A stretch of DNA of 62,277 nt, the filler included. It is 3 parts of 3 records of this genome, joined end to end, with 100 filler letters (N's around TTAATTAATTAA, not from the genome) between each part and the next. Parts side by side here need not be neighbours in the genome. Positions count along the whole stretch, not along the records: positions 29,269 to 54,925 come from DRR723986_4958; 2 more parts are not named here. The stretch is one strand, 5' to 3'. The notes beneath the pieces were generated by a model. It did not search any database. It worked only from the letters and a program-made list of their open reading frames with translations, and was not told where the DNA came from. The translations under genes were made by a program, and so were the position numbers. Positions 1 through 62,277 of this stretch are shown here, piece by piece (position 1 is the first letter of the stretch; each line of letters opens with the position of its first letter).

Positions 1-2
1 CC

Positions 3-1127
3 GACCGCATGCTCGACATGGGCTTCATCCCAGACATCGAGAAAATCTGCACGAAGCTGCCACCGCGACGCCAGACCCTGCTGTTCTCGGCGACCTTCCC
101 GTCCGATATCCAACGTCTCGCGAAAACCTTCCAGCAGGACCCGATCAAGATTGAAGTGGCGCGCCCGACCGATGCGGCGACCACGATCACCCAGCACGTC
201 GTCCACCTGCCGACCAATGATGCAAAGGCCAAGCGCACAGCGCTGCGCCGGGTGATCGAGGCTTGCGACGTCAAAAACGGAATCGTCTTCTGTAACCGCA
301 AGGTCGAAGTCGACATTGTCGCGGCCTCGCTGACCAAGCATGGCCATGACGCGGCGCCGATCCATGGTGACCTGCCGCAATCTGTCCGAACAGAAACGCT
401 GCAGAAATTCCGCGATGGCGACCTGAAACTGCTGGTGGCGTCAGACGTTGCGGCCCGCGGGCTGGATATTCCGGATGTCGGCCACGTGTTCAATTACGGC
501 CCGCCGCCAAAAGACGAAGACTATATTCACCGGATCGGGCGAACCGGCCGTGCCGGTCGCACCGGCGAGAGCTATACTCTGGTGTCACCCGTCGATGAGA
601 AATCCTGGGGCTTCGTCCTCAAGATGATCGACAAGGATGTCGAAGAGTTCATGCCGGAAGGCCTGCTCGAAGAAATCGAAAACCTGCCGCCAGAGGAAAA
701 ATCCGGGCGCGGGCGCCGTGGCAGCAGCCGCGATGGCGGACGCAGCCGGGGTGGTCGTGGTGAGCGATCAAGCGGTGGCCGCAGCCGTAGCCGCCGTGAG
801 GAAACGCAGAAGGACGACGCTGAAACCACGACGGCTTCCGAACAGCCGGATGCGCCTGTGAAAGAGCACGCACCGGCCAAGCCCGAAACCGCGGCAAAAC
901 CAGACAAGCCGGAAAAAGCTGAAAAGACCGACAAGGCTGAGAAAGCCGAAAAGTCTGAAAAGACTGAGAAAGCCGAGAAGTCTGAAAAGCCGAAGCGCGA
1001 GCGCGCCGAGCGCAAGGAAAAGCCGAAACGTGACCGCAAGCGCAAGGATGACGACCTCATCCTGGATCCGGCGCCGGAGAACGTCAAAGGCTTCGGCAAT
1101 GACATTCCGGCCTTCCTGAAACGCTAA
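3..1127 (+). CDS. DEAD-box RNA helicase (RhlE-like), 5'-truncated by window edge
   Basis: Begins DRMLDMGF just after motif II; has SAT, SDVAARGLD and HRIGRTGRAG motifs; RG-rich and KE-rich C-terminal tail. Confidence 0.95.
   Translation, partial: DRMLDMGFIPDIEKICTKLPPRRQTLLFSATFPSDIQRLAKTFQQDPIKIEVARPTDAATTITQHVVHLPTNDAKAKRTALRRVIEACDVKNGIVFCNRKVEVDIVAASLTKHGHDAAPIHGDLPQSVRTETLQKFRDGDLKLLVASDVAARGLDIPDVGHVFNYGPPPKDEDYIHRIGRTGRAGRTGESYTLVSPVDEKSWGFVLKMIDKDVEEFMPEGLLEEIENLPPEEKSGRGRRGSSRDGGRSRGGRGERSSGGRSRSRREETQKDDAETTTASEQPDAPVKEHAPAKPETAAKPDKPEKAEKTDKAEKAEKSEKTEKAEKSEKPKRERAERKEKPKRDRKRKDDDLILDPAPENVKGFGNDIPAFLKR
900..989 (+). repeat. 10 x 9-bp degenerate tandem repeat encoding [P/A/T/S][D/E]K in the helicase tail
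   Basis: PDK PEK AEK TDK AEK AEK SEK TEK AEK SEK read directly from the sequence. Confidence 0.85.
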
Positions 1128-1140
1128 GCATCCACCGGCC

Positions 1141-1184
1141 AGAAAAAAGGCCCCTCGTCCGCATGATATGAGGGGCCTTTTTCT
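1141..1184. terminator. Bidirectional intrinsic terminator
   Basis: AGAAAAAAGGCCCCTC...GAGGGGCCTTTTTCT between convergent genes. Confidence 0.8.
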
Positions 1185-1201
1185 TGCTTCGTTGCGGGAG
1201 G

Positions 1202-2638
1202 CTAGCGCTTCAGCCTGCCCTGGATCTGCTTGCGGAATTTCTCGCCATAGGGCGGACGGATCATCGAGATCATTTCACTGCCCGTCTGTGTAAAGACAGA
1301 TTTCTTGTGGCTGAATTCCAGGAAGCCCTCGCGGCCATGATAGGAGCCCATACCCGAAGGACCGACACCGCCGAAGGGCAGGTCTTCCTGGCCGACGTGC
1401 ATGATCACATCGTTCACGGTCACACCGCCGGACGTGGTGTTGTTGAGCACCATGTCCTTTTCCGCTGCGTCTTCACCGAAATAGTAGAGCCCCAGCGGGC
1501 GGTCATGGGAGTTGATGTAAGCAATCGTGTCCTTTGTATCCGAATAGGATTTGATCGGCAGGATCGGGCCGAAGATCTCGTCTTGCATTACTTTCAGGTC
1601 ATCGGACGGGTCGACGATGATGTGCGGCGGGATCTTGTGGTGCGGTTGCTGGGAGAAGTTCTCTCCGGTCGGATTGATCTCGATAACCTCCGCGCCTTTC
1701 GATTTTGCTTCATCGATATAGCCCATGATGCGGTCAAAGTGGCGCTGGTTCACGATGGAGGTGTAGTCGTCATTGTCCTTCAGGCCGCTCGGATACATCG
1801 TCTCGATCGCCTTGGTCGCAGCAGCGACAAAGTCGGACGTCTTTTCCTTCGGAACGAAAGCATAGTCCGGCGCGAGACAGATCTGCCCGGCGTTCAGCGT
1901 CTTGCCCGCCATGATGCGGGTCGCCGCCTTCTGCAGGTCCGCTGACCGGCCGAGCACAACCGGGCTCTTGCCACCAAGTTCCAGCGTCAGCGGAACAAGG
2001 TTGTCTGCCGCAGCACGCATGACGTGGTGGGCGATGGACGTCGCGCCGGTGAAGAGGATGTGATCGAAGGCGAGTTTCGTGAACTCGGCGCCGATTTCCG
2101 GTCCACCGGTAATCACGGCGACTTCTTCTTCGTCGTAGTATTGTTCGATCGCCTTTTTCATCACTTCCGAGGTGAGTTCGGTGAACTCCGACGGCTTGAT
2201 CATGCAGCGGTTGCCGGCAGCGAACACGCCGGCCAGCGGCGCGAAGGTCAGATTGACCGGGAAGTTCCACGGGCTGATGACGCCGATCACGCCTTTCGGC
2301 TGGTACTGGATCTGGGCCTTCGCGCCGAGCAGGCCGAGCGGGAATTCCGCCTTGCGTTTTTCCGGGCGCATCCATTTGGCGACATGTTTCTTCGCATGCT
2401 TCAGCGCGCCGATGGAGCCGGCGATATCGGTGAAACCCGACTGATCCTTCGAGCGGTGTCCGAAGTCCTGGCACATCGCATCGACCAATTCGTCATTATA
2501 GGTGATCAGAAGATCGATCGCCTTGTCGAGCCATTCGATCCGCTTGGCCGCGGAAGGAATGCCATCGCGAATGTGGGCAGCCTTTTGCCGCGCGAGAATG
2601 CCGGCCATGCCGGCGGTGGAGGCGCTATCGAGGGCCAT
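1202..2638 (-). CDS. Aldehyde dehydrogenase, coniferyl-aldehyde dehydrogenase (CalB)-like
   Basis: PWNFP, FTG, LELGGKSP, NAGQICLAPDY and EIFGP motifs; start set at MALDSAS. Confidence 0.9.
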   Translation of the reverse strand: MALDSASTAGMAGILARQKAAHIRDGIPSAAKRIEWLDKAIDLLITYNDELVDAMCQDFGHRSKDQSGFTDIAGSIGALKHAKKHVAKWMRPEKRKAEFPLGLLGAKAQIQYQPKGVIGVISPWNFPVNLTFAPLAGVFAAGNRCMIKPSEFTELTSEVMKKAIEQYYDEEEVAVITGGPEIGAEFTKLAFDHILFTGATSIAHHVMRAAADNLVPLTLELGGKSPVVLGRSADLQKAATRIMAGKTLNAGQICLAPDYAFVPKEKTSDFVAAATKAIETMYPSGLKDNDDYTSIVNQRHFDRIMGYIDEAKSKGAEVIEINPTGENFSQQPHHKIPPHIIVDPSDDLKVMQDEIFGPILPIKSYSDTKDTIAYINSHDRPLGLYYFGEDAAEKDMVLNNTTSGGVTVNDVIMHVGQEDLPFGGVGPSGMGSYHGREGFLEFSHKKSVFTQTGSEMISMIRPPYGEKFRKQIQGRLKR

Positions 2639-2798
2639 GGATCCGATCTCCCTGCTTATCGGTTGTTCTGAACAGTGTAGCGCACGTTCAGGGCTTAACA
2701 ATGGGAGATTGGGCTTGCCGCCGGGTGAGGCGTTCACAAGCCGCGTGGGACGGCTAGATTGCCGTCAGATCACGAGACACGCCAAAGGGAGGGCGACC

Positions 2799-3593
2799 AT
2801 GAGCTACGAGCTGATTTCCTACGAATTGAAGGGCAATATCGCCGTCATCGCCTTCAACGACCCGAAAACCATGAATGCCTGCGGCGTCGATACCACGCAG
2901 GAGATTCTGCACGCCCTCGAAAAGGCCGCTGACGAAGCCCGTTGCACCATCATTACCGGCAATGGCCGCGGCTTCTGCTCGGGCGCCAATCTCGGCAAGG
3001 TCTCTGGCCCGTCACTCAGCCATCCGGGCTCCAAGCCCGATGCCGGCCGTGCGCTGGACACCCATTACAATCCGATGATCGTCGCCATCCGCGAACATCC
3101 CCACCCGGTGATCACGGCCATCAACGGCGCCGCTGCCGGTGTCGGCTGCTCCATCGGCCTGATGGGCGACCTGATCGTGGCCGGCAAAAGCGCCTACTTC
3201 CTGCAGGCTTTCCGCCGTATCGGCCTGGTGCCGGATGGCGGCTCGACCTGGCTGCTGGCCCGCAATGTTGGCCGCGTACGCGCCATGGAGATGGCGCTGT
3301 TCGGCGAAAAACTCCCTGCAGACAAGGCGCTGGAATGGGGCATGATCAACAAGGTAGTCGAGGATGACCAGTTGATGGCGACCGCCATGGAATGGGCCGA
3401 GACCCTGTCGACCGGCCCGACCGTGGCCCTGGCCGGCATGCGCAAGCTGATCTGGGACGCCACCGAAACAGACATGGGCGACGCCCTGCACGCAGAGCGC
3501 CTGGCACAGCGCACCGCAGGCCGGACGGCAGACTTCGCAGAGGGCGTGAAAGCCTTCCTCGAAAAGCGCCCGGCCGAATTCCACGGAAAGTAA
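2799..3593 (+). CDS. Enoyl-CoA hydratase/isomerase family protein
   Basis: FCSGANL, AINGAAAGVG, IGLVPDGG, DFAEGVKAFLEKR. Confidence 0.92.
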   Translation: MSYELISYELKGNIAVIAFNDPKTMNACGVDTTQEILHALEKAADEARCTIITGNGRGFCSGANLGKVSGPSLSHPGSKPDAGRALDTHYNPMIVAIREHPHPVITAINGAAAGVGCSIGLMGDLIVAGKSAYFLQAFRRIGLVPDGGSTWLLARNVGRVRAMEMALFGEKLPADKALEWGMINKVVEDDQLMATAMEWAETLSTGPTVALAGMRKLIWDATETDMGDALHAERLAQRTAGRTADFAEGVKAFLEKRPAEFHGK

Positions 3594-3678
3594 CCTAAGA
3601 TTTATTTAGGCTGCGGCCTGGCCTTTAAGAATGGGGTAATTCCTTCTGGGTATTTGCTTGCCATTCAGGAGGCTGGGG

Positions 3679-4167
3679 ATGGATTATCGCCTTATTCATT
3701 TTAACTGCGCGCGCCCACTTGGGGCGTTCAGTCTTGAAAATGAATTTATTCGAGTTTTCGTCAGCATCATGCCGCGCGTTTTTGCGGATGCTGCTGCGTT
3801 TGAAGGCCTGCACTTCCACCGTCACGGCGTGCGCCGTCCTGACGGTGTTTGGATGCCTTTGGACGGTATTTTTCCATATCCGGAAGGCATGGGGGCGCCG
3901 GATGTGTCGACCATGGGGGGCTGGGCTTCGCTTGAGCGCCTCAGGGAATTTTCGTATTCCGGACGGACTCACCCGCCGAGCATGCGGCGCCTGGCAGCGG
4001 AAATTGACCGTTCCGCCGGCCCAAGCTTTGTGATGTGGTGGTCACCGAAGGAAGAGAAAGTGACCCTGGAGGACGGATGGCAGAAACTGCAGCACCTGAG
4101 AGAACATGGTTCCACACCGGAAGCCTTCTCCCTGGACGATCCGATGGATCGCCCCGTCGCAGCGTGA
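3679..4167 (+). CDS. DUF3291 family protein
   Basis: W.SLE.L.EFSYSG.H and VMWW...L.HL.EHG.TP.AF pattern; AGGAGG RBS. Confidence 0.65.
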   Translation: MDYRLIHFNCARPLGAFSLENEFIRVFVSIMPRVFADAAAFEGLHFHRHGVRRPDGVWMPLDGIFPYPEGMGAPDVSTMGGWASLERLREFSYSGRTHPPSMRRLAAEIDRSAGPSFVMWWSPKEEKVTLEDGWQKLQHLREHGSTPEAFSLDDPMDRPVAA

Positions 4168-4667
4168 GCCTTACCCGCCGCAGCACCCTCGCGGCACTGT
4201 CCTTCCTGGCCCTCGGCGCGTGCGCCAGCGCGCCTGCCGTCCCAGACACGACGATCTATCTTGTCCGTCATGCGGAAAAGCAGACCGGTCCGGATCCGGA
4301 CCTGACCGTCGTGGGCCGTGCCCGCGCCGACATCCTGTCGCGGGAACTGCAGGATGCAGGCCTCACCGCGATCTGGTCGACTGACACGACCCGGACGATC
4401 GAGACGGCAAAGCCGACGTCGAGGCGCACCGGACTGCCCATCCAGATCTATGATGCCGGCCGGCAGGCAGCCTTCGCGAACCAGCTGAAGGCCACCCCCG
4501 GCGCCATTCTGGTTGTCGGCCATTCCAATACGATCCCGGACCTTGTGGACCTGCTGGGCGGCAAGGCTGGCGCCCCAATTGTCGAGGCCACAGAGTATGA
4601 CCGGCTCTACGTCGTGACGGTTACCAAGGGCCGGGCGAAGAGCGAGCTGCGCCGCTACGGAGAATAG
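4164..4667 (+). CDS. Histidine phosphatase (SixA/phosphoglycerate mutase family), probable Tat lipoprotein
   Basis: LVRHAEK, RT.ETA, VVGHSNT; N-terminal TRR plus LGAC lipobox; GTG start overlaps the upstream stop. Confidence 0.85.
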   Translation: MSLTRRSTLAALSFLALGACASAPAVPDTTIYLVRHAEKQTGPDPDLTVVGRARADILSRELQDAGLTAIWSTDTTRTIETAKPTSRRTGLPIQIYDAGRQAAFANQLKATPGAILVVGHSNTIPDLVDLLGGKAGAPIVEATEYDRLYVVTVTKGRAKSELRRYGE

Positions 4668-4767
4668 TTTCCGCTACCGGAAAGAGAAATCCGGTGTTGG
4701 ACAAGCGGCCCCTGCAGACAATAAAGAATACGATATACAGACTATTTATAGCGGCGTCTGACCGGCC

Positions 4768-5121
4768 CTATTTGCGCTTTTTTGCCTTCGCGGCGAGCGC
4801 CACGGCGAAGGCCTTCCGGCCCCACTCGCTGGCGAGCTCTGCCTCGTCCATCGCATCGGGCGGCAGGCTGACATAGCCCATGTCTGTCTGCTTGCCGTCA
4901 CTCGGCCGGGTCCAGATGAAGGGCTCGCAGCCCTCGGCTTCCAGTTCCGCGCGGAAGGCAACGTCGGTTTTCAAATAAATCACGTCATCCGCCAGCAGCG
5001 CGAACATCAGCCCGTCCTTGAACACGCCGGCCCCGCCGAACATGCGCCGGACGCTGACCGGCCCCATCGGCGCGAACAGCTCCATCACGAATTCATGGAA
5101 CGAATCCGGCGGCTTGGCCAT
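4768..5121 (-). CDS. TfoX/Sxy N-terminal domain protein
   Basis: RRMFGGAGVFKDGLMFALL..D.IYLK. Confidence 0.85.
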   Translation of the reverse strand: MAKPPDSFHEFVMELFAPMGPVSVRRMFGGAGVFKDGLMFALLADDVIYLKTDVAFRAELEAEGCEPFIWTRPSDGKQTDMGYVSLPPDAMDEAELASEWGRKAFAVALAAKAKKRK

Positions 5122-5384
5122 CAGCCGGCAGCCGGCCGCCCGAGCCGGTAGACGCCCTTGAAGGCGTTTGGATCCTCCACCGGCTTGCCTTTCCGGTAGA
5201 TCAGGACCGTACCTTCCTTGTGCAGGCGTATCGCTTCGGCGCGCACATCCTTCAGGACGCGCTGGAAGTTCTTTTCGCTGACGGCCCGGGCCGCCTGCTC
5301 CGCACTGATCGACTTGCCGGGACCGGCCGTTTCGGTCAATTCCAGAATCGCTTCGCGGACCGGGTTGGTGGATGGCTCGCTCAC
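5121..5384 (-). CDS. DUF3253 family small winged-helix protein
   Basis: GPGKSI...AAR...RKGKPV.DP..FKGVYRL. Confidence 0.75.
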   Translation of the reverse strand: MSEPSTNPVREAILELTETAGPGKSISAEQAARAVSEKNFQRVLKDVRAEAIRLHKEGTVLIYRKGKPVEDPNAFKGVYRLGRPAAG

Positions 5385-6616
5385 CAGTCGACGGCCGCGT
5401 AAGCCAGTTGCTGGAACTGGGGCCGCATCGGATAGGTCGAGGACGGCATCAGCTGGGTCATCTGGATACCGATGATTTCCTCTTCCGGATCGATCCAGAA
5501 GAAGGTGGAGGCGAGGCCGCCCCAGCTGAAGGTGCCTTCACTGCCGGGCTGCTGGGTATCCACAACATCGGTGACAACCGAGCCGCCGAGGCCGAAGCCG
5601 GTGCCGCCGGTGATCACTTCGCTGAACAGGGAGCGGCCCATGTCGCGGATCGTCTGCCCGCCGGGCAGATGGTTCTGGCGCATGAATTCCCAGGTCTTCG
5701 GGCTGATGATGCGGGCGCCGTCCAGCGTGCCGCCGCGCAGCAGCATGAGGCAGAAGCGGTGGTAGTCGCGCACCGTGGAGACGAGACCGCCGCCGCCGTT
5801 CAACAGCTTGGGGCGTTTCGAGTAAAGCTTTGAAGAAGCCCCGGCGCCGTCCGACTGTTTCACTTCGCCGGTGATCGGGTGGCGCTCATAGCAGGCCATG
5901 AGACGGTCGATCTTGTCTTCCGGCACCCAGAAATCCGTATCGACCATGCCGAGCGGGCCAGTGATCCGCTCCCGGAAGAACTGGTCGAGCTCCATGCCGG
6001 AGGCGATTTCAACAATGGCGCCCAGAACGTCGGTCGAGTGGCTGTACCACCATTCATCACCCGGTGAGCATTCCAGCGGCAGTTTGGCGAGACGTTTTGC
6101 CATTTCCTGCAGCGTCTCGTCCGGGCGGCCGATCTTTTCCTTGCGGTAGAGGGCATCAACTTCCGACTGCATCATGAAGCCATAGGTGAGGCCGGACGTG
6201 TGGGTGAAGAGATCCAGCACTTTCATCGGCCGGTCAGGCTTGCGCGTCTTGTAGTCTTCGCGGCTACCACTGTCGAAAACCTCGACATCGGCAAATTCCG
6301 GGATGTAGCGGGCGACGTCATGGTCCAGGCGCAGCTTGCCTTCCTCGAACAGCATCATCGCGGCAAGCGACGTGATCGGCTTCGTCATCGAATAGATGCG
6401 GAAAATCGTCTCCGGCCCGATCGGCTTGCCGCCGCCGAGTTCGGTCGTCCCGCGATAGTCTTCTAGCGCGATCTCGCCATTGCGCGAAATCAGCGTCGCC
6501 ATGCAAGGCAGCTTGCCGGTGTCGAGATAGTTCTTCTCGAAGAAGGCCGGAACCGCCGCGAGGCGTTCCGCATTGAGGCCGACTTCATGCGGGTCGGTTG
6601 GGTCGTGTTCGAACAT
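5381..6616 (-). CDS. Serine hydrolase, beta-lactamase class C/esterase family
   Basis: SMTK (SxxK), LFTHTSGL, W.YS, WGG. Confidence 0.9.
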   Translation of the reverse strand: MFEHDPTDPHEVGLNAERLAAVPAFFEKNYLDTGKLPCMATLISRNGEIALEDYRGTTELGGGKPIGPETIFRIYSMTKPITSLAAMMLFEEGKLRLDHDVARYIPEFADVEVFDSGSREDYKTRKPDRPMKVLDLFTHTSGLTYGFMMQSEVDALYRKEKIGRPDETLQEMAKRLAKLPLECSPGDEWWYSHSTDVLGAIVEIASGMELDQFFRERITGPLGMVDTDFWVPEDKIDRLMACYERHPITGEVKQSDGAGASSKLYSKRPKLLNGGGGLVSTVRDYHRFCLMLLRGGTLDGARIISPKTWEFMRQNHLPGGQTIRDMGRSLFSEVITGGTGFGLGGSVVTDVVDTQQPGSEGTFSWGGLASTFFWIDPEEEIIGIQMTQLMPSSTYPMRPQFQQLAYAAVDW

Positions 6617-6711
6617 CTGCGTGCGTTTCCTGTTTCCCGGTTATTCTCATTATGGCCCCAGCGGGGAGAAGCGCAAATCGCCGGTCTCCCCGCCGAGGGA
6701 AAAGATCTCGC

Positions 6712-7872
6712 CTAGAGCTTACCGGTCTTGGCGGCGCGGGCCAGTTCGCGGGCGATGATGATCTGCTGGATCTGGCTGGTGCCTTCATAGAGGCGGAAGA
6801 TGCGGACGTCGCGATAGAAGCGCTCGATGCCATAGTCGGAGACGTAGCCGGCGCCGCCGAATACCTGCACCGCGCGATCGGCCACGCGGCCACACGCCTC
6901 GGTGGCGAACAGTTTCGTCGACGAGGCGAGCAGGGTCACGTCTTCGCCCGCATCGCGGCGGCGGGCAGCGTCCATGATCATACACTCGGCGGCATAGGTC
7001 TCGGCCTGGCTGTCGGCGATCATCGCCTGAATCATCTGATGTTCCATGATCGGCTTGCCGAACTGTTTGCGCTCCAGCGCATAGTTCACCATTTCGCGGA
7101 TCAGACGCTTGGAGACGCCGGTCGCCACAGCGGAGATGTGCAGGCGGCCCTTGTCGAGCACGCTCATCGCCACCTTGAAGCCTTCGCCTTCCTTGCCGAT
7201 CATGTTCGACGCGGGCACGCGGGCATCCTCGAAGATCACGTCGCAGATATGGGCGCCCTGCTGGCCCATCTTCTTCTCCGGCACGCCGACCGAGACGCCG
7301 GGCGTGTCACGCTCGACCACAAAGGCCGAGACGCCCTTGGCGCCGGGCGTGTCAGGATCGGTGCGGGCCATGACGGTGAAGATGTCGGCCTTGTTCGCGT
7401 TGGTGATGTAGCGCTTCGTGCCGTTGAAGACGTAGTGGTCGCCATCGCGGATGGCTTTGGTCTTGAGGCCTGCAGCGTCGGAACCGGCTTCCGGCTCGGT
7501 CAGCGCGAAAGAGGCGATCAGGTCGCCTGAGGCGACGCCCGGTAGCCATTTCGTTTTCTGCTCCTCGGTACCGAACAGGACGAGGGCCTGAGAGCCGATG
7601 CCGATGTTCGTGCCCGCGACGGAGCGGAAGGCCGGGGACGTCTGGCCAAGCTCGAACGCGACGAGGCATTCGGTTTCCATGTCCAGCTGCAGGCCGCCAT
7701 ATTCTTCCGGCACGGCGATGCCGAACAGACCGAGATTCTTCATCTCGTCGACGATGGACTGCGGCACCTCGTCATTCTCTGCGACTTCGGCTTCGGCGGG
7801 CACGCATTTCTCGTTCACGAAGCGGCGCACCTGTTCGATGAGGGCGTCCCGGATCTCGGCGTCGAAGGCCAT
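6712..7872 (-). CDS. Acyl-CoA dehydrogenase
   Basis: FALTEPEAGSDA, RKQFGKPI, QVFGGAGY, RLYEGTSQIQ. Confidence 0.95.
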   Translation of the reverse strand: MAFDAEIRDALIEQVRRFVNEKCVPAEAEVAENDEVPQSIVDEMKNLGLFGIAVPEEYGGLQLDMETECLVAFELGQTSPAFRSVAGTNIGIGSQALVLFGTEEQKTKWLPGVASGDLIASFALTEPEAGSDAAGLKTKAIRDGDHYVFNGTKRYITNANKADIFTVMARTDPDTPGAKGVSAFVVERDTPGVSVGVPEKKMGQQGAHICDVIFEDARVPASNMIGKEGEGFKVAMSVLDKGRLHISAVATGVSKRLIREMVNYALERKQFGKPIMEHQMIQAMIADSQAETYAAECMIMDAARRRDAGEDVTLLASSTKLFATEACGRVADRAVQVFGGAGYVSDYGIERFYRDVRIFRLYEGTSQIQQIIIARELARAAKTGKL

Positions 7873-7989
7873 GGTCTGCTTCCTTTTCAATTCATTCTGA
7901 CTTTTAGCCCGCGCAATCTATTCCCCAACGGCACGCTTGTCGAAGGGTAACCGTGCGGTATCGTGCCGCCCGTAATGCAGGGAGGCAAT

Positions 7990-8421
7990 GTGAGCACGAC
8001 AATCGAGGAATCCGGAGAATTCGCAGGCTGGACAACCTGGAAGGAGGAGCCGTTCGAATATGAAACGGCCGGGCCTTTCTATTTCAGGGTCGACGAAAAG
8101 GGGCCGGTCGCCGCGTTCCGCGTGCAGCGCAAGCACATGAATGCCGGCGGGGTCGTCCATGGCGGCTGCCTGATGAGCTTTGCGGATTTCTCGCTGTTTG
8201 CCCTCGGCCATGAAGCGATGGAAGGCTCCTACGGCGTCACGGTCGCTTTCACGTCGGAATTCATCGACGGCGCGGTCGAAGGCGAGCGCCTGGAAGCGCG
8301 CGGTGACGTGCTGCGCAAGGGCGGCTCGCTGAGCTTCGTCCGGGGAATCATAAGCGGAGAAGACGGACGCCCTGTCCTCAACTTCTCCGGAACGATCAAG
8401 AAAAGAAGGAAACAGCCATGA
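7990..8421 (+). CDS. PaaI family thioesterase
   Basis: HMNAGGVVHGGCLMSFAD hotdog-fold motif. Confidence 0.88.
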   Translation: MSTTIEESGEFAGWTTWKEEPFEYETAGPFYFRVDEKGPVAAFRVQRKHMNAGGVVHGGCLMSFADFSLFALGHEAMEGSYGVTVAFTSEFIDGAVEGERLEARGDVLRKGGSLSFVRGIISGEDGRPVLNFSGTIKKRRKQP

Positions 8422-9206
8422 GCCAGCCGCCCTATGAAGCGCTTTCGCGCTCGATCAAAGGCAAGACCGCCCTCATCACCGGCGCCGCCAGCGGCATGGG
8501 CCGGGCCACCGCCCACCTGTTCGCCCGCGAAGGCGCAAATGTCGCCGTCACGGACCTGAAGCAGGACGCCGTCGATTCCGTGGTCGACGAGATCAAGGCT
8601 GCAGGCATTGATCATGTGAAGGGCTGGGCGATGGATGTTGGCGATGCCGATGCCATCAAACGCGTGATCGACGAGACGGCCACGCATTTCGGCGGGCTGG
8701 AAATCCTGGTCAATAATGCCGGCTTCGCCATTCCTGCCAACATCGCCGAAGAAAGCTATGAGGACAGCTGGGGGCCCAGCATCAATGTCATGCTGACCTC
8801 GCACCAGCGGGCCATCCGCGCGGTGCTGCCCTATATGCGCAAGGCCGGTTATGGCCGCATCGTGAATGTAGCGTCTACGGAAGGTCTGGGCGCCACGCCG
8901 GGCAATTCTCCCTACGTTGCCGCAAAGCATGGAGTCATCGGCCTGACCCGCGGCCTCGCCGTGGACCTTGGCCGGGAAGGCATCACGGTGAACTGCATCT
9001 GCCCCGGCCCAATCCGCACCGGCATCACCGCCGGAATTCCGGACGAGCACAAGGAAATCTATGCCAAGCGCCGCGTACCGCTGCGCCGGTATGGCATTCC
9101 GGAAGAGGTGGCAAACATCACCCTGTCCTGCGTCCTGCCAGCTGCCAGCTTCATGACCGGCGTTTTCATCCCGGTCGATGGCGGCCTGACGATCAAGAAC
9201 GCCTAG
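8418..9206 (+). CDS. Short-chain dehydrogenase/reductase
   Basis: TGAASGMG, NNAG, YVAAK. Confidence 0.92.
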   Translation: MSQPPYEALSRSIKGKTALITGAASGMGRATAHLFAREGANVAVTDLKQDAVDSVVDEIKAAGIDHVKGWAMDVGDADAIKRVIDETATHFGGLEILVNNAGFAIPANIAEESYEDSWGPSINVMLTSHQRAIRAVLPYMRKAGYGRIVNVASTEGLGATPGNSPYVAAKHGVIGLTRGLAVDLGREGITVNCICPGPIRTGITAGIPDEHKEIYAKRRVPLRRYGIPEEVANITLSCVLPAASFMTGVFIPVDGGLTIKNA

Positions 9207-9218
9207 GGCGTCCGCCTA

Positions 9219-11894
9219 TCAAGGTGCAGCGACGAAGGCGGCTTCAAGGTCTGCCTGCGTCGCGGCCTTCTGGGCCATGCAGAGACCGATCTGCTCCCGC
9301 GCCTGCGATAGCGCGCGTTCATGGCCTTCGGCGAGATCGCCATATTCCTCGAAGAGGGCGTTCAGCGCGCCCAGGCCCTCGGCATCGCAGAAATAGGCGG
9401 CGAGCCCCGGCGTGCGGCGCTTCCATTGTGCCGGGATCGCTGTCAGGAAGGACGGGAAATTGGCCTCGAGGAACGTCCACATCGCCTCACGCGTTTCCGG
9501 CGTCCGCATCTGCAGCAGCGCCATCGTGTAGGTTTCGCGCGGGCCGAGCTCTGCCGAGGCGATCAGGCTGCGCGTGCGGGCCGCCTGATCCGGGTCCGTC
9601 ACATTGCCGAGTGCGATCGCAACCGACTGGCCAAATGCCGGGTCGTCGATCTCGTCATAGGCCTGCAGTACACGGTCATACGCCGCCTGCCCACCTTCAT
9701 CCAGCAGGACGAGAAGCCCGGATGCATAGAGATCGCTGGACAGGTTCACGTCCGCTTCCGGATCAGTCAGCCACTTGTCCATTTCGGAGGCGAGTTCCGT
9801 CCGGTCCGCTTCCTGCTTCAGGATCGTGGCGTCGAACTCCATCAGGGCGGCTTCCAGTTCCGGATCTTCGTCGCCTTCGGCGATGCGAGCGTGCAGGCGG
9901 GCAGACGCCGCCTCCGCATCGGCCTGCAGGCCGGCCGCGTCTACGCCCGCCAGCCGGTCCATCAGGTCCGCATAAATGCTGAGCACGGCCGAAGCGACAG
10001 CCGCGTCGTCATGCTGCGCACCTGCCGACAGCAGGCTGCGGAACGTGGCCGCGCCCATTTCTCCGGCCGCAAAGTCCGCCTCCGCGCTGTCGATGGCGGT
10101 CAGCGCTTCGGTGGCCCTCAGCTCCGGCAGGGCAGCGATCAGCTTGTTCCATCCGTCTCCGGCGAGGTTGAACCGGTAATAGCCGGTGCCGTTGGCATTC
10201 GGGTGGTAGGTATCCGGACAGCTTGCGCCTTCCAGCGGCAGCACCTTGCGCTGGGATTTCATCAACGTGCAGGACCTGCCTCTTTCATCGCCCTCGTGCC
10301 AGGCGACGCAAACGGGAATGATCCAGCTGCGATCCGGATCAGCGTCGGACCCAAGCGGACGATACCGGCTCTGTTCCAGAACGACTTTCGCGCCAGCGCT
10401 CGTACACTGAAGTTCCGTCGCCAGCAGCGGGACGCCATTCTGCGTCACGAAGGATTTAAGCGACCGGCCAATGTCCGGATTGCCGGTCGTGCGGCCGATG
10501 GCCCGGAAGAACTGTTCGCTGTCGGCCGCCTTGTCGGCGTATTGGGCGATGTATCTGCCGAGCGCCGGGCGGAATTCCTCCGGTCCGAACCACGCATCCA
10601 CCATGCCGAGGACGGCGAGGCCCTTGTTATAGGTGATGGCATCATAGGCGTTGCGGATGTCCGCATTCTCCGTGATCGGCTGGGCCACGGCGCGCGCGCT
10701 GGCGAGGCTGTCGAGCTGCATCGCCGAAATCGTATCAACGACGGCCTGAATGTCGTGCCCCCCATTCGGCTCCAGCGTGCCCAGCACTGCCGGTTCTGCC
10801 CAGCTGGCAATGCCTTCCTTCAGCCAGAGATCATCCCACCAGGGCGGGGTGACGAGGTCGCCGAACCACATGTGCGACAGCTCATGCGCATGCACGCCTT
10901 TCATCGACCGCAGGAACATCGCGCCTGACTTCTCATTGGCGAGAATGCGGCTTTCCCGGTAGGTGATCGCCGCAGCGAGTTCGGTCGCGCCGGACGGCCA
11001 TTGCGGCGCGGCGATGATGTCCAGCTTCTCATAGGGATAGGGCTGTTCCAGCGCCTCTTCGAAGAACTCGATCATGGCCGGCGTGATGGAGAGGATCGCT
11101 TCGAGCTCGTCTCCCTTGCCCATGCGCGCATAGCCGCTGAGCGGCACCGGCCAGTCGCGCCAGGCATTGGCCGGGATCGTGCCGGCAGAGACCTTCTCGA
11201 AATTGCCGACGGCAACCGACAGCAGATAGGTCGACAGCGGACGGGTGCGCAGGAAGGTCACGCGATCAAAGCCCGGCCTTGCCGGGACGCGGGAGGCCAC
11301 CGGCGTATTGCCGATGGCGAGCATGTCTTCCGGCACCGTGAGCGTGATGTCGAATGGCGCCTTGAAGCCCGGCTCGTCGAAGCTCGGCAGGAAACGGCGG
11401 GCCTGGATGCTTTCCGACTTGGCCAGCGCATAGGCCTCGCCCTTTTCGTCCACCCGGAACAGGCCGGCGAGGTTCGCATCGAACGCTGCCGTGTAGTCGA
11501 TAGTGAGCGTGATGCCGCCCGCATGAACTCGGTTCGGAAAACCTACCCAGACAACGCCGGTCGGGTCCACTTCCGTCCAGCTCGCCGGCCGGGTCTCGCC
11601 GCCCGCAGTGACCTGAACCGACGACACGTCGAGATCGGCCCCGTGCATCCAGATACCCGTAGCAGAGGTCATCAGGTTCACGTCGATCTGGACATGGCCG
11701 GAAAAAGCGGTTTCGCGCGGATCGACCGTCATCTCCACCCGGTAGGCTACCGGCTGGGCGATGCCGGAAAGCTGGCCCGCAGGCGCAGCGGTCTTCAACG
11801 CGTCCATCGGGACGGCCCGGACCTGTGGGCCGAACGAGGAGGCCTGCGCACAGGCCGTCAGGAGCAGGAGAAGGGACGCCGCCAAGATCCGCAT
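9219..11894 (-). CDS. M1 family aminopeptidase (ERAP1-like C-terminus), lipoprotein
   Basis: HELSH-x18-E zinc motif, GATEL in place of GAMEN, AYDAITYNKG, LTAC lipobox. Confidence 0.9.
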   Translation of the reverse strand: MRILAASLLLLLTACAQASSFGPQVRAVPMDALKTAAPAGQLSGIAQPVAYRVEMTVDPRETAFSGHVQIDVNLMTSATGIWMHGADLDVSSVQVTAGGETRPASWTEVDPTGVVWVGFPNRVHAGGITLTIDYTAAFDANLAGLFRVDEKGEAYALAKSESIQARRFLPSFDEPGFKAPFDITLTVPEDMLAIGNTPVASRVPARPGFDRVTFLRTRPLSTYLLSVAVGNFEKVSAGTIPANAWRDWPVPLSGYARMGKGDELEAILSITPAMIEFFEEALEQPYPYEKLDIIAAPQWPSGATELAAAITYRESRILANEKSGAMFLRSMKGVHAHELSHMWFGDLVTPPWWDDLWLKEGIASWAEPAVLGTLEPNGGHDIQAVVDTISAMQLDSLASARAVAQPITENADIRNAYDAITYNKGLAVLGMVDAWFGPEEFRPALGRYIAQYADKAADSEQFFRAIGRTTGNPDIGRSLKSFVTQNGVPLLATELQCTSAGAKVVLEQSRYRPLGSDADPDRSWIIPVCVAWHEGDERGRSCTLMKSQRKVLPLEGASCPDTYHPNANGTGYYRFNLAGDGWNKLIAALPELRATEALTAIDSAEADFAAGEMGAATFRSLLSAGAQHDDAAVASAVLSIYADLMDRLAGVDAAGLQADAEAASARLHARIAEGDEDPELEAALMEFDATILKQEADRTELASEMDKWLTDPEADVNLSSDLYASGLLVLLDEGGQAAYDRVLQAYDEIDDPAFGQSVAIALGNVTDPDQAARTRSLIASAELGPRETYTMALLQMRTPETREAMWTFLEANFPSFLTAIPAQWKRRTPGLAAYFCDAEGLGALNALFEEYGDLAEGHERALSQAREQIGLCMAQKAATQADLEAAFVAAP

Positions 11895-11946
11895 GAATCG
11901 TTTCCTTGTCTTGTTTCGCCCTCCTGCATAGCGCATCACGGGGGCC

Positions 11947-12945
11947 ATGAAACCAGTCCTGTCGATACTTGATCCCTCGCCCCTGTTCGAGGGCCAAACC
12001 GCCGCGGACGCCTTCGCGAACACGCTCGCGCTGGCCGAAGCGCTGGACGGGCGGGGCTGGCGGTCCCTGTGGGTGCAGGAGCATCACAATGCGCGCAGCT
12101 TTGCCGGCTCTGCACCGGAAGTGCTGATCGCGGTGCTGACCCAGCGCACCCAGCATATGAAGCTCGGTTCGGGCGGGGTGATGCTGCCGAACTATTCGCC
12201 GCTGAAAGTCGCCGAACAGTTCTGCACGCTGGAAGCGTTGGCGCCGGGACGGATCGAACTGGGCGTCGGCCGGGCGACCGGGGCCGACCCGCGCACGTCA
12301 GCTGCCCTGCTCGGCCCGGGCGCGCAGGCTTTCCCAACCATGCTGCGCATGCTGATGGACTGGATGCTGGATGCGAGCGGAGAGGTCCCCCTGCCTGAGG
12401 GCCATCGGGCAAGGGGCATCCATGTCGGACCGCGGGGTCAGCGCCCGGACTTGTGGATGCTGTCGTCTTCACCAGATTCCGCCGCCTTTGCCGGGGCGAT
12501 GGGGCTGAAGCTCGCCTTTGCGGACTTCCTGGCGCCAGGCGGGGCGGGCGCAGCCCTTGAGGCCTATCGGAAAGCCTTCGAGCCGTCGCCCTTCGCGTCA
12601 GAGCCCTACGCCGCCGTGGGTCTTGTTGCCCTCGCCGCGGAGACCGAGACCGAGGCGCGCCGCCTGTCGAAACCCGCCATCGCCTGGAACCTCGCCCGCA
12701 GCACCGGCGACTTCCGCGCCTTCGTTCCGTCCACGGAGGCCGACGCCGTGATCGCGGCCGCATCGCCGGAAGCGCTGGCGGCGGCAGAGGGGCGCGGCGT
12801 GATCGGCGCGGCGAATGATGTCGCCGGGCGCCTCGCTGCCTTTGCAGGCGAGCATGGCGCCGACGAGCTGTTCATCCTGACGCTGGCAGAGCGGAACGAA
12901 GACCGTATCCGCTCCTACCAGCTGATCGCGGAGGCGATGGCCTAG
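11947..12945 (+). CDS. LLM-class (luciferase-like) flavin-dependent oxidoreductase
   Basis: WVQEHH, GSGGVMLPNYSPLKVAEQF, PGRIELGVGRA. Confidence 0.9.
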   Translation: MKPVLSILDPSPLFEGQTAADAFANTLALAEALDGRGWRSLWVQEHHNARSFAGSAPEVLIAVLTQRTQHMKLGSGGVMLPNYSPLKVAEQFCTLEALAPGRIELGVGRATGADPRTSAALLGPGAQAFPTMLRMLMDWMLDASGEVPLPEGHRARGIHVGPRGQRPDLWMLSSSPDSAAFAGAMGLKLAFADFLAPGGAGAALEAYRKAFEPSPFASEPYAAVGLVALAAETETEARRLSKPAIAWNLARSTGDFRAFVPSTEADAVIAAASPEALAAAEGRGVIGAANDVAGRLAAFAGEHGADELFILTLAERNEDRIRSYQLIAEAMA

Positions 12946-13556
12946 CCCGCGAAGCCGCGCGCCTTCATGGCCTCAAACCAGCGGCCAAGATTGGGGTGCT
13001 CCTTGTGCGGGGCCCATTTCATCACGCCGCAGAAACCGCAACCAATGAAGAGCGTGATATCCGCGATGGAAAACCGGCCGGCGGCGAGGAACTCATTGTC
13101 GGCGAGATGCGCATCGAACCGCTCCGCCATCTTCTTCGCGGCCTTCTCGCCCTTGGCGGCTGCCTCGGCGCTTTGGGGCACTTCCAGCGGCGCCATCATC
13201 GGATGGGCATTACGGAACCAGGTGGCGAACTGCATGAAGAACATCAGTTCGACGCGCCGGTCCCACATCTCGATCAGCGCCTTTTCCTTCGGGTCTGTGC
13301 CCATCAGGTTCGGCTCCGGGAAGATGCCTTCGAAATAGGTGCAGATCGCCCGGCTCTCGGTGATCTTGGTGCCGTCGTCCAGAACCAGCGCAGGCACTTG
13401 CGAGAAGGGCGAGACTTCGCGGTATTCCGCGGTCTTGTGCTCCTGCTGCATGATGGAGACTTCCTGGATGTCCACCGCATCCAGCTTGCCCTTGGCACGC
13501 AGGAAATAGACGACACGGTCCGGGTTCGGCGCCTTGGGACTATGATAGAGCTTCAT
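12942..13556 (-). CDS. Glutathione S-transferase
   Basis: APNPDRV, QVPALVLDDG, ESRAI, FSIADI. Confidence 0.9.
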   Translation of the reverse strand: MKLYHSPKAPNPDRVVYFLRAKGKLDAVDIQEVSIMQQEHKTAEYREVSPFSQVPALVLDDGTKITESRAICTYFEGIFPEPNLMGTDPKEKALIEMWDRRVELMFFMQFATWFRNAHPMMAPLEVPQSAEAAAKGEKAAKKMAERFDAHLADNEFLAAGRFSIADITLFIGCGFCGVMKWAPHKEHPNLGRWFEAMKARGFAG

Positions 13557-13578
13557 GGGGTTCCTCCTGAATTCTTGC

Positions 13579-15678
13579 CTAGAATGTTCTGCTGATCCCC
13601 ACAGTGGCATTTACCGGCTCGCCGGGGAAGTAGCGCGGATTGCCGAAGGAAACATCCGCCCGGTCGGCATAACGCTCGTCAGTGAGGTTCCGGATATTGA
13701 TCCAGACCGTGTGCGTGTCCGTCCAGGCCCAGGCCGCCCGGGCGCCCAGCAAAGTGTGCCCCGGATAGGTGTTCTGATTGCCCAGGTCGGTGAAGTATTC
13801 GCCGATGTGTTCGACATTCAGCGACAGAGCGAGCCGGTCCGTCGCCTGCCAGTTCAGGCGCGCATTGGCGAGCCATTCCGGCGCGGTGTCGATCTCGTTG
13901 CCATCGAGGATGCTGCTGGAGGCTGACGCGACAATCCGGTCGAATGTGTAGGTCTGGTCCGACCATGACACATTCCCCGACAGGGACAGCGTGTCGGTGA
14001 TGTCGTAGGCGGCGGAGACTTCGACGCCTTTATGCTCGGTCGAGCCGTCGGGCACGTTGAGACCGTCGGAGTCGCGGAAAAAGTAGTTTTCCTTGTCCAT
14101 CCAGTAGGCGGCGACATCGAAGACGAGGCGGCCATCGAGGGCTGCGCCGCGTGCGCCGATCTCAGCGCTGTCCAGCGTTTCGGTGTCGATCTGGCCGACG
14201 ACCTGCAGGCTTTGCAGGCGGTACAAGTCCGATACCTGCGGGGCGCGGGCGCCGCGGGCATAGTTGGCATAGAGATCGACCGTGTCGGAGACTGACCAGA
14301 CAGCGCCGAGCTTCGGCGTCAGGAACTCATAGGAATCCGACCGGTCTGCTGGCACGTTGAAGCGGCCATTGATGCCGGCGGGCGCCTTCGTCGTGTAGTC
14401 ATAGTCGTGGCTCTCTCCGCGCAGGCCCGCGAGGATGCGGACATCCTCCGACAGCGCCCATTCGAGTTCCGTCCAGAGGGCTGCGACGGTCGTGTCGACA
14501 TCATAGTCATAGTGGACGCCTTGCGGGAATTGGTCATTCGCCGGATTGAAGCCAAATGTCGCCCGCGATTGTATTTCGCGCAAATACCCGCTTGCGGCAT
14601 CGAGATCCGTACCGACGCGCCATGTAACCTGTTTGGACACAGGCTGTTGGTAGCGCACCATCACGCCGCCGCCGGTATGGGCATTTTTCTCAATACCGTT
14701 GTAGGGCAGGAAGTGCTGCGAGAATATCATCGCCTGCGAATGCGCGTAGGGCATCAGGACCAGCGTGCCGTCAAACAGGGGCCGCTCCAGACGCGCGCCG
14801 AGGCGGGCGGACCAGGCATTGCGGTAGGCATCCGGATCGGGGTTCGCCTTTGCGATGTCCTCGTCCTTGTAGGCATCGGCGCCGACAATATAGCCGCCGG
14901 ATTCCTGTTCGAGGTTCTGGCCGGACAGCCAGACGGTCGCGTCCCAGACACCGGGATTGAACTTGCCGACGACAGAGAGTTTCTGCTGGCTGACATCGGT
15001 ATTGTCGCGCCAGCCTGTGTCTTTCTGTAGGGAGAGATTGAACAACCAGTGCTGGCCCTCGTCCAGCTTCATGTCCGTGCGCCAGCGGCCCAGCGTGCCA
15101 TAGGAGGCGCGGAACTCGCTGCCCTCGCCCGACTCAGGCAGGATAACGTTGATCAGTCCGTGCACGGCGTTGGAACCATATTTGGCACTGCCCGGCCCGC
15201 GTACAACTTCGATCGCGTCGGCGACCTCATGGTGCGGCTCGATCAGGGAATTTACGTTGCCGAAGGCAGAGGAGCGGGTGGGGACACCATTCTCAAGGAT
15301 CAGGAAACTGCCCTGCCCGGCCCCGCCGGTCAGCACCGGCGAGCGGATGGCGATCAGATGTTCCTGCCCGGAATTCATCTGCACGTTCACGCCGGGCAGA
15401 TGGTTCAGGATCTCGGCGGGATGGTCGGCTGCGGTGGCGGCGATGTCGGCGGCATCGAGAGCAGAATAGCTTCCGGGGTCATTGGCATTCCGGTCGCCCC
15501 AGACTTCAATTGGCGAGAGAACCTCGCGTTGAATAGTTTCCTCATCTGACTGCTGTGCCAGCGCCGGAAGTGCGCCAATCGCCAGCGCTACACCCGTCGC
15601 AGCCAGAAGGCCCGAACGAGACGCTGCGGAAGAACGCTTCGCGATTCCGTTGATAATACGGCCTTTATAACTCTGCAT
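13579..15678 (-). CDS. TonB-dependent receptor
   Basis: Signal peptide, IEVVRGPGSAKYG plug motif, NLTDERY, C-terminal Phe. Confidence 0.92.
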   Translation of the reverse strand: MQSYKGRIINGIAKRSSAASRSGLLAATGVALAIGALPALAQQSDEETIQREVLSPIEVWGDRNANDPGSYSALDAADIAATAADHPAEILNHLPGVNVQMNSGQEHLIAIRSPVLTGGAGQGSFLILENGVPTRSSAFGNVNSLIEPHHEVADAIEVVRGPGSAKYGSNAVHGLINVILPESGEGSEFRASYGTLGRWRTDMKLDEGQHWLFNLSLQKDTGWRDNTDVSQQKLSVVGKFNPGVWDATVWLSGQNLEQESGGYIVGADAYKDEDIAKANPDPDAYRNAWSARLGARLERPLFDGTLVLMPYAHSQAMIFSQHFLPYNGIEKNAHTGGGVMVRYQQPVSKQVTWRVGTDLDAASGYLREIQSRATFGFNPANDQFPQGVHYDYDVDTTVAALWTELEWALSEDVRILAGLRGESHDYDYTTKAPAGINGRFNVPADRSDSYEFLTPKLGAVWSVSDTVDLYANYARGARAPQVSDLYRLQSLQVVGQIDTETLDSAEIGARGAALDGRLVFDVAAYWMDKENYFFRDSDGLNVPDGSTEHKGVEVSAAYDITDTLSLSGNVSWSDQTYTFDRIVASASSSILDGNEIDTAPEWLANARLNWQATDRLALSLNVEHIGEYFTDLGNQNTYPGHTLLGARAAWAWTDTHTVWINIRNLTDERYADRADVSFGNPRYFPGEPVNATVGISRTF

Positions 15679-15787
15679 GAACGCTTCCTCCCAAGCGGAA
15701 GCCTTGTGTTTCGTACGTGCCGCAGCGGCACGCAAGGGCCAGTCGGTCACGCCAGTGTGTCAGGTGGCTGTCAGGTAAGCCTGCCGG

Positions 15788-16537
15788 TCACAGGGAAGAC
15801 AGGCTGCGCCAGAGGTTCCAGGTGCTGACGAGGCAGATGGCGACGCCGACCACAATGGTGAATAGTTTCCGCGGAATGCGCCGCGCGGCGAACACCGCCA
15901 CCGGCGCAGCCAGCACGCCGCCGACCAGCAGGCCCAGCGCCGCCTTCCCGAACGTGCCCCCCAGCGCCAGCAGGAACGCGCCGGAGACTGCCAGCGTTAC
16001 GAAGAATTCGGCGAGGTTCACCGTGCCGATCATCTTTCCGGGGTCTCCGCCCCGGGCGATGAGGTTCGACGCGACGACCGGCCCCCAACCGCCTCCGCCG
16101 ATCGCATCCGCCATGCCACCGAACAGGCCGAGCAGGCGCACCCGGTGCAGGCGCGGCACCTGTATGCGCGGCCGCAATCCCTTCCAGATGACGACCACGC
16201 CCATGCCAAACAGGTAGGCCGCGATCACCGGGCGGAAGGTGTCTGTGTGAAGATGGCTGACGAGGAACGCCCCGGCGATGCCCCCTGCTGACCCGAACAG
16301 GGCAAGGCGCCAGAAGACATGCCAGTCGACATTCTTTGCCGCGGAATGGGAGATGCCGGACGCCGCCGTCGTGAACACTTCTGCGGCGTGGACATTGGCG
16401 CTGGCATAGGCGGGCGGCATGCCGAGCGCGATCATGAAAGTGGTGGAGATCACGCCATAGGCCATGCCGAGGGCGCCATCGATCAACTGTGCGATAAATC
16501 CGATCAGGACAAACCACAGGAAGAGTTCGTCAATCAA
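15788..16537 (-). CDS. Sulfite exporter TauE/SafE family membrane protein
   Basis: AQLIDGALGMAYG and DAIGGGGWGP repeats. Confidence 0.85.
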   Translation of the reverse strand: MIDELFLWFVLIGFIAQLIDGALGMAYGVISTTFMIALGMPPAYASANVHAAEVFTTAASGISHSAAKNVDWHVFWRLALFGSAGGIAGAFLVSHLHTDTFRPVIAAYLFGMGVVVIWKGLRPRIQVPRLHRVRLLGLFGGMADAIGGGGWGPVVASNLIARGGDPGKMIGTVNLAEFFVTLAVSGAFLLALGGTFGKAALGLLVGGVLAAPVAVFAARRIPRKLFTIVVGVAICLVSTWNLWRSLSSL

Positions 16538-16632
16538 GCAGGTTGCTCCGCCGGACCTCGCCGACGGCTGTTACTTACTACGTTGCAGGGCGACCTGAGA
16601 AGAGAGCGTTTCTAAACTCAGCCCCATACGGA

Positions 16633-17931
16633 TCAACCGGCATGCCCGGCGAAGAGCTGGTAGGGCAACGCGCCGACGACGGCTGCCGACAGGCAGGTCG
16701 CGAAGGTGCCCGCCACCAGCGTGCGCCAGGACAGGGAGAGGAAGTCATCCCGGCGGCTCGGCTCGATGATCGAGAGGCCCCCGATCAGGATGCCCATGGA
16801 ACCGAAGTTCGCAAAACCGCAAACCGCGTGGGCGGTGATCATGCGGGTGCGCGGGTCCATCGCATCGGGCGGGACTTCGGCGAGCTGCAGGAAGGCGACG
16901 AATTCGGTCAGCACCGTCTTTACGCCCATAAGGGAGCCAGACTTCGCAGCTTCCTCCATCGGCACGCCGACCATGTACATGAGCGGGGCGAAGATCCAGC
17001 CGAGGACGCGCTCGATGGAGAGCGGTGCACCGGCGACATCCGGCAGGGCGCCAAGCCCGGCATTCACCAGCCAAAGCAGCGCGAGGGCCGCGATCAGCAT
17101 GGTCGCGATGTTGAACACGATCTGCAGGCCGTCGGTCGCCCCGCGCGAGAAGGCGTCCATGGTGGACGCGTAGTTGAAGTCCGGCTCTTTCATCCGCTCT
17201 GTCGCGGGCGTGGTTTCCGGGATCATGGTGAGCGCGACGGCCACAGCGGCAGGCGCGGCCATGATGGAAGCCGTCAGCAGCTGGGCCAGCGGGTTCGCCA
17301 TCTTGCCTTCCAGGAAGGAGCCATAGACGACGAGGACCGAGCCCGCGATGGTCGCGAAACCGGCCGTCATCATGATCAACAGTTCCGAGCGCGTCATGCC
17401 CTTGATGTAGGGCCGGATGAGGACCGGCGCCTCGGTCATGCCCATGAAGACGTTTGCGGAGACAGCCAGCGAGGTCGCGCCGCCAAGGCCCATGCCGCGC
17501 CGGAAGATAAAGGCGAAGCCATTGGTGATCCATTTCAGGATGCCCCAGTGCCAGAGCATCGCCGACAGGGCGGCCACGACGATCACGATGGGCAGGATCT
17601 GGAAGAAGAAGAGCGGCGGCGGCGTACCATCCATCAGCTCGGCGCCGGCGACATTGTCCCCGACATAGCCGAACACGAAGCCCGTGCCTGCGCGGGTGGC
17701 GGCCTGAAGGCCGTCGACGACATCATTGGCGCGGAAAAGGATGGAGCGGATGAAGGGGATGCCGAACAGGATCAGCGCGAAAACGAACTGCATCACCGTG
17801 GCGCCGATCACGACTTTCCACGGGAAGAGCTTCCGTTTTTCAGACCAGGCCCAGCACAGGCCATAGATCATGGCGATGCCAAGCAACGCGCGGGCGTTGT
17901 CCCAGCCCCATTCGAAACCCATGATGTTCAT
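16633..17931 (-). CDS. Concentrative nucleoside transporter (NupC/CNT family)
   Basis: NVFMGMTEAP, GFATIAGS, KTVLTEFVAF, CGFANFGS. Confidence 0.9.
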   Translation of the reverse strand: MNIMGFEWGWDNARALLGIAMIYGLCWAWSEKRKLFPWKVVIGATVMQFVFALILFGIPFIRSILFRANDVVDGLQAATRAGTGFVFGYVGDNVAGAELMDGTPPPLFFFQILPIVIVVAALSAMLWHWGILKWITNGFAFIFRRGMGLGGATSLAVSANVFMGMTEAPVLIRPYIKGMTRSELLIMMTAGFATIAGSVLVVYGSFLEGKMANPLAQLLTASIMAAPAAVAVALTMIPETTPATERMKEPDFNYASTMDAFSRGATDGLQIVFNIATMLIAALALLWLVNAGLGALPDVAGAPLSIERVLGWIFAPLMYMVGVPMEEAAKSGSLMGVKTVLTEFVAFLQLAEVPPDAMDPRTRMITAHAVCGFANFGSMGILIGGLSIIEPSRRDDFLSLSWRTLVAGTFATCLSAAVVGALPYQLFAGHAG

Positions 17932-18193
17932 CCCGGCCCAGTCTCCCTTCCCCGAAGATATCAGCCATATGGATTAAACGTGACATCGCCGCAGGGGAAG
18001 CTTTCATGTGCGCGCTGGGTGCGATGCCAGGCAGGCGGCGAACCGGCAGGCAGGACGCCCGCCAACCGCACACTCGGTTCAACCTTCATTTGACGTCCCG
18101 AAAAGCGATGGATAGGTTTTCGCCTTAATATTCAGACCTCTGGAGCCATCTCCTGGGAGACGGCCTGCCCGATGCCGAGGAGAAGTGACCCAA

Positions 18194-19744
18194 ATGAAAC
18201 TGCGCGCTCTTTTAATGGCTGCCCTGATGGCCATGGCCGCCCCTGCTTTTGCCGAAACGGACAGCACCGAAGCGGCGAAGGAAACCGAAGCCAATACGAC
18301 TTCCAGGCCCGTACCCGAGCCGGTGATGTTCGTCACCCAGCATTCCGGCACGTTCGGCCGGCAGAAAATGTCCTACAAGGTCGAGGCGGGCGAGACGCAG
18401 ATCAAGAATGATGAGGGCAAGCCCGCGGCAAGCCTGTTCACAATCTCCTACGTTCAGGAGAAGGCCGGGTCCGACCGGCCGGTGACGTTCGTGTTCAATG
18501 GCGGGCCGGGCTCTGCCTCGGTCTGGCTGCATCTCGGCCTGCTCGGCCCGAAGCGCGTTGTGGTGGCCAGCGATGCCGACGAGGATGATGGCGCGGCGCC
18601 TTATCGGATGGTGGACAATCCGCTCTCCATCCTGGACCTGACGGATCTCGTCTTCATCGACCCGGTCGGCACCGGCTTCAGCCAGGCCATCGGCGAAGGC
18701 GAGAACAAGGATTACTGGAGCGAAGCGGGCGACAAGGAATCCATCGCGGAATTCATCCGCATCTGGATCACCAAGCATAAGCGCTGGAACGCCCCGAAAT
18801 ACCTGATCGGCGAAAGCTTCGGCACGACGCGCGCGGCTTATCTCGCCGATGAGTTGACGGTGGGCGACGTGGACATTGCCCTCAACGGCATCGTGCTGAT
18901 CTCGCAGGCGCTGGACTATGAGGGCTCCACCTCGGCCCATGACAATGTCTATTCCTATGTCACATACCTGCCCTCGATGGCCGCGGTGGCACAGTATCAT
19001 GGCCGCGCCGGGCAAGGCATTCCGCAGGCGGAGTTCCTGGCAGAGGCCCGCGCCTTCGCCCGCGACGAATACGGCCCCGCCCTCTGGAAAGGCGACCGGC
19101 TGAGCCCGGAGGAGCGCACCTATATCCGCGACAGGCTCGCTTATTTCACCGGCCTCGATCCGAAATATATCGAGACCTCGAACCTCCGCATCCTGATGCA
19201 CCGGTACCAGAAGGAACTGCTGCGGGATGAAGGCGTGGCACTGGGCCGGCTCGACGGGCGCTATCTGGGCGATGAGGCCGACGACATCGCCGAAGGCCCG
19301 GAAGACGACGTGGCGAGTTATGCGGTCAGCTCGGCCTATTCGGCCCTGATGAACCAGTATCTCGCCACCGATCTCGGCGTTGAGATGAACCGGCCTTACA
19401 TGGTCTCCAGTCCGGATGCCGGCGAGCAGTGGAACTTCCGCGATGTGCCCGAAGGCCAGTACTGGGAGCCGCACTATGTGAATGCGGGACGCAAGCTGAC
19501 CACGGCGATGCGCCACAATACGGCGCTGAAGGTCATGGTCGCCAATGGTTATTTCGATCTCATCTGCCCCTTCTTCGACGCGGAGATCACCTTCGCCCGT
19601 TATGGTATTCCGCAGGACCGGGTCGACATGACCTACTATCAGGGCGGCCACATGATGTACCTGAACGAAGGTGCACTGGACGCTCTGGTGAAGGACATTC
19701 GCAGTTTCTATGCCGGGCAGCTGGAAGACCAGCGGCCGGACTGA
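18194..19744 (+). CDS. S10 family serine carboxypeptidase, secreted
   Basis: FNGGPGSAS, DPVGTGFS, GESFG, GGHMMY. Confidence 0.92.
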   Translation: MKLRALLMAALMAMAAPAFAETDSTEAAKETEANTTSRPVPEPVMFVTQHSGTFGRQKMSYKVEAGETQIKNDEGKPAASLFTISYVQEKAGSDRPVTFVFNGGPGSASVWLHLGLLGPKRVVVASDADEDDGAAPYRMVDNPLSILDLTDLVFIDPVGTGFSQAIGEGENKDYWSEAGDKESIAEFIRIWITKHKRWNAPKYLIGESFGTTRAAYLADELTVGDVDIALNGIVLISQALDYEGSTSAHDNVYSYVTYLPSMAAVAQYHGRAGQGIPQAEFLAEARAFARDEYGPALWKGDRLSPEERTYIRDRLAYFTGLDPKYIETSNLRILMHRYQKELLRDEGVALGRLDGRYLGDEADDIAEGPEDDVASYAVSSAYSALMNQYLATDLGVEMNRPYMVSSPDAGEQWNFRDVPEGQYWEPHYVNAGRKLTTAMRHNTALKVMVANGYFDLICPFFDAEITFARYGIPQDRVDMTYYQGGHMMYLNEGALDALVKDIRSFYAGQLEDQRPD

Positions 19745-19774
19745 TCAGTTCGATCCTGATAACGGAGTAAAGTA

Positions 19775-21277
19775 TTGCCAAATATCCTCAAAAGGCTCGT
19801 CCTTCTGGCGATCCCTGTGCTGGCTTTCGTGTTGCCGTGTCCGGCCCTTGCCGAGGAAGACTCCCGCCTCGTGCAACGGATCGACACCTTCCTGTCAGCC
19901 GCCGAACCGAACCATTTCTCGGGCGCTGTCCTGGTCGCGAAAGGCGATGAGGTGCTTTTCTCCAGAGGGTATGGGTATGCTGATTATGAGGCGGGCGTGA
20001 AGGTTTCGCCAGAGACCGTGTTCAACATCGGCTCGGTCACCAAGCAGTTCACTGCGGCCGCCATTCTCAAACTTGTCGAACAGGACAAACTCCGCCTCGG
20101 CGACACGCTCGGTGACCTGTTCGACGGTGTCCCCGAAGACAAGGCCGGGATCACGGTGCACCAGCTGCTGACCCATACGGCAGGCATTTCCCGCCAGGAT
20201 CTAGGCTTTCGCTACGATCAGGCAAGCAAGGAAGACTTCCTGACAGCCTTCTTTGCCTCAACGCTCGCAACTGAGCCTGGCACTCGTCATACGTATGCCA
20301 ATACCGGCTATATCCTGCTGGCGGCGACCGTGGAGCAAGTGTCTGGCCAACCCTTTGAGAACTATCTCCAACAATACCTTCTGGAGCCTGCCGGCCTGAG
20401 CCAGACTGGATATCTCCTCCCGGACTGGCGTGCGGGCCGGATCGCGAATGGATACTATTTCGACCTGGAGACTGCCGCCTGGAAAAGCTGGGGCACCACA
20501 TTCCAGCAATGGGGCGAGGGTCCGGTCACGTGGTTCGGCATCGGCAAGGGCGACCTGCATTCAACGACTGGTGATCTCTACAATTGGCACAAGGCGCTGC
20601 GTGACGGGACGGCGTTGACTGCGGAAAGCGTTGCCCTTTTCCACGCGCCTCATGTTCCGGAAGCCGAAGACAGCACGACATTCTACGGCTATGGCTGGAG
20701 TATTCAGAACACGAATGATGGTGAGCGCATTGTCACGCACAATGGATCGAACGGTCTTTTCTTCGCAGACTTCATCCGCTTCGTGGACGAGGACCTGGTC
20801 GTTGTCTTCCTGACTAACGTGTCCTTGCCGGGGTCGGTCGACTCGATTGCCTGGCGCATCGCCAGGATGGCGCGCGATGAGAGCTTTGTGCCGCCGCCGA
20901 TCGCGCCTTTCAGCTATGAACTCGTCTACCAGTTCATGAGCAGCCATAAGGCTTCGCAGGCAAACAGCTTGTTGTCATTTATGGAAGCCGGGCTTGGCCG
21001 GCCGCTGAACAATCCCGCCATCCTGAACCGGATCGGGTTCCAGCGGCTCAGGGACGACGATTGCGATTGGTCGATGGCCCTGCTGCGGCTGAATGCGGAT
21101 CACTTTCCCGACGATGGCAATCTAAAGGACAGTCTGGGGGAAGGCCTGCTCGCCTGTGGCCATGACGCCGAGGCGGCAGATGCCTTCAGGCAGGCGATCG
21201 AACTCGCCCCGGATGAGGATTGCCACTGGTGTCCTAACGCCAATGAGCGGCTCGAGCAGATATCCGGGGCGCCGTGA
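19775..21277 (+). CDS. Secreted serine hydrolase (beta-lactamase-like) with C-terminal TPR
   Basis: SVTK, LLTHTAG, YAN, HNG; TPR-like DSLGEGLLACG...FRQAIELAP. Confidence 0.85.
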   Translation: MPNILKRLVLLAIPVLAFVLPCPALAEEDSRLVQRIDTFLSAAEPNHFSGAVLVAKGDEVLFSRGYGYADYEAGVKVSPETVFNIGSVTKQFTAAAILKLVEQDKLRLGDTLGDLFDGVPEDKAGITVHQLLTHTAGISRQDLGFRYDQASKEDFLTAFFASTLATEPGTRHTYANTGYILLAATVEQVSGQPFENYLQQYLLEPAGLSQTGYLLPDWRAGRIANGYYFDLETAAWKSWGTTFQQWGEGPVTWFGIGKGDLHSTTGDLYNWHKALRDGTALTAESVALFHAPHVPEAEDSTTFYGYGWSIQNTNDGERIVTHNGSNGLFFADFIRFVDEDLVVVFLTNVSLPGSVDSIAWRIARMARDESFVPPPIAPFSYELVYQFMSSHKASQANSLLSFMEAGLGRPLNNPAILNRIGFQRLRDDDCDWSMALLRLNADHFPDDGNLKDSLGEGLLACGHDAEAADAFRQAIELAPDEDCHWCPNANERLEQISGAP

Positions 21278-21304
21278 CGTCTCCTCCCCATCGGAGAGGA
21301 GACG
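21278..21304. terminator. Hairpin between convergent genes
   Basis: CGTCTCCTC...GAGGAGACG inverted repeat; no clear U-tract. Confidence 0.5.
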
Positions 21305-21311
21305 AAGCCAC

Positions 21312-21680
21312 CTAGCCCAGCTTGCAGACGCAGATCTTGTTGCCGTCCGGGTCGCGGAAGTAGGCGCCGTAGAAGGTGGGCATGCGCTGGCCGGGGGCGC
21401 CTTCGTCCTGTGCGCCGAGTTCTATGGCCTTGTTGTAAACCTTGTCGACGGTTGCTGTGTCCGGCGCGGCGATGGCCGGCATCACGCCGTTGCCGCAGCT
21501 GGCTGCCTTCTCATCGTACGGGCCGCCTATCGCCAGCATGGGCGCGCCTGGCCCCGTGCCGTAGAAATAGAGACGGCCATTATTGAAGACCTGCTTGGCC
21601 CCCATTTCGCCGAGAACTGCGTCATAGAAGGCGCAGGCCTTGGCCGTATCATTCGAACCGAGCGTGACATAAGCGAGCAT
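21312..21680 (-). CDS. VOC/glyoxalase family protein
   Basis: YVTLGSND...FYDAVL, GAQDEGAPG, YFRDPDGNKI. Confidence 0.88.
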   Translation of the reverse strand: MLAYVTLGSNDTAKACAFYDAVLGEMGAKQVFNNGRLYFYGTGPGAPMLAIGGPYDEKAASCGNGVMPAIAAPDTATVDKVYNKAIELGAQDEGAPGQRMPTFYGAYFRDPDGNKICVCKLG

Positions 21681-21819
21681 GATGTTTCCTCCTCTGGTGA
21701 ATTCCAGAATGGAACGGATACACACCGCGACAACACGCGCAAGGGATGACGTAAGGGATGTGCTTGACGTTGACGTGAGCGTCTGGTGTGAACCCCCCAA
21801 ACTTTTCAGGAGAAAGCCC

Positions 21820-22743
21820 ATGTCTGACATCCGTTTTGACGGTCGCGTTGCCATTGTTACGGGTGCAGGCGGCGGTCTTGGCCGCTGCCACGCCCTCGAA
21901 CTCGCCCGCCGCGGCGCAAAAGTCGTGATCAACGACCTCGGCGCATCGATGGACGGCTCGGGCGGCAGCTCCGAAGCAGCTGAAGCCGTGGTGAAGGAAA
22001 TCGAAGCCATGGGCGGCGAAGCCATCGCCAACGGCTCGTCCGTCTCCGACGAGGCCGGCGTGAAGAAAATGATCGATGACACGATGGCCAAATGGGGCCG
22101 TATCGACATCATCATCGCCAATGCCGGTATCCTGCGTGACAAGTCATTCTCCAAAATGACCATTCAGGACATCGACCTGGTTCTCGCCGTTCACCTGCGC
22201 GGCACCTTCCTGCCGGTTCACGCTGCATGGGACATCATGAAAGCGCAGAACTTCGGCCGCATCGTCGTGACCACCTCCTCTACCGGCCTCTATGGCAATT
22301 TCGGCCAGGCCAATTACGGCGCCGGCAAGCTGGGCGTCGTCGGCATGATGAACACGCTGAAAATCGAAGGCGCGAAAAACGACATCAAGATCAACGCCGT
22401 CTGCCCGGTCGCCGCCACCCGCATGACCGAAGGCCTGATGCCGCCGGAAGCGCTGGAACAGCTGAAGCCGGAATATGTCACGCCAGGCGTGATGAACCTG
22501 GTGAAAGACGACGCCCCGACCGGCATGATCCTGTCGGCTGGTGCCGGTGCCTTCTCGATGGCCCGCATAGTCGAAACCCGCGGCGCCTATGTCGGCCAGG
22601 GTGAAGAACTGACCGCCGAAGCCGTTGCGGCCAAGTGGGATGAGATCACCGACACCAACAAGACGCTGCCGGCCTTCACCTCCGGCGGCCAGCACGGCCA
22701 GAACATGTTCTCGCTCGTCGCCGAGGGCAAAGCCAAGGGCTGA
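21820..22743 (+). CDS. SDR, peroxisomal MFE-2/3-hydroxyacyl-CoA dehydrogenase-like
   Basis: TGAGGGLG, VINDLG, NAGILRD, GNFGQANYGAGK. Confidence 0.9.
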   Translation: MSDIRFDGRVAIVTGAGGGLGRCHALELARRGAKVVINDLGASMDGSGGSSEAAEAVVKEIEAMGGEAIANGSSVSDEAGVKKMIDDTMAKWGRIDIIIANAGILRDKSFSKMTIQDIDLVLAVHLRGTFLPVHAAWDIMKAQNFGRIVVTTSSTGLYGNFGQANYGAGKLGVVGMMNTLKIEGAKNDIKINAVCPVAATRMTEGLMPPEALEQLKPEYVTPGVMNLVKDDAPTGMILSAGAGAFSMARIVETRGAYVGQGEELTAEAVAAKWDEITDTNKTLPAFTSGGQHGQNMFSLVAEGKAKG

Positions 22744-22809
22744 GCCCTGGCTCCAGACTTGCCAAAAATGATGGCGAGGCGCAGGCTGTTCTCCTGAAAG
22801 GAGAATCCC

Positions 22810-23205
22810 ATGCGCCTCGCCGTTCTTTTATTTTCCTCAATCTTTCTCGCCGGTTGCGCCTGGTTTCTCGAACCAGGCGTCGTGCCGGACCGGGCCGTTC
22901 CCGCCGACGAAGTGGCCGCACCCGTGGAGACGCCCGCGGAAGCCCCCACAACCGGCGAAGGCGCCATGTGCGGAGGCATCGCCGCCTTGCAGTGCGACGA
23001 AGGCCTGACCTGCATCTATGAAGATGGCGCATGCCACTCGATCGCAGATGCTGCCGGCGTCTGCCGGACGACGGGCCCGATCTGCACCAAGGAATACCGC
23101 CCGGTCTGCGGTTGCGATGGCAAGACCTATGGCAACCGCTGCGAAGCCTATGCCGAAGGTGTCAGCGTCGCCTATCCGGGCAGATGCGAAGTGAAGGAAA
23201 GCTGA
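22810..23205 (+). CDS. Lipoprotein with Kazal-type protease inhibitor domain
   Basis: LAGC lipobox; CTKEYRPVCGCDGKTYGNRC...C. Confidence 0.85.
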   Translation: MRLAVLLFSSIFLAGCAWFLEPGVVPDRAVPADEVAAPVETPAEAPTTGEGAMCGGIAALQCDEGLTCIYEDGACHSIADAAGVCRTTGPICTKEYRPVCGCDGKTYGNRCEAYAEGVSVAYPGRCEVKES

Positions 23206-23226
23206 CGCGAACCCGGCAAATGAATG

Positions 23227-23264
23227 AAGAAAGGCCCGTATCCCTCTGGATACGGGCCTTTCTT
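23227..23264. terminator. Bidirectional intrinsic terminator
   Basis: AAGAAAGGCCCGTATCC-CTCT-GGATACGGGCCTTTCTT. Confidence 0.85.
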
Positions 23265-23280
23265 GCGGTCTGCCTGCGGA

Positions 23281-23883
23281 TTATTCCGCGTTCTTCATGG
23301 CTTTCAGATACATGGAGTTCTTCGGCTTGGAGAAGACACGCTCCACCAACGGCTCGAAGAATTCCAGCGGCTCGCTTTCATAGTCCGGGTCGAAAGCGGC
23401 CTGATCGTATTTGTGGCAGAACTCGGCGCAGCGCTGGTAGTGCGGGCTGTCCTTGAACTGCTCGCGCATGTTCTTGTCGAGGCCGAGATACTCGAAGAAG
23501 TAATAGCCCTGGAACGCGCCATGATTGGCAACCATCCAGAGATTGGCCTCGGATACGAAAGGCTTCAGGATCGCAGCGGCCACATCCGGATGGTTCATGC
23601 TGCCCAGCGTGTCACCGATATCGTGCAGCAAGGCGCAGACGACATATTCCTCGTCCCGCCCGTCCCGGTGGGCGCGGGTCGCCGTCTGCAGCGAGTGCTC
23701 AAGCCGGTCGATCGGGAAGCCGCCAAAGTCGCCATCCAGCAGGCGAAGGTGGTCGAGCACCCGCTTGGCGAGGCCCTTGTTGAAGATGCGGGAATTCTCC
23801 GCGATGATATCCCAGTCTTCTTTTGTGCCTTCCAGCATTTCGCGGAATTTTGCGCGTTCGCCGCCGGCGTGTCCGTCAGCCAT
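23281..23883 (-). CDS. HD-domain phosphohydrolase
   Basis: EHSLQTA, LLHDIGD, H...H, YDQAAFD. Confidence 0.85.
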   Translation of the reverse strand: MADGHAGGERAKFREMLEGTKEDWDIIAENSRIFNKGLAKRVLDHLRLLDGDFGGFPIDRLEHSLQTATRAHRDGRDEEYVVCALLHDIGDTLGSMNHPDVAAAILKPFVSEANLWMVANHGAFQGYYFFEYLGLDKNMREQFKDSPHYQRCAEFCHKYDQAAFDPDYESEPLEFFEPLVERVFSKPKNSMYLKAMKNAE

Positions 23884-23956
23884 CTCATTTCCTCCGGTTT
23901 CTTGTTTTCTCGCGGCAGGATAGCCCCGCCGCGGGCGAGTTCCAATCCCCGTTCCG

Positions 23957-25537
23957 TCAGATCGGCGGCGCCGCCGAGGGCGGTACGTCGGAATCTTCCT
24001 CATGTACTTCGATCAGGCCGAGGCCGACATGGCTGCGTTTACGGCTGTAGAAGAAGTATATCGCGAGCCCGATTACGCCCCAGACCGGCAGAACCATCTT
24101 CGCCACGAAGGGCAGATTCAGATAGAGGCCGAGGCAACCGGCCGCCGCAATCGGGGCAATGATCCAGACGAATGGCGTGCGGAACGGGCGGAACCGGTCC
24201 GGATCCGTCCGGCGCAGCATCATCACCGCAATGGCCACCATGAAGAAGGCGAACAGCGTGCCGGAGTTTGAAATGTCCGCTAGCTGGCCAACCGGGAAGA
24301 AGGCCGCCGCAATGGCCACACAGATACCGGTGAAGATGGTCATCTTCCAGGGCGTCTTGAATTTCGGGTGCACGTCGGCGAGGTTTTCCGGCAGCAGGCC
24401 GTCGCGGGCCATGACGAAGAAGATCCGCGTCTGACCATAGATCATCATCAGGATGACGGATGGCAAGGCGATAGAGGCCGCAAGGCCGACAAGGTTGCCG
24501 ATCACCGGGAAGCCGACAAGGCGGAGCGTCTCGGCAAGGGCCTCGTCCGAACAGACGATCGGTGCGTCGCCCAGCGTCCGGAGTTCTGCACAGCGGGCGG
24601 CGAAGCCTGCCCCATCCGGTGGGAGAACCGCGCCAGCAGCATCGCGCACTGGCTGGGCCCCGACGGTTCCGACCACACCCGCCGCCACAAGGAAGTAGAA
24701 CACCGTACAGATGGCCAGAGAGCCGAGCAGGCCGATCGGTACATTGCGCTGCGGGTTCTTGGTCTCTTCGGCGGCCGTCGAAACGGCATCGAAACCGACA
24801 TAGGCGAAGAAGATGGTCGCCGCCGCCCCGACAACGCCCAAGCCATCATGACCGAGCAGGCCTGTCGGCATGAGCGGCGTGAAGTTCTCTCCCTTCAGGA
24901 TCGGAAAACTCAGCACGATGAAGGCCGTCAGGGCCGTAACCTTGATGGCGACGAGCACGGCGTTCACCGAAGCGCTTTCGCTGGTGCCGATGACCAGCAG
25001 CCACGTCACGACGGCCGCCACCACGATGGCCGGCAGGTTCACCACGCCATGGCTGAAGTCGACGCTCGGAATGCCGCCTGCAAAGCCCCAGGCCGGGCCG
25101 CTACTGAGCGCCGCGGGTAAGGTGAACCCGGTTAAGTTCTCGACGAGGCCCATGACGTACCCGGACCAGCCGACACACACGGCCGAGGCTGCCACCGCAT
25201 ATTCGAGAATCAGCGCCCAGCCGACCATCCAGGCGAGCAGCTCCCCCATCACGGCATAGGTGTAGGTGTAGGCAGAGCCCGAAACAGGCACCATCGAGGC
25301 GAGCTCTGAATAACAAAGGGCCGCCACCGCGCAGACGAACCCGGCAATGACGAAGGAGAACATCATGCCCGGCCCGGCTTTCTGGGCGGCCGCGGCGGTC
25401 AGCACGAAAATGCCTGTCCCGATTACCGCGCCGATGCCGAGCATGGTCAGCTGGAAGGCGCCGAGGGATCTGTGCAGGGACTTCTTTTCCGCGGTCGCAA
25501 GGATGGCGTCGAGCGGCTTGATACGGTCGAATATCAT
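23957..25537 (-). CDS. Amino acid permease (APC/CAT family)
   Basis: GAVIGTGIF, GSAYTY, FFAYVGFD, MARDGLLP. Confidence 0.92.
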   Translation of the reverse strand: MIFDRIKPLDAILATAEKKSLHRSLGAFQLTMLGIGAVIGTGIFVLTAAAAQKAGPGMMFSFVIAGFVCAVAALCYSELASMVPVSGSAYTYTYAVMGELLAWMVGWALILEYAVAASAVCVGWSGYVMGLVENLTGFTLPAALSSGPAWGFAGGIPSVDFSHGVVNLPAIVVAAVVTWLLVIGTSESASVNAVLVAIKVTALTAFIVLSFPILKGENFTPLMPTGLLGHDGLGVVGAAATIFFAYVGFDAVSTAAEETKNPQRNVPIGLLGSLAICTVFYFLVAAGVVGTVGAQPVRDAAGAVLPPDGAGFAARCAELRTLGDAPIVCSDEALAETLRLVGFPVIGNLVGLAASIALPSVILMMIYGQTRIFFVMARDGLLPENLADVHPKFKTPWKMTIFTGICVAIAAAFFPVGQLADISNSGTLFAFFMVAIAVMMLRRTDPDRFRPFRTPFVWIIAPIAAAGCLGLYLNLPFVAKMVLPVWGVIGLAIYFFYSRKRSHVGLGLIEVHEEDSDVPPSAAPPI

Positions 25538-25654
25538 GGGGGAATGCTCCGATAGGCGGCGCTGAGCCTATCCGCAATTCCGGACTGTACAAGATACTTA
25601 GGAGAGAAGACGCCTCCCCGCTTACGGAGAGGCGCCTCTCTTCGGGCGCCCCGA

Positions 25655-26716
25655 TCAGTCCCAGAGAGCGCCCAACATCAGCCGGTCTTCCCAGGTTTCC
25701 CGCACCGGGGCATGCGCCGGACCGCACCGGCGGCACACATGTTCGTGCAGCCGTCGGGCAAGAACCCAGCTGGATTCGCCGGTTCGCCCATCTGCCCGTT
25801 CCACGGCATCGACAATGAACCTGAGCGTTTCCTCGCGCAGGTCCAAATTGTCCTTGCCTTTCGCCTCGGCGAGACGCCAGCCTGCCGTATCCCGACGCAG
25901 GGCCAGGACGGCCCGTTCCATGCCATCGCGCAGGACGTAGACCGCCATATGCCCGGCCGCGATGTCGCTGGTGAAGTCCCGCAGGCAATTGCGGAATTCC
26001 AGCGCGACCTGTTCCAGCGTTTTCCTGTCCGCCACCCGGAAGAAGGCAGACGGCAGGTCCGGCGGGGCCAGCATATTGCCGAAGCGGACCGGCTGCAGGT
26101 CTTCCGCCGCCATGTCGAACAGGCGTTCGGACGATGCAGCCCGTTCCCAGCGGCGGGCAACCGAAGCGGCCTGGTCCTTGCCACGCATGCGCACGGCGAG
26201 ATGGAACGCTTCGGCCAGGTCATCGACGGCGCCTTTGCTGTCCGGAATATGCCGAAGAATTTTCGGCACCCGGAGCAGAACTGGCAGCCTGCGGATCAGG
26301 TGGAGCTGTTCCGGACGTATCTCGTCCGTGTGCCGAAGCACCTGCGCGGTGTTCTCGTCGGAGAACAGAGACAGGAACAGATCATAATCAACCACCTCCC
26401 AAAGGGTTTCCCCCAGCCGGGACAGCGATTTCATCAATCCGCCAGTTGCCTGTCCATGCATGAGATGTTTCGCAACATCCCCATCCCGTCCATATTCCAC
26501 AAGACGTGCGATCTCGTTCAGTTCAAGATCACGCGCAAGCAGGATCGCCGCCGCATGGCGGCGGGCGGACGGCAGGGCCAGAAAGCCCGCATGCGGCGCA
26601 GGCCATGCGATGGCCAGTGCTTCTGCGTGCGTGCCGGCAAGGAACCGCAGCAAAGGCGTCATAGCACCGGTACGGCCGTGCGGCCGCACAGGGCGCCGGG
26701 TCATGGGATTGCCCAT
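25655..26716 (-). CDS. Hypothetical protein with PcfJ-like C-terminal domain
   Basis: GGAGG RBS before ATG at 26716; C-terminal LEFRNCL..F...IAAG..AVYVLR...LAL....WRLAEAKG.DN resembles the PcfJ signature from memory. Confidence 0.6.
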   Translation of the reverse strand: MGNPMTRRPVRPHGRTGAMTPLLRFLAGTHAEALAIAWPAPHAGFLALPSARRHAAAILLARDLELNEIARLVEYGRDGDVAKHLMHGQATGGLMKSLSRLGETLWEVVDYDLFLSLFSDENTAQVLRHTDEIRPEQLHLIRRLPVLLRVPKILRHIPDSKGAVDDLAEAFHLAVRMRGKDQAASVARRWERAASSERLFDMAAEDLQPVRFGNMLAPPDLPSAFFRVADRKTLEQVALEFRNCLRDFTSDIAAGHMAVYVLRDGMERAVLALRRDTAGWRLAEAKGKDNLDLREETLRFIVDAVERADGRTGESSWVLARRLHEHVCRRCGPAHAPVRETWEDRLMLGALWD

Positions 26717-26791
26717 GAACCACCTCCTTCCAGATCGTCCGCCTGCCGGGATGCCGGGCACGGACAGATTGAAATCAGAAAAATTGTGAGG

Positions 26792-26881
26792 TCAGACGCC
26801 CACCGGGAAACGCGCGGGGGACGCTGACTGCGCTCCCCATCGACTGAGGAGCAGGATTGTTGCTGTACAACCGTGCTTCAT
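26792..26881 (-). promoter_or_regulatory. Putative leader peptide (MKHGCTATILLLSRWGAQSASPARFPVGV) overlapping attenuator-like hairpins
   Basis: 29-aa uORF in the 5' leader; alternative stems GGGGAGCGC/GCGUCCCC versus GUCAG...CUGAC followed by an AAUUUUU tract. Confidence 0.5.
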
Positions 26882-26902
26882 CTGTTTGGTCCGTTGGTCG
26901 GT

Positions 26903-26936
26903 TTGACCAGCCATCCGGATACGGATGGCTGGTCAA
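26903..26936. repeat. Perfect 15-bp inverted repeat at the 5' end of the leader
   Basis: TTGACCAGCCATCCG-GATA-CGGATGGCTGGTCAA. Confidence 0.85.
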
Positions 26937-26948
26937 GAAGAAGGAGGC

Positions 26949-26977
26949 GTATAAGGCGAGCCACCTTTCAATGTCAA
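26949..26977 (-). promoter_or_regulatory. Sigma70-family promoter for the PcfJ-like gene
   Basis: TTGACA-17 nt-TTATAC on the minus strand. Confidence 0.65.
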
Positions 26978-26999
26978 GGCTACGCCAAAATTTATTCGA

Positions 27000-28211
27000 T
27001 CAGCCTTTGACACACACAACCTGTTTCAGCGTGTGGACGATCTCCACAAGATCCGACTGGGCGGCCATGACGGCGTTGATGTCCTTGTAGGCCATCGGCG
27101 TTTCGTCGATGACGCCCGCGTCCTTGCGGCATTCCACCCCCGCCGTTGCGGCGAGGTGATCATCCACAGTGAAGGTGCGCTTGGCCTCGGCACGCGACAT
27201 GGTGCGCCCTGCCCCGTGCGAGCACGAGCAGAACGATTCCGCGTGGCCCTTTCCGCGCACAATGAAGGACTTCGCCCCCATCGAGCCCGGAATGATGCCT
27301 AGCTCCCCCGCACCTGCGCGCACGGCGCCCTTGCGGGTGACCCAGACATCAGCGCCGAAATGGTGTTCCCGCTCCACATAATTGTGGTGGCAGTTCACAG
27401 CCATCTGGCCGAGCGTAAAGGCCGGAAGCTGGTCGCGCAGGGCGATCAGCACACGGTCCATCATCACCTCGCGGTTGAGGCGGGCATAATCCTGCGCCCA
27501 GCCGACAGCCGTCACATAGTCGTCGAACAACTCCTCCCCTTCCACGAAGAAGGCGAGATCCTTGTCCGGCACGTGATAACCGAGCACCCGCTTCTCCAGC
27601 GCCTCGCGGGCTTCCTGGATGAAATAGGTGCCAAGGATGTTGCCCGTCCCGCGCGAGCCGGAATGGAGCATCACCCAGACGCGGTTAGCCTCATCGAGGC
27701 AAAGCTCGATGAAATGGTTCCCGCCGCCGAGCGTGCCGAGCTGCGTCGCGAACTTCGTGCGCTGGATGCGCTTGTGCTTCGCGAGGATCGTCTCGAGCCG
27801 CTCGTCGAGCCCGGACCGGCGCAGGGCCGAAGCGGCCCGCGACGGGGTATCCTTGTGGTTCCCGCCCGGTCCGTTGCCAACCGGCACCTTCCGCTCGATC
27901 TCGCTGCGGACGGCCGAAAGGCTGTCCGGCAGATCGTTCGATGTCAGGCTGGTACGTACCGCCATCATCCCGCAGCCGATGTCGACCCCGACCGCGGCCG
28001 GGATGATCGCGCCTTTCGTCGGAATGACGGAGCCGACCGTCGCGCCGCGCCCGAAATGCACGTCAGGCATGACGGCAAGGTGCGAGTGCACGAACGGCAG
28101 CCCGGCGACATTTTCCAGCTGCTCACGCGCGGCATCTTCTACCGGCACGCCTTTCACCCAGGCCTTGATACGGCCCCCGGCGAAGGTCTCGAACACTTCA
28201 AACTCACTCAT
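27000..28211 (-). CDS. rtcB: RNA 2',3'-cyclic phosphate/5'-OH ligase RtcB
   Basis: MPDVH, GVDIGCG, GTLGGGNHFIE, HSGSRG, HHN, RKGA, PGSMG, SHGAGR. Confidence 0.97.
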   Translation of the reverse strand: MSEFEVFETFAGGRIKAWVKGVPVEDAAREQLENVAGLPFVHSHLAVMPDVHFGRGATVGSVIPTKGAIIPAAVGVDIGCGMMAVRTSLTSNDLPDSLSAVRSEIERKVPVGNGPGGNHKDTPSRAASALRRSGLDERLETILAKHKRIQRTKFATQLGTLGGGNHFIELCLDEANRVWVMLHSGSRGTGNILGTYFIQEAREALEKRVLGYHVPDKDLAFFVEGEELFDDYVTAVGWAQDYARLNREVMMDRVLIALRDQLPAFTLGQMAVNCHHNYVEREHHFGADVWVTRKGAVRAGAGELGIIPGSMGAKSFIVRGKGHAESFCSCSHGAGRTMSRAEAKRTFTVDDHLAATAGVECRKDAGVIDETPMAYKDINAVMAAQSDLVEIVHTLKQVVCVKG

Positions 28212-28281
28212 CTTCTCGCAGTCTGCTGCCCGCAGACTCCTCCTGACAAGCCCTCCGCGCGAATCCCTTTGAGTCAGAGAG

Positions 28282-28315
28282 AAAAGAAAACCCTCCGGGC
28301 GGAACGCGCGGAGGG
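28282..28315 (-). terminator. Premature (attenuator-type) intrinsic terminator upstream of rtcB
   Basis: Sense CCCUCCG-CGCGUUCCGCC-CGGAGGG-UUUUCUUUU, ~70 nt before the rtcB ATG. Confidence 0.7.
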
Positions 28316-28354
28316 CGGCATATGACCTTCAGGCCATCGGGCTGACCATCAGCC

Positions 28355-28441
28355 CTATCCAGCAACCTCCATGCGGAATGGATCGCGTCCCTGAACCAGG
28401 GCGCCGTCCTTCCGTGTCTGACTTGGGAACCGATAATTCAT
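28355..28441 (-). promoter_or_regulatory. Putative rtcB leader peptide (MNYRFPSQTRKDGALVQGRDPFRMEVAG)
   Basis: 28-aa uORF with GGAGAG RBS, between the promoter and the terminator. Confidence 0.45.
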
Positions 28442-28470
28442 CGGAACTCTCCGTTGCTGAATGGAGGCGC

Positions 28471-28499
28471 CGTATGATGGATCGGAGAAAAAGCGTCAA
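28471..28499 (-). promoter_or_regulatory. Sigma70-family promoter for rtcB
   Basis: TTGACG-17 nt-CATACG immediately after the rplQ terminator. Confidence 0.55.
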
Positions 28500-28509
28500 C
28501 CGCAAAAGC

Positions 28510-28538
28510 AAAAAACCCCGGAGGAAAACTCCGGGGTT
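28510..28538 (-). terminator. rpoA-rplQ operon terminator
   Basis: AACCCCGGAG-TTTTC-CTCCGGGGTT followed by a T-run. Confidence 0.85.
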
Positions 28539-28572
28539 CTTTGATTTCCTTGCGGAAAATTCTTTGCGCGGA

Positions 28573-28992
28573 TTATTCGCCAGCTTCGAGTTCAGCCTCG
28601 TGGCGGGCCTTGTCGGCGGCGCCTTTGGCGGACTCATCCCGGTCGACCATTTCCAGGACAGCAACCGGTGCGTTGTCGCCATGGCGGAAGCCGGCTTTCA
28701 GCACGCGGGTGTAGCCGCCGTTGCGGTCCTTGTAGCGGTCGGCGAACACGTCAAACAGCTTGCGGACAGCGTCTTCGTTGCGGACCTTTGAGAGAGCCTG
28801 ACGGCGGGCAGCAAGATCGCCCTTCTTGGCCAGGGTCACCAGCTTGTCCATCAGCGGCGCCATTTCCTTCGCCTTGGGCAGGGTCGTAACGATCTGCTCA
28901 TGTTCGATCAGGCTTGCGGCCATGTTGGCGAACATCGCCTTGCGGTGCGAAGTCGTCTTGTTCAGTTTGCGGTATCCAAGGCGATGGCGCAT
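28573..28992 (-). CDS. rplQ: 50S ribosomal protein L17
   Basis: MRH...[28 protein letters not shown]. Confidence 0.98.
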
Positions 28993-29041
28993 GGTTTCAA
29001 TCCTTACAGGAGGTGGTCAGGCCCCCGGCTGTTTTCGGGTC

Positions 29042-29167
29042 CTAGAGGTGGTCGTCGTATTTCTTGGCAAGGCCTTCGATGTCTTCCGGCGGCCAATCCG
29101 GCACTTCCATACCGAGGTGCAGGCCAAGACCAGCGAGGACTTCCTTGATTTCGTTCAGCGACTTGCG
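29042..29167 (-). CDS. rpoA: RNA polymerase alpha subunit, C-terminal fragment
   Basis: [31 protein letters not shown]...; lies upstream of rplQ; cut by the gap. Confidence 0.95.
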
Positions 29168-29168
29168 G

Positions 29169-29268
29169 NNNNNNNNNNNNNNNNNNNNNNNNNNNNNNNN
29201 NNNNNNNNNNNNTTAATTAATTAANNNNNNNNNNNNNNNNNNNNNNNNNNNNNNNNNNNNNNNNNNNN
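29169..29268. other. Artificial contig linker
   Basis: 44 N + TTAATTAATTAA (stops in all frames) + 44 N. Confidence 0.97.
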
Positions 29269-29291
29269 TTCGATTCCGGTACTCGCCTCCA
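29269..29291 (+). tRNA. 3' end of a tRNA, probably tRNA-Cys (attachment site)
   Basis: TTCGATTCCGGTACTCGCCTCCA = T-loop, acceptor strand ending GCC, U73, CCA; anticodon not visible. Confidence 0.7.
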
Positions 29292-29337
29292 TTTAAAAAC
29301 AATCACTTACATCACTCCTTGCCGTGCTTGAGGCCCT

Positions 29338-29358
29338 GCGTTTACAGGGGCGTTTACA
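29338..29358. repeat. Direct repeat GCGTTTACA x2, possible integrase arm-type sites
   Basis: Copies at 29338-29346 and 29350-29358, near the att site. Confidence 0.45.
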
Positions 29359-30430
29359 TTTTTGTGTCTTGAGACAGTGATTTCGCTCGATTGAGCTTGC
29401 GCAGAACCGCATCGCTTTCGTCCGGGCTAACCTGCGCATAATGCTCGATAACCTGCGCCGCGTAGCGAACCGACCACCCCATCAGCACCGCAATCTGGCG
29501 CAGAGACAGATCGGCATTTAGCAATCTTGTCGCCGCCGTCCCGCGCGTATCAGACAGAGTCTTCTCCCTGCCATCGATCCAAGGGGGGATCTGAGCTTCG
29601 CGCCGCCACTTGGTGATCTGGTTCGATGCCCAACGGGCCGTCAAAGGCCTGCCAAGCTCTGATACCAGCAGCACATCTTGGCCCTCCGGCGTCTCTGCGA
29701 TCAGTTTCTCAAGTGCCGATGTGGCCGGGATATATGCGATCTGGCCGCGCTTACTGGTCCTGAAGCGAAGGCGCTTGCCGTGCGGCGTGTCTTCGAATTG
29801 GTCCATTTTAACCTGAACCAGATCGGCCGCTCGCAAGCCGGTTTCGCATCCTGCGGTCAGGATCCTCTGCACCCATTTCGGCGCGTGCTTATTGAACTGC
29901 GCTATGTCGCCACTCGTCCAAATGATCTCAGTCCGGTTCGATTGGTAGAGCTTCTTGAGCTTGTGACAGTGATGCTCTTTCAGCTTTCCCTCTTCCACCG
30001 CCCAATTCAGAACGCGTGTCGCATGGGTGCCCGCCATGTCGTGCTGCTTGGGCGAATGGAGCCACTTCTTGCGCCAATTATTGACCTCGCCCCGCGAGGC
30101 GCGTTCTTCGAACATCGCGACAGGATCTGCACCGAATTCTTCGCGAAACAGCTCCAGCCATTTGCGGATATCAGCCTTTGAACGCTCAGCCTTGGGCAAG
30201 GACGCGCTGGACAGAAAATCGTCGACCAAGTGAGTCGTCAGATATTCAGCCGGGCTCACGGGCGTACCGCACTGTGAAAACGCATGGAAGAATTCGGGCT
30301 CTTTGGGGTTCGGGTCCGTCCCCTCCCAAAATTTGGGGCCGCCCCGCCAGGCATAGAAATGGTAGCGAACACCAGACACAACTTTGCGCCGGACACGGTG
30401 GACGCCCTTGGGAAGGTTACTTCTGGGCAC
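29354..30430 (-). CDS. Tyrosine recombinase/integrase
   Basis: N-terminal YFYAWRGG arm-binding-type domain; TGLR, SDTRGTAATRL, MGW, HY catalytic motifs; GTG start inferred. Confidence 0.92.
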   Translation of the reverse strand: MPRSNLPKGVHRVRRKVVSGVRYHFYAWRGGPKFWEGTDPNPKEPEFFHAFSQCGTPVSPAEYLTTHLVDDFLSSASLPKAERSKADIRKWLELFREEFGADPVAMFEERASRGEVNNWRKKWLHSPKQHDMAGTHATRVLNWAVEEGKLKEHHCHKLKKLYQSNRTEIIWTSGDIAQFNKHAPKWVQRILTAGCETGLRAADLVQVKMDQFEDTPHGKRLRFRTSKRGQIAYIPATSALEKLIAETPEGQDVLLVSELGRPLTARWASNQITKWRREAQIPPWIDGREKTLSDTRGTAATRLLNADLSLRQIAVLMGWSVRYAAQVIEHYAQVSPDESDAVLRKLNRAKSLSQDTKM

Positions 30431-30674
30431 GGCGCGCTCTCCGCTGTGCAACGAGGCTCGGTTGCGAAGTGGCCTCGCGTTCTGCCGCGCTGATGCCCTG
30501 AACAGCATCCAATCGCGCGCGAATGAGTTTCGGGTCATACCACCCGCGCCGCCCTGGCACCGGAGCGATACCCGTCCTACGGCAGAAGTCATAGAAGGAC
30601 GCGCTCGGCTCACTGTAGCCGAAGAGAAGCGCAAGCTCTGGGGTCGGAATCAGCTGAATATGGCTTGGGCTCAT
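30417..30674 (-). CDS. Putative excisionase/recombination directionality factor
   Basis: Small basic HTH-like ORF (PVPGRRGWYD...IRARLD) overlapping the integrase start. Confidence 0.6.
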   Translation of the reverse strand: MSPSHIQLIPTPELALLFGYSEPSASFYDFCRRTGIAPVPGRRGWYDPKLIRARLDAVQGISAAEREATSQPSLVAQRRARRAQK

Positions 30675-30832
30675 TTTTCAGCCCTCTCACCCACGGCTTC
30701 TTGCCGCGACATGGCTGCCCGCAAACAAGACACCACCTGAGCGCCCTGTGAGCGTAAGTTGCGCACAGCCTCCTCTTCGAGCCAGGCTTTCACGTCCGCT
30801 GGAAGGTTAAGTTTGAACTGGGCTGTCTTCAT
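30671..30832 (-). CDS. Arc/Mnt-family ribbon-helix-helix regulator (53 aa, not in the ORF track)
   Basis: MKTAQFKLNLPADVKAWLEEEAVRNLRSQGAQVVSCLRAAM...; GAGG RBS; ATGA coupling to the xis-like gene. Confidence 0.8.
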   Translation of the reverse strand: MKTAQFKLNLPADVKAWLEEEAVRNLRSQGAQVVSCLRAAMSRQEAVGERAEK

Positions 30833-30850
30833 ATTTACACCTCAACAAAA

Positions 30851-30890
30851 GGACATAAAATGTCCATATCATTGAGGACAAATATTGTCC
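30851..30890. promoter_or_regulatory. Two palindromic operators GGACA-N5-TGTCC between divergent Arc genes
   Basis: GGACATAAAATGTCC (30851-30865) and GGACAAATATTGTCC (30876-30890). Confidence 0.75.
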
Positions 30891-30901
30891 ATCATGCAAT
30901 C

Positions 30902-31207
30902 ATGAAAGAAGAAGCCTTGGTCCAATTCAAACTCTTGCTTCCTGCCGCGCTCAAGAAGCGTCTGGAAACGCATGCCACACTGAACCGGCGCAGCCTGTCT
31001 CAGGAAATCGTCGTCGCCCTAGAGGAGAAGTATCCGGCCGCAGAACCGGATGCGACATCCGATCCAGCGGCCCGTATGCTGTTCTGGCTCGCCAAACGCA
31101 TCCGTCGAAGAAACCCAAAGCCTGGGACGCCAAGGGACAAACAAGCCGCGCTATATGAACGCATTGCGGGCGATATCGCGGAACGCATGAAAGACATCGG
31201 CGAATAA
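30902..31207 (+). CDS. Arc-family DNA-binding protein
   Basis: QFKLLLPAALKKRLETHA..NRRSLSQEIVVAL. Confidence 0.8.
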   Translation: MKEEALVQFKLLLPAALKKRLETHATLNRRSLSQEIVVALEEKYPAAEPDATSDPAARMLFWLAKRIRRRNPKPGTPRDKQAALYERIAGDIAERMKDIGE

Positions 31208-31209
31208 CC

Positions 31210-31851
31210 CTAGTAGGCCACCCACTCATATCCGTGGTTGCCCTCGTGATCTTCCCATTCCACGCCAACTCCTCGTCGCCAATTCGATGATGAACAGCGC
31301 CGTGACGGCAGAACCCATTGCGGGGCGGCCGCTGGTGTCGTGCTTTGCCAGCCGAATTCGCCCTGCGTGCCATAGGTCCCGAGGCGCATGTTGTAACTCT
31401 CAGAACAATCATCGTCGCGACCGCGTTCGCGATGGCTGTAGTGCCGAACATCCCAGACACGAATCGAGCGTACGAAATCGAATTCCAGACCACTGATGTC
31501 GATATCGGCACCACCTTCGACTACCTGTGCCAGAATGACTTGTGCGAGCTGCTGACCTGATTGGTTGCTGGCCTCCCAGATTTTCGGGGCCGTGCTTTGC
31601 AAAGGCACACGCTCAGAAACACCCATCGGACAACGCCAGATTTGCAACGGCGGCTCAATCGGCCAGGGCGTGATCCGACGGATAAACACGGCACGGGCAT
31701 GGGCACATTCTGCTGACGCGGGCCACCCACCAGCCAGGCAAAGCAGAATGGCGCAGTCAACCTGATAGGCCTTAGCCGCCTGCGGAGCCACAGCTGAGAG
31801 CAGAGCCACGACAGCTCCAGCGCTCCAATTTCTGATAAGTCTGGACCACAT
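31210..31851 (-). CDS. Secreted Cys-rich protein, TrbM/KikA-like
   Basis: Signal peptide followed by DCAILLCL..C..A...F.....CP. Confidence 0.55.
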   Translation of the reverse strand: MWSRLIRNWSAGAVVALLSAVAPQAAKAYQVDCAILLCLAGGWPASAECAHARAVFIRRITPWPIEPPLQIWRCPMGVSERVPLQSTAPKIWEASNQSGQQLAQVILAQVVEGGADIDISGLEFDFVRSIRVWDVRHYSHRERGRDDDCSESYNMRLGTYGTQGEFGWQSTTPAAAPQWVLPSRRCSSSNWRRGVGVEWEDHEGNHGYEWVAY

Positions 31852-31961
31852 ATCAATAAATGCCTTTCGACTACATTACTGCATTATTGTTAAGCTACCT
31901 GAAATCCCGACCTTTACACCATATGCGAGCATAGTGTTTGTGATGCTCGCGCGCGTTTTGT

Positions 31962-31973
31962 GGAATATATTCC
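31962..31973. promoter_or_regulatory. Palindrome GGAATATATTCC upstream of the XRE gene, possible operator
   Basis: Perfect 12-bp palindrome; a second inverted repeat GCGAGCAT...ATGCTCGC lies at 31925-31950. Confidence 0.4.
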
Positions 31974-32009
31974 GTAGAGCGGTTCTTGTGATCTGGCCGA
32001 ATAGAGGCC

Positions 32010-32222
32010 ATGAAATTACGGGAACGAGTAGGGTTAAATGTCCGGAATCTAAGAAATTCCAGAGGATTGAGCCAAGAACAGCTAGCTTTGGCTGCGGATG
32101 TAGATCGCAGCTATATCAGCGAGATCGAACTCGCCAAAAATTCAGCATCAATCGATGTTCTGGAGCGGATCGCACTTGCTCTCGAAATCGACCCACAAGA
32201 GTTATTAAACAAGAGGGGCTGA
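32010..32222 (+). CDS. XRE/Cro-C1 family HTH regulator
   Basis: RNLRNSRGLSQEQLA..ADVDRSYISEIE. Confidence 0.9.
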   Translation: MKLRERVGLNVRNLRNSRGLSQEQLALAADVDRSYISEIELAKNSASIDVLERIALALEIDPQELLNKRG

Positions 32223-32224
32223 TA

Positions 32225-32425
32225 TTGCCCGAAATTACGAGTGTTCGCACAACGGCCGAAGCCATCGGCCGTATTTCATGCATCAAAACAGGTGAAGAAA
32301 TCGGCCTTCTGTATCGCTGGGACAACGGCGAGACGCAGGCTGCGTTGCACAATGACGGCGAGCCTATAGCGCAACACAACTCAGAGCTTACCACTGAACC
32401 AGACATTGGTGGAAAACGCAGCTAA
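32225..32425 (+). CDS. Small hypothetical protein
   Basis: TTG start with GAGGGG RBS directly after the XRE gene; GEEIGLLYRWDNGE. Confidence 0.5.
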   Translation: MPEITSVRTTAEAIGRISCIKTGEEIGLLYRWDNGETQAALHNDGEPIAQHNSELTTEPDIGGKRS

Positions 32426-32557
32426 CGGCCGGAAAGAGCCCAATTTTGATCGATGCTGCGAGATGCCCCAATGACAACAATGCGCAGAGAACGGACTTTG
32501 CAAAGTCGCGCGGACGGCCCGGAACGATCATTGGGCAATCCCTTCATGAATGTCCGG
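32399..32557. repeat. Left cargo-flanking array of inverted 9-mer boxes
   Basis: CCAGACATT-16-AACGGCCGG; AATGACAAC-12-ACGGACTTT; ACGATCATT-16-AATGTCCGG. Confidence 0.6.
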
Positions 32558-32642
32558 TATATGCCTCCCACAAACGTAACCGAGCTTTCCAGTTGCTTAG
32601 TTTCAGCGGCTATAGCAGGCTAGCTCGATGGTCAAACGTAGA

Positions 32643-33245
32643 TCACTGCCCCTTGGAGCGCAGACTTTCGATCTCTTGAGCCATGTCTTCCGTCAGTTCA
32701 TGGATAGCGCTATTTAACGATCCCCGGTGCAGTTCAACCCGCAGGGCGGTGACGTTTGCTTGAAAGCGCCGAGCAAGACGATCCGGGTCGGCATTTGATG
32801 GCAGCTCTCCCGCCTCACGGGCCTCTGTGAAGGCAGTCGCAAATTCTTCCCGCATCTGGTCGAGGTAGATCTGAGTCGCCTCAGCGATCTTCGGGTCCGT
32901 CGTCTTTGTATCCACAAGCGTCTTGGTGAGCATGCATGCCTGACGCGAGGCGTCTTCCGGGGCGAGGTCGGCGTATGATCGAAAATGCCTGGCCAGCCCA
33001 GCAAGCGGGGATGCAGCCCTTGCCATGTGATCGCGGAACCCCTGGCGGGAACGTTCGAAATACCGCTGTAGCGACAGCAGGTAGAGGTTCTCTTTGCTGT
33101 CAAAGGCGGCATAGATGCTGCCCGGCTTCAGCTTCAGGGCAGCCTCAAGATCCTTCAGCGACGTCGCGTGATAGCCCTTGCGCCAGAATAGGGTCATGGC
33201 GGCCTCAAGGGCGGCGTCCCGGTCATAGCTGGCGGTGCGGGCCAT
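32643..33245 (-). CDS. TetR/AcrR family regulator (NemR/ComR-like)
   Basis: FWRKGYHATSLKDL...GSIYAAFDSKE; ACML. Confidence 0.92.
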   Translation of the reverse strand: MARTASYDRDAALEAAMTLFWRKGYHATSLKDLEAALKLKPGSIYAAFDSKENLYLLSLQRYFERSRQGFRDHMARAASPLAGLARHFRSYADLAPEDASRQACMLTKTLVDTKTTDPKIAEATQIYLDQMREEFATAFTEAREAGELPSNADPDRLARRFQANVTALRVELHRGSLNSAIHELTEDMAQEIESLRSKGQ

Positions 33246-33248
33246 GGA

Positions 33249-33911
33249 TCAGTCCTTCATTTTGGCAAGTTGGCTCAGGATGTTGGTGTAGTTTTCCACC
33301 CCTTGTGCGCCGGTGACAAGGTGTTGGCTGTCAAAGACCACGGCGGGGACACCTTGAATACCCTGTTTGAGCCAGAACGCTTCATGGGCGCGGACCTCTT
33401 CCGCGTGGCGCTGATCTTGCAGAACGGCCAAGGCCTCAGCCCGATCCAGGCCGATCTCGTTCGCGACATCGGCCAGAACAGAGATCTCGGACAGGTTGCG
33501 CTGGTCGGTGAAATGAGCCGCGAACAGCGCCTGTTTCACGTCATGCACCCGCCCCTGTTGGCGGGCCCAGTGCAGCAACTGATGCGCGTTGAACGTGTTG
33601 TGCATCCGCATGTCATCGGCAAAACGGAACGGGAAGCCCAGATCCTCGCCAATCGCAGTCATCTGGTGGCGCGACTGTTCTGACTGCTCAGGCGTGGAGC
33701 CGTATTTTTCGATGATATGTTCGCGCAGGTTCTGCCCCTCGGGCGGCATCTGCGGGTTCAGCTCAAACGGGTGCCAGTGAAGCTCATGGGCTGTACCGGT
33801 GTCTTCCAAGGCCCGCGCTAACTGACGATATCCGATCACGCACCAAGGGCACATGACGTCCGAGACGATGTCGATACGGAGGACATCTGGTTTTTTTGCA
33901 GCCTTGTTCAT
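33249..33911 (-). CDS. DsbA/FrnE family oxidoreductase
   Basis: SDVMCPWCVIG, PFELNP, GVP. Confidence 0.9.
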   Translation of the reverse strand: MNKAAKKPDVLRIDIVSDVMCPWCVIGYRQLARALEDTGTAHELHWHPFELNPQMPPEGQNLREHIIEKYGSTPEQSEQSRHQMTAIGEDLGFPFRFADDMRMHNTFNAHQLLHWARQQGRVHDVKQALFAAHFTDQRNLSEISVLADVANEIGLDRAEALAVLQDQRHAEEVRAHEAFWLKQGIQGVPAVVFDSQHLVTGAQGVENYTNILSQLAKMKD

Positions 33912-34600
33912 GTCGCTTTCTGTTTTTGTAGATGAAGCACCCAGCCAGTTGCGGCCAGGTAGGCAAAACTCGAGAATAACAAGGGGCCGACAGTCCAAAA
34001 GCTCTTTGACACACTGAAAGTCAACGTGCCGGAAATATACCCGGCAACCCCTAGAGTAGCTAACGCAACCCCGAGGTACCCGATAAATCTTTGGTCATAG
34101 GCCCGCAGAAGGGTCAAGCCCATGAGCCCGGAAGTCAAAATGAAAAACATCGCCATTGTGCCCCCATAGTTGGTCGCGGCCAAGTGGATTAGTTCAATTA
34201 TTAGCGCAGCTGCTTCGGAACCTTGTGAAAGCTGTTCGGTGAACGCCTCTGATGCATACGGAAGCACAAGCCCATCCGCTACTGCGGCAACGAGATATAG
34301 AACAGACCCGGCTGAAAGGAATGAAAGCGTTGCAAATCCGAGACCGCGATACCCTTTGGCGGACAAGTCTTCCAGCAAAGCAAAACCACCAACCAGCATG
34401 AGTGGTACAGAGATAATCGCCATAATGTGGGACAGAATCCAACCAGATCCGCCGGCCACCATCAGAGTCCCGGCAAGATCATGCGGCGGGAAGTTCCAGA
34501 TCGTAACGCCTTCGCTTAGGTAAATCGGCGCCATACGAAGAATGTTCAGCAACCCACCGAGTACAAGTGCAATTCCGCCCACTTTATTAACAGTGTACAT
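33908..34600 (-). CDS. Hypothetical multi-pass membrane protein
   Basis: About 6 hydrophobic segments; translationally coupled to the dsbA-like gene; visibly lower GC. Confidence 0.7.
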   Translation of the reverse strand: MYTVNKVGGIALVLGGLLNILRMAPIYLSEGVTIWNFPPHDLAGTLMVAGGSGWILSHIMAIISVPLMLVGGFALLEDLSAKGYRGLGFATLSFLSAGSVLYLVAAVADGLVLPYASEAFTEQLSQGSEAAALIIELIHLAATNYGGTMAMFFILTSGLMGLTLLRAYDQRFIGYLGVALATLGVAGYISGTLTFSVSKSFWTVGPLLFSSFAYLAATGWVLHLQKQKAT

Positions 34601-34653
34601 TCATAAGTCTCCTGTGAGCGGTTGGGGCAGCATGCACCGCCCCAACATTGTGG

Positions 34654-35223
34654 TTACTCAGCCGAGGCTGCGGTTTTCTTTTCCCAAGCGAATTTCTGGA
34701 ACACTTGATCGATCGGGGTATGCGCAAAGTGGTTGGTGTAGTTCGACATCACCTTCTGAGACACGCCCAGGATCACTTCCAGGATGTTGCGGGGCTCGAA
34801 GCCCGCGTCGAGGAAGGCTTGGGTGTCGGCATCATCCACGAAACCGCGATTGCGGACGACCAGCAGGGTGAAATCACGCAGCGCTTCAAGTTTGGCTGTG
34901 GGCAGCGGAGTTTCGTTGCGCAGGGCTTCGGTGATGGCGTCGTCGACCTTCATCATCTTGGCGATGCCGGTGTGGGCGGGCACGCAATAATGGCAGTTCT
35001 GCTCGACGTTGACGGCCTGCCAGACCACGGTCTTTTCCTCATCCGTCAGGCTGGTGGCCAGGAACTGCTGATGGGCAAAATTATAGGCAGCCAGAAGCGG
35101 CGGAGCGTCGGCCATCGTGCCGTGCAGGCCGGGAATGCGGCCGTTGTTCTTCAGCGAGGTTTCCAGCAGCGGCTTGCCAGCCTCGGGCGCGGTTTCGATG
35201 GTGTGGATGGTAAAGTCAGCCAT
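34654..35223 (-). CDS. Carboxymuconolactone decarboxylase/AhpD-like peroxidase
   Basis: NCHYCVPAH (CxxCxxxH), KVMSNYTNH. Confidence 0.88.
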   Translation of the reverse strand: MADFTIHTIETAPEAGKPLLETSLKNNGRIPGLHGTMADAPPLLAAYNFAHQQFLATSLTDEEKTVVWQAVNVEQNCHYCVPAHTGIAKMMKVDDAITEALRNETPLPTAKLEALRDFTLLVVRNRGFVDDADTQAFLDAGFEPRNILEVILGVSQKVMSNYTNHFAHTPIDQVFQKFAWEKKTAASAE

Positions 35224-35259
35224 GGGATTTCCTTTCGTTCATGGAGAGTTGAGACAGGG

Positions 35260-35811
35260 TCAGCCGAACGGGCTGTAGCCCAGCCAGGTGTGGATCTGGC
35301 CGACCACCCACAGGGCGATCACGCTGGCCAGCAAGAAGGCGCCGTCCCAGATGATGGTGCCGCGAGGGCGGGCAACCCAGGGGCCTTCGGCCCGATTGGT
35401 TGCAAGTTTGGAAACCGGCACCCAAAGCAGCAGGCCACCGAACAGCAGGATCGAAGCCAGGTCGCCATTGACCAGCAAATGGGCGACAGCCCAGAGCGCG
35501 AAGCCGGTCAGCATGGGATGACGCACCCCATTCAGAATCACGCCGCGCTTGGCCGCCGGAGTGAAGAAGAAGATCGCGACCAGAACCAGCAGGTTGTTTG
35601 CATGGGTCAGGTAGGCAGGTGGGCTCCAGACATGGACGAATGGCGTTGCGCGAAAGCCGAGGGTCATCAGCGCGACCGAGATCAGTACCGCGACGGCCAC
35701 CAGCCGCCACCCGGTTGTGCCCAGGGCGGCCCGGGTGTTGGGGGCGATGCGTTTGAACAGATGCGCGGCCCACCAGAGGGCGATGCCAAAGATAAGAAGG
35801 ATCCAGCTCAT
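35260..35811 (-). CDS. NnrU family membrane protein
   Basis: RHPMLTGFALWAVAHLLVNGD. Confidence 0.85.
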   Translation of the reverse strand: MSWILLIFGIALWWAAHLFKRIAPNTRAALGTTGWRLVAVAVLISVALMTLGFRATPFVHVWSPPAYLTHANNLLVLVAIFFFTPAAKRGVILNGVRHPMLTGFALWAVAHLLVNGDLASILLFGGLLLWVPVSKLATNRAEGPWVARPRGTIIWDGAFLLASVIALWVVGQIHTWLGYSPFG

Positions 35812-35831
35812 TGGTATGTTCCGAGTGAGGG

Positions 35832-36632
35832 TTAGATTTTGGCGGGATTGATGCCCATGCGGACCATCTTCTCGCTCATGCGGATGGCGAGTTTGGCCGG
35901 GGTCAGACCCATCATGCGGATCATCAGACTGTTTCGGCGGCCGGGCACAACGGCAAAACGACGTCCAAGCGCGTTCAGACCTGCGGCCGCAACGTCAGCC
36001 GGTTCCATGCCCTTGAGCGGCATTTTCGACCAGTCCACGCCATTGTCGGCAACCATGGGCGTATTCGTCAGGCCGGGCGAAAGGACGGACACGTCAACAC
36101 CCTTTGGCCCCAGTTCACCGTGCAGTGCTGCGCCCAGGTTCAGGACATAACCCTTGGCGCCAGAGTAGTTGGCGAAATAAGGGAATGCTGCGTGCCCCGC
36201 CATCGACGAGACCAACAGGATGCCGCCTTTGCCGCGCGCGACCATGTTTCGGCTGAAGTGGTGGGTCAGTTCAAATGTGGACAGCACATTGATACGCAGG
36301 GACTGTGCCTCTTTCGCGGCATCTGTCTTTTCGAAGGCGCCATTGACCTCCATGCCCGCGCCAGGGATCAGCAGGCCGATTTCCTTGTCCACGGATTTGA
36401 CGGCTGCAATGCCTTCATCGGTGGCCAAGTCTGCCACGATGTACTTGGCCTGAATACCGTGCCTGGACTGCAGGTCAGCAACCTTGGCTTTCAACTCGGC
36501 CTCCTTGCGGGCCACGACGACCACGTTCAGCCCCTTGGCTGCGACCTGGTCGGCCAGTTCGGCTCCAATGCCCGAGGTTCCCCCGGTGATCAGAGCCCAG
36601 TCTCCGTATTTTTCTTTGAACGGTGTGGCCAT
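35832..36632 (-). CDS. Short-chain dehydrogenase/reductase
   Basis: TGGTSGIG, YSGAK, PGLTNT. Confidence 0.9.
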   Translation of the reverse strand: MATPFKEKYGDWALITGGTSGIGAELADQVAAKGLNVVVVARKEAELKAKVADLQSRHGIQAKYIVADLATDEGIAAVKSVDKEIGLLIPGAGMEVNGAFEKTDAAKEAQSLRINVLSTFELTHHFSRNMVARGKGGILLVSSMAGHAAFPYFANYSGAKGYVLNLGAALHGELGPKGVDVSVLSPGLTNTPMVADNGVDWSKMPLKGMEPADVAAAGLNALGRRFAVVPGRRNSLMIRMMGLTPAKLAIRMSEKMVRMGINPAKI

Positions 36633-36680
36633 CGTTTCGAATCCTTTATTCGTGTGGCGTTGGAGGATGAATAAATTTTC

Positions 36681-36720
36681 TTGAGTGATTGCTCAACATG
36701 ATTATTGAGCAATCACTCAA
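36681..36720. promoter_or_regulatory. Tandem palindromic TetR-type operator
   Basis: TTGAGTGATTGCTCAA-CATGATTA-TTGAGCAATCACTCAA, a 16-bp perfect inverted repeat in which each arm is itself near-palindromic. Confidence 0.75.
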
Positions 36721-36728
36721 ATGTGAGA

Positions 36729-37211
36729 TCAGCTGCGCAAAATGGCGATCAGACGTGGCCGGATCAGAGTGGTCATGACCAGCGCCATAACGAGGCCAAC
36801 AGGGAAGGATGTCACAAGTGCGTTCCACCAGAGGCCCGCGAAGATTTGGGTGTCGCCAAACCCGGCGGTGGTTCCGGCGGTGATCACCGCCATCAGGGAT
36901 TGCATGACAAAGGCCATGATGACGCCAAGCACAATGTTTTGACCCAGAGGCGAGAGTTTCGGCAGGGCTGCCTCGATTACCCGGGCCAGAAGGCCCATTA
37001 CGATCAGGGCAAAGGGCATCAGAACAAAGAGGGCTTTCAGGAACGAGATGCCCCAATCGGCAAGGAATGCGTTGCCAAACCCGGTGTTGGCCCATGTCAT
37101 GACCCCGGTCAGGATCGACGCGACCGGAGCCATGACGGAAAGGGCGATGGCGATCTTGGTCGGGGTGGAACGTTTGGTTCCGGGTGCGGTGGTGTACGTG
37201 CTGTCGGTCAT
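36729..37211 (-). CDS. DUF2798-like membrane protein
   Basis: Two internal repeats of M...T..N/T.GFG..F...W. Confidence 0.6.
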   Translation of the reverse strand: MTDSTYTTAPGTKRSTPTKIAIALSVMAPVASILTGVMTWANTGFGNAFLADWGISFLKALFVLMPFALIVMGLLARVIEAALPKLSPLGQNIVLGVIMAFVMQSLMAVITAGTTAGFGDTQIFAGLWWNALVTSFPVGLVMALVMTTLIRPRLIAILRS

Positions 37212-37239
37212 TTTGGTTCTCGCATGTTTGGGAAACGAA

Positions 37240-37259
37240 GGCCGGGCAAAAGCCCGGCC
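37240..37259 (-). terminator. GC-rich hairpin after the DoxX-like gene
   Basis: GGCCGGGC-AAAA-GCCCGGCC. Confidence 0.5.
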
Positions 37260-37298
37260 AGTTTGGGAGGTGTCGGGTTTCGGACTGCGATTGGCGCT

Positions 37299-37829
37299 TC
37301 AGGCCCAGGCCGCGATCGATGTGGTGTTGCGGCGGCGCAGCCAGGCGTTCAACATGGCCAGTCCCATAACGATCAGGGTGACAACCGGCGGCTTGGACTG
37401 GAACGGCAGCACCTCAGCCGGGACATTCGGGCGCAGGTGGACATAGACCGCCACCAGCATGATCACGACGATCACAAGGTTGGTCAGGTAGAAAACCGCA
37501 TCTGCAACCGGTCCGTGCAGTCGGCGGCCCAGGATAAAGAAACCCAACAGGATAAGGCCGACAGAGATTTCACCGGCTTGCCCGGCAAAAGCTGACAGTT
37601 TCGGGAAGGGCAGTTCGCTCAGCGCGATCTGCTGGGCGAACATGTTGGAGAACGGCATGAAGAATTTGGCCACACCGCCCAGTAGCAGGAAGGATCCCAT
37701 CACGCCCGACAGCACGCGCTCGGCGTTTTGCGTTGGTGTGCCCCCCGAACGGCGGATGACAAGCCATGCTCCCAGGGTGACGGCCAATACGATGCCAATG
37801 AGGACAAGTTCGCGGATGATCTGTTCCAT
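37299..37829 (-). CDS. DoxX-like membrane protein
   Basis: GG.AKF...GEI..GL...IMLVAVYVH. Confidence 0.6.
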   Translation of the reverse strand: MEQIIRELVLIGIVLAVTLGAWLVIRRSGGTPTQNAERVLSGVMGSFLLLGGVAKFFMPFSNMFAQQIALSELPFPKLSAFAGQAGEISVGLILLGFFILGRRLHGPVADAVFYLTNLVIVVIMLVAVYVHLRPNVPAEVLPFQSKPPVVTLIVMGLAMLNAWLRRRNTTSIAAWA

Positions 37830-37892
37830 TGTACGGTTCCTGTGATGAAGGGGGAGGCGTCCAATTCGGATTGGACGCCAGAAATCTGTGCG

Positions 37893-38528
37893 TTACGCCG
37901 CCCGGCCGCGCCAGAAGTCGACGGACAGGTAGTGCTGGATGGCGTATTGGCGGTGCGCATCGTGCTCTTCGTCGCTCATGTCGGGCGACCAGGCGTTGGG
38001 TTTGAATCCCTCATCGGGTTCCGTCCCCGCCAGGTGATTGGTGTAGTTCGACAGAACCTTGAGGCTGATCCCGACGATTACTTCCAGCATGGTCTGGCGC
38101 GTGTAGCCCGCCGCCAGGAAGCCCTCGATCTGCGCCTCAGACGGATAGCCGCGGGTGTCATTGACGACGGTGGCAAAGCTGCGCAGCGCCTCGAGCTTGG
38201 GGTCTTTCAGCGGCTTGCCGGTGCGCAGGGCCTCGATCACGTCGATATCGACCTTGGCCATCTGGGCGATGGTCGTGTGGGCGGCCATGCAATAGGTGCA
38301 TTCGTTCAGGCGGCTGATGGTCAGCAGGATGACCTGGCGCTCGGTCTCGGACAGTTTCGTTTTCTGGAAAATCTGGCTGAGGGTCACATAGGCCTCAATC
38401 ATCGCCGGCGCCTCGGCCATGTTGGCCAGCAGGTTGGGCGTGTAGCCGTATTTCTGGGTCGCCATTTCAAGGATCGGCTTCGAGCCTTCGGGGGCAGTTT
38501 CAACGGTGTGGGTGGTGAAGTTGGTCAT
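37893..38528 (-). CDS. Second CMD/AhpD-like peroxidase
   Basis: NECTYCMAAH, KVLSNYTNH; clear paralogue of 34654-35223. Confidence 0.88.
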   Translation of the reverse strand: MTNFTTHTVETAPEGSKPILEMATQKYGYTPNLLANMAEAPAMIEAYVTLSQIFQKTKLSETERQVILLTISRLNECTYCMAAHTTIAQMAKVDIDVIEALRTGKPLKDPKLEALRSFATVVNDTRGYPSEAQIEGFLAAGYTRQTMLEVIVGISLKVLSNYTNHLAGTEPDEGFKPNAWSPDMSDEEHDAHRQYAIQHYLSVDFWRGRAA

Positions 38529-38558
38529 GGGGTGGCTCCTAACATCGGCGCTTGGGTT

Positions 38559-38724
38559 TGTACCGTTCGGTTTAATCTTATATGGTAGTTTATACCGACC
38601 GTTCAAGACTGTTTTTGCGGAGAACGTTCTGAATCGCGTTAGCCTTTGATTTCACTTGATTTAAGGTCGAGAGATGCAAACAGATTCGGGCTTCACGTTT
38701 GGATTTTGTTGAATGATCGGTATA
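38559..38724. promoter_or_regulatory. Three related TetR-type operator sites in the divergent promoter
   Basis: TGTACCGTTCGGTTTA (38559), TATACCGACCGTTCAA (38591), TTGAATGATCGGTATA (38709). Confidence 0.6.
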
Positions 38725-38767
38725 AAAACCTATGTTTGGAGCGACTCAGTAGACGAAAGATCCTTCC

Positions 38768-39352
38768 ATGCCGTGGGAAAAAGCATTCGACACCAATGAG
38801 GCTTTGGAGCGGGCCGCCGACGTCTTCATGGCGAAAGGGTATGAAGCCACTTCGATCACCCATCTGACCAAAGGGATGGGGATCAACAAGGGCAGCCTCT
38901 ACAACGCTTTCGGCAGCAAGAAAGAGCTGTTCAAGGAGGTCCTGACCAAGTTCGTGCGCGACAACCAGGGGCCGCTGTTGGCGCAGCTGTCGGCGCTGGA
39001 TGACCCGATTGCCGCAATCGCGGCCGTGTTCGACGGCGTGGTCGCGCAAGGGCTGACCGATTTCGAGAAAAAGGGCAACCTGATCATCAACACGGCGCTG
39101 GAGATGCCCAACCATGATGAGGACGTGCAAGAAATCGTCCGGGGTGCGCTGGACAACCTCGAAGAGTTTTTTCTGGCCCTTGTGCAACGCGGCAAGGATC
39201 AGGGGCGCATACCCGAAACCATCGTAGCAGAGGACGCTGCCCGCTCTCTGGTTTCATTGACCGTCGGTATCCGGGTCCTGGCGCGCGGGGCTTTTGACGG
39301 CAACCAGATGCTGTCGATCAAGGCCAACGCCTTGCGCCTTGTCGGGAACTGA
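38768..39352 (+). CDS. TetR/AcrR family regulator
   Basis: FMAKGYEATSI..L..GMGINKGSLYNAFGSKKEL. Confidence 0.92.
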   Translation: MPWEKAFDTNEALERAADVFMAKGYEATSITHLTKGMGINKGSLYNAFGSKKELFKEVLTKFVRDNQGPLLAQLSALDDPIAAIAAVFDGVVAQGLTDFEKKGNLIINTALEMPNHDEDVQEIVRGALDNLEEFFLALVQRGKDQGRIPETIVAEDAARSLVSLTVGIRVLARGAFDGNQMLSIKANALRLVGN

Positions 39353-39369
39353 AGGGTGCCGGGCACATC

Positions 39370-40236
39370 TCAGGACGTGGCTGATATTTCGGTAAATTCC
39401 AGGAATGCACTGACACCTGCCGACTGGGGTTCCTTCCAGCAGCAGATCAGGTTCCGTTTCAGTTCGTGATCTTCGACCTCAAGGACATGCAGATCATCGC
39501 TGACCAGGCTTTTCGGAAAGAGGCCGACACCCAACCCCGCACGGATAAGATCCAAGGCGCGCTGATCCTGCGAGGTGCGATAGGTTACCTTGGGACGGAT
39601 GTTCTGCTGTGACAGAAGTTGTCCGAAGACCTTGCGGTATTCGCAATGCCTGCGCGCGATGAAGGGGAGGTCATGCAGCGTGGTGAGTGGAGCCGATTTC
39701 TGCTCAGCGAGGCGGTGGTCTTGCGCCGTGGCAATGACATAGTGCTCGGTCGACAGAACGTGTTTTTCCCAGGAAGGCGGCAGATTTTCGTCTCCTGTGT
39801 CGGCCAGGAACACGATATCTTGCCGTCCGTTGGCCAACTGGTTGATCAATGTCTGACTGTTGTCTTCCCAGACCTTGAGGCGGACAAAGCCATGGTTGCG
39901 CCGGAACTGCTCCAGCGTGGCGGCCAGCGAGGGTAGATCCATCGTGTCGCAGATGCCGATGGACAGCACCTCGCGCTCGGCGGTCTGTTTCAGGGCCGAA
40001 CGAACAGTCTCGCATTCACCGACGATGGTCTTGGCGCTGGCCATCAGGCGATGGCCTTCTGACGTCAGGGTGACCTGCCGGGCCAGACGGTTGAACAACT
40101 GCACCCCAAGATCATCCTCAAGCTTACCGATGGCCGTGGACAGCGCGGGTTGAGACACATGCGCCCGGGCAGCCCCTTTTGAGAAGCTGCCGGTTTCAGC
40201 CACGGCGAGGAATTGTTCGAGCTGTCTGAGGTTCAT
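39370..40236 (-). CDS. LysR family regulator
   Basis: MNLRQLEQFLAVAETGSFSKGA..AHVSQPALS. Confidence 0.93.
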   Translation of the reverse strand: MNLRQLEQFLAVAETGSFSKGAARAHVSQPALSTAIGKLEDDLGVQLFNRLARQVTLTSEGHRLMASAKTIVGECETVRSALKQTAEREVLSIGICDTMDLPSLAATLEQFRRNHGFVRLKVWEDNSQTLINQLANGRQDIVFLADTGDENLPPSWEKHVLSTEHYVIATAQDHRLAEQKSAPLTTLHDLPFIARRHCEYRKVFGQLLSQQNIRPKVTYRTSQDQRALDLIRAGLGVGLFPKSLVSDDLHVLEVEDHELKRNLICCWKEPQSAGVSAFLEFTEISATS

Positions 40237-40335
40237 GCCATACACATCATGTATATCTGAGATCAAAACTATTAATTTGTTAAATGAAAGGGCGTCGGGT
40301 AGTCAAGAGACATGGCCACCGAAAGGACACGCCCC

Positions 40336-41052
40336 ATGACCCAGACCGCCCTTGTCATTGGCGCCGGAGACAATCTCGGCGCTGCGATTGCCCGCAGGTT
40401 TGCGCGGGAAGGTCTGCATGTGGTGGCCTCTCGCCGTCGTGGAGATTTGTCGCCTCTGATTGCGGAGATCGAAGCTGCTGGCGGGCAAGCCACTGGGGTG
40501 CATTCTGATGCGCGGGATGAAGATGCGGTCAAGCAGTTGGTCGCAGAAGCCGAAGATATAGGCCCCATCGCAGCTTGTGTCTTCAACGTCGGCGGCAATG
40601 TCCGCATGCCCGTAGCCGAGACCACGACCCGAGTGTATCGCAAGGTCTGGGAGATGTGCGCGCTGGCCGGGTTCCTGGTGGGCCGAGAGGTTGCGGGGCG
40701 GATGAAAGAGCGTGGTCAGGGCACCATCCTGTTCACCGGCGCCTCGGCCTCGCTGCGTGGCAATGCCGGGTTCGCAGCCTTTGCTGGGGGCAAACACGCC
40801 TTGCGGGCGCTGGCCCAGAGCATGGCGCGCGAACTTGGCCCGGAAGGGGTGCATGTGGCCCATGTCATCATCGACGGGCTGATCGACAACCCGAACACCA
40901 AAGACCTGTTCCCTGCGATGTTCGAGGCCCGTGGTGAAGACGGCATCCTGAAGCCAGACGATATCGCCGAAGCCTATTGGCAGCTGCACGCCCAACCCCG
41001 GACCGCCTGGAGTTTCGAGATGGACCTGAGGCCCTTCAAGGAACCCTGGTGA
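40336..41052 (+). CDS. Short-chain dehydrogenase/reductase (atypical, FxxxK)
   Basis: GAGDNLG, TGASASLRG, FAGGKHALRALAQSMARE. Confidence 0.88.
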   Translation: MTQTALVIGAGDNLGAAIARRFAREGLHVVASRRRGDLSPLIAEIEAAGGQATGVHSDARDEDAVKQLVAEAEDIGPIAACVFNVGGNVRMPVAETTTRVYRKVWEMCALAGFLVGREVAGRMKERGQGTILFTGASASLRGNAGFAAFAGGKHALRALAQSMARELGPEGVHVAHVIIDGLIDNPNTKDLFPAMFEARGEDGILKPDDIAEAYWQLHAQPRTAWSFEMDLRPFKEPW

Positions 41053-41075
41053 GCCCCGGCTACAAGGAAAGACCC

Positions 41076-41666
41076 ATGACAAAATCATTCGATTTCTATT
41101 TCGACTTCGCATCGCCCTATGGCTATCTGGCCAGCCGCAAGGTGGGGGCGCTCGCCGCAGCCATCGGGCGTGATGTGAACTGGCGGCCCTTCCTGATCGG
41201 CGCGGTCTACAAGGCCCACGGTGGGGCTCCGTTGGCTCATCCCCTGAAGAGTGACTACGTTTTCAAGGATGTGTTCAGACGCGCCAAAATAGACGGCGTG
41301 GAGGGCATGCAGCGCCCTGCAAATTTCCCGGCCAGTTCGGTGCCGCCCTCACGTCTGGCCTATTGGATCGAACGCCAGGACCCTGACAAGATGGGGGCCT
41401 TTGTCGAAGCAGCCTACAAGGCCTTCTGGATTGATGGATGCGATACCGCCGATCCGAATGTTGCGTTGGATGCTGCCGAAAGCCTCGGCTTCGACCGGGA
41501 CGAGGCGCTGGCAGGTGCAGGAGATCAGGCGGTCAAGGACCGCCTGCGCGAGGTGACCGAAACAGCGCTGGAGCGCGGTGTCTTCGGCTCTCCTTTCATC
41601 ATGATCGACGATGAACCCTTCTGGGGCGGCGACCGTTTCGCCGACGTTGAGGCTCTCTATGGCTGA
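41076..41666 (+). CDS. 2-hydroxychromene-2-carboxylate isomerase / GST-kappa family
   Basis: FYFDFASPYGY, GVFGSP, EPFWGGDR. Confidence 0.88.
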   Translation: MTKSFDFYFDFASPYGYLASRKVGALAAAIGRDVNWRPFLIGAVYKAHGGAPLAHPLKSDYVFKDVFRRAKIDGVEGMQRPANFPASSVPPSRLAYWIERQDPDKMGAFVEAAYKAFWIDGCDTADPNVALDAAESLGFDRDEALAGAGDQAVKDRLREVTETALERGVFGSPFIMIDDEPFWGGDRFADVEALYG

Positions 41667-42900
41667 TACCATGACCTCCAACAGGCCGGGCAGGCTTCAC
41701 TACGCTTGGATCGTTGCAATCGCTGGCGGTGTGGCCACTTTCTGCGGTTTGGGGCTGGCGCGTTTTGCGTTCGGAATGCTCCTGCCGTCTATGTCGGCAT
41801 CGCTGGGCCTGGACTACGGCCAGAGCGGCGTGCTGGGCTTTGCCTATCTGATTGGCTATCTGGTGGCAGTTGCCCTGGTGCCCGTTGTTCTGCGCCGGTT
41901 TGGAAACCGCGTCACAACCAGCGCCAGCCTTGTCCTCATCGCGGTCACCATGCTGGGGATCGCGCTTGGGCAGGACTTCCTGCTTCTGTGGCTACTTTAT
42001 GCTTTGACCGGCGTGGGTAGCGGCGGCGTGGTCGTGCCGGTGATGAGCCTGGCATCGCATTGGTTCCACCCCTCTCACCGAGGCCTTGCGGCGGGTATCC
42101 TGATGTCTGGCCCCGGATTGGGCGTGATCATCTCCGGGTTTGTCGTGCCGAAACTCACCCCCATGGCCGGGTTCGAAACATGGCAATTGGGCTGGCTGTT
42201 GTTCGCGGCCATATCGGCGGGCGTTGCTGTTCTGGCCTTTGCCCTGTTGCGTGACCGCCCCGAAAACATTGGTGCCGATCCCTTTGGACGCGCCATGGAA
42301 GACCACACGGCCATCCGGGTTGAAATGAGCCGGAGGACCAAGCTTCGGATGCTGATCCACATGGGGCTGATCTTTGCCCTCTACGGTGCGACCTACATGG
42401 CCTATGTCACCTTCATCGTCACCAGCATGGTCGATACCTATGGCATGTCGCCCGAGGATGCCGGGCGCCTTTGGGCGGGGTTCGGGTTCCTCAGCCTGTT
42501 TTCCGGCATCCTGTTCGGATCAATCTCTGACCGATTGGGCCGCCGTGCCGGGATGGCACTGGCCTTTGGGGTTTTAGCAACCGCCTATCTTCTGGTCGGC
42601 TTCGGCGCGTGGATGCCCGGCCTTTACCTGTCGATCCTGCTGTTCGGCCTGGCCGCCTGGAGCATTCCGGTGATCATGTCCGCCTCTGCAGGGGATTATT
42701 TCGGCCCGGCAGGAGCCGCGAACGCCCTTGCCGCTCTGGTGTTCGTGTTCTCGGCTGGTCAGGCCGCCGGGCCGCTGCTTGCGGGTTATCTGGCCGACCT
42801 GACGGGGGATTTCACCCTCGGCTATGCCGCGGCAGGCCTCATCGCCCTTTTGACCATTCTCCTGATCCGGGCATTGCGGCCACCGCAGGTGTCCGGGTGA
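41659..42900 (+). CDS. MFS transporter (YbfB/YjiJ-like)
   Basis: GLARFAFG.LLP.M, SDRLGRR, ~12 TM segments. Confidence 0.88.
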   Translation: MADTMTSNRPGRLHYAWIVAIAGGVATFCGLGLARFAFGMLLPSMSASLGLDYGQSGVLGFAYLIGYLVAVALVPVVLRRFGNRVTTSASLVLIAVTMLGIALGQDFLLLWLLYALTGVGSGGVVVPVMSLASHWFHPSHRGLAAGILMSGPGLGVIISGFVVPKLTPMAGFETWQLGWLLFAAISAGVAVLAFALLRDRPENIGADPFGRAMEDHTAIRVEMSRRTKLRMLIHMGLIFALYGATYMAYVTFIVTSMVDTYGMSPEDAGRLWAGFGFLSLFSGILFGSISDRLGRRAGMALAFGVLATAYLLVGFGAWMPGLYLSILLFGLAAWSIPVIMSASAGDYFGPAGAANALAALVFVFSAGQAAGPLLAGYLADLTGDFTLGYAAAGLIALLTILLIRALRPPQVSG

Positions 42901-42938
42901 TCCGACCTATCGACATTCAACACGAAAGAGACCACCCC

Positions 42939-43619
42939 ATGCCCCTCAAAGCCATCGCCTTCGACGCCTACGGCACCTTGTTCGACGTCTATTCCGTCGG
43001 TGCACTGGCCGAAGATCTGTTCCCCGGAAAAGGGGCCCAGCTCGCCACCATCTGGCGCGACAAGCAGATCGAGTACACGCGCCTGCGCAACATGTGCGAC
43101 CAGTATGCGGACTTCTGGCAGGTAACGGGCGATGCCCTGGACTATGCCTGCGAAGCCTTGGGGCAGGATTTGACCCCGGACGCGCGCGACCGCCTGATGG
43201 GGCAATATGCCGAACTCTCGGCCTTTCCGGAAAACGCCGAACAGCTCCAACGCCTCAAGGAGGCGGGCATAGCTCTGTCAATCCTGTCGAACGGAACGCC
43301 CTGGATGCTGGATCAGGCTGTGAAGGCCTCGGGCCTTGATGGGTTTTTCGACCATGTGCTCAGCGTCGACACGGTCAAACGCTTCAAGACCGCACCAGAA
43401 GCCTATCAGATGGGGCCAGATACCTTTGACTGTGACGCCGGAGAGATCCTGTTTGTCTCTTCCAACTGCTGGGACATCTGCGGCGCCACCTGGTTCGGAT
43501 ACCGGACCATCTGGCTCAACCGATATGGCCTCCCCCTGGAACGCCTCGGCGTCGAGCCTCATCGCATCGGCGCGTCTCTGCAGGACGTGGCGGACTACGC
43601 CCTCGAGCTGAATACCTGA
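42939..43619 (+). CDS. L-2-haloacid dehalogenase (HAD type II)
   Basis: FDAYGTLFDV, WRDKQIEY, LSNG, FK, FVSSNCWD. Confidence 0.9.
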   Translation: MPLKAIAFDAYGTLFDVYSVGALAEDLFPGKGAQLATIWRDKQIEYTRLRNMCDQYADFWQVTGDALDYACEALGQDLTPDARDRLMGQYAELSAFPENAEQLQRLKEAGIALSILSNGTPWMLDQAVKASGLDGFFDHVLSVDTVKRFKTAPEAYQMGPDTFDCDAGEILFVSSNCWDICGATWFGYRTIWLNRYGLPLERLGVEPHRIGASLQDVADYALELNT

Positions 43620-43646
43620 AACAAAACCCAAACCAAGGAGAATTCC

Positions 43647-44009
43647 ATGCCCGTCATCCGCGTCGAGGTGCCCGAAGGCACCGATTATGACACCAAAACC
43701 CGTATCCGCAAAGGCGTAAAACAGGCCGTGCTCGACACGCTTGCCCCCAAGGAGATCAAGTACGACTACGTCGCCGTGCGTGAGGCATTCGGCATTCTGG
43801 GAGATGGCCTGCCGTTGGTCACCGTCGATTTGCGCCCTGGCCGGGATGCGGGTCGCAAGAAGGCTCTGACCGATGCCATCGCGGACATCCTGAAAAAAGA
43901 ACTGAATTCCGACCCTGTCGATCTCTACGTCCTCTTTCGGGAAAACCCCGCCGAGAACCACTACACCGGGGGAACGCCATTGCCAGATTGGGTTCCCGCC
44001 GATCAGTAA
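43647..44009 (+). CDS. Tautomerase superfamily protein (Pro-1, two beta-alpha-beta units)
   Basis: MPVIRV start; LRPGRDAGRKKAL..AI...L; VLFRENP.EN. Confidence 0.75.
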   Translation: MPVIRVEVPEGTDYDTKTRIRKGVKQAVLDTLAPKEIKYDYVAVREAFGILGDGLPLVTVDLRPGRDAGRKKALTDAIADILKKELNSDPVDLYVLFRENPAENHYTGGTPLPDWVPADQ

Positions 44010-44024
44010 ACATATTCACCGGAA

Positions 44025-44180
44025 GCGGCCACTTGTGCAGCTCGCAGCAAGTGACCGCTCTCCACCCTTGCTGTTTTTCGCTGCTGTCGCAAAGCGTGCA
44101 ATGCGGTCGTTCGTTTCGAGGGGGCAACGGCCGTTTTGTCCGCGTTGGCGACCTTCGCGGCAGCTTTGTTGAACGGCAGT
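44025..44180. repeat. Right cargo-flanking array of inverted 9-mer boxes
   Basis: GCGGCCACT-16-AGTGACCGC; GCGGTCGTT-14-AACGGCCGT-12-GGCGACCTT-16-AACGGCAGT. Confidence 0.6.
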
Positions 44181-44202
44181 TTTCTCTACTTAAGGACGGG
44201 TA

Positions 44203-44490
44203 TCATTTCCTCATGTCGTTCAGGAATTCCAGAACGCGCGCATAGTCTCCACTGACCACGCGCGCTTGCTCGAAGACCTCTCGCCTCTGCTGATCTAGGC
44301 AACGGAAATAATTCTCGACATCCGCAAAATAAGCCTCCGCATCGCGCTTCAACAGATCCGCATAGGCCTGCACGTCATCGGCATCGGTCGGCATCCACGG
44401 CGGCGCAGGCGGCAAACAACTGCCCGCGATCGCGGCAGATCCCCAGCTCAGAACGACCATAGCCACGCATGTTTGTTTCAAAAGCCCCAT
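44203..44490 (-). CDS. Small secreted hypothetical protein (T4SS-adjacent backbone gene)
   Basis: Signal peptide, CLPPAPP...YF.DVENYFRCLD. Confidence 0.65.
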   Translation of the reverse strand: MGLLKQTCVAMVVLSWGSAAIAGSCLPPAPPWMPTDADDVQAYADLLKRDAEAYFADVENYFRCLDQQRREVFEQARVVSGDYARVLEFLNDMRK

Positions 44491-44653
44491 ATTATCTTGG
44501 CTCAGCCACTCCGTTGCAGTAAATTTGTTTCAACGCATGAAGGGCGCAACAACTCAAATTGCACCTATTGATTGCAAGATTATAATATTGTATCGGTTCG
44601 GTAGTCCATGAGGGACTGCCGGGCCAATGCACAATTCTGCAAGGCTCGATCCT

Positions 44654-44980
44654 ATGAATTTGATGCAAGACGCCCCTAATGTTGTCAGTGAAGACGGGCT
44701 GCGCACACTACTTGCCGAGGGTCATTCGGCGGATGTTGTGTGCCGGGTTACGCCCAAACGTACAGGTGCTCAGTGGTCCGGAGTTTGGACCGTGCATTGC
44801 GTCTCGCCAGATGGCGAGACGCGTCGCCTGCTCGTCACCGCGCGTAACAACATGGCGGCCCGAGAGTTTAAGACAATCAACGGCTTATCCAGCTTCCTCG
44901 CCGGGCTTGGTGTTTCGATCGTCTCGATCCCCATGTTCGAAGGCAAGATCGCCTCTCACAAGTTGGACGACGCGGGCTAA
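44654..44980 (+). CDS. KorA-like putative T4SS regulator
   Basis: LVTAR....REFKT..GL..FL..LG resembles IncN/IncW KorA-type proteins from memory; first gene of the virB operon. Confidence 0.5.
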   Translation: MNLMQDAPNVVSEDGLRTLLAEGHSADVVCRVTPKRTGAQWSGVWTVHCVSPDGETRRLLVTARNNMAAREFKTINGLSSFLAGLGVSIVSIPMFEGKIASHKLDDAG

Positions 44981-45623
44981 GCCACTTGCCGTCTTCGCAG
45001 CATTCCTAGCTGCCCCGGCCTATTCCGAAGGCTTCGTGCTTTCCATGCGAGCCGATGGCCAGCTGGAGACCAAATCCCCCCAATCAGGTTTTGCGCAAAG
45101 CTATGTCGACGGGATTGGTGAAAACCCGCCAGAGCTGATCGTTTTTGCAGTGCCTGAGCCTGAAGCTCCGCCTCCTGCACCCGCCCGCGCCGTTCCCCGC
45201 CCCGAAGTCCTGTCAGCCATTGAAAGCACGGCGCATCGTTATGGCGGGCACCCCGCGCTGCGCCGTGCTGGCCTCTCCGTTTCCGAATGGCAGGCGCTGT
45301 TCCAAGCCAATATCGAGATCGAAAGCGCCTATCGCCCAAATGCGCGCAGTTCCGCAGGCGCGATTGGCCTTGGACAGCTGATGCACGCGACGGCCGCGCA
45401 GCTCGGCGTGGATCCGCATGACTGGCAGGCCAACCTCGACGGCTCAGCCCGCTACCTTCTGATGATGCTGGCGCAGTTCGGCACGCCCGAACTCGCGCTC
45501 GCTGCCTATAACGCGGGACCAGACGCGGTCACGCGCTATGGCGGCATCCCTCCCTACCGAGAAACCCAAAATCACGTGCGCCGGGTCATGGCCGTGCGTG
45601 ACCGACTGACTGGAGCCTCCTGA
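44910..45623 (+). CDS. virB1: VirB1-like lytic transglycosylase
   Basis: IESAY, GAIGLGQLM, ALAAYNAG, ETQNHV; GTG start uncertain. Confidence 0.85.
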   Translation: MFRSSRSPCSKARSPLTSWTTRAKPLAVFAAFLAAPAYSEGFVLSMRADGQLETKSPQSGFAQSYVDGIGENPPELIVFAVPEPEAPPPAPARAVPRPEVLSAIESTAHRYGGHPALRRAGLSVSEWQALFQANIEIESAYRPNARSSAGAIGLGQLMHATAAQLGVDPHDWQANLDGSARYLLMMLAQFGTPELALAAYNAGPDAVTRYGGIPPYRETQNHVRRVMAVRDRLTGAS

Positions 45624-45913
45624 TGCACACACAACTCCGCACGATCCTGTCGCTGGCTCTGGCCAGTTTGATGATTGCCAACCCGGCCCTTGCACAGAGC
45701 ATCGATCTCTCCCCGGTGCAGAACCTTCTTCAAGGCATTGTCGACACGATCACCGGCCCCTTGGGCATTGTGATCGGCACCCTGGCCCTGATTGGCGTGT
45801 TCCTCTCCTGGCTCTTTGGCATTCTGGATTTCCGCCAGGCTCTTTGGGTGCTGGTCGCTATCGCAGGCATCGCAGCTGCGCCGACCATCGTGACCGCCAT
45901 CTGGGGCGCATAA
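45623..45913 (+). CDS. virB2: VirB2/TrbC major pilin
   Basis: Signal peptide ending PALA|Q, two hydrophobic helices, operon position. Confidence 0.85.
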   Translation: MHTQLRTILSLALASLMIANPALAQSIDLSPVQNLLQGIVDTITGPLGIVIGTLALIGVFLSWLFGILDFRQALWVLVAIAGIAAAPTIVTAIWGA

Positions 45914-45920
45914 ATCCGGC

Positions 45921-46199
45921 ATGGCAACGCAAACCCGCCTCTTCCTGGGCCTGATCCGGCCGCCAAAGCTCATCGGCTTACCAATCATGTATGCAATGGT
46001 TTGGCTCTTCGGGTTTGTGTTGCTGTTTCTTTGGGTCCAAAGCTGGCCGGTGATCATCATCGCCGCTCTGGCCTATCCCGCACTTTGGAAAGCGGCCGAT
46101 TGGGATCCTGCCTTTCTTGAGGTGATGGTCACCACCCTGCAGGAAACGCCGCCCACCCCGAACCGCAAGATCCATTCGGGGGACAGCTATGCTCCATAA
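45921..46199 (+). CDS. virB3: VirB3 family protein
   Basis: LFLGLIRPPKLIGLP...WDPAF...SYAP, overlaps the virB4 start. Confidence 0.88.
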   Translation: MATQTRLFLGLIRPPKLIGLPIMYAMVWLFGFVLLFLWVQSWPVIIIAALAYPALWKAADWDPAFLEVMVTTLQETPPTPNRKIHSGDSYAP

Positions 46200-48555
46200 C
46201 CCCTCGGATGATCTTGCGACGCTACCGGACTGGGCGCGCAAAGAGCGCCCTATGGCCAGCATGCTGCCCTATGTCAGCCTCGTGAATGACGTGACGATCC
46301 GCACGCGCGGCAATGCCCTGTTCCAGTGCATCCGCCTTGATGGCGTCAACAGCATGACCAGCGATGACGCGCACTTGGAGAAGATCCGCGCGCTTTTTGC
46401 AGCGATCATTGCGCAGATCGGGCCGGAGTACAGTTTCTACGTGCACAAGGTTTCAAAAGCGATCGAGACTGCTTTGCCACCGGTTCGCGAGGAAGGGTTT
46501 GCGCAAGCGCTGGACACCCGCTGGCAGGTGGCCATGGCGCAGGCGGGTCTGCGGGACAAGACACTCACGCTCACGGTGCTGAAACGCCCTCCCATGGGCG
46601 CGCGGCTGCGCCTGAAGCGTTCAGACTCGATCGCACAGTTGAAAGACCAGACAGCCAAGCAGCTGCGCAAGCTCGAGGAGGTCGTCGGTTTTCTGCTCTC
46701 GTCTTTCGCAGAGATGAGCCCGCGCCTTCTTGGAGCTGAAAGCGGCGAATTACTCGGGTTCCTCGGGGCACTCAATATTGGCCAAGAGCGACCGCTCTTC
46801 GCGAATTCCCGCTTTGGCGTCATTGCCGATGATGTGGCCAATACGCGTGTCACGTTTCAGGGGCGCGGCTTTGCGCTCGACGACGGGACAGCGGGAAAGC
46901 GGTTTGGCACCAGCTTTGCGATCAAGACCTATCCGGCCAAAACCAACTGCACCATGTTCGATGAGCTGAACCTGCCCGTCGACATGGTGGTCACACACTC
47001 CTTCACGCCGATCAACAGCAACATCATGGCCAGCCGGATCAAGCGCCAACAGCGCCTAATGAAGGCCAGCGATGACGGCGCGATTTCACTCGCCGAAGAA
47101 CTGGTAGACGCGCTGGACGATCTGGAATCCAAGCGCCTCAGCTTTGGCGATCATCACATGACGGTTACGGTTTTCGCCGAGACCGAGGAAAAGCTGGAAG
47201 CCATCGCTTCCGAGGTACGCAACATCGCGGCCAGTGAAGGCGTCAATCTTGTCAATGAGAGCTTTGCAACTCGGACGCATTATTTCGCGCAGCATCCGGG
47301 CAACGGACAGATGCGCAGCCGCAAGGCCGCCATCACCAACACGAACTTTGCCGACCTCGCAGCGCTTCATCGCGGTCAACTGGGCAAACCTGGCCATCAG
47401 GTGCCTTGGGGCAAACCGATTACCCTGTTCCCGACGCCTGAACGCTCAGGCTTCCTGTTCAACTATCACGAGGCAGGACAGCCGGACAAAGAGCCGACCG
47501 GCGGGCATACTTTGATCCTCGGCCGCCCTGGCTCGGGCAAATCGGTGTTGTCAGCCTTTTTGATGACCCAAGCTCGCCGCTGCGACGCGCGCGTCTTTGT
47601 CTTCGACTATCGCGCGGGTATGGAAATGGCTGTGCGGGCCAATGGCGGGCGCTACAGTGCTATCAAGGCTGGAGAAGCGACAGGTCTAAACCCGCTGCGG
47701 ACAGAAATCGATGGGCGCGGCCAAGCCTGGCTCTCCGATTGGCTGGCCACGCTGTTGCATCGCGCTGACAAGCCCCTGAGCCCAGTTCAGATTAACCGCA
47801 TCCAAGAAGTGGTGCGCCAGAACGCCGGGGCGAGCGATGCCGCCCTTCGCAATTGGCAAGATCTGGCCTCGCTCTTTGTGGCCGGGGCTGATGAAGGGGA
47901 TCTGTTTGAGCGGATACAGGAATGGACGGCGGACGGCCGCTACGGTTGGATTTTCGGGCAAAGCTCTGAGGATACTTTTTCGCTCGATGGTGATGTCGTC
48001 GGGTTCGACCTTACCGGCATTCTCGACAGTGAAAGCGAGAAAGAACGCATGGCGGTCCTGTCCTATCTGTTTCGGCGGGTGGAGCGTGTAATCGAGGACC
48101 GCAAGCCGACGTTGATCATCATCGATGAGGCCTGGAAAGCACTCGACAACCCGTATTTTGCGGACCGGCTGAGCAACTGGCTGGTCACGGCGCGCAAACA
48201 GAACGCGGTTGTCGTGATGATGACCCAATACGCAAGCCAGCTTGAAAAAACCCGCACCGGCAAGACGATTGTCGAGGCCGTGCCGACGCAGCTCCTACTG
48301 CCCAACATCCGCGCCTCGGCCGGTGATTACACCATGTTGGGCCTCGCTGAAAAAGAGCTCAGCGTATTGCTCGGCACCGGCAGCAACTCCCGTCTGGCGC
48401 TGGTGCGCGATGATCAAGGCTCGGTGGTGATTGACGCTGATCTCAGCGCCCTTGGCCCTTACCTCACGATCCTTGGCGGCATGGAAAAAGGCGAAGCGCT
48501 GGTCGGCGCGGATTATCGCCAGAACACCGAATTTTGGAGACAGATTGATGCGTAG
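46189..48555 (+). CDS. virB4: VirB4 ATPase
   Basis: GHTLILGRPGSGKS Walker A, IIIDEAW Walker B, RKQNA..MMTQ. Confidence 0.95.
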   Translation: MLHNPSDDLATLPDWARKERPMASMLPYVSLVNDVTIRTRGNALFQCIRLDGVNSMTSDDAHLEKIRALFAAIIAQIGPEYSFYVHKVSKAIETALPPVREEGFAQALDTRWQVAMAQAGLRDKTLTLTVLKRPPMGARLRLKRSDSIAQLKDQTAKQLRKLEEVVGFLLSSFAEMSPRLLGAESGELLGFLGALNIGQERPLFANSRFGVIADDVANTRVTFQGRGFALDDGTAGKRFGTSFAIKTYPAKTNCTMFDELNLPVDMVVTHSFTPINSNIMASRIKRQQRLMKASDDGAISLAEELVDALDDLESKRLSFGDHHMTVTVFAETEEKLEAIASEVRNIAASEGVNLVNESFATRTHYFAQHPGNGQMRSRKAAITNTNFADLAALHRGQLGKPGHQVPWGKPITLFPTPERSGFLFNYHEAGQPDKEPTGGHTLILGRPGSGKSVLSAFLMTQARRCDARVFVFDYRAGMEMAVRANGGRYSAIKAGEATGLNPLRTEIDGRGQAWLSDWLATLLHRADKPLSPVQINRIQEVVRQNAGASDAALRNWQDLASLFVAGADEGDLFERIQEWTADGRYGWIFGQSSEDTFSLDGDVVGFDLTGILDSESEKERMAVLSYLFRRVERVIEDRKPTLIIIDEAWKALDNPYFADRLSNWLVTARKQNAVVVMMTQYASQLEKTRTGKTIVEAVPTQLLLPNIRASAGDYTMLGLAEKELSVLLGTGSNSRLALVRDDQGSVVIDADLSALGPYLTILGGMEKGEALVGADYRQNTEFWRQIDA

Positions 48556-48706
48556 AATTTGCGTGCTGACCCTCACCCTTTTGACTCTGACAGCCTGCGC
48601 AGAATACCGGCCGTCAGAAGCTGAATGCTTTAACTCTTTTGCCGAGGTCAGCCGCAGCAACTGCAATTTCGAGCTGCTTGGGCCGATTGGTTCGCTGCAT
48701 GAATAG
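48548..48706 (+). CDS. Small lipoprotein (VirB7-like or entry exclusion)
   Basis: MRRICVLTLTLLTLTAC lipobox, 52 aa, overlaps both neighbours. Confidence 0.65.
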   Translation: MRRICVLTLTLLTLTACAEYRPSEAECFNSFAEVSRSNCNFELLGPIGSLHE

Positions 48707-49847
48707 CCTCCGCCCGCATATCCTTGCGGGTCTGGTGTGGCTCAACGCGCCAATGACCTTCGCCCAAGGGGTGCCGACCTTTGATGCGGGCATGTTCTTG
48801 CAGCGCGAGCGCGTGTTGCAGCAGGGCGAGCAGGATCTGGCGCTGCAGCGAGATCGGCTGACCAAAGAAGAAGAGCTCGAAGAGCTCGAACATGAACAAC
48901 TTCAAGCGCTAGAAGACATTCTCGATGCCTCGACGCTTGCCAGCGGGAACTCAGGCGCACTGGTCGCAAGCCTGGAAGCTGGTTCATCGCCTGAGAGCGC
49001 TGCAGACACGCTCTATGGTTCGGTCGACCCAAACCCAGGCGCAGCCCAGATGTTCGGCGATGCCTCGGGATCGATTGAAGAGCTGATCATTCGCGCGGCT
49101 CAGGAAACGCACCACATGTCTGGCGTGCGCGCGGCGGGTCTCTCGCCCAAGCAATGGCGTTGCCTGTTGCAGGCGCTGATCTGGCAAGAAAGCCGCTTCA
49201 CAATCGGCGCACGGTCCCCGGTCGGCGCATTCGGCCTGACCCAGATCATGCCCGGCACAGCGCAGGATCTCGGGATTTACCCGGCCTACTATGAAAACCC
49301 CTACATCCAGGTCATCGGTGGCGCGCGTTATCTGGCGCAGATGCTTGCCATGTTTGACGGCAACATCATTCACGGGCTCGCGGCCTACAATGCCGGTCCC
49401 GGCAATGTGCAGCGCTACGGCGGCGTGCCGCCGTTTGCCGAAACCCAGCACTACGTTCAGGTGATCCCCGAGCGCTACAATCTCTACCTTGCCCGCGTCG
49501 GCGGCGTTGATGCGCTTGGCACCATCGACTCAGTTCTGCTCGCCGATTCCACCATGAGCCTGACCTCGTTCGGCGCAGGGATCTATGGCGACTACTCCTT
49601 GGTCTCAGTGCAAGCAGCCGCGCTGCGCGTGCAGAACATCATCACCCGCATTGGTGAGACAGATGACATTCACGCGGCCATGTCGCTCAACACCTATGCG
49701 CGGGCCGAGCTCGCTCGCCTGATCGCGATCCGCACGCGCCTCAAAGCCGCCCATACCCGCCCGCTTAGCGCGACTGAGCTGGCCATGGCCGCCGCTCAGG
49801 CCCGCGAACAAGACTTCATGCAATTCGATCAGGAGGTTCTCCGATGA
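48699..49847 (+). CDS. VirB5-like protein with inserted soluble lytic transglycosylase domain
   Basis: N- and C-termini align by eye with the adjacent VirB5; central WQESRF, GLTQIMP, AAYNAG, ETQHYV. Confidence 0.8.
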   Translation: MNSLRPHILAGLVWLNAPMTFAQGVPTFDAGMFLQRERVLQQGEQDLALQRDRLTKEEELEELEHEQLQALEDILDASTLASGNSGALVASLEAGSSPESAADTLYGSVDPNPGAAQMFGDASGSIEELIIRAAQETHHMSGVRAAGLSPKQWRCLLQALIWQESRFTIGARSPVGAFGLTQIMPGTAQDLGIYPAYYENPYIQVIGGARYLAQMLAMFDGNIIHGLAAYNAGPGNVQRYGGVPPFAETQHYVQVIPERYNLYLARVGGVDALGTIDSVLLADSTMSLTSFGAGIYGDYSLVSVQAAALRVQNIITRIGETDDIHAAMSLNTYARAELARLIAIRTRLKAAHTRPLSATELAMAAAQAREQDFMQFDQEVLR

Positions 49848-50623
49848 TCCGCTTTCTTTCCACCGTTGCCACCTGCGCTTTGCTGGTTGCCTCACCTCTT
49901 TCCGCTCAAGGCGTTCCCACCGTCGACACACGCAACATCGCGCAAGAAATTCGCCAGCTGCAGCAGATGCTGGAGGATTTCGGGATCCAGACCGACCAGC
50001 TCGACACGCTTCTCGAGCAGCTAGACCTGGTACAACAGCAACTCGACACGCTCAACGAGACCTACGCGGCTCTGACCGGCGCGACGGATATCATTGAAAT
50101 GGCCATGGGCGGTGATCTCGACGGGCTTCTCGATCAGGAATTCGGTGATCTCCTTGGCACCATCCGGCAGATCCAAAGCGGCGATTTCAGCGGCCTGATC
50201 GGCAATGCGGCCCCTCGGATGGAAGGGCGCATGACACAAGCCCTCGAAGATGCAGGCTTTGACCAAGACAGCCTCTCCGACATGGCCAGCAGCGGCAATC
50301 CGGGGGCGGAGCGCATCGCCAGCCAGGCGGGCACTGGGGCCGTGATGTCAGCTGCCGCCGAGAACAGCTATGACGAGGCCGCGCAATCCCTTGAACGGGT
50401 CGAGCGGCTGGTCTCGCTGATCCCGGACATGGAAACTCTCAAGGAAGCGGTCGACCACAACACCCGCGTCACAGCCGAACTGGCCATTGCCATGACACGC
50501 ATGTGGGAACTCGAAGCCATCCAGACGGTCGGCGCGGGCCAATCCGGCGTGGTGGATGCTGCCACACTGGCCGAAGAGCGCCGCTACATGGACTTCACCT
50601 TGCCAGAGCTTCGCGCGGACTGA
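49844..50623 (+). CDS. virB5: VirB5 minor pilin
   Basis: SAQGVPTVD, helical heptads, LKEAVDHNTRVTAE. Confidence 0.85.
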   Translation: MIRFLSTVATCALLVASPLSAQGVPTVDTRNIAQEIRQLQQMLEDFGIQTDQLDTLLEQLDLVQQQLDTLNETYAALTGATDIIEMAMGGDLDGLLDQEFGDLLGTIRQIQSGDFSGLIGNAAPRMEGRMTQALEDAGFDQDSLSDMASSGNPGAERIASQAGTGAVMSAAAENSYDEAAQSLERVERLVSLIPDMETLKEAVDHNTRVTAELAIAMTRMWELEAIQTVGAGQSGVVDAATLAEERRYMDFTLPELRAD

Positions 50624-50627
50624 TCCC

Positions 50628-51278
50628 ATGAACAGCGAGGCAGAAATCATCGAAGAAGAGCTTGTCTACGGCGCGCGACGGCGCGAGCTCATGTGGCAGA
50701 AGCTGGGGCTGACAGGCATGGCGTTTGGCATGGCAGGTTGCCTCGCCGCCGCCCTCGTTGCCCTGTTCGACGTGGACCCGCCGCCCATGATCGTGCCCTT
50801 TGATTCTGAGACCGGCATGGCCCTCCCCAATGCCATGGTTGAAGCGGTCTCACTCACGGAACGCCCCGCTATCATCGAGGCACAGGTCTACCGCTATGTC
50901 ATTGATCGAGAAACATATAATCAGCTCGACAATGATGTGCGTGTGCGGCGGGTCCTGGACCAGTCGGACGGCGCGGCCGCAGCTAGCCTGCGCGCGCTTT
51001 GGACCAGCGGACATGAGGCCTATCCGCCGGACAGCTACGGTACAGATGCCCGGCTTGAGGTCGAGGTTCTGTCGATCACCCATATCAGCGCCAATCGTGC
51101 CCAGGTGCGCCTGCGCAAGCGTTTGAACTCGCCGCGCGGCTCTCAAAACGGGTTCTTCACCGCAACGCTGATGTTTGAGTTTCGGCCCGAGAACAGCCGG
51201 TCGATCGATGACGTCTGGCAGAACCCTTTCGGCTTCACCGTCACCGAATACGCGATCCGCTCGGATCGTTTGGAGTAA
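50628..51278 (+). CDS. virB8: VirB8
   Basis: RYVIDRETY, AQVRL, NPFGFTVTEY. Confidence 0.92.
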   Translation: MNSEAEIIEEELVYGARRRELMWQKLGLTGMAFGMAGCLAAALVALFDVDPPPMIVPFDSETGMALPNAMVEAVSLTERPAIIEAQVYRYVIDRETYNQLDNDVRVRRVLDQSDGAAAASLRALWTSGHEAYPPDSYGTDARLEVEVLSITHISANRAQVRLRKRLNSPRGSQNGFFTATLMFEFRPENSRSIDDVWQNPFGFTVTEYAIRSDRLE

Positions 51279-51281
51279 CCA

Positions 51282-51977
51282 ATGCGCCGCCTGTTCCTGA
51301 TCCTCGCCCTCATTGTTCCTCTTGTTGGCACCGCCTATGCAGAAACGCAGCCGCGCCAAGGCCCCTATGATGCCCGCGTCCGGCTGGCTTCCTATCAGGA
51401 TGGGCAGGTCTACCGCATCCGCACCAGCCTGACCCATGTGACCAGCATTGAATTCGGCCAAGGTGAAACCATCCGCTCGATCATTGCAGGCGACACTGAA
51501 GGGTTCCTTTTGGACGGCGTTCCTGGTGGCCAGGCCTTTGCGATCAAGCCCGTCACGCGCGGAGCAAACACCAACATCACCGTCTACACCAACCGGCGCA
51601 GCTATTATTTCAACGTAACCGAGGCGAGCTCACCGACCTTCTACGTCATTCGCTTCACATATCCCGAGGCTGCCCCTCGGCAATCCCGAGTGGCTGCCTC
51701 CGCGCCAGCAAACCACGCCTACGGCGTCAGCGCGCGATCAGAGATCACGCCGCGCGAAATCTGGGACGACGGAACCTTCACCTATTTCCGCTTCGCCGCA
51801 AACGCGCCGCTGCCCGCGATCTTTCGCTGGTCGGCTGGCAATGAGCGGAGCGTGAATGCGCTCGCGCGACCAGACGGCGTGATCCGTGTGTCAGGTGTCA
51901 GCGATCGATGGGTTCTCCGGCTCGGTGATGACGAGATCTGCGTCCAAGAGATGAGCGAGGCAAACCACGATGAGTGA
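51282..51977 (+). CDS. virB9: VirB9/TrbG
   Basis: DARVR...Y, IKP, TNITVYTNRRSY, WDDGTFTYF, LRLG. Confidence 0.92.
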   Translation: MRRLFLILALIVPLVGTAYAETQPRQGPYDARVRLASYQDGQVYRIRTSLTHVTSIEFGQGETIRSIIAGDTEGFLLDGVPGGQAFAIKPVTRGANTNITVYTNRRSYYFNVTEASSPTFYVIRFTYPEAAPRQSRVAASAPANHAYGVSARSEITPREIWDDGTFTYFRFAANAPLPAIFRWSAGNERSVNALARPDGVIRVSGVSDRWVLRLGDDEICVQEMSEANHDE

Positions 51978-53283
51978 AACAGCTGAGCTTAAAAAGCGCC
52001 TCGAAGCGCTTGAAGGAAAACCACAAAACCAAAAAGCGCGACCATCATTTGTCGCCATCGCCCTAGGCATAGGGGCAATCGCGGCCCTTGGCGGTCTCTT
52101 GCTGTTGTTCTCTGGCGGCTCTGAACCCGACAGTCTGGAAACCGCTTCCCCGGATGAGTTCCAAGCAGCTGGACCGGGCTTTGGAGCGCTCGAGCCAACG
52201 TCTGCACCGATTGACACAACCCCGCCGCCGGAGCCGGAAGCAGACAGCGAAACAGAAGAACTGCGCGCCCAAATGGATGCAATGCGGTCCGAACTCGAAG
52301 CCCTGCGCAACGCACCTGCGCCTGAGGCTCCTGCAGTCGACATAGAGGCATTGGATACCTTGGGCGCAGAGATCGACGCCCTTCGCAGCGAGGCGGCCGC
52401 AACGCAAGCCGCCTTGCGCGAAGAACTGGAAGAACGCGCACGACAAATCCAGCGACTGCAGAACGATCTGGAACTCGCGCGCCTTGAAACACCGCGCACA
52501 CCAGCACCGACCGGCCCCACGGCCGAGGAGCTGCGTCTTCAAGAGCTCCAGCGGCGGCGGCAAGCCGAACTTGAGGAACTGCAAGCCCGTATCGCCAGCC
52601 CAATCATCGCCTTTGGCGGCACCGGAGGCGGCAACAATGAAACCGCCGCGCAGCAGCGGCGGCTGGATGGCGACACAGACTTTGTCCGCAATGGCGCTGA
52701 ACCCGCTGAGGTGACGCAGGCCCAGCTAATCGTGAACCCCTCCAATACCGTCGTTCAGGGAACGATGATCCAGGCCGTGCTGGAGACAGCGATCGACAGC
52801 TCGCTCGCTGGTCAAGTCCGCGCGATGGTGTCTGAAGATGTCCACGCCTATGACGGCTCGCGGATCCTCATCCCGCGCGGCGCGCGCCTCATCGGACGGT
52901 ATCAATCTGGCCTCGACATCGCGCAACAGCGCGTGACGATCGCTTGGGACCGGATCATTCTACCCAGCAATCAGACCATTGAAATCAGCGCCTTTGGTGG
53001 CGATGAATTGGGTCGTTCCGGCACAACCGGTTTTGTCGACAGTCGCTTTGGCACGCGGTTCGGGTCAGCCGCCCTGATATCACTGATCGGGGCCTTGCCT
53101 GCCGTCGCCACGCAGAACACCGAAGACGAGATTGCTTCTGATGTCCTGGAAGGCATTGGCGATGACCTGCAAGACAGCGCCCGAAGCGTGATCGGCGAAT
53201 ATCTCTCCGTCTCGCCCGTGATCTATGTCGACCAAGGTGCCCGCGTCACCGTGATGGTCGACCGCGATCTGGAGATTTTCTGA
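51970..53283 (+). CDS. virB10: VirB10/TrbI
   Basis: GTMIQAVLETAIDS, LIPRGARLIG, DELGRSG, VDRDL. Confidence 0.93.
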   Translation: MSETAELKKRLEALEGKPQNQKARPSFVAIALGIGAIAALGGLLLLFSGGSEPDSLETASPDEFQAAGPGFGALEPTSAPIDTTPPPEPEADSETEELRAQMDAMRSELEALRNAPAPEAPAVDIEALDTLGAEIDALRSEAAATQAALREELEERARQIQRLQNDLELARLETPRTPAPTGPTAEELRLQELQRRRQAELEELQARIASPIIAFGGTGGGNNETAAQQRRLDGDTDFVRNGAEPAEVTQAQLIVNPSNTVVQGTMIQAVLETAIDSSLAGQVRAMVSEDVHAYDGSRILIPRGARLIGRYQSGLDIAQQRVTIAWDRIILPSNQTIEISAFGGDELGRSGTTGFVDSRFGTRFGSAALISLIGALPAVATQNTEDEIASDVLEGIGDDLQDSARSVIGEYLSVSPVIYVDQGARVTVMVDRDLEIF

Positions 53284-53285
53284 TC

Positions 53286-54281
53286 ATGGCGGCCAGCTAC
53301 CTGCAAAGTTCGATGGACAAGATCCCCGAGGCGCGTGACCCCAAGCTGATCGAGCTTTGCATCAACCCCGACGGTACGCTTTGGGCGGAGTTTCAGGGGG
53401 ATCACTTCATGCGGCGCGTCAAACGACAACTCTCGCCCAATGAAATCAAAGACCTTGGCAATCAGATTGCTTCCGCCGCGAACACCACGCTCAGCCGAAC
53501 GAAACCGATCGTGTCGGTCAGCATCACCTACCGTGACCGCCCCATCCGCGCGCAAGTCATCCAGCCTCCGGCCGTTGATGGTGGCTACGCGATTTCCCTG
53601 CGGTTCTTTGCGGACCTGCCATTGGACCAGATCAAACTGTCCTATCTCTTCGGAAAAGAGCGCAGCAACGAGGGCGCAAGACGCAAGCGCAATGCCGAGC
53701 TGCGCGATGTCGTGGCCACCGGCAACATCGACGCCGCGATCAAGTTCTGCGTCACTCACAAGCTCAATATGATCGCGTCCGGCGGAACCTCGACCGGCAA
53801 GACCGTCACGGCGCGCAAGATCCTCTCCTTCGTGCCCGCCGACGAACGTATCATTACGATCGAAGAGGCCGCCGAGTTGCGTCCGACGCAGCCCAATATC
53901 GTCACGCTGATGTCTGACCGCGATGAGGCCACGCGCAGCGCTGATGTCCTGCTGACATCTACTCTGCGTATGCGACCGGACCGTATCGTCTTGGGCGAAG
54001 TGCGCGGCAAAGAGGCCATGACCTTCCTCGAGGCGATCAACACCGGCCATGGTGGCTCACTCACCACGCTCCATGCTGAAACCCCTCAGCTAGCCGTGCA
54101 GCGCCTCGCCATCGCCGCACTGAAAACCGACGTGCCCATGACCTATCAGGACATGAACGACTACATCACCCGCTCAATAGATGTGATTATCCAAGCCGGT
54201 CGCCATGAAGGCGCGCGCGGCATTACCGAATTTTACTTGCCGATTGAGCCGGCCCATTCAAAGGAAACAGCCCATGTTTGA
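53286..54281 (+). CDS. virB11: VirB11 ATPase
   Basis: SGGTSTGKT, LRMRPDRIVLGEVRG, NTGHGGSLTTLHA. Confidence 0.95.
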   Translation: MAASYLQSSMDKIPEARDPKLIELCINPDGTLWAEFQGDHFMRRVKRQLSPNEIKDLGNQIASAANTTLSRTKPIVSVSITYRDRPIRAQVIQPPAVDGGYAISLRFFADLPLDQIKLSYLFGKERSNEGARRKRNAELRDVVATGNIDAAIKFCVTHKLNMIASGGTSTGKTVTARKILSFVPADERIITIEEAAELRPTQPNIVTLMSDRDEATRSADVLLTSTLRMRPDRIVLGEVRGKEAMTFLEAINTGHGGSLTTLHAETPQLAVQRLAIAALKTDVPMTYQDMNDYITRSIDVIIQAGRHEGARGITEFYLPIEPAHSKETAHV

Positions 54282-54465
54282 ATACAAGATTGAACAGATC
54301 AACACCGCCAAGACAAAACCGCCGAAGATCGAGGCGCTGCTGACGGCTCTTGGCCAAGATGGCTGGGAGTTGGTCTCCGTCGTGCCGGATTTCGACGGCG
54401 AACACATCCTGAAGGCCTTCCTGAAGCGCGACATCTGGCGTGTCAAACCGACAGAGAAAGCATAG
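54274..54465 (+). CDS. DUF4177-like small protein
   Basis: MFEYK...L..LGQDGWELVSV......FLKR. Confidence 0.75.
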   Translation: MFEYKIEQINTAKTKPPKIEALLTALGQDGWELVSVVPDFDGEHILKAFLKRDIWRVKPTEKA

Positions 54466-54474
54466 GAGCACCCG

Positions 54475-54925
54475 ATGGGCGTCGTCACCTGGATGGTCGA
54501 GACAACCGACAACTTTCTGGACGACGCGGCCCAAACCACTTTTGGCAACGTCGCCGGTCAGCTTGGCGGCGTCATTGCCGTGGCATCGACGCTCGCGGTG
54601 ATCGGCGTCTTCCTCAACATGGTGTTTCAGTACAAGTCCATGGATGGGCGGACTGCCTTCTGGTTCGCCCTCAAGCTCATGTTGATCTCCCTCTTTGCGA
54701 TGAACTGGGTCCAATTCAACGCGGTGGCGAGCGCGCTGATCGATGGGCTCGACCAACTCGCGGGCGGCATGGTGGCAGGACTTGGCGGCGGCGGTGCAGG
54801 TGCATCCTACTTTGCTGGGGCCTTTGACGACCTCATCGAAGAATTTGGCGACTACCTGAACGCGGCCGGTGACAACATGCATTGGATGGCCGGAGCCCTG
54901 ATCGGCGCGATCGGCGCGTTCCTTT
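54475..54925 (+). CDS. virB6: VirB6/TrbL, 3'-truncated
   Basis: Hydrophobic protein at the end of the virB operon; cut by the gap. Confidence 0.7.
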
Positions 54926-55025
54926 NNNNNNNNNNNNNNNNNNNNNNNNNNNNNNNNNNNNNNNNNNNNTTAATTAATTAANNNNNNNNNNNNNNNNNNN
55001 NNNNNNNNNNNNNNNNNNNNNNNNN
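54926..55025. other. Artificial contig linker
   Basis: 44 N + TTAATTAATTAA + 44 N. Confidence 0.97.
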
Positions 55026-55331
55026 GTATTGCTTGAGTTTCTTGCGCAGGGTGCCGCGATTCAGCCCGAGCATTGTGGAGGCCTTGGTCTGGTTGTTGCG
55101 GGTGTATTTCATCACCTGCTCCAGCAGCGGGGCTTCCACTTCTGACAGTACCAGTTGGTACACGTCGGTAACCGGCGCGCCATCGAGTTGCTCAAAGTAG
55201 TTCTTCAGGGCAACTTCTACGCTGTCACGCAGGGTGACGCTGTTGCCGCTGTGGTTTACCGTGTGCAACTGATGCAGATCATCGTTGGCCGGGGTGCTTA
55301 GGGATTGATTTGCCAAAGTCTCAGCGGTCAT
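55026..55331 (-). CDS. fis: Fis nucleoid protein (last codons cut off)
   Basis: [33 protein letters not shown]. Confidence 0.96.
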
Positions 55332-56326
55332 GCTGCGAATACCTCTCCATTTCGTAAGCCTGCAAAATACTGTGCGATGCTGTCTTTCTGCTCCAGCGCA
55401 TCATCGATGGCGTTGAAGCGTTGTCGGAACTGTTTGCTGTCATCATGGGACTGCAGATACCAGCCCACGTGTTTTCTGGCGATACGCACGCCCATCAATT
55501 CGCCGTAGAAACGGTGCAGTTCTTCCAGGTGCCCGGCCAGAATGCGCTCTACTTCATCCATGGGCGGTTGGGGCAGGTGTTCTCCGGTTTCCAGATAATG
55601 AAGAATCTCCCGGAAAATCCAGGGCCGGCCCTGGGCACCCCGGCCAATCAGCAAGCCGTCGGCACCGGTATGGCTGAGTACCTGCCGGGCCTTCTCCGGC
55701 GTGGTAATGTCGCCGTTGGCGAACACCGGTATGCCAACGCTGGCCTTGACCTCTGCGATGGTGTCGTACTCCGCGTCGCCGTTGTACTTGTCTGCGCGGG
55801 TACGGCCGTGTACGGCCAGAGCCTGAATGCCGGCATCTTCCGCCATCCTGGCGATGACTGGAGCATTGCGGTTGTCTCTGTCCCAGCCGGTTCGCATTTT
55901 CAGGGTCACCGGCACATCCACCGCCTTCACCACGGCTTCCAGAATTTCCCGCACCAGCTTCTCGTCTTTCATCAGGGCCGAACCGGCGGCCTTGTTGCAG
56001 ACTTTCTTGGCCGGACACCCCATGTTGATGTCGATGATCTGAGCACCGAATTCAGCGTTTTGCCGGGCTGCATCGGCCAGCATCTCGGGGTCGCCGCCGG
56101 CGATCTGGACCGATCTGGGTTCCGGTTCGCCTTCGTGATTCAGGCGAGTCCGGGATTTACGCGTATGCCAGAGCTTGCTGTCCGCTATGACCATTTCCGA
56201 TACCGCCAGCCCGGCCCCCATTCGTCGGCATAAAAGCCGGAAAGGGCGATCGGTTACACCGGCCATGGGTGCAACAATCAGCGGGTTGGGCAGGGTGTAC
56301 GGCCCGATTTTTGCCGTTGGCAGCAT
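55328..56326 (-). CDS. dusB: tRNA-dihydrouridine synthase B
   Basis: [28 protein letters not shown]; upstream of fis. Confidence 0.96.
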
Positions 56327-56414
56327 GATCTGAGTCCGTGTCACAGCGGGTTAAGCAAAATTCGGCTGGAGCGGTTGTTCAATTTCTGACCGCTCCGGTC
56401 TCCGAAGGGCGGTA

Positions 56415-56469
56415 ATGATACCGCCGGGGGCAAGCTGATTGAAGGGGCGAAAGCGTTAAAAAATTGATT
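56415..56469 (-). promoter_or_regulatory. dusB-fis promoter with GC-rich discriminator and upstream IHF-consensus site
   Basis: TTCAAT-17-TATCAT-TACCGCCC; AATCAATTTTTTA (WATCAANNNNTTR) at 56457-56469. Confidence 0.6.
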
Positions 56470-56534
56470 ATTTTTCGCGCTTTCTGGTTGACTTTTGCGC
56501 TGTCAACTGTCGACCCGAAGGCTATTGATTCGCA

Positions 56535-57800
56535 TCAAGGCGCCCAGGGACGAAAGCTCAGGTTGTAGTTGACGGCATCCCGTCCGGGGTCACGTATCCG
56601 GATGGCGATCCGCACCGGCGTCTCTACCGGCATGCTGGCAAGTTCTGCGGCCTCACCGGCCAGGTACTCTTCTGGCGTAAAGGTGCTTTGGGCCACCACA
56701 TCGCCATTGAGGTTGGAGAAGGTCAGAGCTATCGCCGGGAACGGCTGCTCAAAGCCGGCGCGGTTGAGAATCACGGCATCGACAATGAGTTGATCCCGGT
56801 TCTCCGGGTCGGTACGCACCACCAGTTTACGGCTCTGGATAGCCTCGACATTCACCAGGGGTTTGAGTTCGCATCCGGCAATCTCGCAGCCCTTCTCGTA
56901 GAACGGTCGGAGCTGGGGGATGGCAGAAAGCCGGTCAAACTGGTACCAGGTAACCTGGGCAATCAGTACGCCCAACAGGGACAGCACCGCCAGTGCCCAG
57001 AATACGGTTCTGAGCCGGCCTCCGCCGTTACCGACGGATACAGGATCCCGTCGCAGGTCATGGTAGAGGGTGTCTGGCGCCGCTTGCTTGCGGGTACGGC
57101 TGACAATCGGGTCGCCCACGCGATCGTCATCCGCCAGGCTGAGGTCCGTGATATCCGGTTCCGTGGACGGCTCCGCTGAAGAGGTCTCCTTGGCGGGTAG
57201 GGTTGTTTCATCGGACTCGCTGTCCTCACGGCGAAGCGGCTCCGGCCGTGTTTCGGCAGCAGGGGACGTCTGAGGCGATGCCTGTTCCGGTTCGGGCTGC
57301 GCCGGGGCAGGGCGCTGAGGCTTCGCTGATTCTGGCTGAGCCGATGGCTTCGCGGGCTCGTCGTCGTTGAGCATGGCTTCGGCCCAGCTCTCGTCGATAT
57401 TCTGGTTTTCCGGCGTCAGGCCGTCGTCGCTGAAGCCGGATTCCTCGGGCTCGTCGAAATTGCGGAAGCTGTCGCTGAGCTCATCATCTGAGAACGTCAG
57501 TTTGCTGCCGGCATAGCGGCCTTCGGTGGCATCTTCCTCGGGGTTGTCCGCAAAGATCAGTTCCTCTTCATCGTCGAACCGGCCGGGCCTGGGTGCTCCG
57601 GTTTCAGAGCCAGATGATGAGGGCGACGGGCGGGCCCCGGCATTATCTTTGCCAGAGACCACCTGGTGTTCGACCGCATTGAAAATCTTCATGCAGTTCC
57701 CGCAGCGTACCTTGCCCCTGGCGACGCTCAGCTGTTCGTCTGTTACCCGGAAACGGGTCTCACAGTTGGGGCATTGGGTCTGCAGGCTGCTCTGGGTCAT
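56535..57800 (-). CDS. Zinc-ribbon and DUF3426 domain protein
   Basis: CPNC...GKVRCGNC, acidic linker, TM helix, conserved position between prmA and dusB. Confidence 0.88.
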   Translation of the reverse strand: MTQSSLQTQCPNCETRFRVTDEQLSVARGKVRCGNCMKIFNAVEHQVVSGKDNAGARPSPSSSGSETGAPRPGRFDDEEELIFADNPEEDATEGRYAGSKLTFSDDELSDSFRNFDEPEESGFSDDGLTPENQNIDESWAEAMLNDDEPAKPSAQPESAKPQRPAPAQPEPEQASPQTSPAAETRPEPLRREDSESDETTLPAKETSSAEPSTEPDITDLSLADDDRVGDPIVSRTRKQAAPDTLYHDLRRDPVSVGNGGGRLRTVFWALAVLSLLGVLIAQVTWYQFDRLSAIPQLRPFYEKGCEIAGCELKPLVNVEAIQSRKLVVRTDPENRDQLIVDAVILNRAGFEQPFPAIALTFSNLNGDVVAQSTFTPEEYLAGEAAELASMPVETPVRIAIRIRDPGRDAVNYNLSFRPWAP

Positions 57801-57873
57801 GCTTCGTTCCTGAAAGCTCGATCTCTGGTCGATCACTACGATGGAGGCAGTTTAGACATAAACGCCTGTGTCG

Positions 57874-58770
57874 TCATCCGTCCTTGCGCCGTCCTGTGAG
57901 GCGTATCCAGTCTTCCTTCTGTTCCGGTTCGTCCATGATGAACCAGGGCTCATAGGCTTCCATCACGTCACGGGCCTGATTGAACAGGATGCCGGACAGT
58001 ACCAGATCCCCGCCGGGCCTGGTCAGTTCGGCCAGTCTCGGTGCCAGGCCGATCAGCGGCTGGGCAAGGATATTGGCCAACATGATATCGGCTCGGGTGT
58101 CCGGATCGTTGCCGGGCAGGTACAAATCCAGGCGGTTATCTTCAACGCCATTCCGGCGGGCGTTGTCACGGCTGGCTTCCAGGGCTTGGGGATCGGTATC
58201 CACGCCAACGACATGTTCTGCCCCCAGTAACAGGGCGGCCAGGCCCAGAATGCCGGAGCCACAACCGTAGTCGGTCACTTGCTTGCCCGCGACATCCTGG
58301 CCGTCAAGCCATTCCAGGCACAGCGCGGTGGTCGGGTGGGTGCCGGTGCCGAAAGCCAGGCCGGGGTCGAGCAACAGGTTGGCGGCGTCCGGATCTGGCG
58401 CCTCGTGCCAGCTGGGCACAATCCACAGGCGTTCACCGAACTGCAGCGGGTGGAAGTCGTCCATCCAGGCCCGCTCCCAGTCCTTGTCTTCCACCAGGGT
58501 AACGTCAATGTCGGCCAAAGACTGTTGGGTCTGCTGGTGCCAGGCGTCGCGAATCTCCGCCAGTAACTGTTCGATATTGCGATCAGACTGGAACAGGCCA
58601 GTGACGGTGGTCTGGCTCCAGAGGGGGGTGGTGCCCGGGTCGGGCTCGTACAGCGGCTGGTCGGCGGCGTCTTCCATGGAAACGGCATCGGCGCCCATTT
58701 CCATTAACAGATCTTCCAGCTGATCCGCAGTGTCCGGATCAGCTGGAATCTGGAGTTGTATCCAGGGCAT
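57874..58770 (-). CDS. prmA: Ribosomal protein L11 methyltransferase
   Basis: LDPGLAFGTGTHPTT, DYGCGSGIL, ANILA. Confidence 0.97.
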   Translation of the reverse strand: MPWIQLQIPADPDTADQLEDLLMEMGADAVSMEDAADQPLYEPDPGTTPLWSQTTVTGLFQSDRNIEQLLAEIRDAWHQQTQQSLADIDVTLVEDKDWERAWMDDFHPLQFGERLWIVPSWHEAPDPDAANLLLDPGLAFGTGTHPTTALCLEWLDGQDVAGKQVTDYGCGSGILGLAALLLGAEHVVGVDTDPQALEASRDNARRNGVEDNRLDLYLPGNDPDTRADIMLANILAQPLIGLAPRLAELTRPGGDLVLSGILFNQARDVMEAYEPWFIMDEPEQKEDWIRLTGRRKDG

Positions 58771-58772
58771 GG

Positions 58773-60119
58773 TTAATCCCGCATCAGTTTCTCAAGGTAG
58801 TGGATGGTGAAGTCTACCTGTTTAAAGCCACCATCGCGTACCAGTTTTCGATGCAGGGGTTGGTTGGTCTTGATGCCCTCGACCAGCATTTCGTCCAGCG
58901 CATTCTTCATGCGCCGGCGGGCGATCTCCCGGTCGTCGCCCCAGGTAATCAGTTTGGCCACCAGGGAATCGTAATACGGCGGTACGGTGTAGCCGCTGTA
59001 AAGGTGGGAATCCACGCGGATGCCGTTGCCGCCAGGAGCGTGGAAATGACTGATCTTGCCAGGGCTGGGCACGAAGGTTTTCGGGTCTTCGGCGTTGATC
59101 CGGCATTCAATGGCATGGCCGGAAATGTGGATCTGGTCCTGGCTGTATTGCAGTGGCAGACCGCTGGCAATACGCAGCTGCTCGCGCACAATGTCCACAC
59201 CAGTGACCATCTCAGAGACCGGATGCTCAACCTGTACCCGCGTGTTCATTTCAATGAAGTAGAACTCGCCGTCCTGATACAGGAATTCGAAGGTGCCGGC
59301 GCCGACGTAGCCGATTTCCTTGCAGGCATCCACGCAGGCCTTGAGCGTTCGCTCGCGGGATTCCTGGTTGATGTTTGGCGCCGGCGCTTCTTCAATGACC
59401 TTCTGGTTGCGGCGCTGCATAGAGCAGTCCCGGTCACCCAGATGGATGACGTTGCCGTGCATGTCGGCCAGAACCTGGACTTCCACGTGGCGTGGGGTTT
59501 CCAGGAACTTCTCCAGATACACGGTGGGATCGCCGAAGGCATTCTTGGCTTCGCTCTGGGTGATCTGTACTGCTTTCAGCAGGGCGGCTTCAGAGTGCAC
59601 CACCTGCATGCCTCGGCCACCACCACCAGAGGCCGCCTTGATCATCACCGGGTAGCCAATCTGCTTCGCCAGCTTGAGGGTGCGTTCGTCGTCGTCCGTC
59701 AGCGGGCCGTCGGAGCCGGGAACTGTGGGTACGCCGGCCTTTTTCATGGCTTCGATGGCGGACACCTTGTTACCCATCAGGCGGATGGTCTCTGCACGGG
59801 GGCCGATAAAGCGGAAACCGCTTTTCTCGACCTGCTCAGCGAAGTCGGCATTCTCGGCCAGGAAACCGTAACCGGGGTGGATACCCACCGAATCGGTCAC
59901 TTCAGCGGCGCTGATGATGGTCGGGATATTGAGGTAGCTGTCTGTGGCACTGTTTGGGCCAATGCAGACAGATTCGTCGGCAAGGCGAACGTGCATCAGG
60001 TCGCGGTCTACCTGGGAGTGTACCGCAACGGTTTTGATGCCCAGCTCCTTGCACGCGCGGAGAATACGCAGGGCGATTTCACCGCGGTTTGCGATCAGAA
60101 CTTTTTCTAACATGGCCAT
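58773..60119 (-). CDS. accC: Acetyl-CoA carboxylase biotin carboxylase subunit
   Basis: [28 protein letters not shown]. Confidence 0.97.
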
Positions 60120-60137
60120 GGTTAGCAATCACCGAAT

Positions 60138-60608
60138 TCAGGAAATGACGACCAGGGGCTGGTCAAACTCAACCGGCTGGCCATTTTCGACCAGGATTTC
60201 GGTAACGGTACCGGCCTTGTCGGCTTCGATCTGGTTCATCATCTTCATGGCTTCAACGATACAGATCACGTCACCCACGTTTACTTTCTGGCCCACTTCA
60301 ACAAAGGAGCTGGCGGTGGGGGACGGCGCACGGTAGAAGGTGCCAACCATCGGGGATTTCACGGCGTGGCCAGAGGGGGCTGCCGGAGCCGAGGATTCCG
60401 CAGCCGGGGCGGCATCAGCCACGGGTGCCGGAGCCGGGGCAGCGGCCTGGGGGGCTGGTGCCGCGTAATGGCTGACGTAATGTCCACCGGCGGCGGGCTC
60501 GCGACGGCGGGAAATGCGAACCGAATCGTCGCCTTCCTGGATCTCCAGTTCTTCGACGTCTGATTCCTCAAGGAGCTCAATGAGTTTCTTGATTTTGCGA
60601 ATATCCAT
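60138..60608 (-). CDS. accB: Biotin carboxyl carrier protein
   Basis: [25 protein letters not shown]. Confidence 0.97.
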
Positions 60609-60634
60609 AACTGTTCCAGTCCCGTTTCTGTGTT

Positions 60635-61075
60635 CTATCGGTGAATTCGTTGCAGGGCCGCCTTCAGGGCGAGATCGTAGCCCTGGCTGCCCAGCCCGCA
60701 GATAACGCCTTCGGCGATATCTGAAAAATAAGAGTGATGGCGGAAAGGTTCCCGCGCATGCACGTTTGAAAGATGCACTTCAATAAAGGGAATGCCCGAC
60801 GCCAGCATGGCATCCCGAAGGGCCACGCTGGTGTGGGTGAAGGCGGCGGGATTGATGATGATGAAATCCACCCCTTCAGCCCTGGCTTCATGCACTCTTT
60901 CTATCAATTCATATTCCGCGTTTGACTGCAGGTGTAACAGATGATGGCCTTTCTCAGCCGCCTTGCTGCGCAAGCGGTCGTCTATATCGGCCAGGGTCTC
61001 GTGGCCATAGACCTCGGGCTCTCGGGTTCCGAGCATATTCAGGTTCGGGCCGTGGAGCACAAGAATGGTCGACAT
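60635..61075 (-). CDS. aroQ: Type II 3-dehydroquinate dehydratase
   Basis: [31 protein letters not shown]. Confidence 0.97.
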
Positions 61076-61330
61076 GGTTCTGTCTGCCTTGATGGTTTTT
61101 TAACAGGATCGCCGAAGATGACGGCACGTTACCCCAATGGTGCGTGCTTGTTATCCCCAGATCAACACTTTTTGACAATCCTGCCGGTTGTCCATTGCTC
61201 TGAAAAGGTTACACAGCAACCTGCTGTCACGCGATGACATTTCGTTGATGACAATCATTGTTGATCATGGCGGTGAATGTCGGTATTCGACATTGGTTTC
61301 ATGGGCCGGGCGATTGCCCGGCCCGGAAGG

Positions 61331-62277
61331 TCAGGTCTCGGCCAGGGTCACGCAGTTGCGGCCGTGCTCCTTGGACGTATACAGGGCGCGGTCTGCGCGC
61401 TCGCACAGGGCCTGGGCGGTTTCACCCTGCCAGTCGGCAATACCGCAACTGAAGGTGACATTGAATTCCCGGTCGCCGGCCTGCTGGGTCAGCTCGGAGA
61501 AGCGCTCACGAATTTCGTTGAGGACATTGCGGGCATCGCCCGGGCGGGTGTTCGGCAGGATGATGGCGAACTCTTCTCCACCGTAGCGGCCAATATGATC
61601 GGTCTTGCGCAGACGTTGCTTTAGGAACATGGACAGGCTGCGCAGAATCCGGTCGCCAATCGGGTGGCCAAAGGTGTCGTTTACCTTCTTGAAGAAGTCG
61701 ATATCGATCATGGCAAAGCACATGGGCTGATCTTTCTGGCGCGCACGCACGATTTCCTGCTCCAGCAGATGCAGGGTGTGGGTGTGATTGAACAGGCCGG
61801 TCAGGCTGTCGCGGATCATCAGTGCCAGCAGTGAGCGGGCTCGCCGACCCCGGTTGTGCAGGGTCGCAATCAGGTGCTTGGGATCGATGGGCTTGGTCAG
61901 GAAGTCGTCACCACCCAGGCTCATGGCGTGCAGCTGTTTGCTGACGTCCTCTTCCGCCGACAGGTAAATGATGGGAACACTGTGGAAACGATCCTGCTGG
62001 CGGATGACACGGGCAATCTCCATGCCGGTGCAGCCGGGCATGTACATGTCCAGGATGATGATTTCCGGCGAGAACTCCTCCAGGGCATGAATGATTTGCA
62101 TCGGGTCGGTGATGATGTGAGCGGTCATTCCCGCCTTTTTCAATACCGTTTCCATGTATTTGGCCTGGGCCCGGGAATCGTCCAGGACCAGCACCTTGTA
62201 GGGCTCGACAGTGTTGCCGTGGGTATAGGTTTCGATCTTTTCTATCAGTTGGCCGGGGTCCACCGCCGGGTAGAAGA
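61331..62277 (-). CDS. Response regulator diguanylate cyclase (REC-GGDEF), 5'-truncated
   Basis: VLDD, ILDMYMP, TKP; RKTD I-site and GGEEF; frame open to the window edge. Confidence 0.92.
   Translation of the reverse strand, partial: FYPAVDPGQLIEKIETYTHGNTVEPYKVLVLDDSRAQAKYMETVLKKAGMTAHIITDPMQIIHALEEFSPEIIILDMYMPGCTGMEIARVIRQQDRFHSVPIIYLSAEEDVSKQLHAMSLGGDDFLTKPIDPKHLIATLHNRGRRARSLLALMIRDSLTGLFNHTHTLHLLEQEIVRARQKDQPMCFAMIDIDFFKKVNDTFGHPIGDRILRSLSMFLKQRLRKTDHIGRYGGEEFAIILPNTRPGDARNVLNEIRERFSELTQQAGDREFNVTFSCGIADWQGETAQALCERADRALYTSKEHGRNCVTLAET

Follow-up and report, generated by a model that had tools for sequence, protein, structure and literature searches.

The locus studied here raises the question of what the short repeated boxes at both edges of a cargo gene block in a roseobacterial ICE represent, and whether cassettes are exchanged at them. 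It is located on a stand-alone 25.7-kb contig of the window (the whole stretch of 62,277 nucleotides that was analysed), which represents a tRNA-Cys-integrated virB ICE of the Roseobacteraceae (Table 1); an identical element with the whole tRNA-Cys gene at the matching place is present in genome G001. The left arm ends with orf163, whose C-terminal codons are conserved; its product matched no Pfam or NCBIfam family, and an Atlas search provided a lead, and only a lead, to Cro/C1-type HTH proteins (score 0.89). The right arm starts with orf95, the homologues of which are mostly from Roseobacteraceae and share invariant Cys and Pro positions. The T4SS genes of this arm code for VirB1, B2, B3, B4, SLT, B5, B9, B11 and a B6 fragment and are collinear with those on a plasmid of G001 (68–72% identity). 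The cargo codes for a TetR regulator, a DsbA-like protein, two CMD/AhpD-like proteins, NnrU, two SDR enzymes, a DUF2798 protein, a second TetR regulator, a LysR regulator, an MFS transporter, a HAD hydrolase and a tautomerase, and both of its edges are convergent gene ends.

Table 1. Features of the ICE contig, given in positions of the window.
Feature	Position	Strand	Evidence or remark
3' end of tRNA-Cys	29269–29291	+	Contig start, after N-linker; ICE integration end
Tyrosine recombinase (ICE integrase), 426 aa	29354–30634	−	Pfam Phage_integrase, E-value 2.6e-11
orf163 (163 aa), last gene of left arm	31934–32425	+	Final ~10 codons within outer arm of left element
Left junction E, type A, full imperfect palindrome	32394–32483	+	R1, 85.3 bits (site included in R1 training alignment A2)
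Left E, forward arm	~32397–32422	+	
Left E, centre AACGGCCGG	at 32424	+	
Left E, core GAGCCC	32436–32441	+	
Left E, inverted arm	~32452–32480	+	
Cargo as one putative exchange module between core hexamers	32436–44137	.	X11 contig; homology ends of relatives
Arm-only mini copy of E (weak), near 3' end of TetR gene	32519–32562	+	R1, 11.7 bits, E-value 0.19 in 25.7 kb (filters off)
Cargo genes	32643–44009	.	Pfam
Arm-only mini copy of E, hairpin directly past tautomerase stop codon	44020–44063	+	R1, 20.6 bits, E-value 6e-4
Right junction element, type B, diverged	44098–44190	+	Alignment A4, 22 right sites
Right element, degenerate cargo-side forward arm	44098–44137	+	
Right element, core GTCCGC	44138–44143	+	
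Right element, backbone half	44144–44190	+	
Right element, inverted arm GAACGGCAG	at 44171	+	
orf95, small secreted protein, first gene of right (T4SS) arm	44203–44490	−	145 homologues
virB-type T4SS genes	44679–54925	+	Pfam; truncated by contig end

The boxes as parts of a palindromic element

An earlier note had described both edges as arrays of nine-mer boxes. All 12 boxes are present where it had placed them, and the 46-bp spacings between like boxes (32424/32470 and 44126/44172) are correct. The consensus proposed for them did not hold: it fits four of the 12 boxes and is off by one position in six, by two in one and by three in one, and its 18 matches in the window do not exceed expectation (13.45 ± 3.63; 10 of 100 shuffles reach 18). 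Counts of local clustering would be circular because the consensus was derived from those very stretches. Compared in a shared register, the two edges are not significantly alike, as their 32 identities in 90 positions were equalled by 78 of 1000 shuffles and 67 of 264 control windows.

Instead of arrays, the boxes are the arms and the centre of an imperfect palindromic element of ~89 nt, termed E, which is present as one full copy at the left edge, as a diverged junction copy at the right edge and as two arm-only mini copies. It consists of a forward arm (approximately AAGCGGACCTTCGTGCA-n4-GCAGCGAA), 10 nt, the core GAGCCC, 10 nt and an inverted arm, with the arm sequences AAGCGGACCTTCG.../...CGAAGGTCCGCTT, and its best-conserved part is the asymmetric centre (GCAGCGAA...GAGCCCA...TGAC). 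The box at 32399 falls in the final codons of orf163, that at 32424 is the central motif of the larger element and not an arm, and the 46-bp spacing separates the central AACGGCCG motif from the inverted arm, equally in both junction copies. The right junction reached just 6.1 bits with model R1 alone, and model R2 yielded 70.3 bits on the identical right copy of G001, which is contained in its training set. A block of ~65 bp at this junction is conserved in 43 relatives, and it is only via relatives that the right site of the window is recognisable. The hairpin behind the tautomerase gene is an inverted repeat with 12-nt arms (92% complementary), and in four relatives the homology to the window begins only at 44043–44058, in its loop. 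The cargo interior contains no comparable site, as had been claimed before (best R1 match in 32563–44019: 9.2 bits, E-value 0.9, filters off). At the left sites of the ICEs, the arms pair in 68.6% of cells vs. 32–43% in slid controls; no covariation was observed at these sites (325 of 500 shuffles reach the observed pairing), and RNAalifold did not predict a long hairpin.

The scarcely raised number of consensus matches (18 vs. 13.45 expected) and the eight boxes missing the consensus are what would be expected from chance occurrences of loose nine-mers in GC-rich intergenic DNA, but we find this explanation hardly credible, given that a covariance model of E retrieved copies with E-values of 1e-10 to 1e-15 from unrelated genomes, that the one-arm pattern yielded nine matches in G001 and none in the reversed control, and that R1 matched nowhere on the two remaining contigs of the window. 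A chance origin is refuted for the left site and may apply to no more than individual boxes, e.g., those at 44147 and 32491.

Distribution of E in Roseobacteraceae

E is a dispersed repeat family that is not ICE-specific but spread over chromosomes, plasmids and ICEs of Roseobacteraceae, occurring 1 to 22 times per genome in 52 of the 121 genomes sampled (E-value ≤ 1e-3). The copies are located past the 3' ends of ordinary genes, e.g., polA, glnD or a mobA-like gene, and the arms of the genomic copies covary (none of 500 shuffles reached the observed pairing). Rfam provided no match in the window at the gathering score, and one unrelated sub-threshold match was all that a search of six E-bearing loci yielded (E-value ≤ 1).

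Full sites and half-sites are arranged with a clear polarity. Among the full sites listed from the family searches of four genomes, which represent a partial list, 17 of 42 have a type-B match on their own strand no more than 12 kb downstream, compared to 4, 7 and 3 in three control arrangements. The DNA between full site and half-site is unrelated from case to case and often consists of a single ORF, coding, e.g., for an OYE oxidoreductase, an MFS transporter or an M24 peptidase, and these ORFs point both ways.

A cargo hotspot between conserved arms

Starting from orf95, 63 loci were found which retain the left arm (to ~32441) and the right arm (from ~44138) with 80–93% identity and whose unrelated cargo between these arms measures from 0.8 kb to more than 9 kb, which substantiates the suspected cargo hotspot; these loci are kin and do not represent independent samples. 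Defence-like genes (SUFU-like, DUF4365, AAA_15/21) form part of their cargo. At both junctions, the inner half is an E half which changes with the cargo. In one locus (L062), GAGCCC cores are present at the left and at two internal sites, and GTCCGC only beside orf95, as in stacked modules. Homologues of the window's cargo genes are scattered over 125 of 401 Roseobacteraceae genomes with 65–82% identity; the chromosomal TetR-DsbA homologues have no adjoining E. A near-identical copy of either the window's cargo or the L035 module described below was present in no other of the 401 genomes.

Breakpoints at the centre of E

The expected break of synteny at the box arrays was borne out by the relatives, whose homology ends cluster at the central hexamers: homology to the window ends within ~10 nt of them in 17 of 44 cases on the left and starts there in 27 of 62 cases on the right. 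In the metagenome run X11, one contig of 12,353 nt (depth 35.8) matches positions 32436–44156 of the window with three differences and lies in another context, with flanks differing from the window at both ends. The ICE-arm (backbone) contigs of the same run, with a depth of 3–5, stop at 32434 and start at 44135. In a single case, involving two metagenome bins, a near-identical module has moved: the whole 3.1-kb cargo of locus L035 is 99.6% identical to a segment within the cargo of L052, where it is inverted and at another position, as compared to 89.6% identity of the T4SS arms and 85.8% of the left arms. The identity ends between ...GGAAA and GAGCCC on one side and between ...AAAGTCCGC and A on the other, and beyond these ends both partners continue with different E halves. 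Left and right arms also reassort at the centre of E, as in L039 and L043, the left arms of which are 96.5% identical and the T4SS arms 90.0%, with the better tract beginning at E positions 42–48.

Chromosomal breakpoints coincided with the E core in two of the three loci compared in congeners. Downstream of polA, the homology between G001 and its congener G380 ends directly past GAGCCCA and is followed by 1.0 kb vs. 6.85 kb of unrelated DNA, and a second locus (L093) breaks in the same way; at the third, the break is ~100 nt ahead of E, and G380 has no E there. The hybrid elements keep the exact arm-10 nt-core-10 nt-arm geometry with no loss at the centre. At the level of sequence, these comparisons demonstrate that exchanged modules end at the centre of E, with single-nucleotide resolution.

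An ordinary ICE variable region may give a similar picture if the cargo was exchanged by homologous recombination in the arms and E represented conserved terminators of orf163, orf95, the TetR and the tautomerase gene, the breakpoints falling at E only because the conserved sequence stops there. BLAST alignments necessarily end where the cargo differs, and the convergent gene ends at both edges, the lacking enrichment of the nine-mer motif and the insignificant likeness of the window's two edges would all agree with this explanation. Nevertheless, we judge it improbable, as double crossovers would drag arm sequence along, yet a 99.6% identical module lies between arms of 86–90% identity, its identity ends inside E on both sides, and it is inverted at another position in L052. 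Moreover, the 11.7-kb cargo is found outside of the ICE arms in X11, starting from 32436, and the inner E halves of the junctions vary with the cargo.

Recombinase genes and the structural alternative

A co-occurring tyrosine recombinase, as the earlier note had envisaged, was not found near the hotspot: the only one on the contig adjoins the tRNA end, and the genes beside the hotspot contain no recombinase family. The ICE integrase scored only 19–23 bits with the NCBIfam models for XerC and integron integrases (cut-offs of 220–335 bits). Among five E-rich genomes, none contained an integron integrase (TIGR02249) above the cut-off, and one contained a RAYT Y1 transposase (PF01797). Neither a circular form nor an empty site was present among the assembled contigs, which cannot show rare forms. 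From the earlier proposal of cassette-exchange sites, the hotspot and the breakpoints are supported, and a dedicated recombinase nearby is not.

The missing recombinase would be explained if E was a structural dispersed repeat of the REP, ERIC, Correia or terminator-like kind, the imperfect palindromes of which are cut at the tip of a hairpin or cruciform, with halves of different copies rejoined in either orientation. The location of copies past the 3' ends of polA, glnD, the mobA-like gene and other ordinary genes agrees with such a repeat, as do the covarying arms, which a hairpin predicts, and the inverted module in L052, which a symmetric break allows. On the other hand, the junctions are precise, their geometry is exact and nothing is lost at the centre; the polarity of 17 vs. 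4, 7 and 3 is unexpected because symmetric breakage predicts none, and the asymmetric centre is the best-conserved part. We consider the structural repeat unlikely, but it is an alternative to be taken seriously. With modest confidence, we lean towards reading the E copies as sites at which an uncharacterised system of cassette exchange performs its crossovers.

Proposed mechanism of module exchange

Two E-derived junction sites in direct orientation bracket the ICE cargo. The left site is a full palindrome, with an outer half that is part of the backbone (the end of orf163) and an inner half that travels with the cargo, and the right site is the mirror case, a cargo-borne forward arm joined to the backbone half with the core GTCCGC; this arrangement corresponds to the attL/attR pattern. 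If the E sites serve in crossover, a module with one full E would recombine with a half-site-like target, at the core hexamer or immediately 5' of it, the targets being the ICE hotspot and many chromosomal sites. Modules ranging from one gene up to 11.7 kb would thus be inserted, stacked, swapped and sometimes inverted. We infer that the exchange proceeds by conservative site-specific recombination, presumably via a circular intermediate, and the catalysis would be provided in trans by a recombinase encoded separately from the E sites. The differing cores (GAGCCC vs. GTCCGC) are unusual for recombinases which need an identical overlap region. More tentatively, and with somewhat less confidence than in the crossover function itself, E may define a new type of cassette system acting genome-wide in Roseobacteraceae, with one ~89-nt palindromic site per module of one to a dozen genes, central crossover into half-sites scattered on chromosomes, plasmids and the cargo hotspot of a widespread family of ICEs, and a trans-acting recombinase unrelated to integron integrases. 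The hotspot would then act as a docking station at which a conjugative vehicle takes up cassettes from the chromosome.

Roseobacters rank among the marine bacteria with the highest abundance and the most gene exchange, and to our knowledge, the packaging of their accessory genes for transfer is poorly understood. Provided that E is a recombination site, it would give a nucleotide-level account of how conjugative elements and chromosomes take up and trade single genes and operons with no linked integrase, and it would stand as a third cassette logic next to those of integrons and pdif modules. The two sequence models may serve as a searchable marker when marine metagenomes are screened for mobile modules and their targets, and as the predicted junctions are defined to the base, the claim can be put to a direct test.

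Comparison with known systems

The sites match neither the attC nor the dif architecture, in agreement with the earlier note. The attC sites of chromosomal integrons were likewise first described as dispersed repeats, e.g., VCR; they contain R''/R' boxes (RYYYAAC...GTTRRRY) with crossover in R', and integron cassettes are promoterless and face one way from attI/Pc. E shares with them imperfect palindromic sites (~60–140 nt) which bound mostly single-ORF modules, module ends inside the sites with hybrid junctions, stacked arrays in direct orientation (L062) and unrelated accessory genes as cargo. In contrast, the arms of E are devoid of RYYYAAC/GTTRRRY, the breakpoints lie in the middle of the palindrome and not in an R' box at its base, and the sites are scattered over many loci with no attI platform or promoter. 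No integron integrase accompanies them in the five E-rich genomes, and instead of one-way promoterless cassettes, the modules are found in either orientation, bring regulators of their own (TetR, LysR) and extend to 11.7 kb.

The pdif modules of Acinetobacter plasmids are bordered by inverted copies of a 28-bp dif-like site with two 11-bp arms and a 6-bp centre. Like E modules, such Xer modules are devoid of a recombinase, are bounded by short recombination sites, occur in different replicons in either orientation and presumably depend on a trans-acting host enzyme. They differ in the sites, as E consists of ~89-nt palindromes or half-sites with no 28-bp 11-6-11 site, and its flanking sites are direct instead of inverted. 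In comparison with a dif consensus, E showed no similarity.

Small dispersed palindromic repeats such as REP/BIME/REPIN, ERIC, Correia of Neisseria and Bru-RS of Brucella resemble E as an intergenic imperfect palindrome of ~90 nt with tens of copies, and also in the positions past gene 3' ends, the covarying arms and the frequent location at borders of strain-specific DNA. The cognate RAYT expected for REP/REPIN was limited to the one E-rich genome mentioned above, and in contrast to these repeats, E has precise central breakpoints and full and half-sites in polar order around modules. As regards MITEs, with their terminal inverted repeats, simple insertion polymorphism and target-site duplication, inverted arms are present in E; a clean insertion of ~89 nt was seen at none of the three loci compared between congeners, where the sequences differ past E, and no duplication is conserved in 33 flank pairs. 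A match to an already described REP or MITE family had been named as refuting the exchange sites; E indeed looks like a dispersed repeat of this type.

Variable regions (hotspots) are present in ICE families such as SXT/R391. The locus shares with them a fixed position, with conserved backbone genes on both sides and different cargo per element, but its borders are a defined repeat at which exchange occurs at one nucleotide position, and E also bounds modules outside of ICEs.

Make-up of the element

The three contigs of the window are joined by linkers of the form N44-TTAATTAATTAA-N44 at 29169–29268 and 54926–55025. Because of this joining, rplQ and rtcB on one side and fis-dusB-prmA-accC on the other do not represent the genomic context of the element, which lies on the middle contig (see the table). 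Scanning the window for tRNA genes and Rfam families gave no match. On the unrelated first contig, two Beta-lactamase-family proteins (PF00144) are encoded at 5381–6616 and 19775–21277 among peptidase and transporter genes.

We used the nearest genome, G001, as the reference for genome-wide work. It belongs to a different species, as its housekeeping DNA is only 69–81% identical to the neighbouring contig. The same element is present there, at 99.8% identity, beside a complete tRNA-Cys, with 3 mismatches over 29269–47141, followed by about 145 differences over 47142–49920 (virB4 to the SLT gene; loci L001 and L009), and the copy ends in an IS21 (IstA/IstB), then HipA. The T4SS arm of the G001 copy is therefore mosaic and truncated, and the near-identity of the element in a different species indicates a recently spread integrative conjugative element (ICE) of the Roseobacteraceae as the context.

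No solved relatives were found that would indicate a function for the products of orf213 and orf163, the latter yielding an HTH lead only. The C-terminal linker part of orf163 is hypervariable. One contig of the public sequencing run X18 omits 66 nt in this linker (window 32346–32413), and ten relatives diverge from the window at 32343–32356, also within it.

Features of the middle contig and copies of the repeat E in the window
Feature	Position	Remarks
Last 23 nt of tRNA		start of middle contig (29269–54925), first in order
Tyrosine integrase		after tRNA end
Three small unknown genes (115, 213 and 163 aa)		between integrase and cargo
E, left junction, full copy	32394–32483	outer arm forms last ten codons of orf163
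E, arm-only mini copy	32519–32562	
Cargo		between 163-aa gene and 95-aa gene
E, arm-only mini copy	44020–44063	
E, right junction, diverged copy	~44098–44190	orientation as left; inner arm degenerate, core GTCCGC
95-aa secreted protein (orf95)		after cargo
virB-type T4SS		last in order, cut by contig end

Structure of the border repeat

The earlier note had described arrays of inverted 9-mer boxes at both cargo edges, with like-oriented boxes 46 bp apart, and proposed them as cassette-exchange sites. All 12 9-mers are present where they had been placed, while the consensus derived from them failed as a motif: it fits only 4 of the 12 boxes and matches the window 18 times, against 13.45 ± 3.63 expected. 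Nor did the two edges prove to be alike within the window, since their 32 identities over 90 positions were equalled in shuffled sequence (78 of 1000) and in control windows (67 of 264). Local clustering of the boxes was rejected as support because the counts are circular. From the window sequence alone, the finding would not stand.

By aligning the junctions of relatives, we found that the 9-mers are fragments of a longer unit, E, an imperfect palindromic repeat of about 89 nt. It consists of a forward arm (approximately AAGCGGACCTTCGTGCA-n4-GCAGCGAA), a centre with the core GAGCCC between ten bases on either side, and an inverted arm (ATGCTGC-n4-TGCACGAAGGTCCGCTT); the centre is asymmetric, reading GCAGCGAA-n10-GAGCCCA-n3-TGAC. 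The spacing of 46 bp is indeed the same in both junction copies, where it separates the central AACGGCCG from the inverted arm. The outer half of the right copy is a 65-bp block kept in most relatives. A loose 10-mer regular expression gave 2,312 matches and was uninformative, and scans for terminators and promoters at both cargo edges returned nothing exceeding shuffled sequences.

Two further observations concern the right arm. Substitutions among relatives in the block at 44138–44202 downstream of orf95 fall mostly at every third base and, on the minus strand, would preserve a peptide like KLPFNKAAAKVANAD; this frame begins directly behind a conserved TAG, and it lacks an ATG, GTG or TTG start. 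A third arm-only mini copy of E lies at 52169–52210 in the T4SS arm, between a VirB9-like gene and a region matching virB10 (16 bits, E-value 0.012 with R1, our covariance model of the full site).

A cargo hotspot among relatives

The cargo hotspot is real. We found 145 homologues of the 95-aa protein and aligned 30 of them, which led to 63 loci from species-representative genomes and 36 from metagenomes. The relatives are 80–93% identical in both arms, on the left as far as about 32441 and on the right beginning near 44138, and the DNA between the arms is unrelated, ranging from 0.8 kb to over 9 kb. Small cargos often consist of one ORF in either orientation, coding for example for a SUFU-like protein, a DUF4365 protein, an AAA_15/21 ATPase or a LysR regulator; two-gene examples are EamA with MarR and an aldehyde dehydrogenase with a regulator. 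At locus L062, four sites in direct orientation cut the cargo into three modules, with the core GAGCCC at the left and the two internal sites and GTCCGC only at the site adjoining orf95. None of the 63 genome and 36 metagenome loci was empty, the smallest cargo being 0.8 kb. Searching 401 genomes for a donor of the window cargo gave, besides the G001 copy, only homologues of 65–82% identity, none of them with E alongside.

Breakpoints at the core of E

Homology to the window ends on the left within 32431–32446 in 17 of 44 loci and starts on the right within 44128–44148 in 27 of 62, the loci in these counts being kin and not independent. Of the other left ends, 10 fall into the variable linker near the C-terminus of orf163, 2 into the outer and 14 into the inner half of E, and 1 beyond E; of the other right starts, 4 are located upstream of the site, 5 each in its cargo-side and its backbone half, and 21 in the diverged end of orf95. 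Chance as an explanation of the 9-mer boxes fits poorly and is hardly credible.

Within its own cargo, locus L052 contains in inverted orientation a segment of about 3.1 kb that matches the whole cargo of locus L035 at 99.6% identity. Between the two loci, identity is 89.6% in the T4SS arm and 85.8% in the left arm. Identity ends at ...CGGCCGGAAA|GAGCCC and ...AAAGTCCGC|A, and past both points the two partners run on with E halves that differ. The joins are not assembly chimeras, because the shared words of only 6–12 nt are too short. Relatives of the L035 module elsewhere were found at 66–78% identity only.

Several pairs of relatives have reassorted their arms: similarity in the left arm exceeds that in the T4SS arm by 5–8 points, with the more similar tract starting at E positions 42–48. 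Plain homologous replacement mediated by the arms would be another way to exchange cargo; it fits the data poorly, and we regard it as improbable.

The same kind of break occurs in chromosomes. Between G001 and its congener G380, homology covers polA and extends through the outer half of E, which is diverged, as far as GAGCCCA; what follows is unrelated, 1.0 kb in G001 and 6.85 kb in G380. A second chromosomal locus has the same pattern; at a third, the break lies some 100 nt ahead of E, which is missing from G380 at this place.

Four public sequencing runs were available, all as contigs, and the following result from run X11 is thus contig evidence only. A contig of 12,353 nt with a depth of 35.8 matches window 32436–44156 with 3 differences and continues into other sequence at both ends (216 and 416 nt visible), the 30 letters preceding 32436 reading as another outer half of E. 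The contigs of the ICE arms in this run, with depths of 3–5, stop at 32434 and start at 44135. The joint 44137|32436 did not occur in the runs; as contigs are not expected to reveal circles or rare joints, its absence carries no weight.

Two site types and their polarity

R2, a sequence-only model built from 22 right sites, gave 4 to 23 matches per genome in five genomes; most comprise only the forward arm and GTCC(C)GC and are thus half-sites. For the 42 full sites listed for four genomes, we sought an R2 match within 12 kb. On the same strand, one was present downstream of 17 full sites and upstream of 4; on the other strand, the corresponding numbers were 7 and 3. The 17 downstream same-strand matches are mostly 0.7–5.5 kb away. 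Eight such units from full site to half-site have only their ends in common, and most contain one long ORF across much of the unit; of six unit ORFs searched against Pfam, four could be assigned to a family, namely one OYE oxidoreductase, two MFS transporters and one M24 peptidase.

The junctions match an attL/attR pattern, and judging from the sequences it is somewhat probable that a module carrying a full E recombines with a half-site-like target. The crossover would occur at the hexamer or immediately 5' of it. The left junction would then combine the arm of the target with the core and inverted arm of the module, and the right junction the forward arm of the module with the core and flank of the target; the differing cores may be explained by one fixed cut on the 5' side of the hexamer. 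If modules excise, the circle would carry the joint ...AACGGCCGTTTT|GAGCCCAATTTTG.... The main rival is breakage and rejoining of a structural repeat at the palindrome centre, which would suit the inverted module in L052. However, neither the precision of the ends nor the polarity of the sites fits this, and we consider it rather unlikely.

No recombinase was found for the proposed exchange between full E and half-site, nor was a circular form or an empty allele seen. Xer-like genes lie near E clusters in G001 and G053 and not in G015 and G112, which we took as coincidence. At locus L101 (G112:C1:355321–355498), two copies of E adjoin directly, head to tail, the first with the core GTCCGC and the next with GAGCCC; the arrangement may represent a pair of junctions that was emptied or has never been filled.

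Dispersal of E and comparison with known systems

A one-arm pattern matched G001 nine times, three of these in the ICE, against none for the reversed control. R1, whose training set comprised 18 ICE left sites plus 2 copies from chromosomes, detected five strong copies in G001, two of which are the polA copy and a copy near the virB genes of plasmid C2, and gave no match on the first and third contigs of the window. At E-values up to 1e-3 it matched 52 of 121 family genomes, with at least 1 to 22 copies each (36 candidates were scored per genome, making these lower bounds). Copies lie in ordinary intergenic DNA, such as after glnD and malK or beside routine genes, LysR regulators among them. 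An nhmmer profile of 96 positions built on the right sites recovered mostly the ICE right sites alone, and a 38-position arm profile gave weak, correctly placed matches at left sites.

The arms covary in the genomic copies: 81.7% of cells pair, a value reached by none of 500 shuffles, in an alignment that was fitted to the model and in which 8 of 41 rows read the same copies from the opposite strand. At the ICE left sites, arm covariation was absent and RNAalifold predicted no long hairpin. Rfam contained no family like E, and scanning six copies by E-value returned one unrelated snoRNA match only.

As points of comparison for E we took attC, dif, REP, Correia and Bru-RS elements, with their consensus sequences and properties. 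Its modules behave similarly to integron cassettes, but three defining integron features fail; IntI was found in none of five genomes, E lacks the R''/R' boxes of attC, and its crossover is central instead of basal. Unlike the sites of pdif modules, those of E are not 28-bp dif-like and stand in direct orientation. REP and Correia-type repeats are distributed like E, but a RAYT was found in only one of five genomes. The portions of the literature available to us contained no description of an E-like repeat or hotspot in roseobacters.

The virB locus on plasmid C2 of G001 has its own full E (L019, 10201–10289) with a half-site 0.87 kb downstream. Both lie between homologues of the 213-aa gene and of orf95, in the orientation opposite to that of the ICE.
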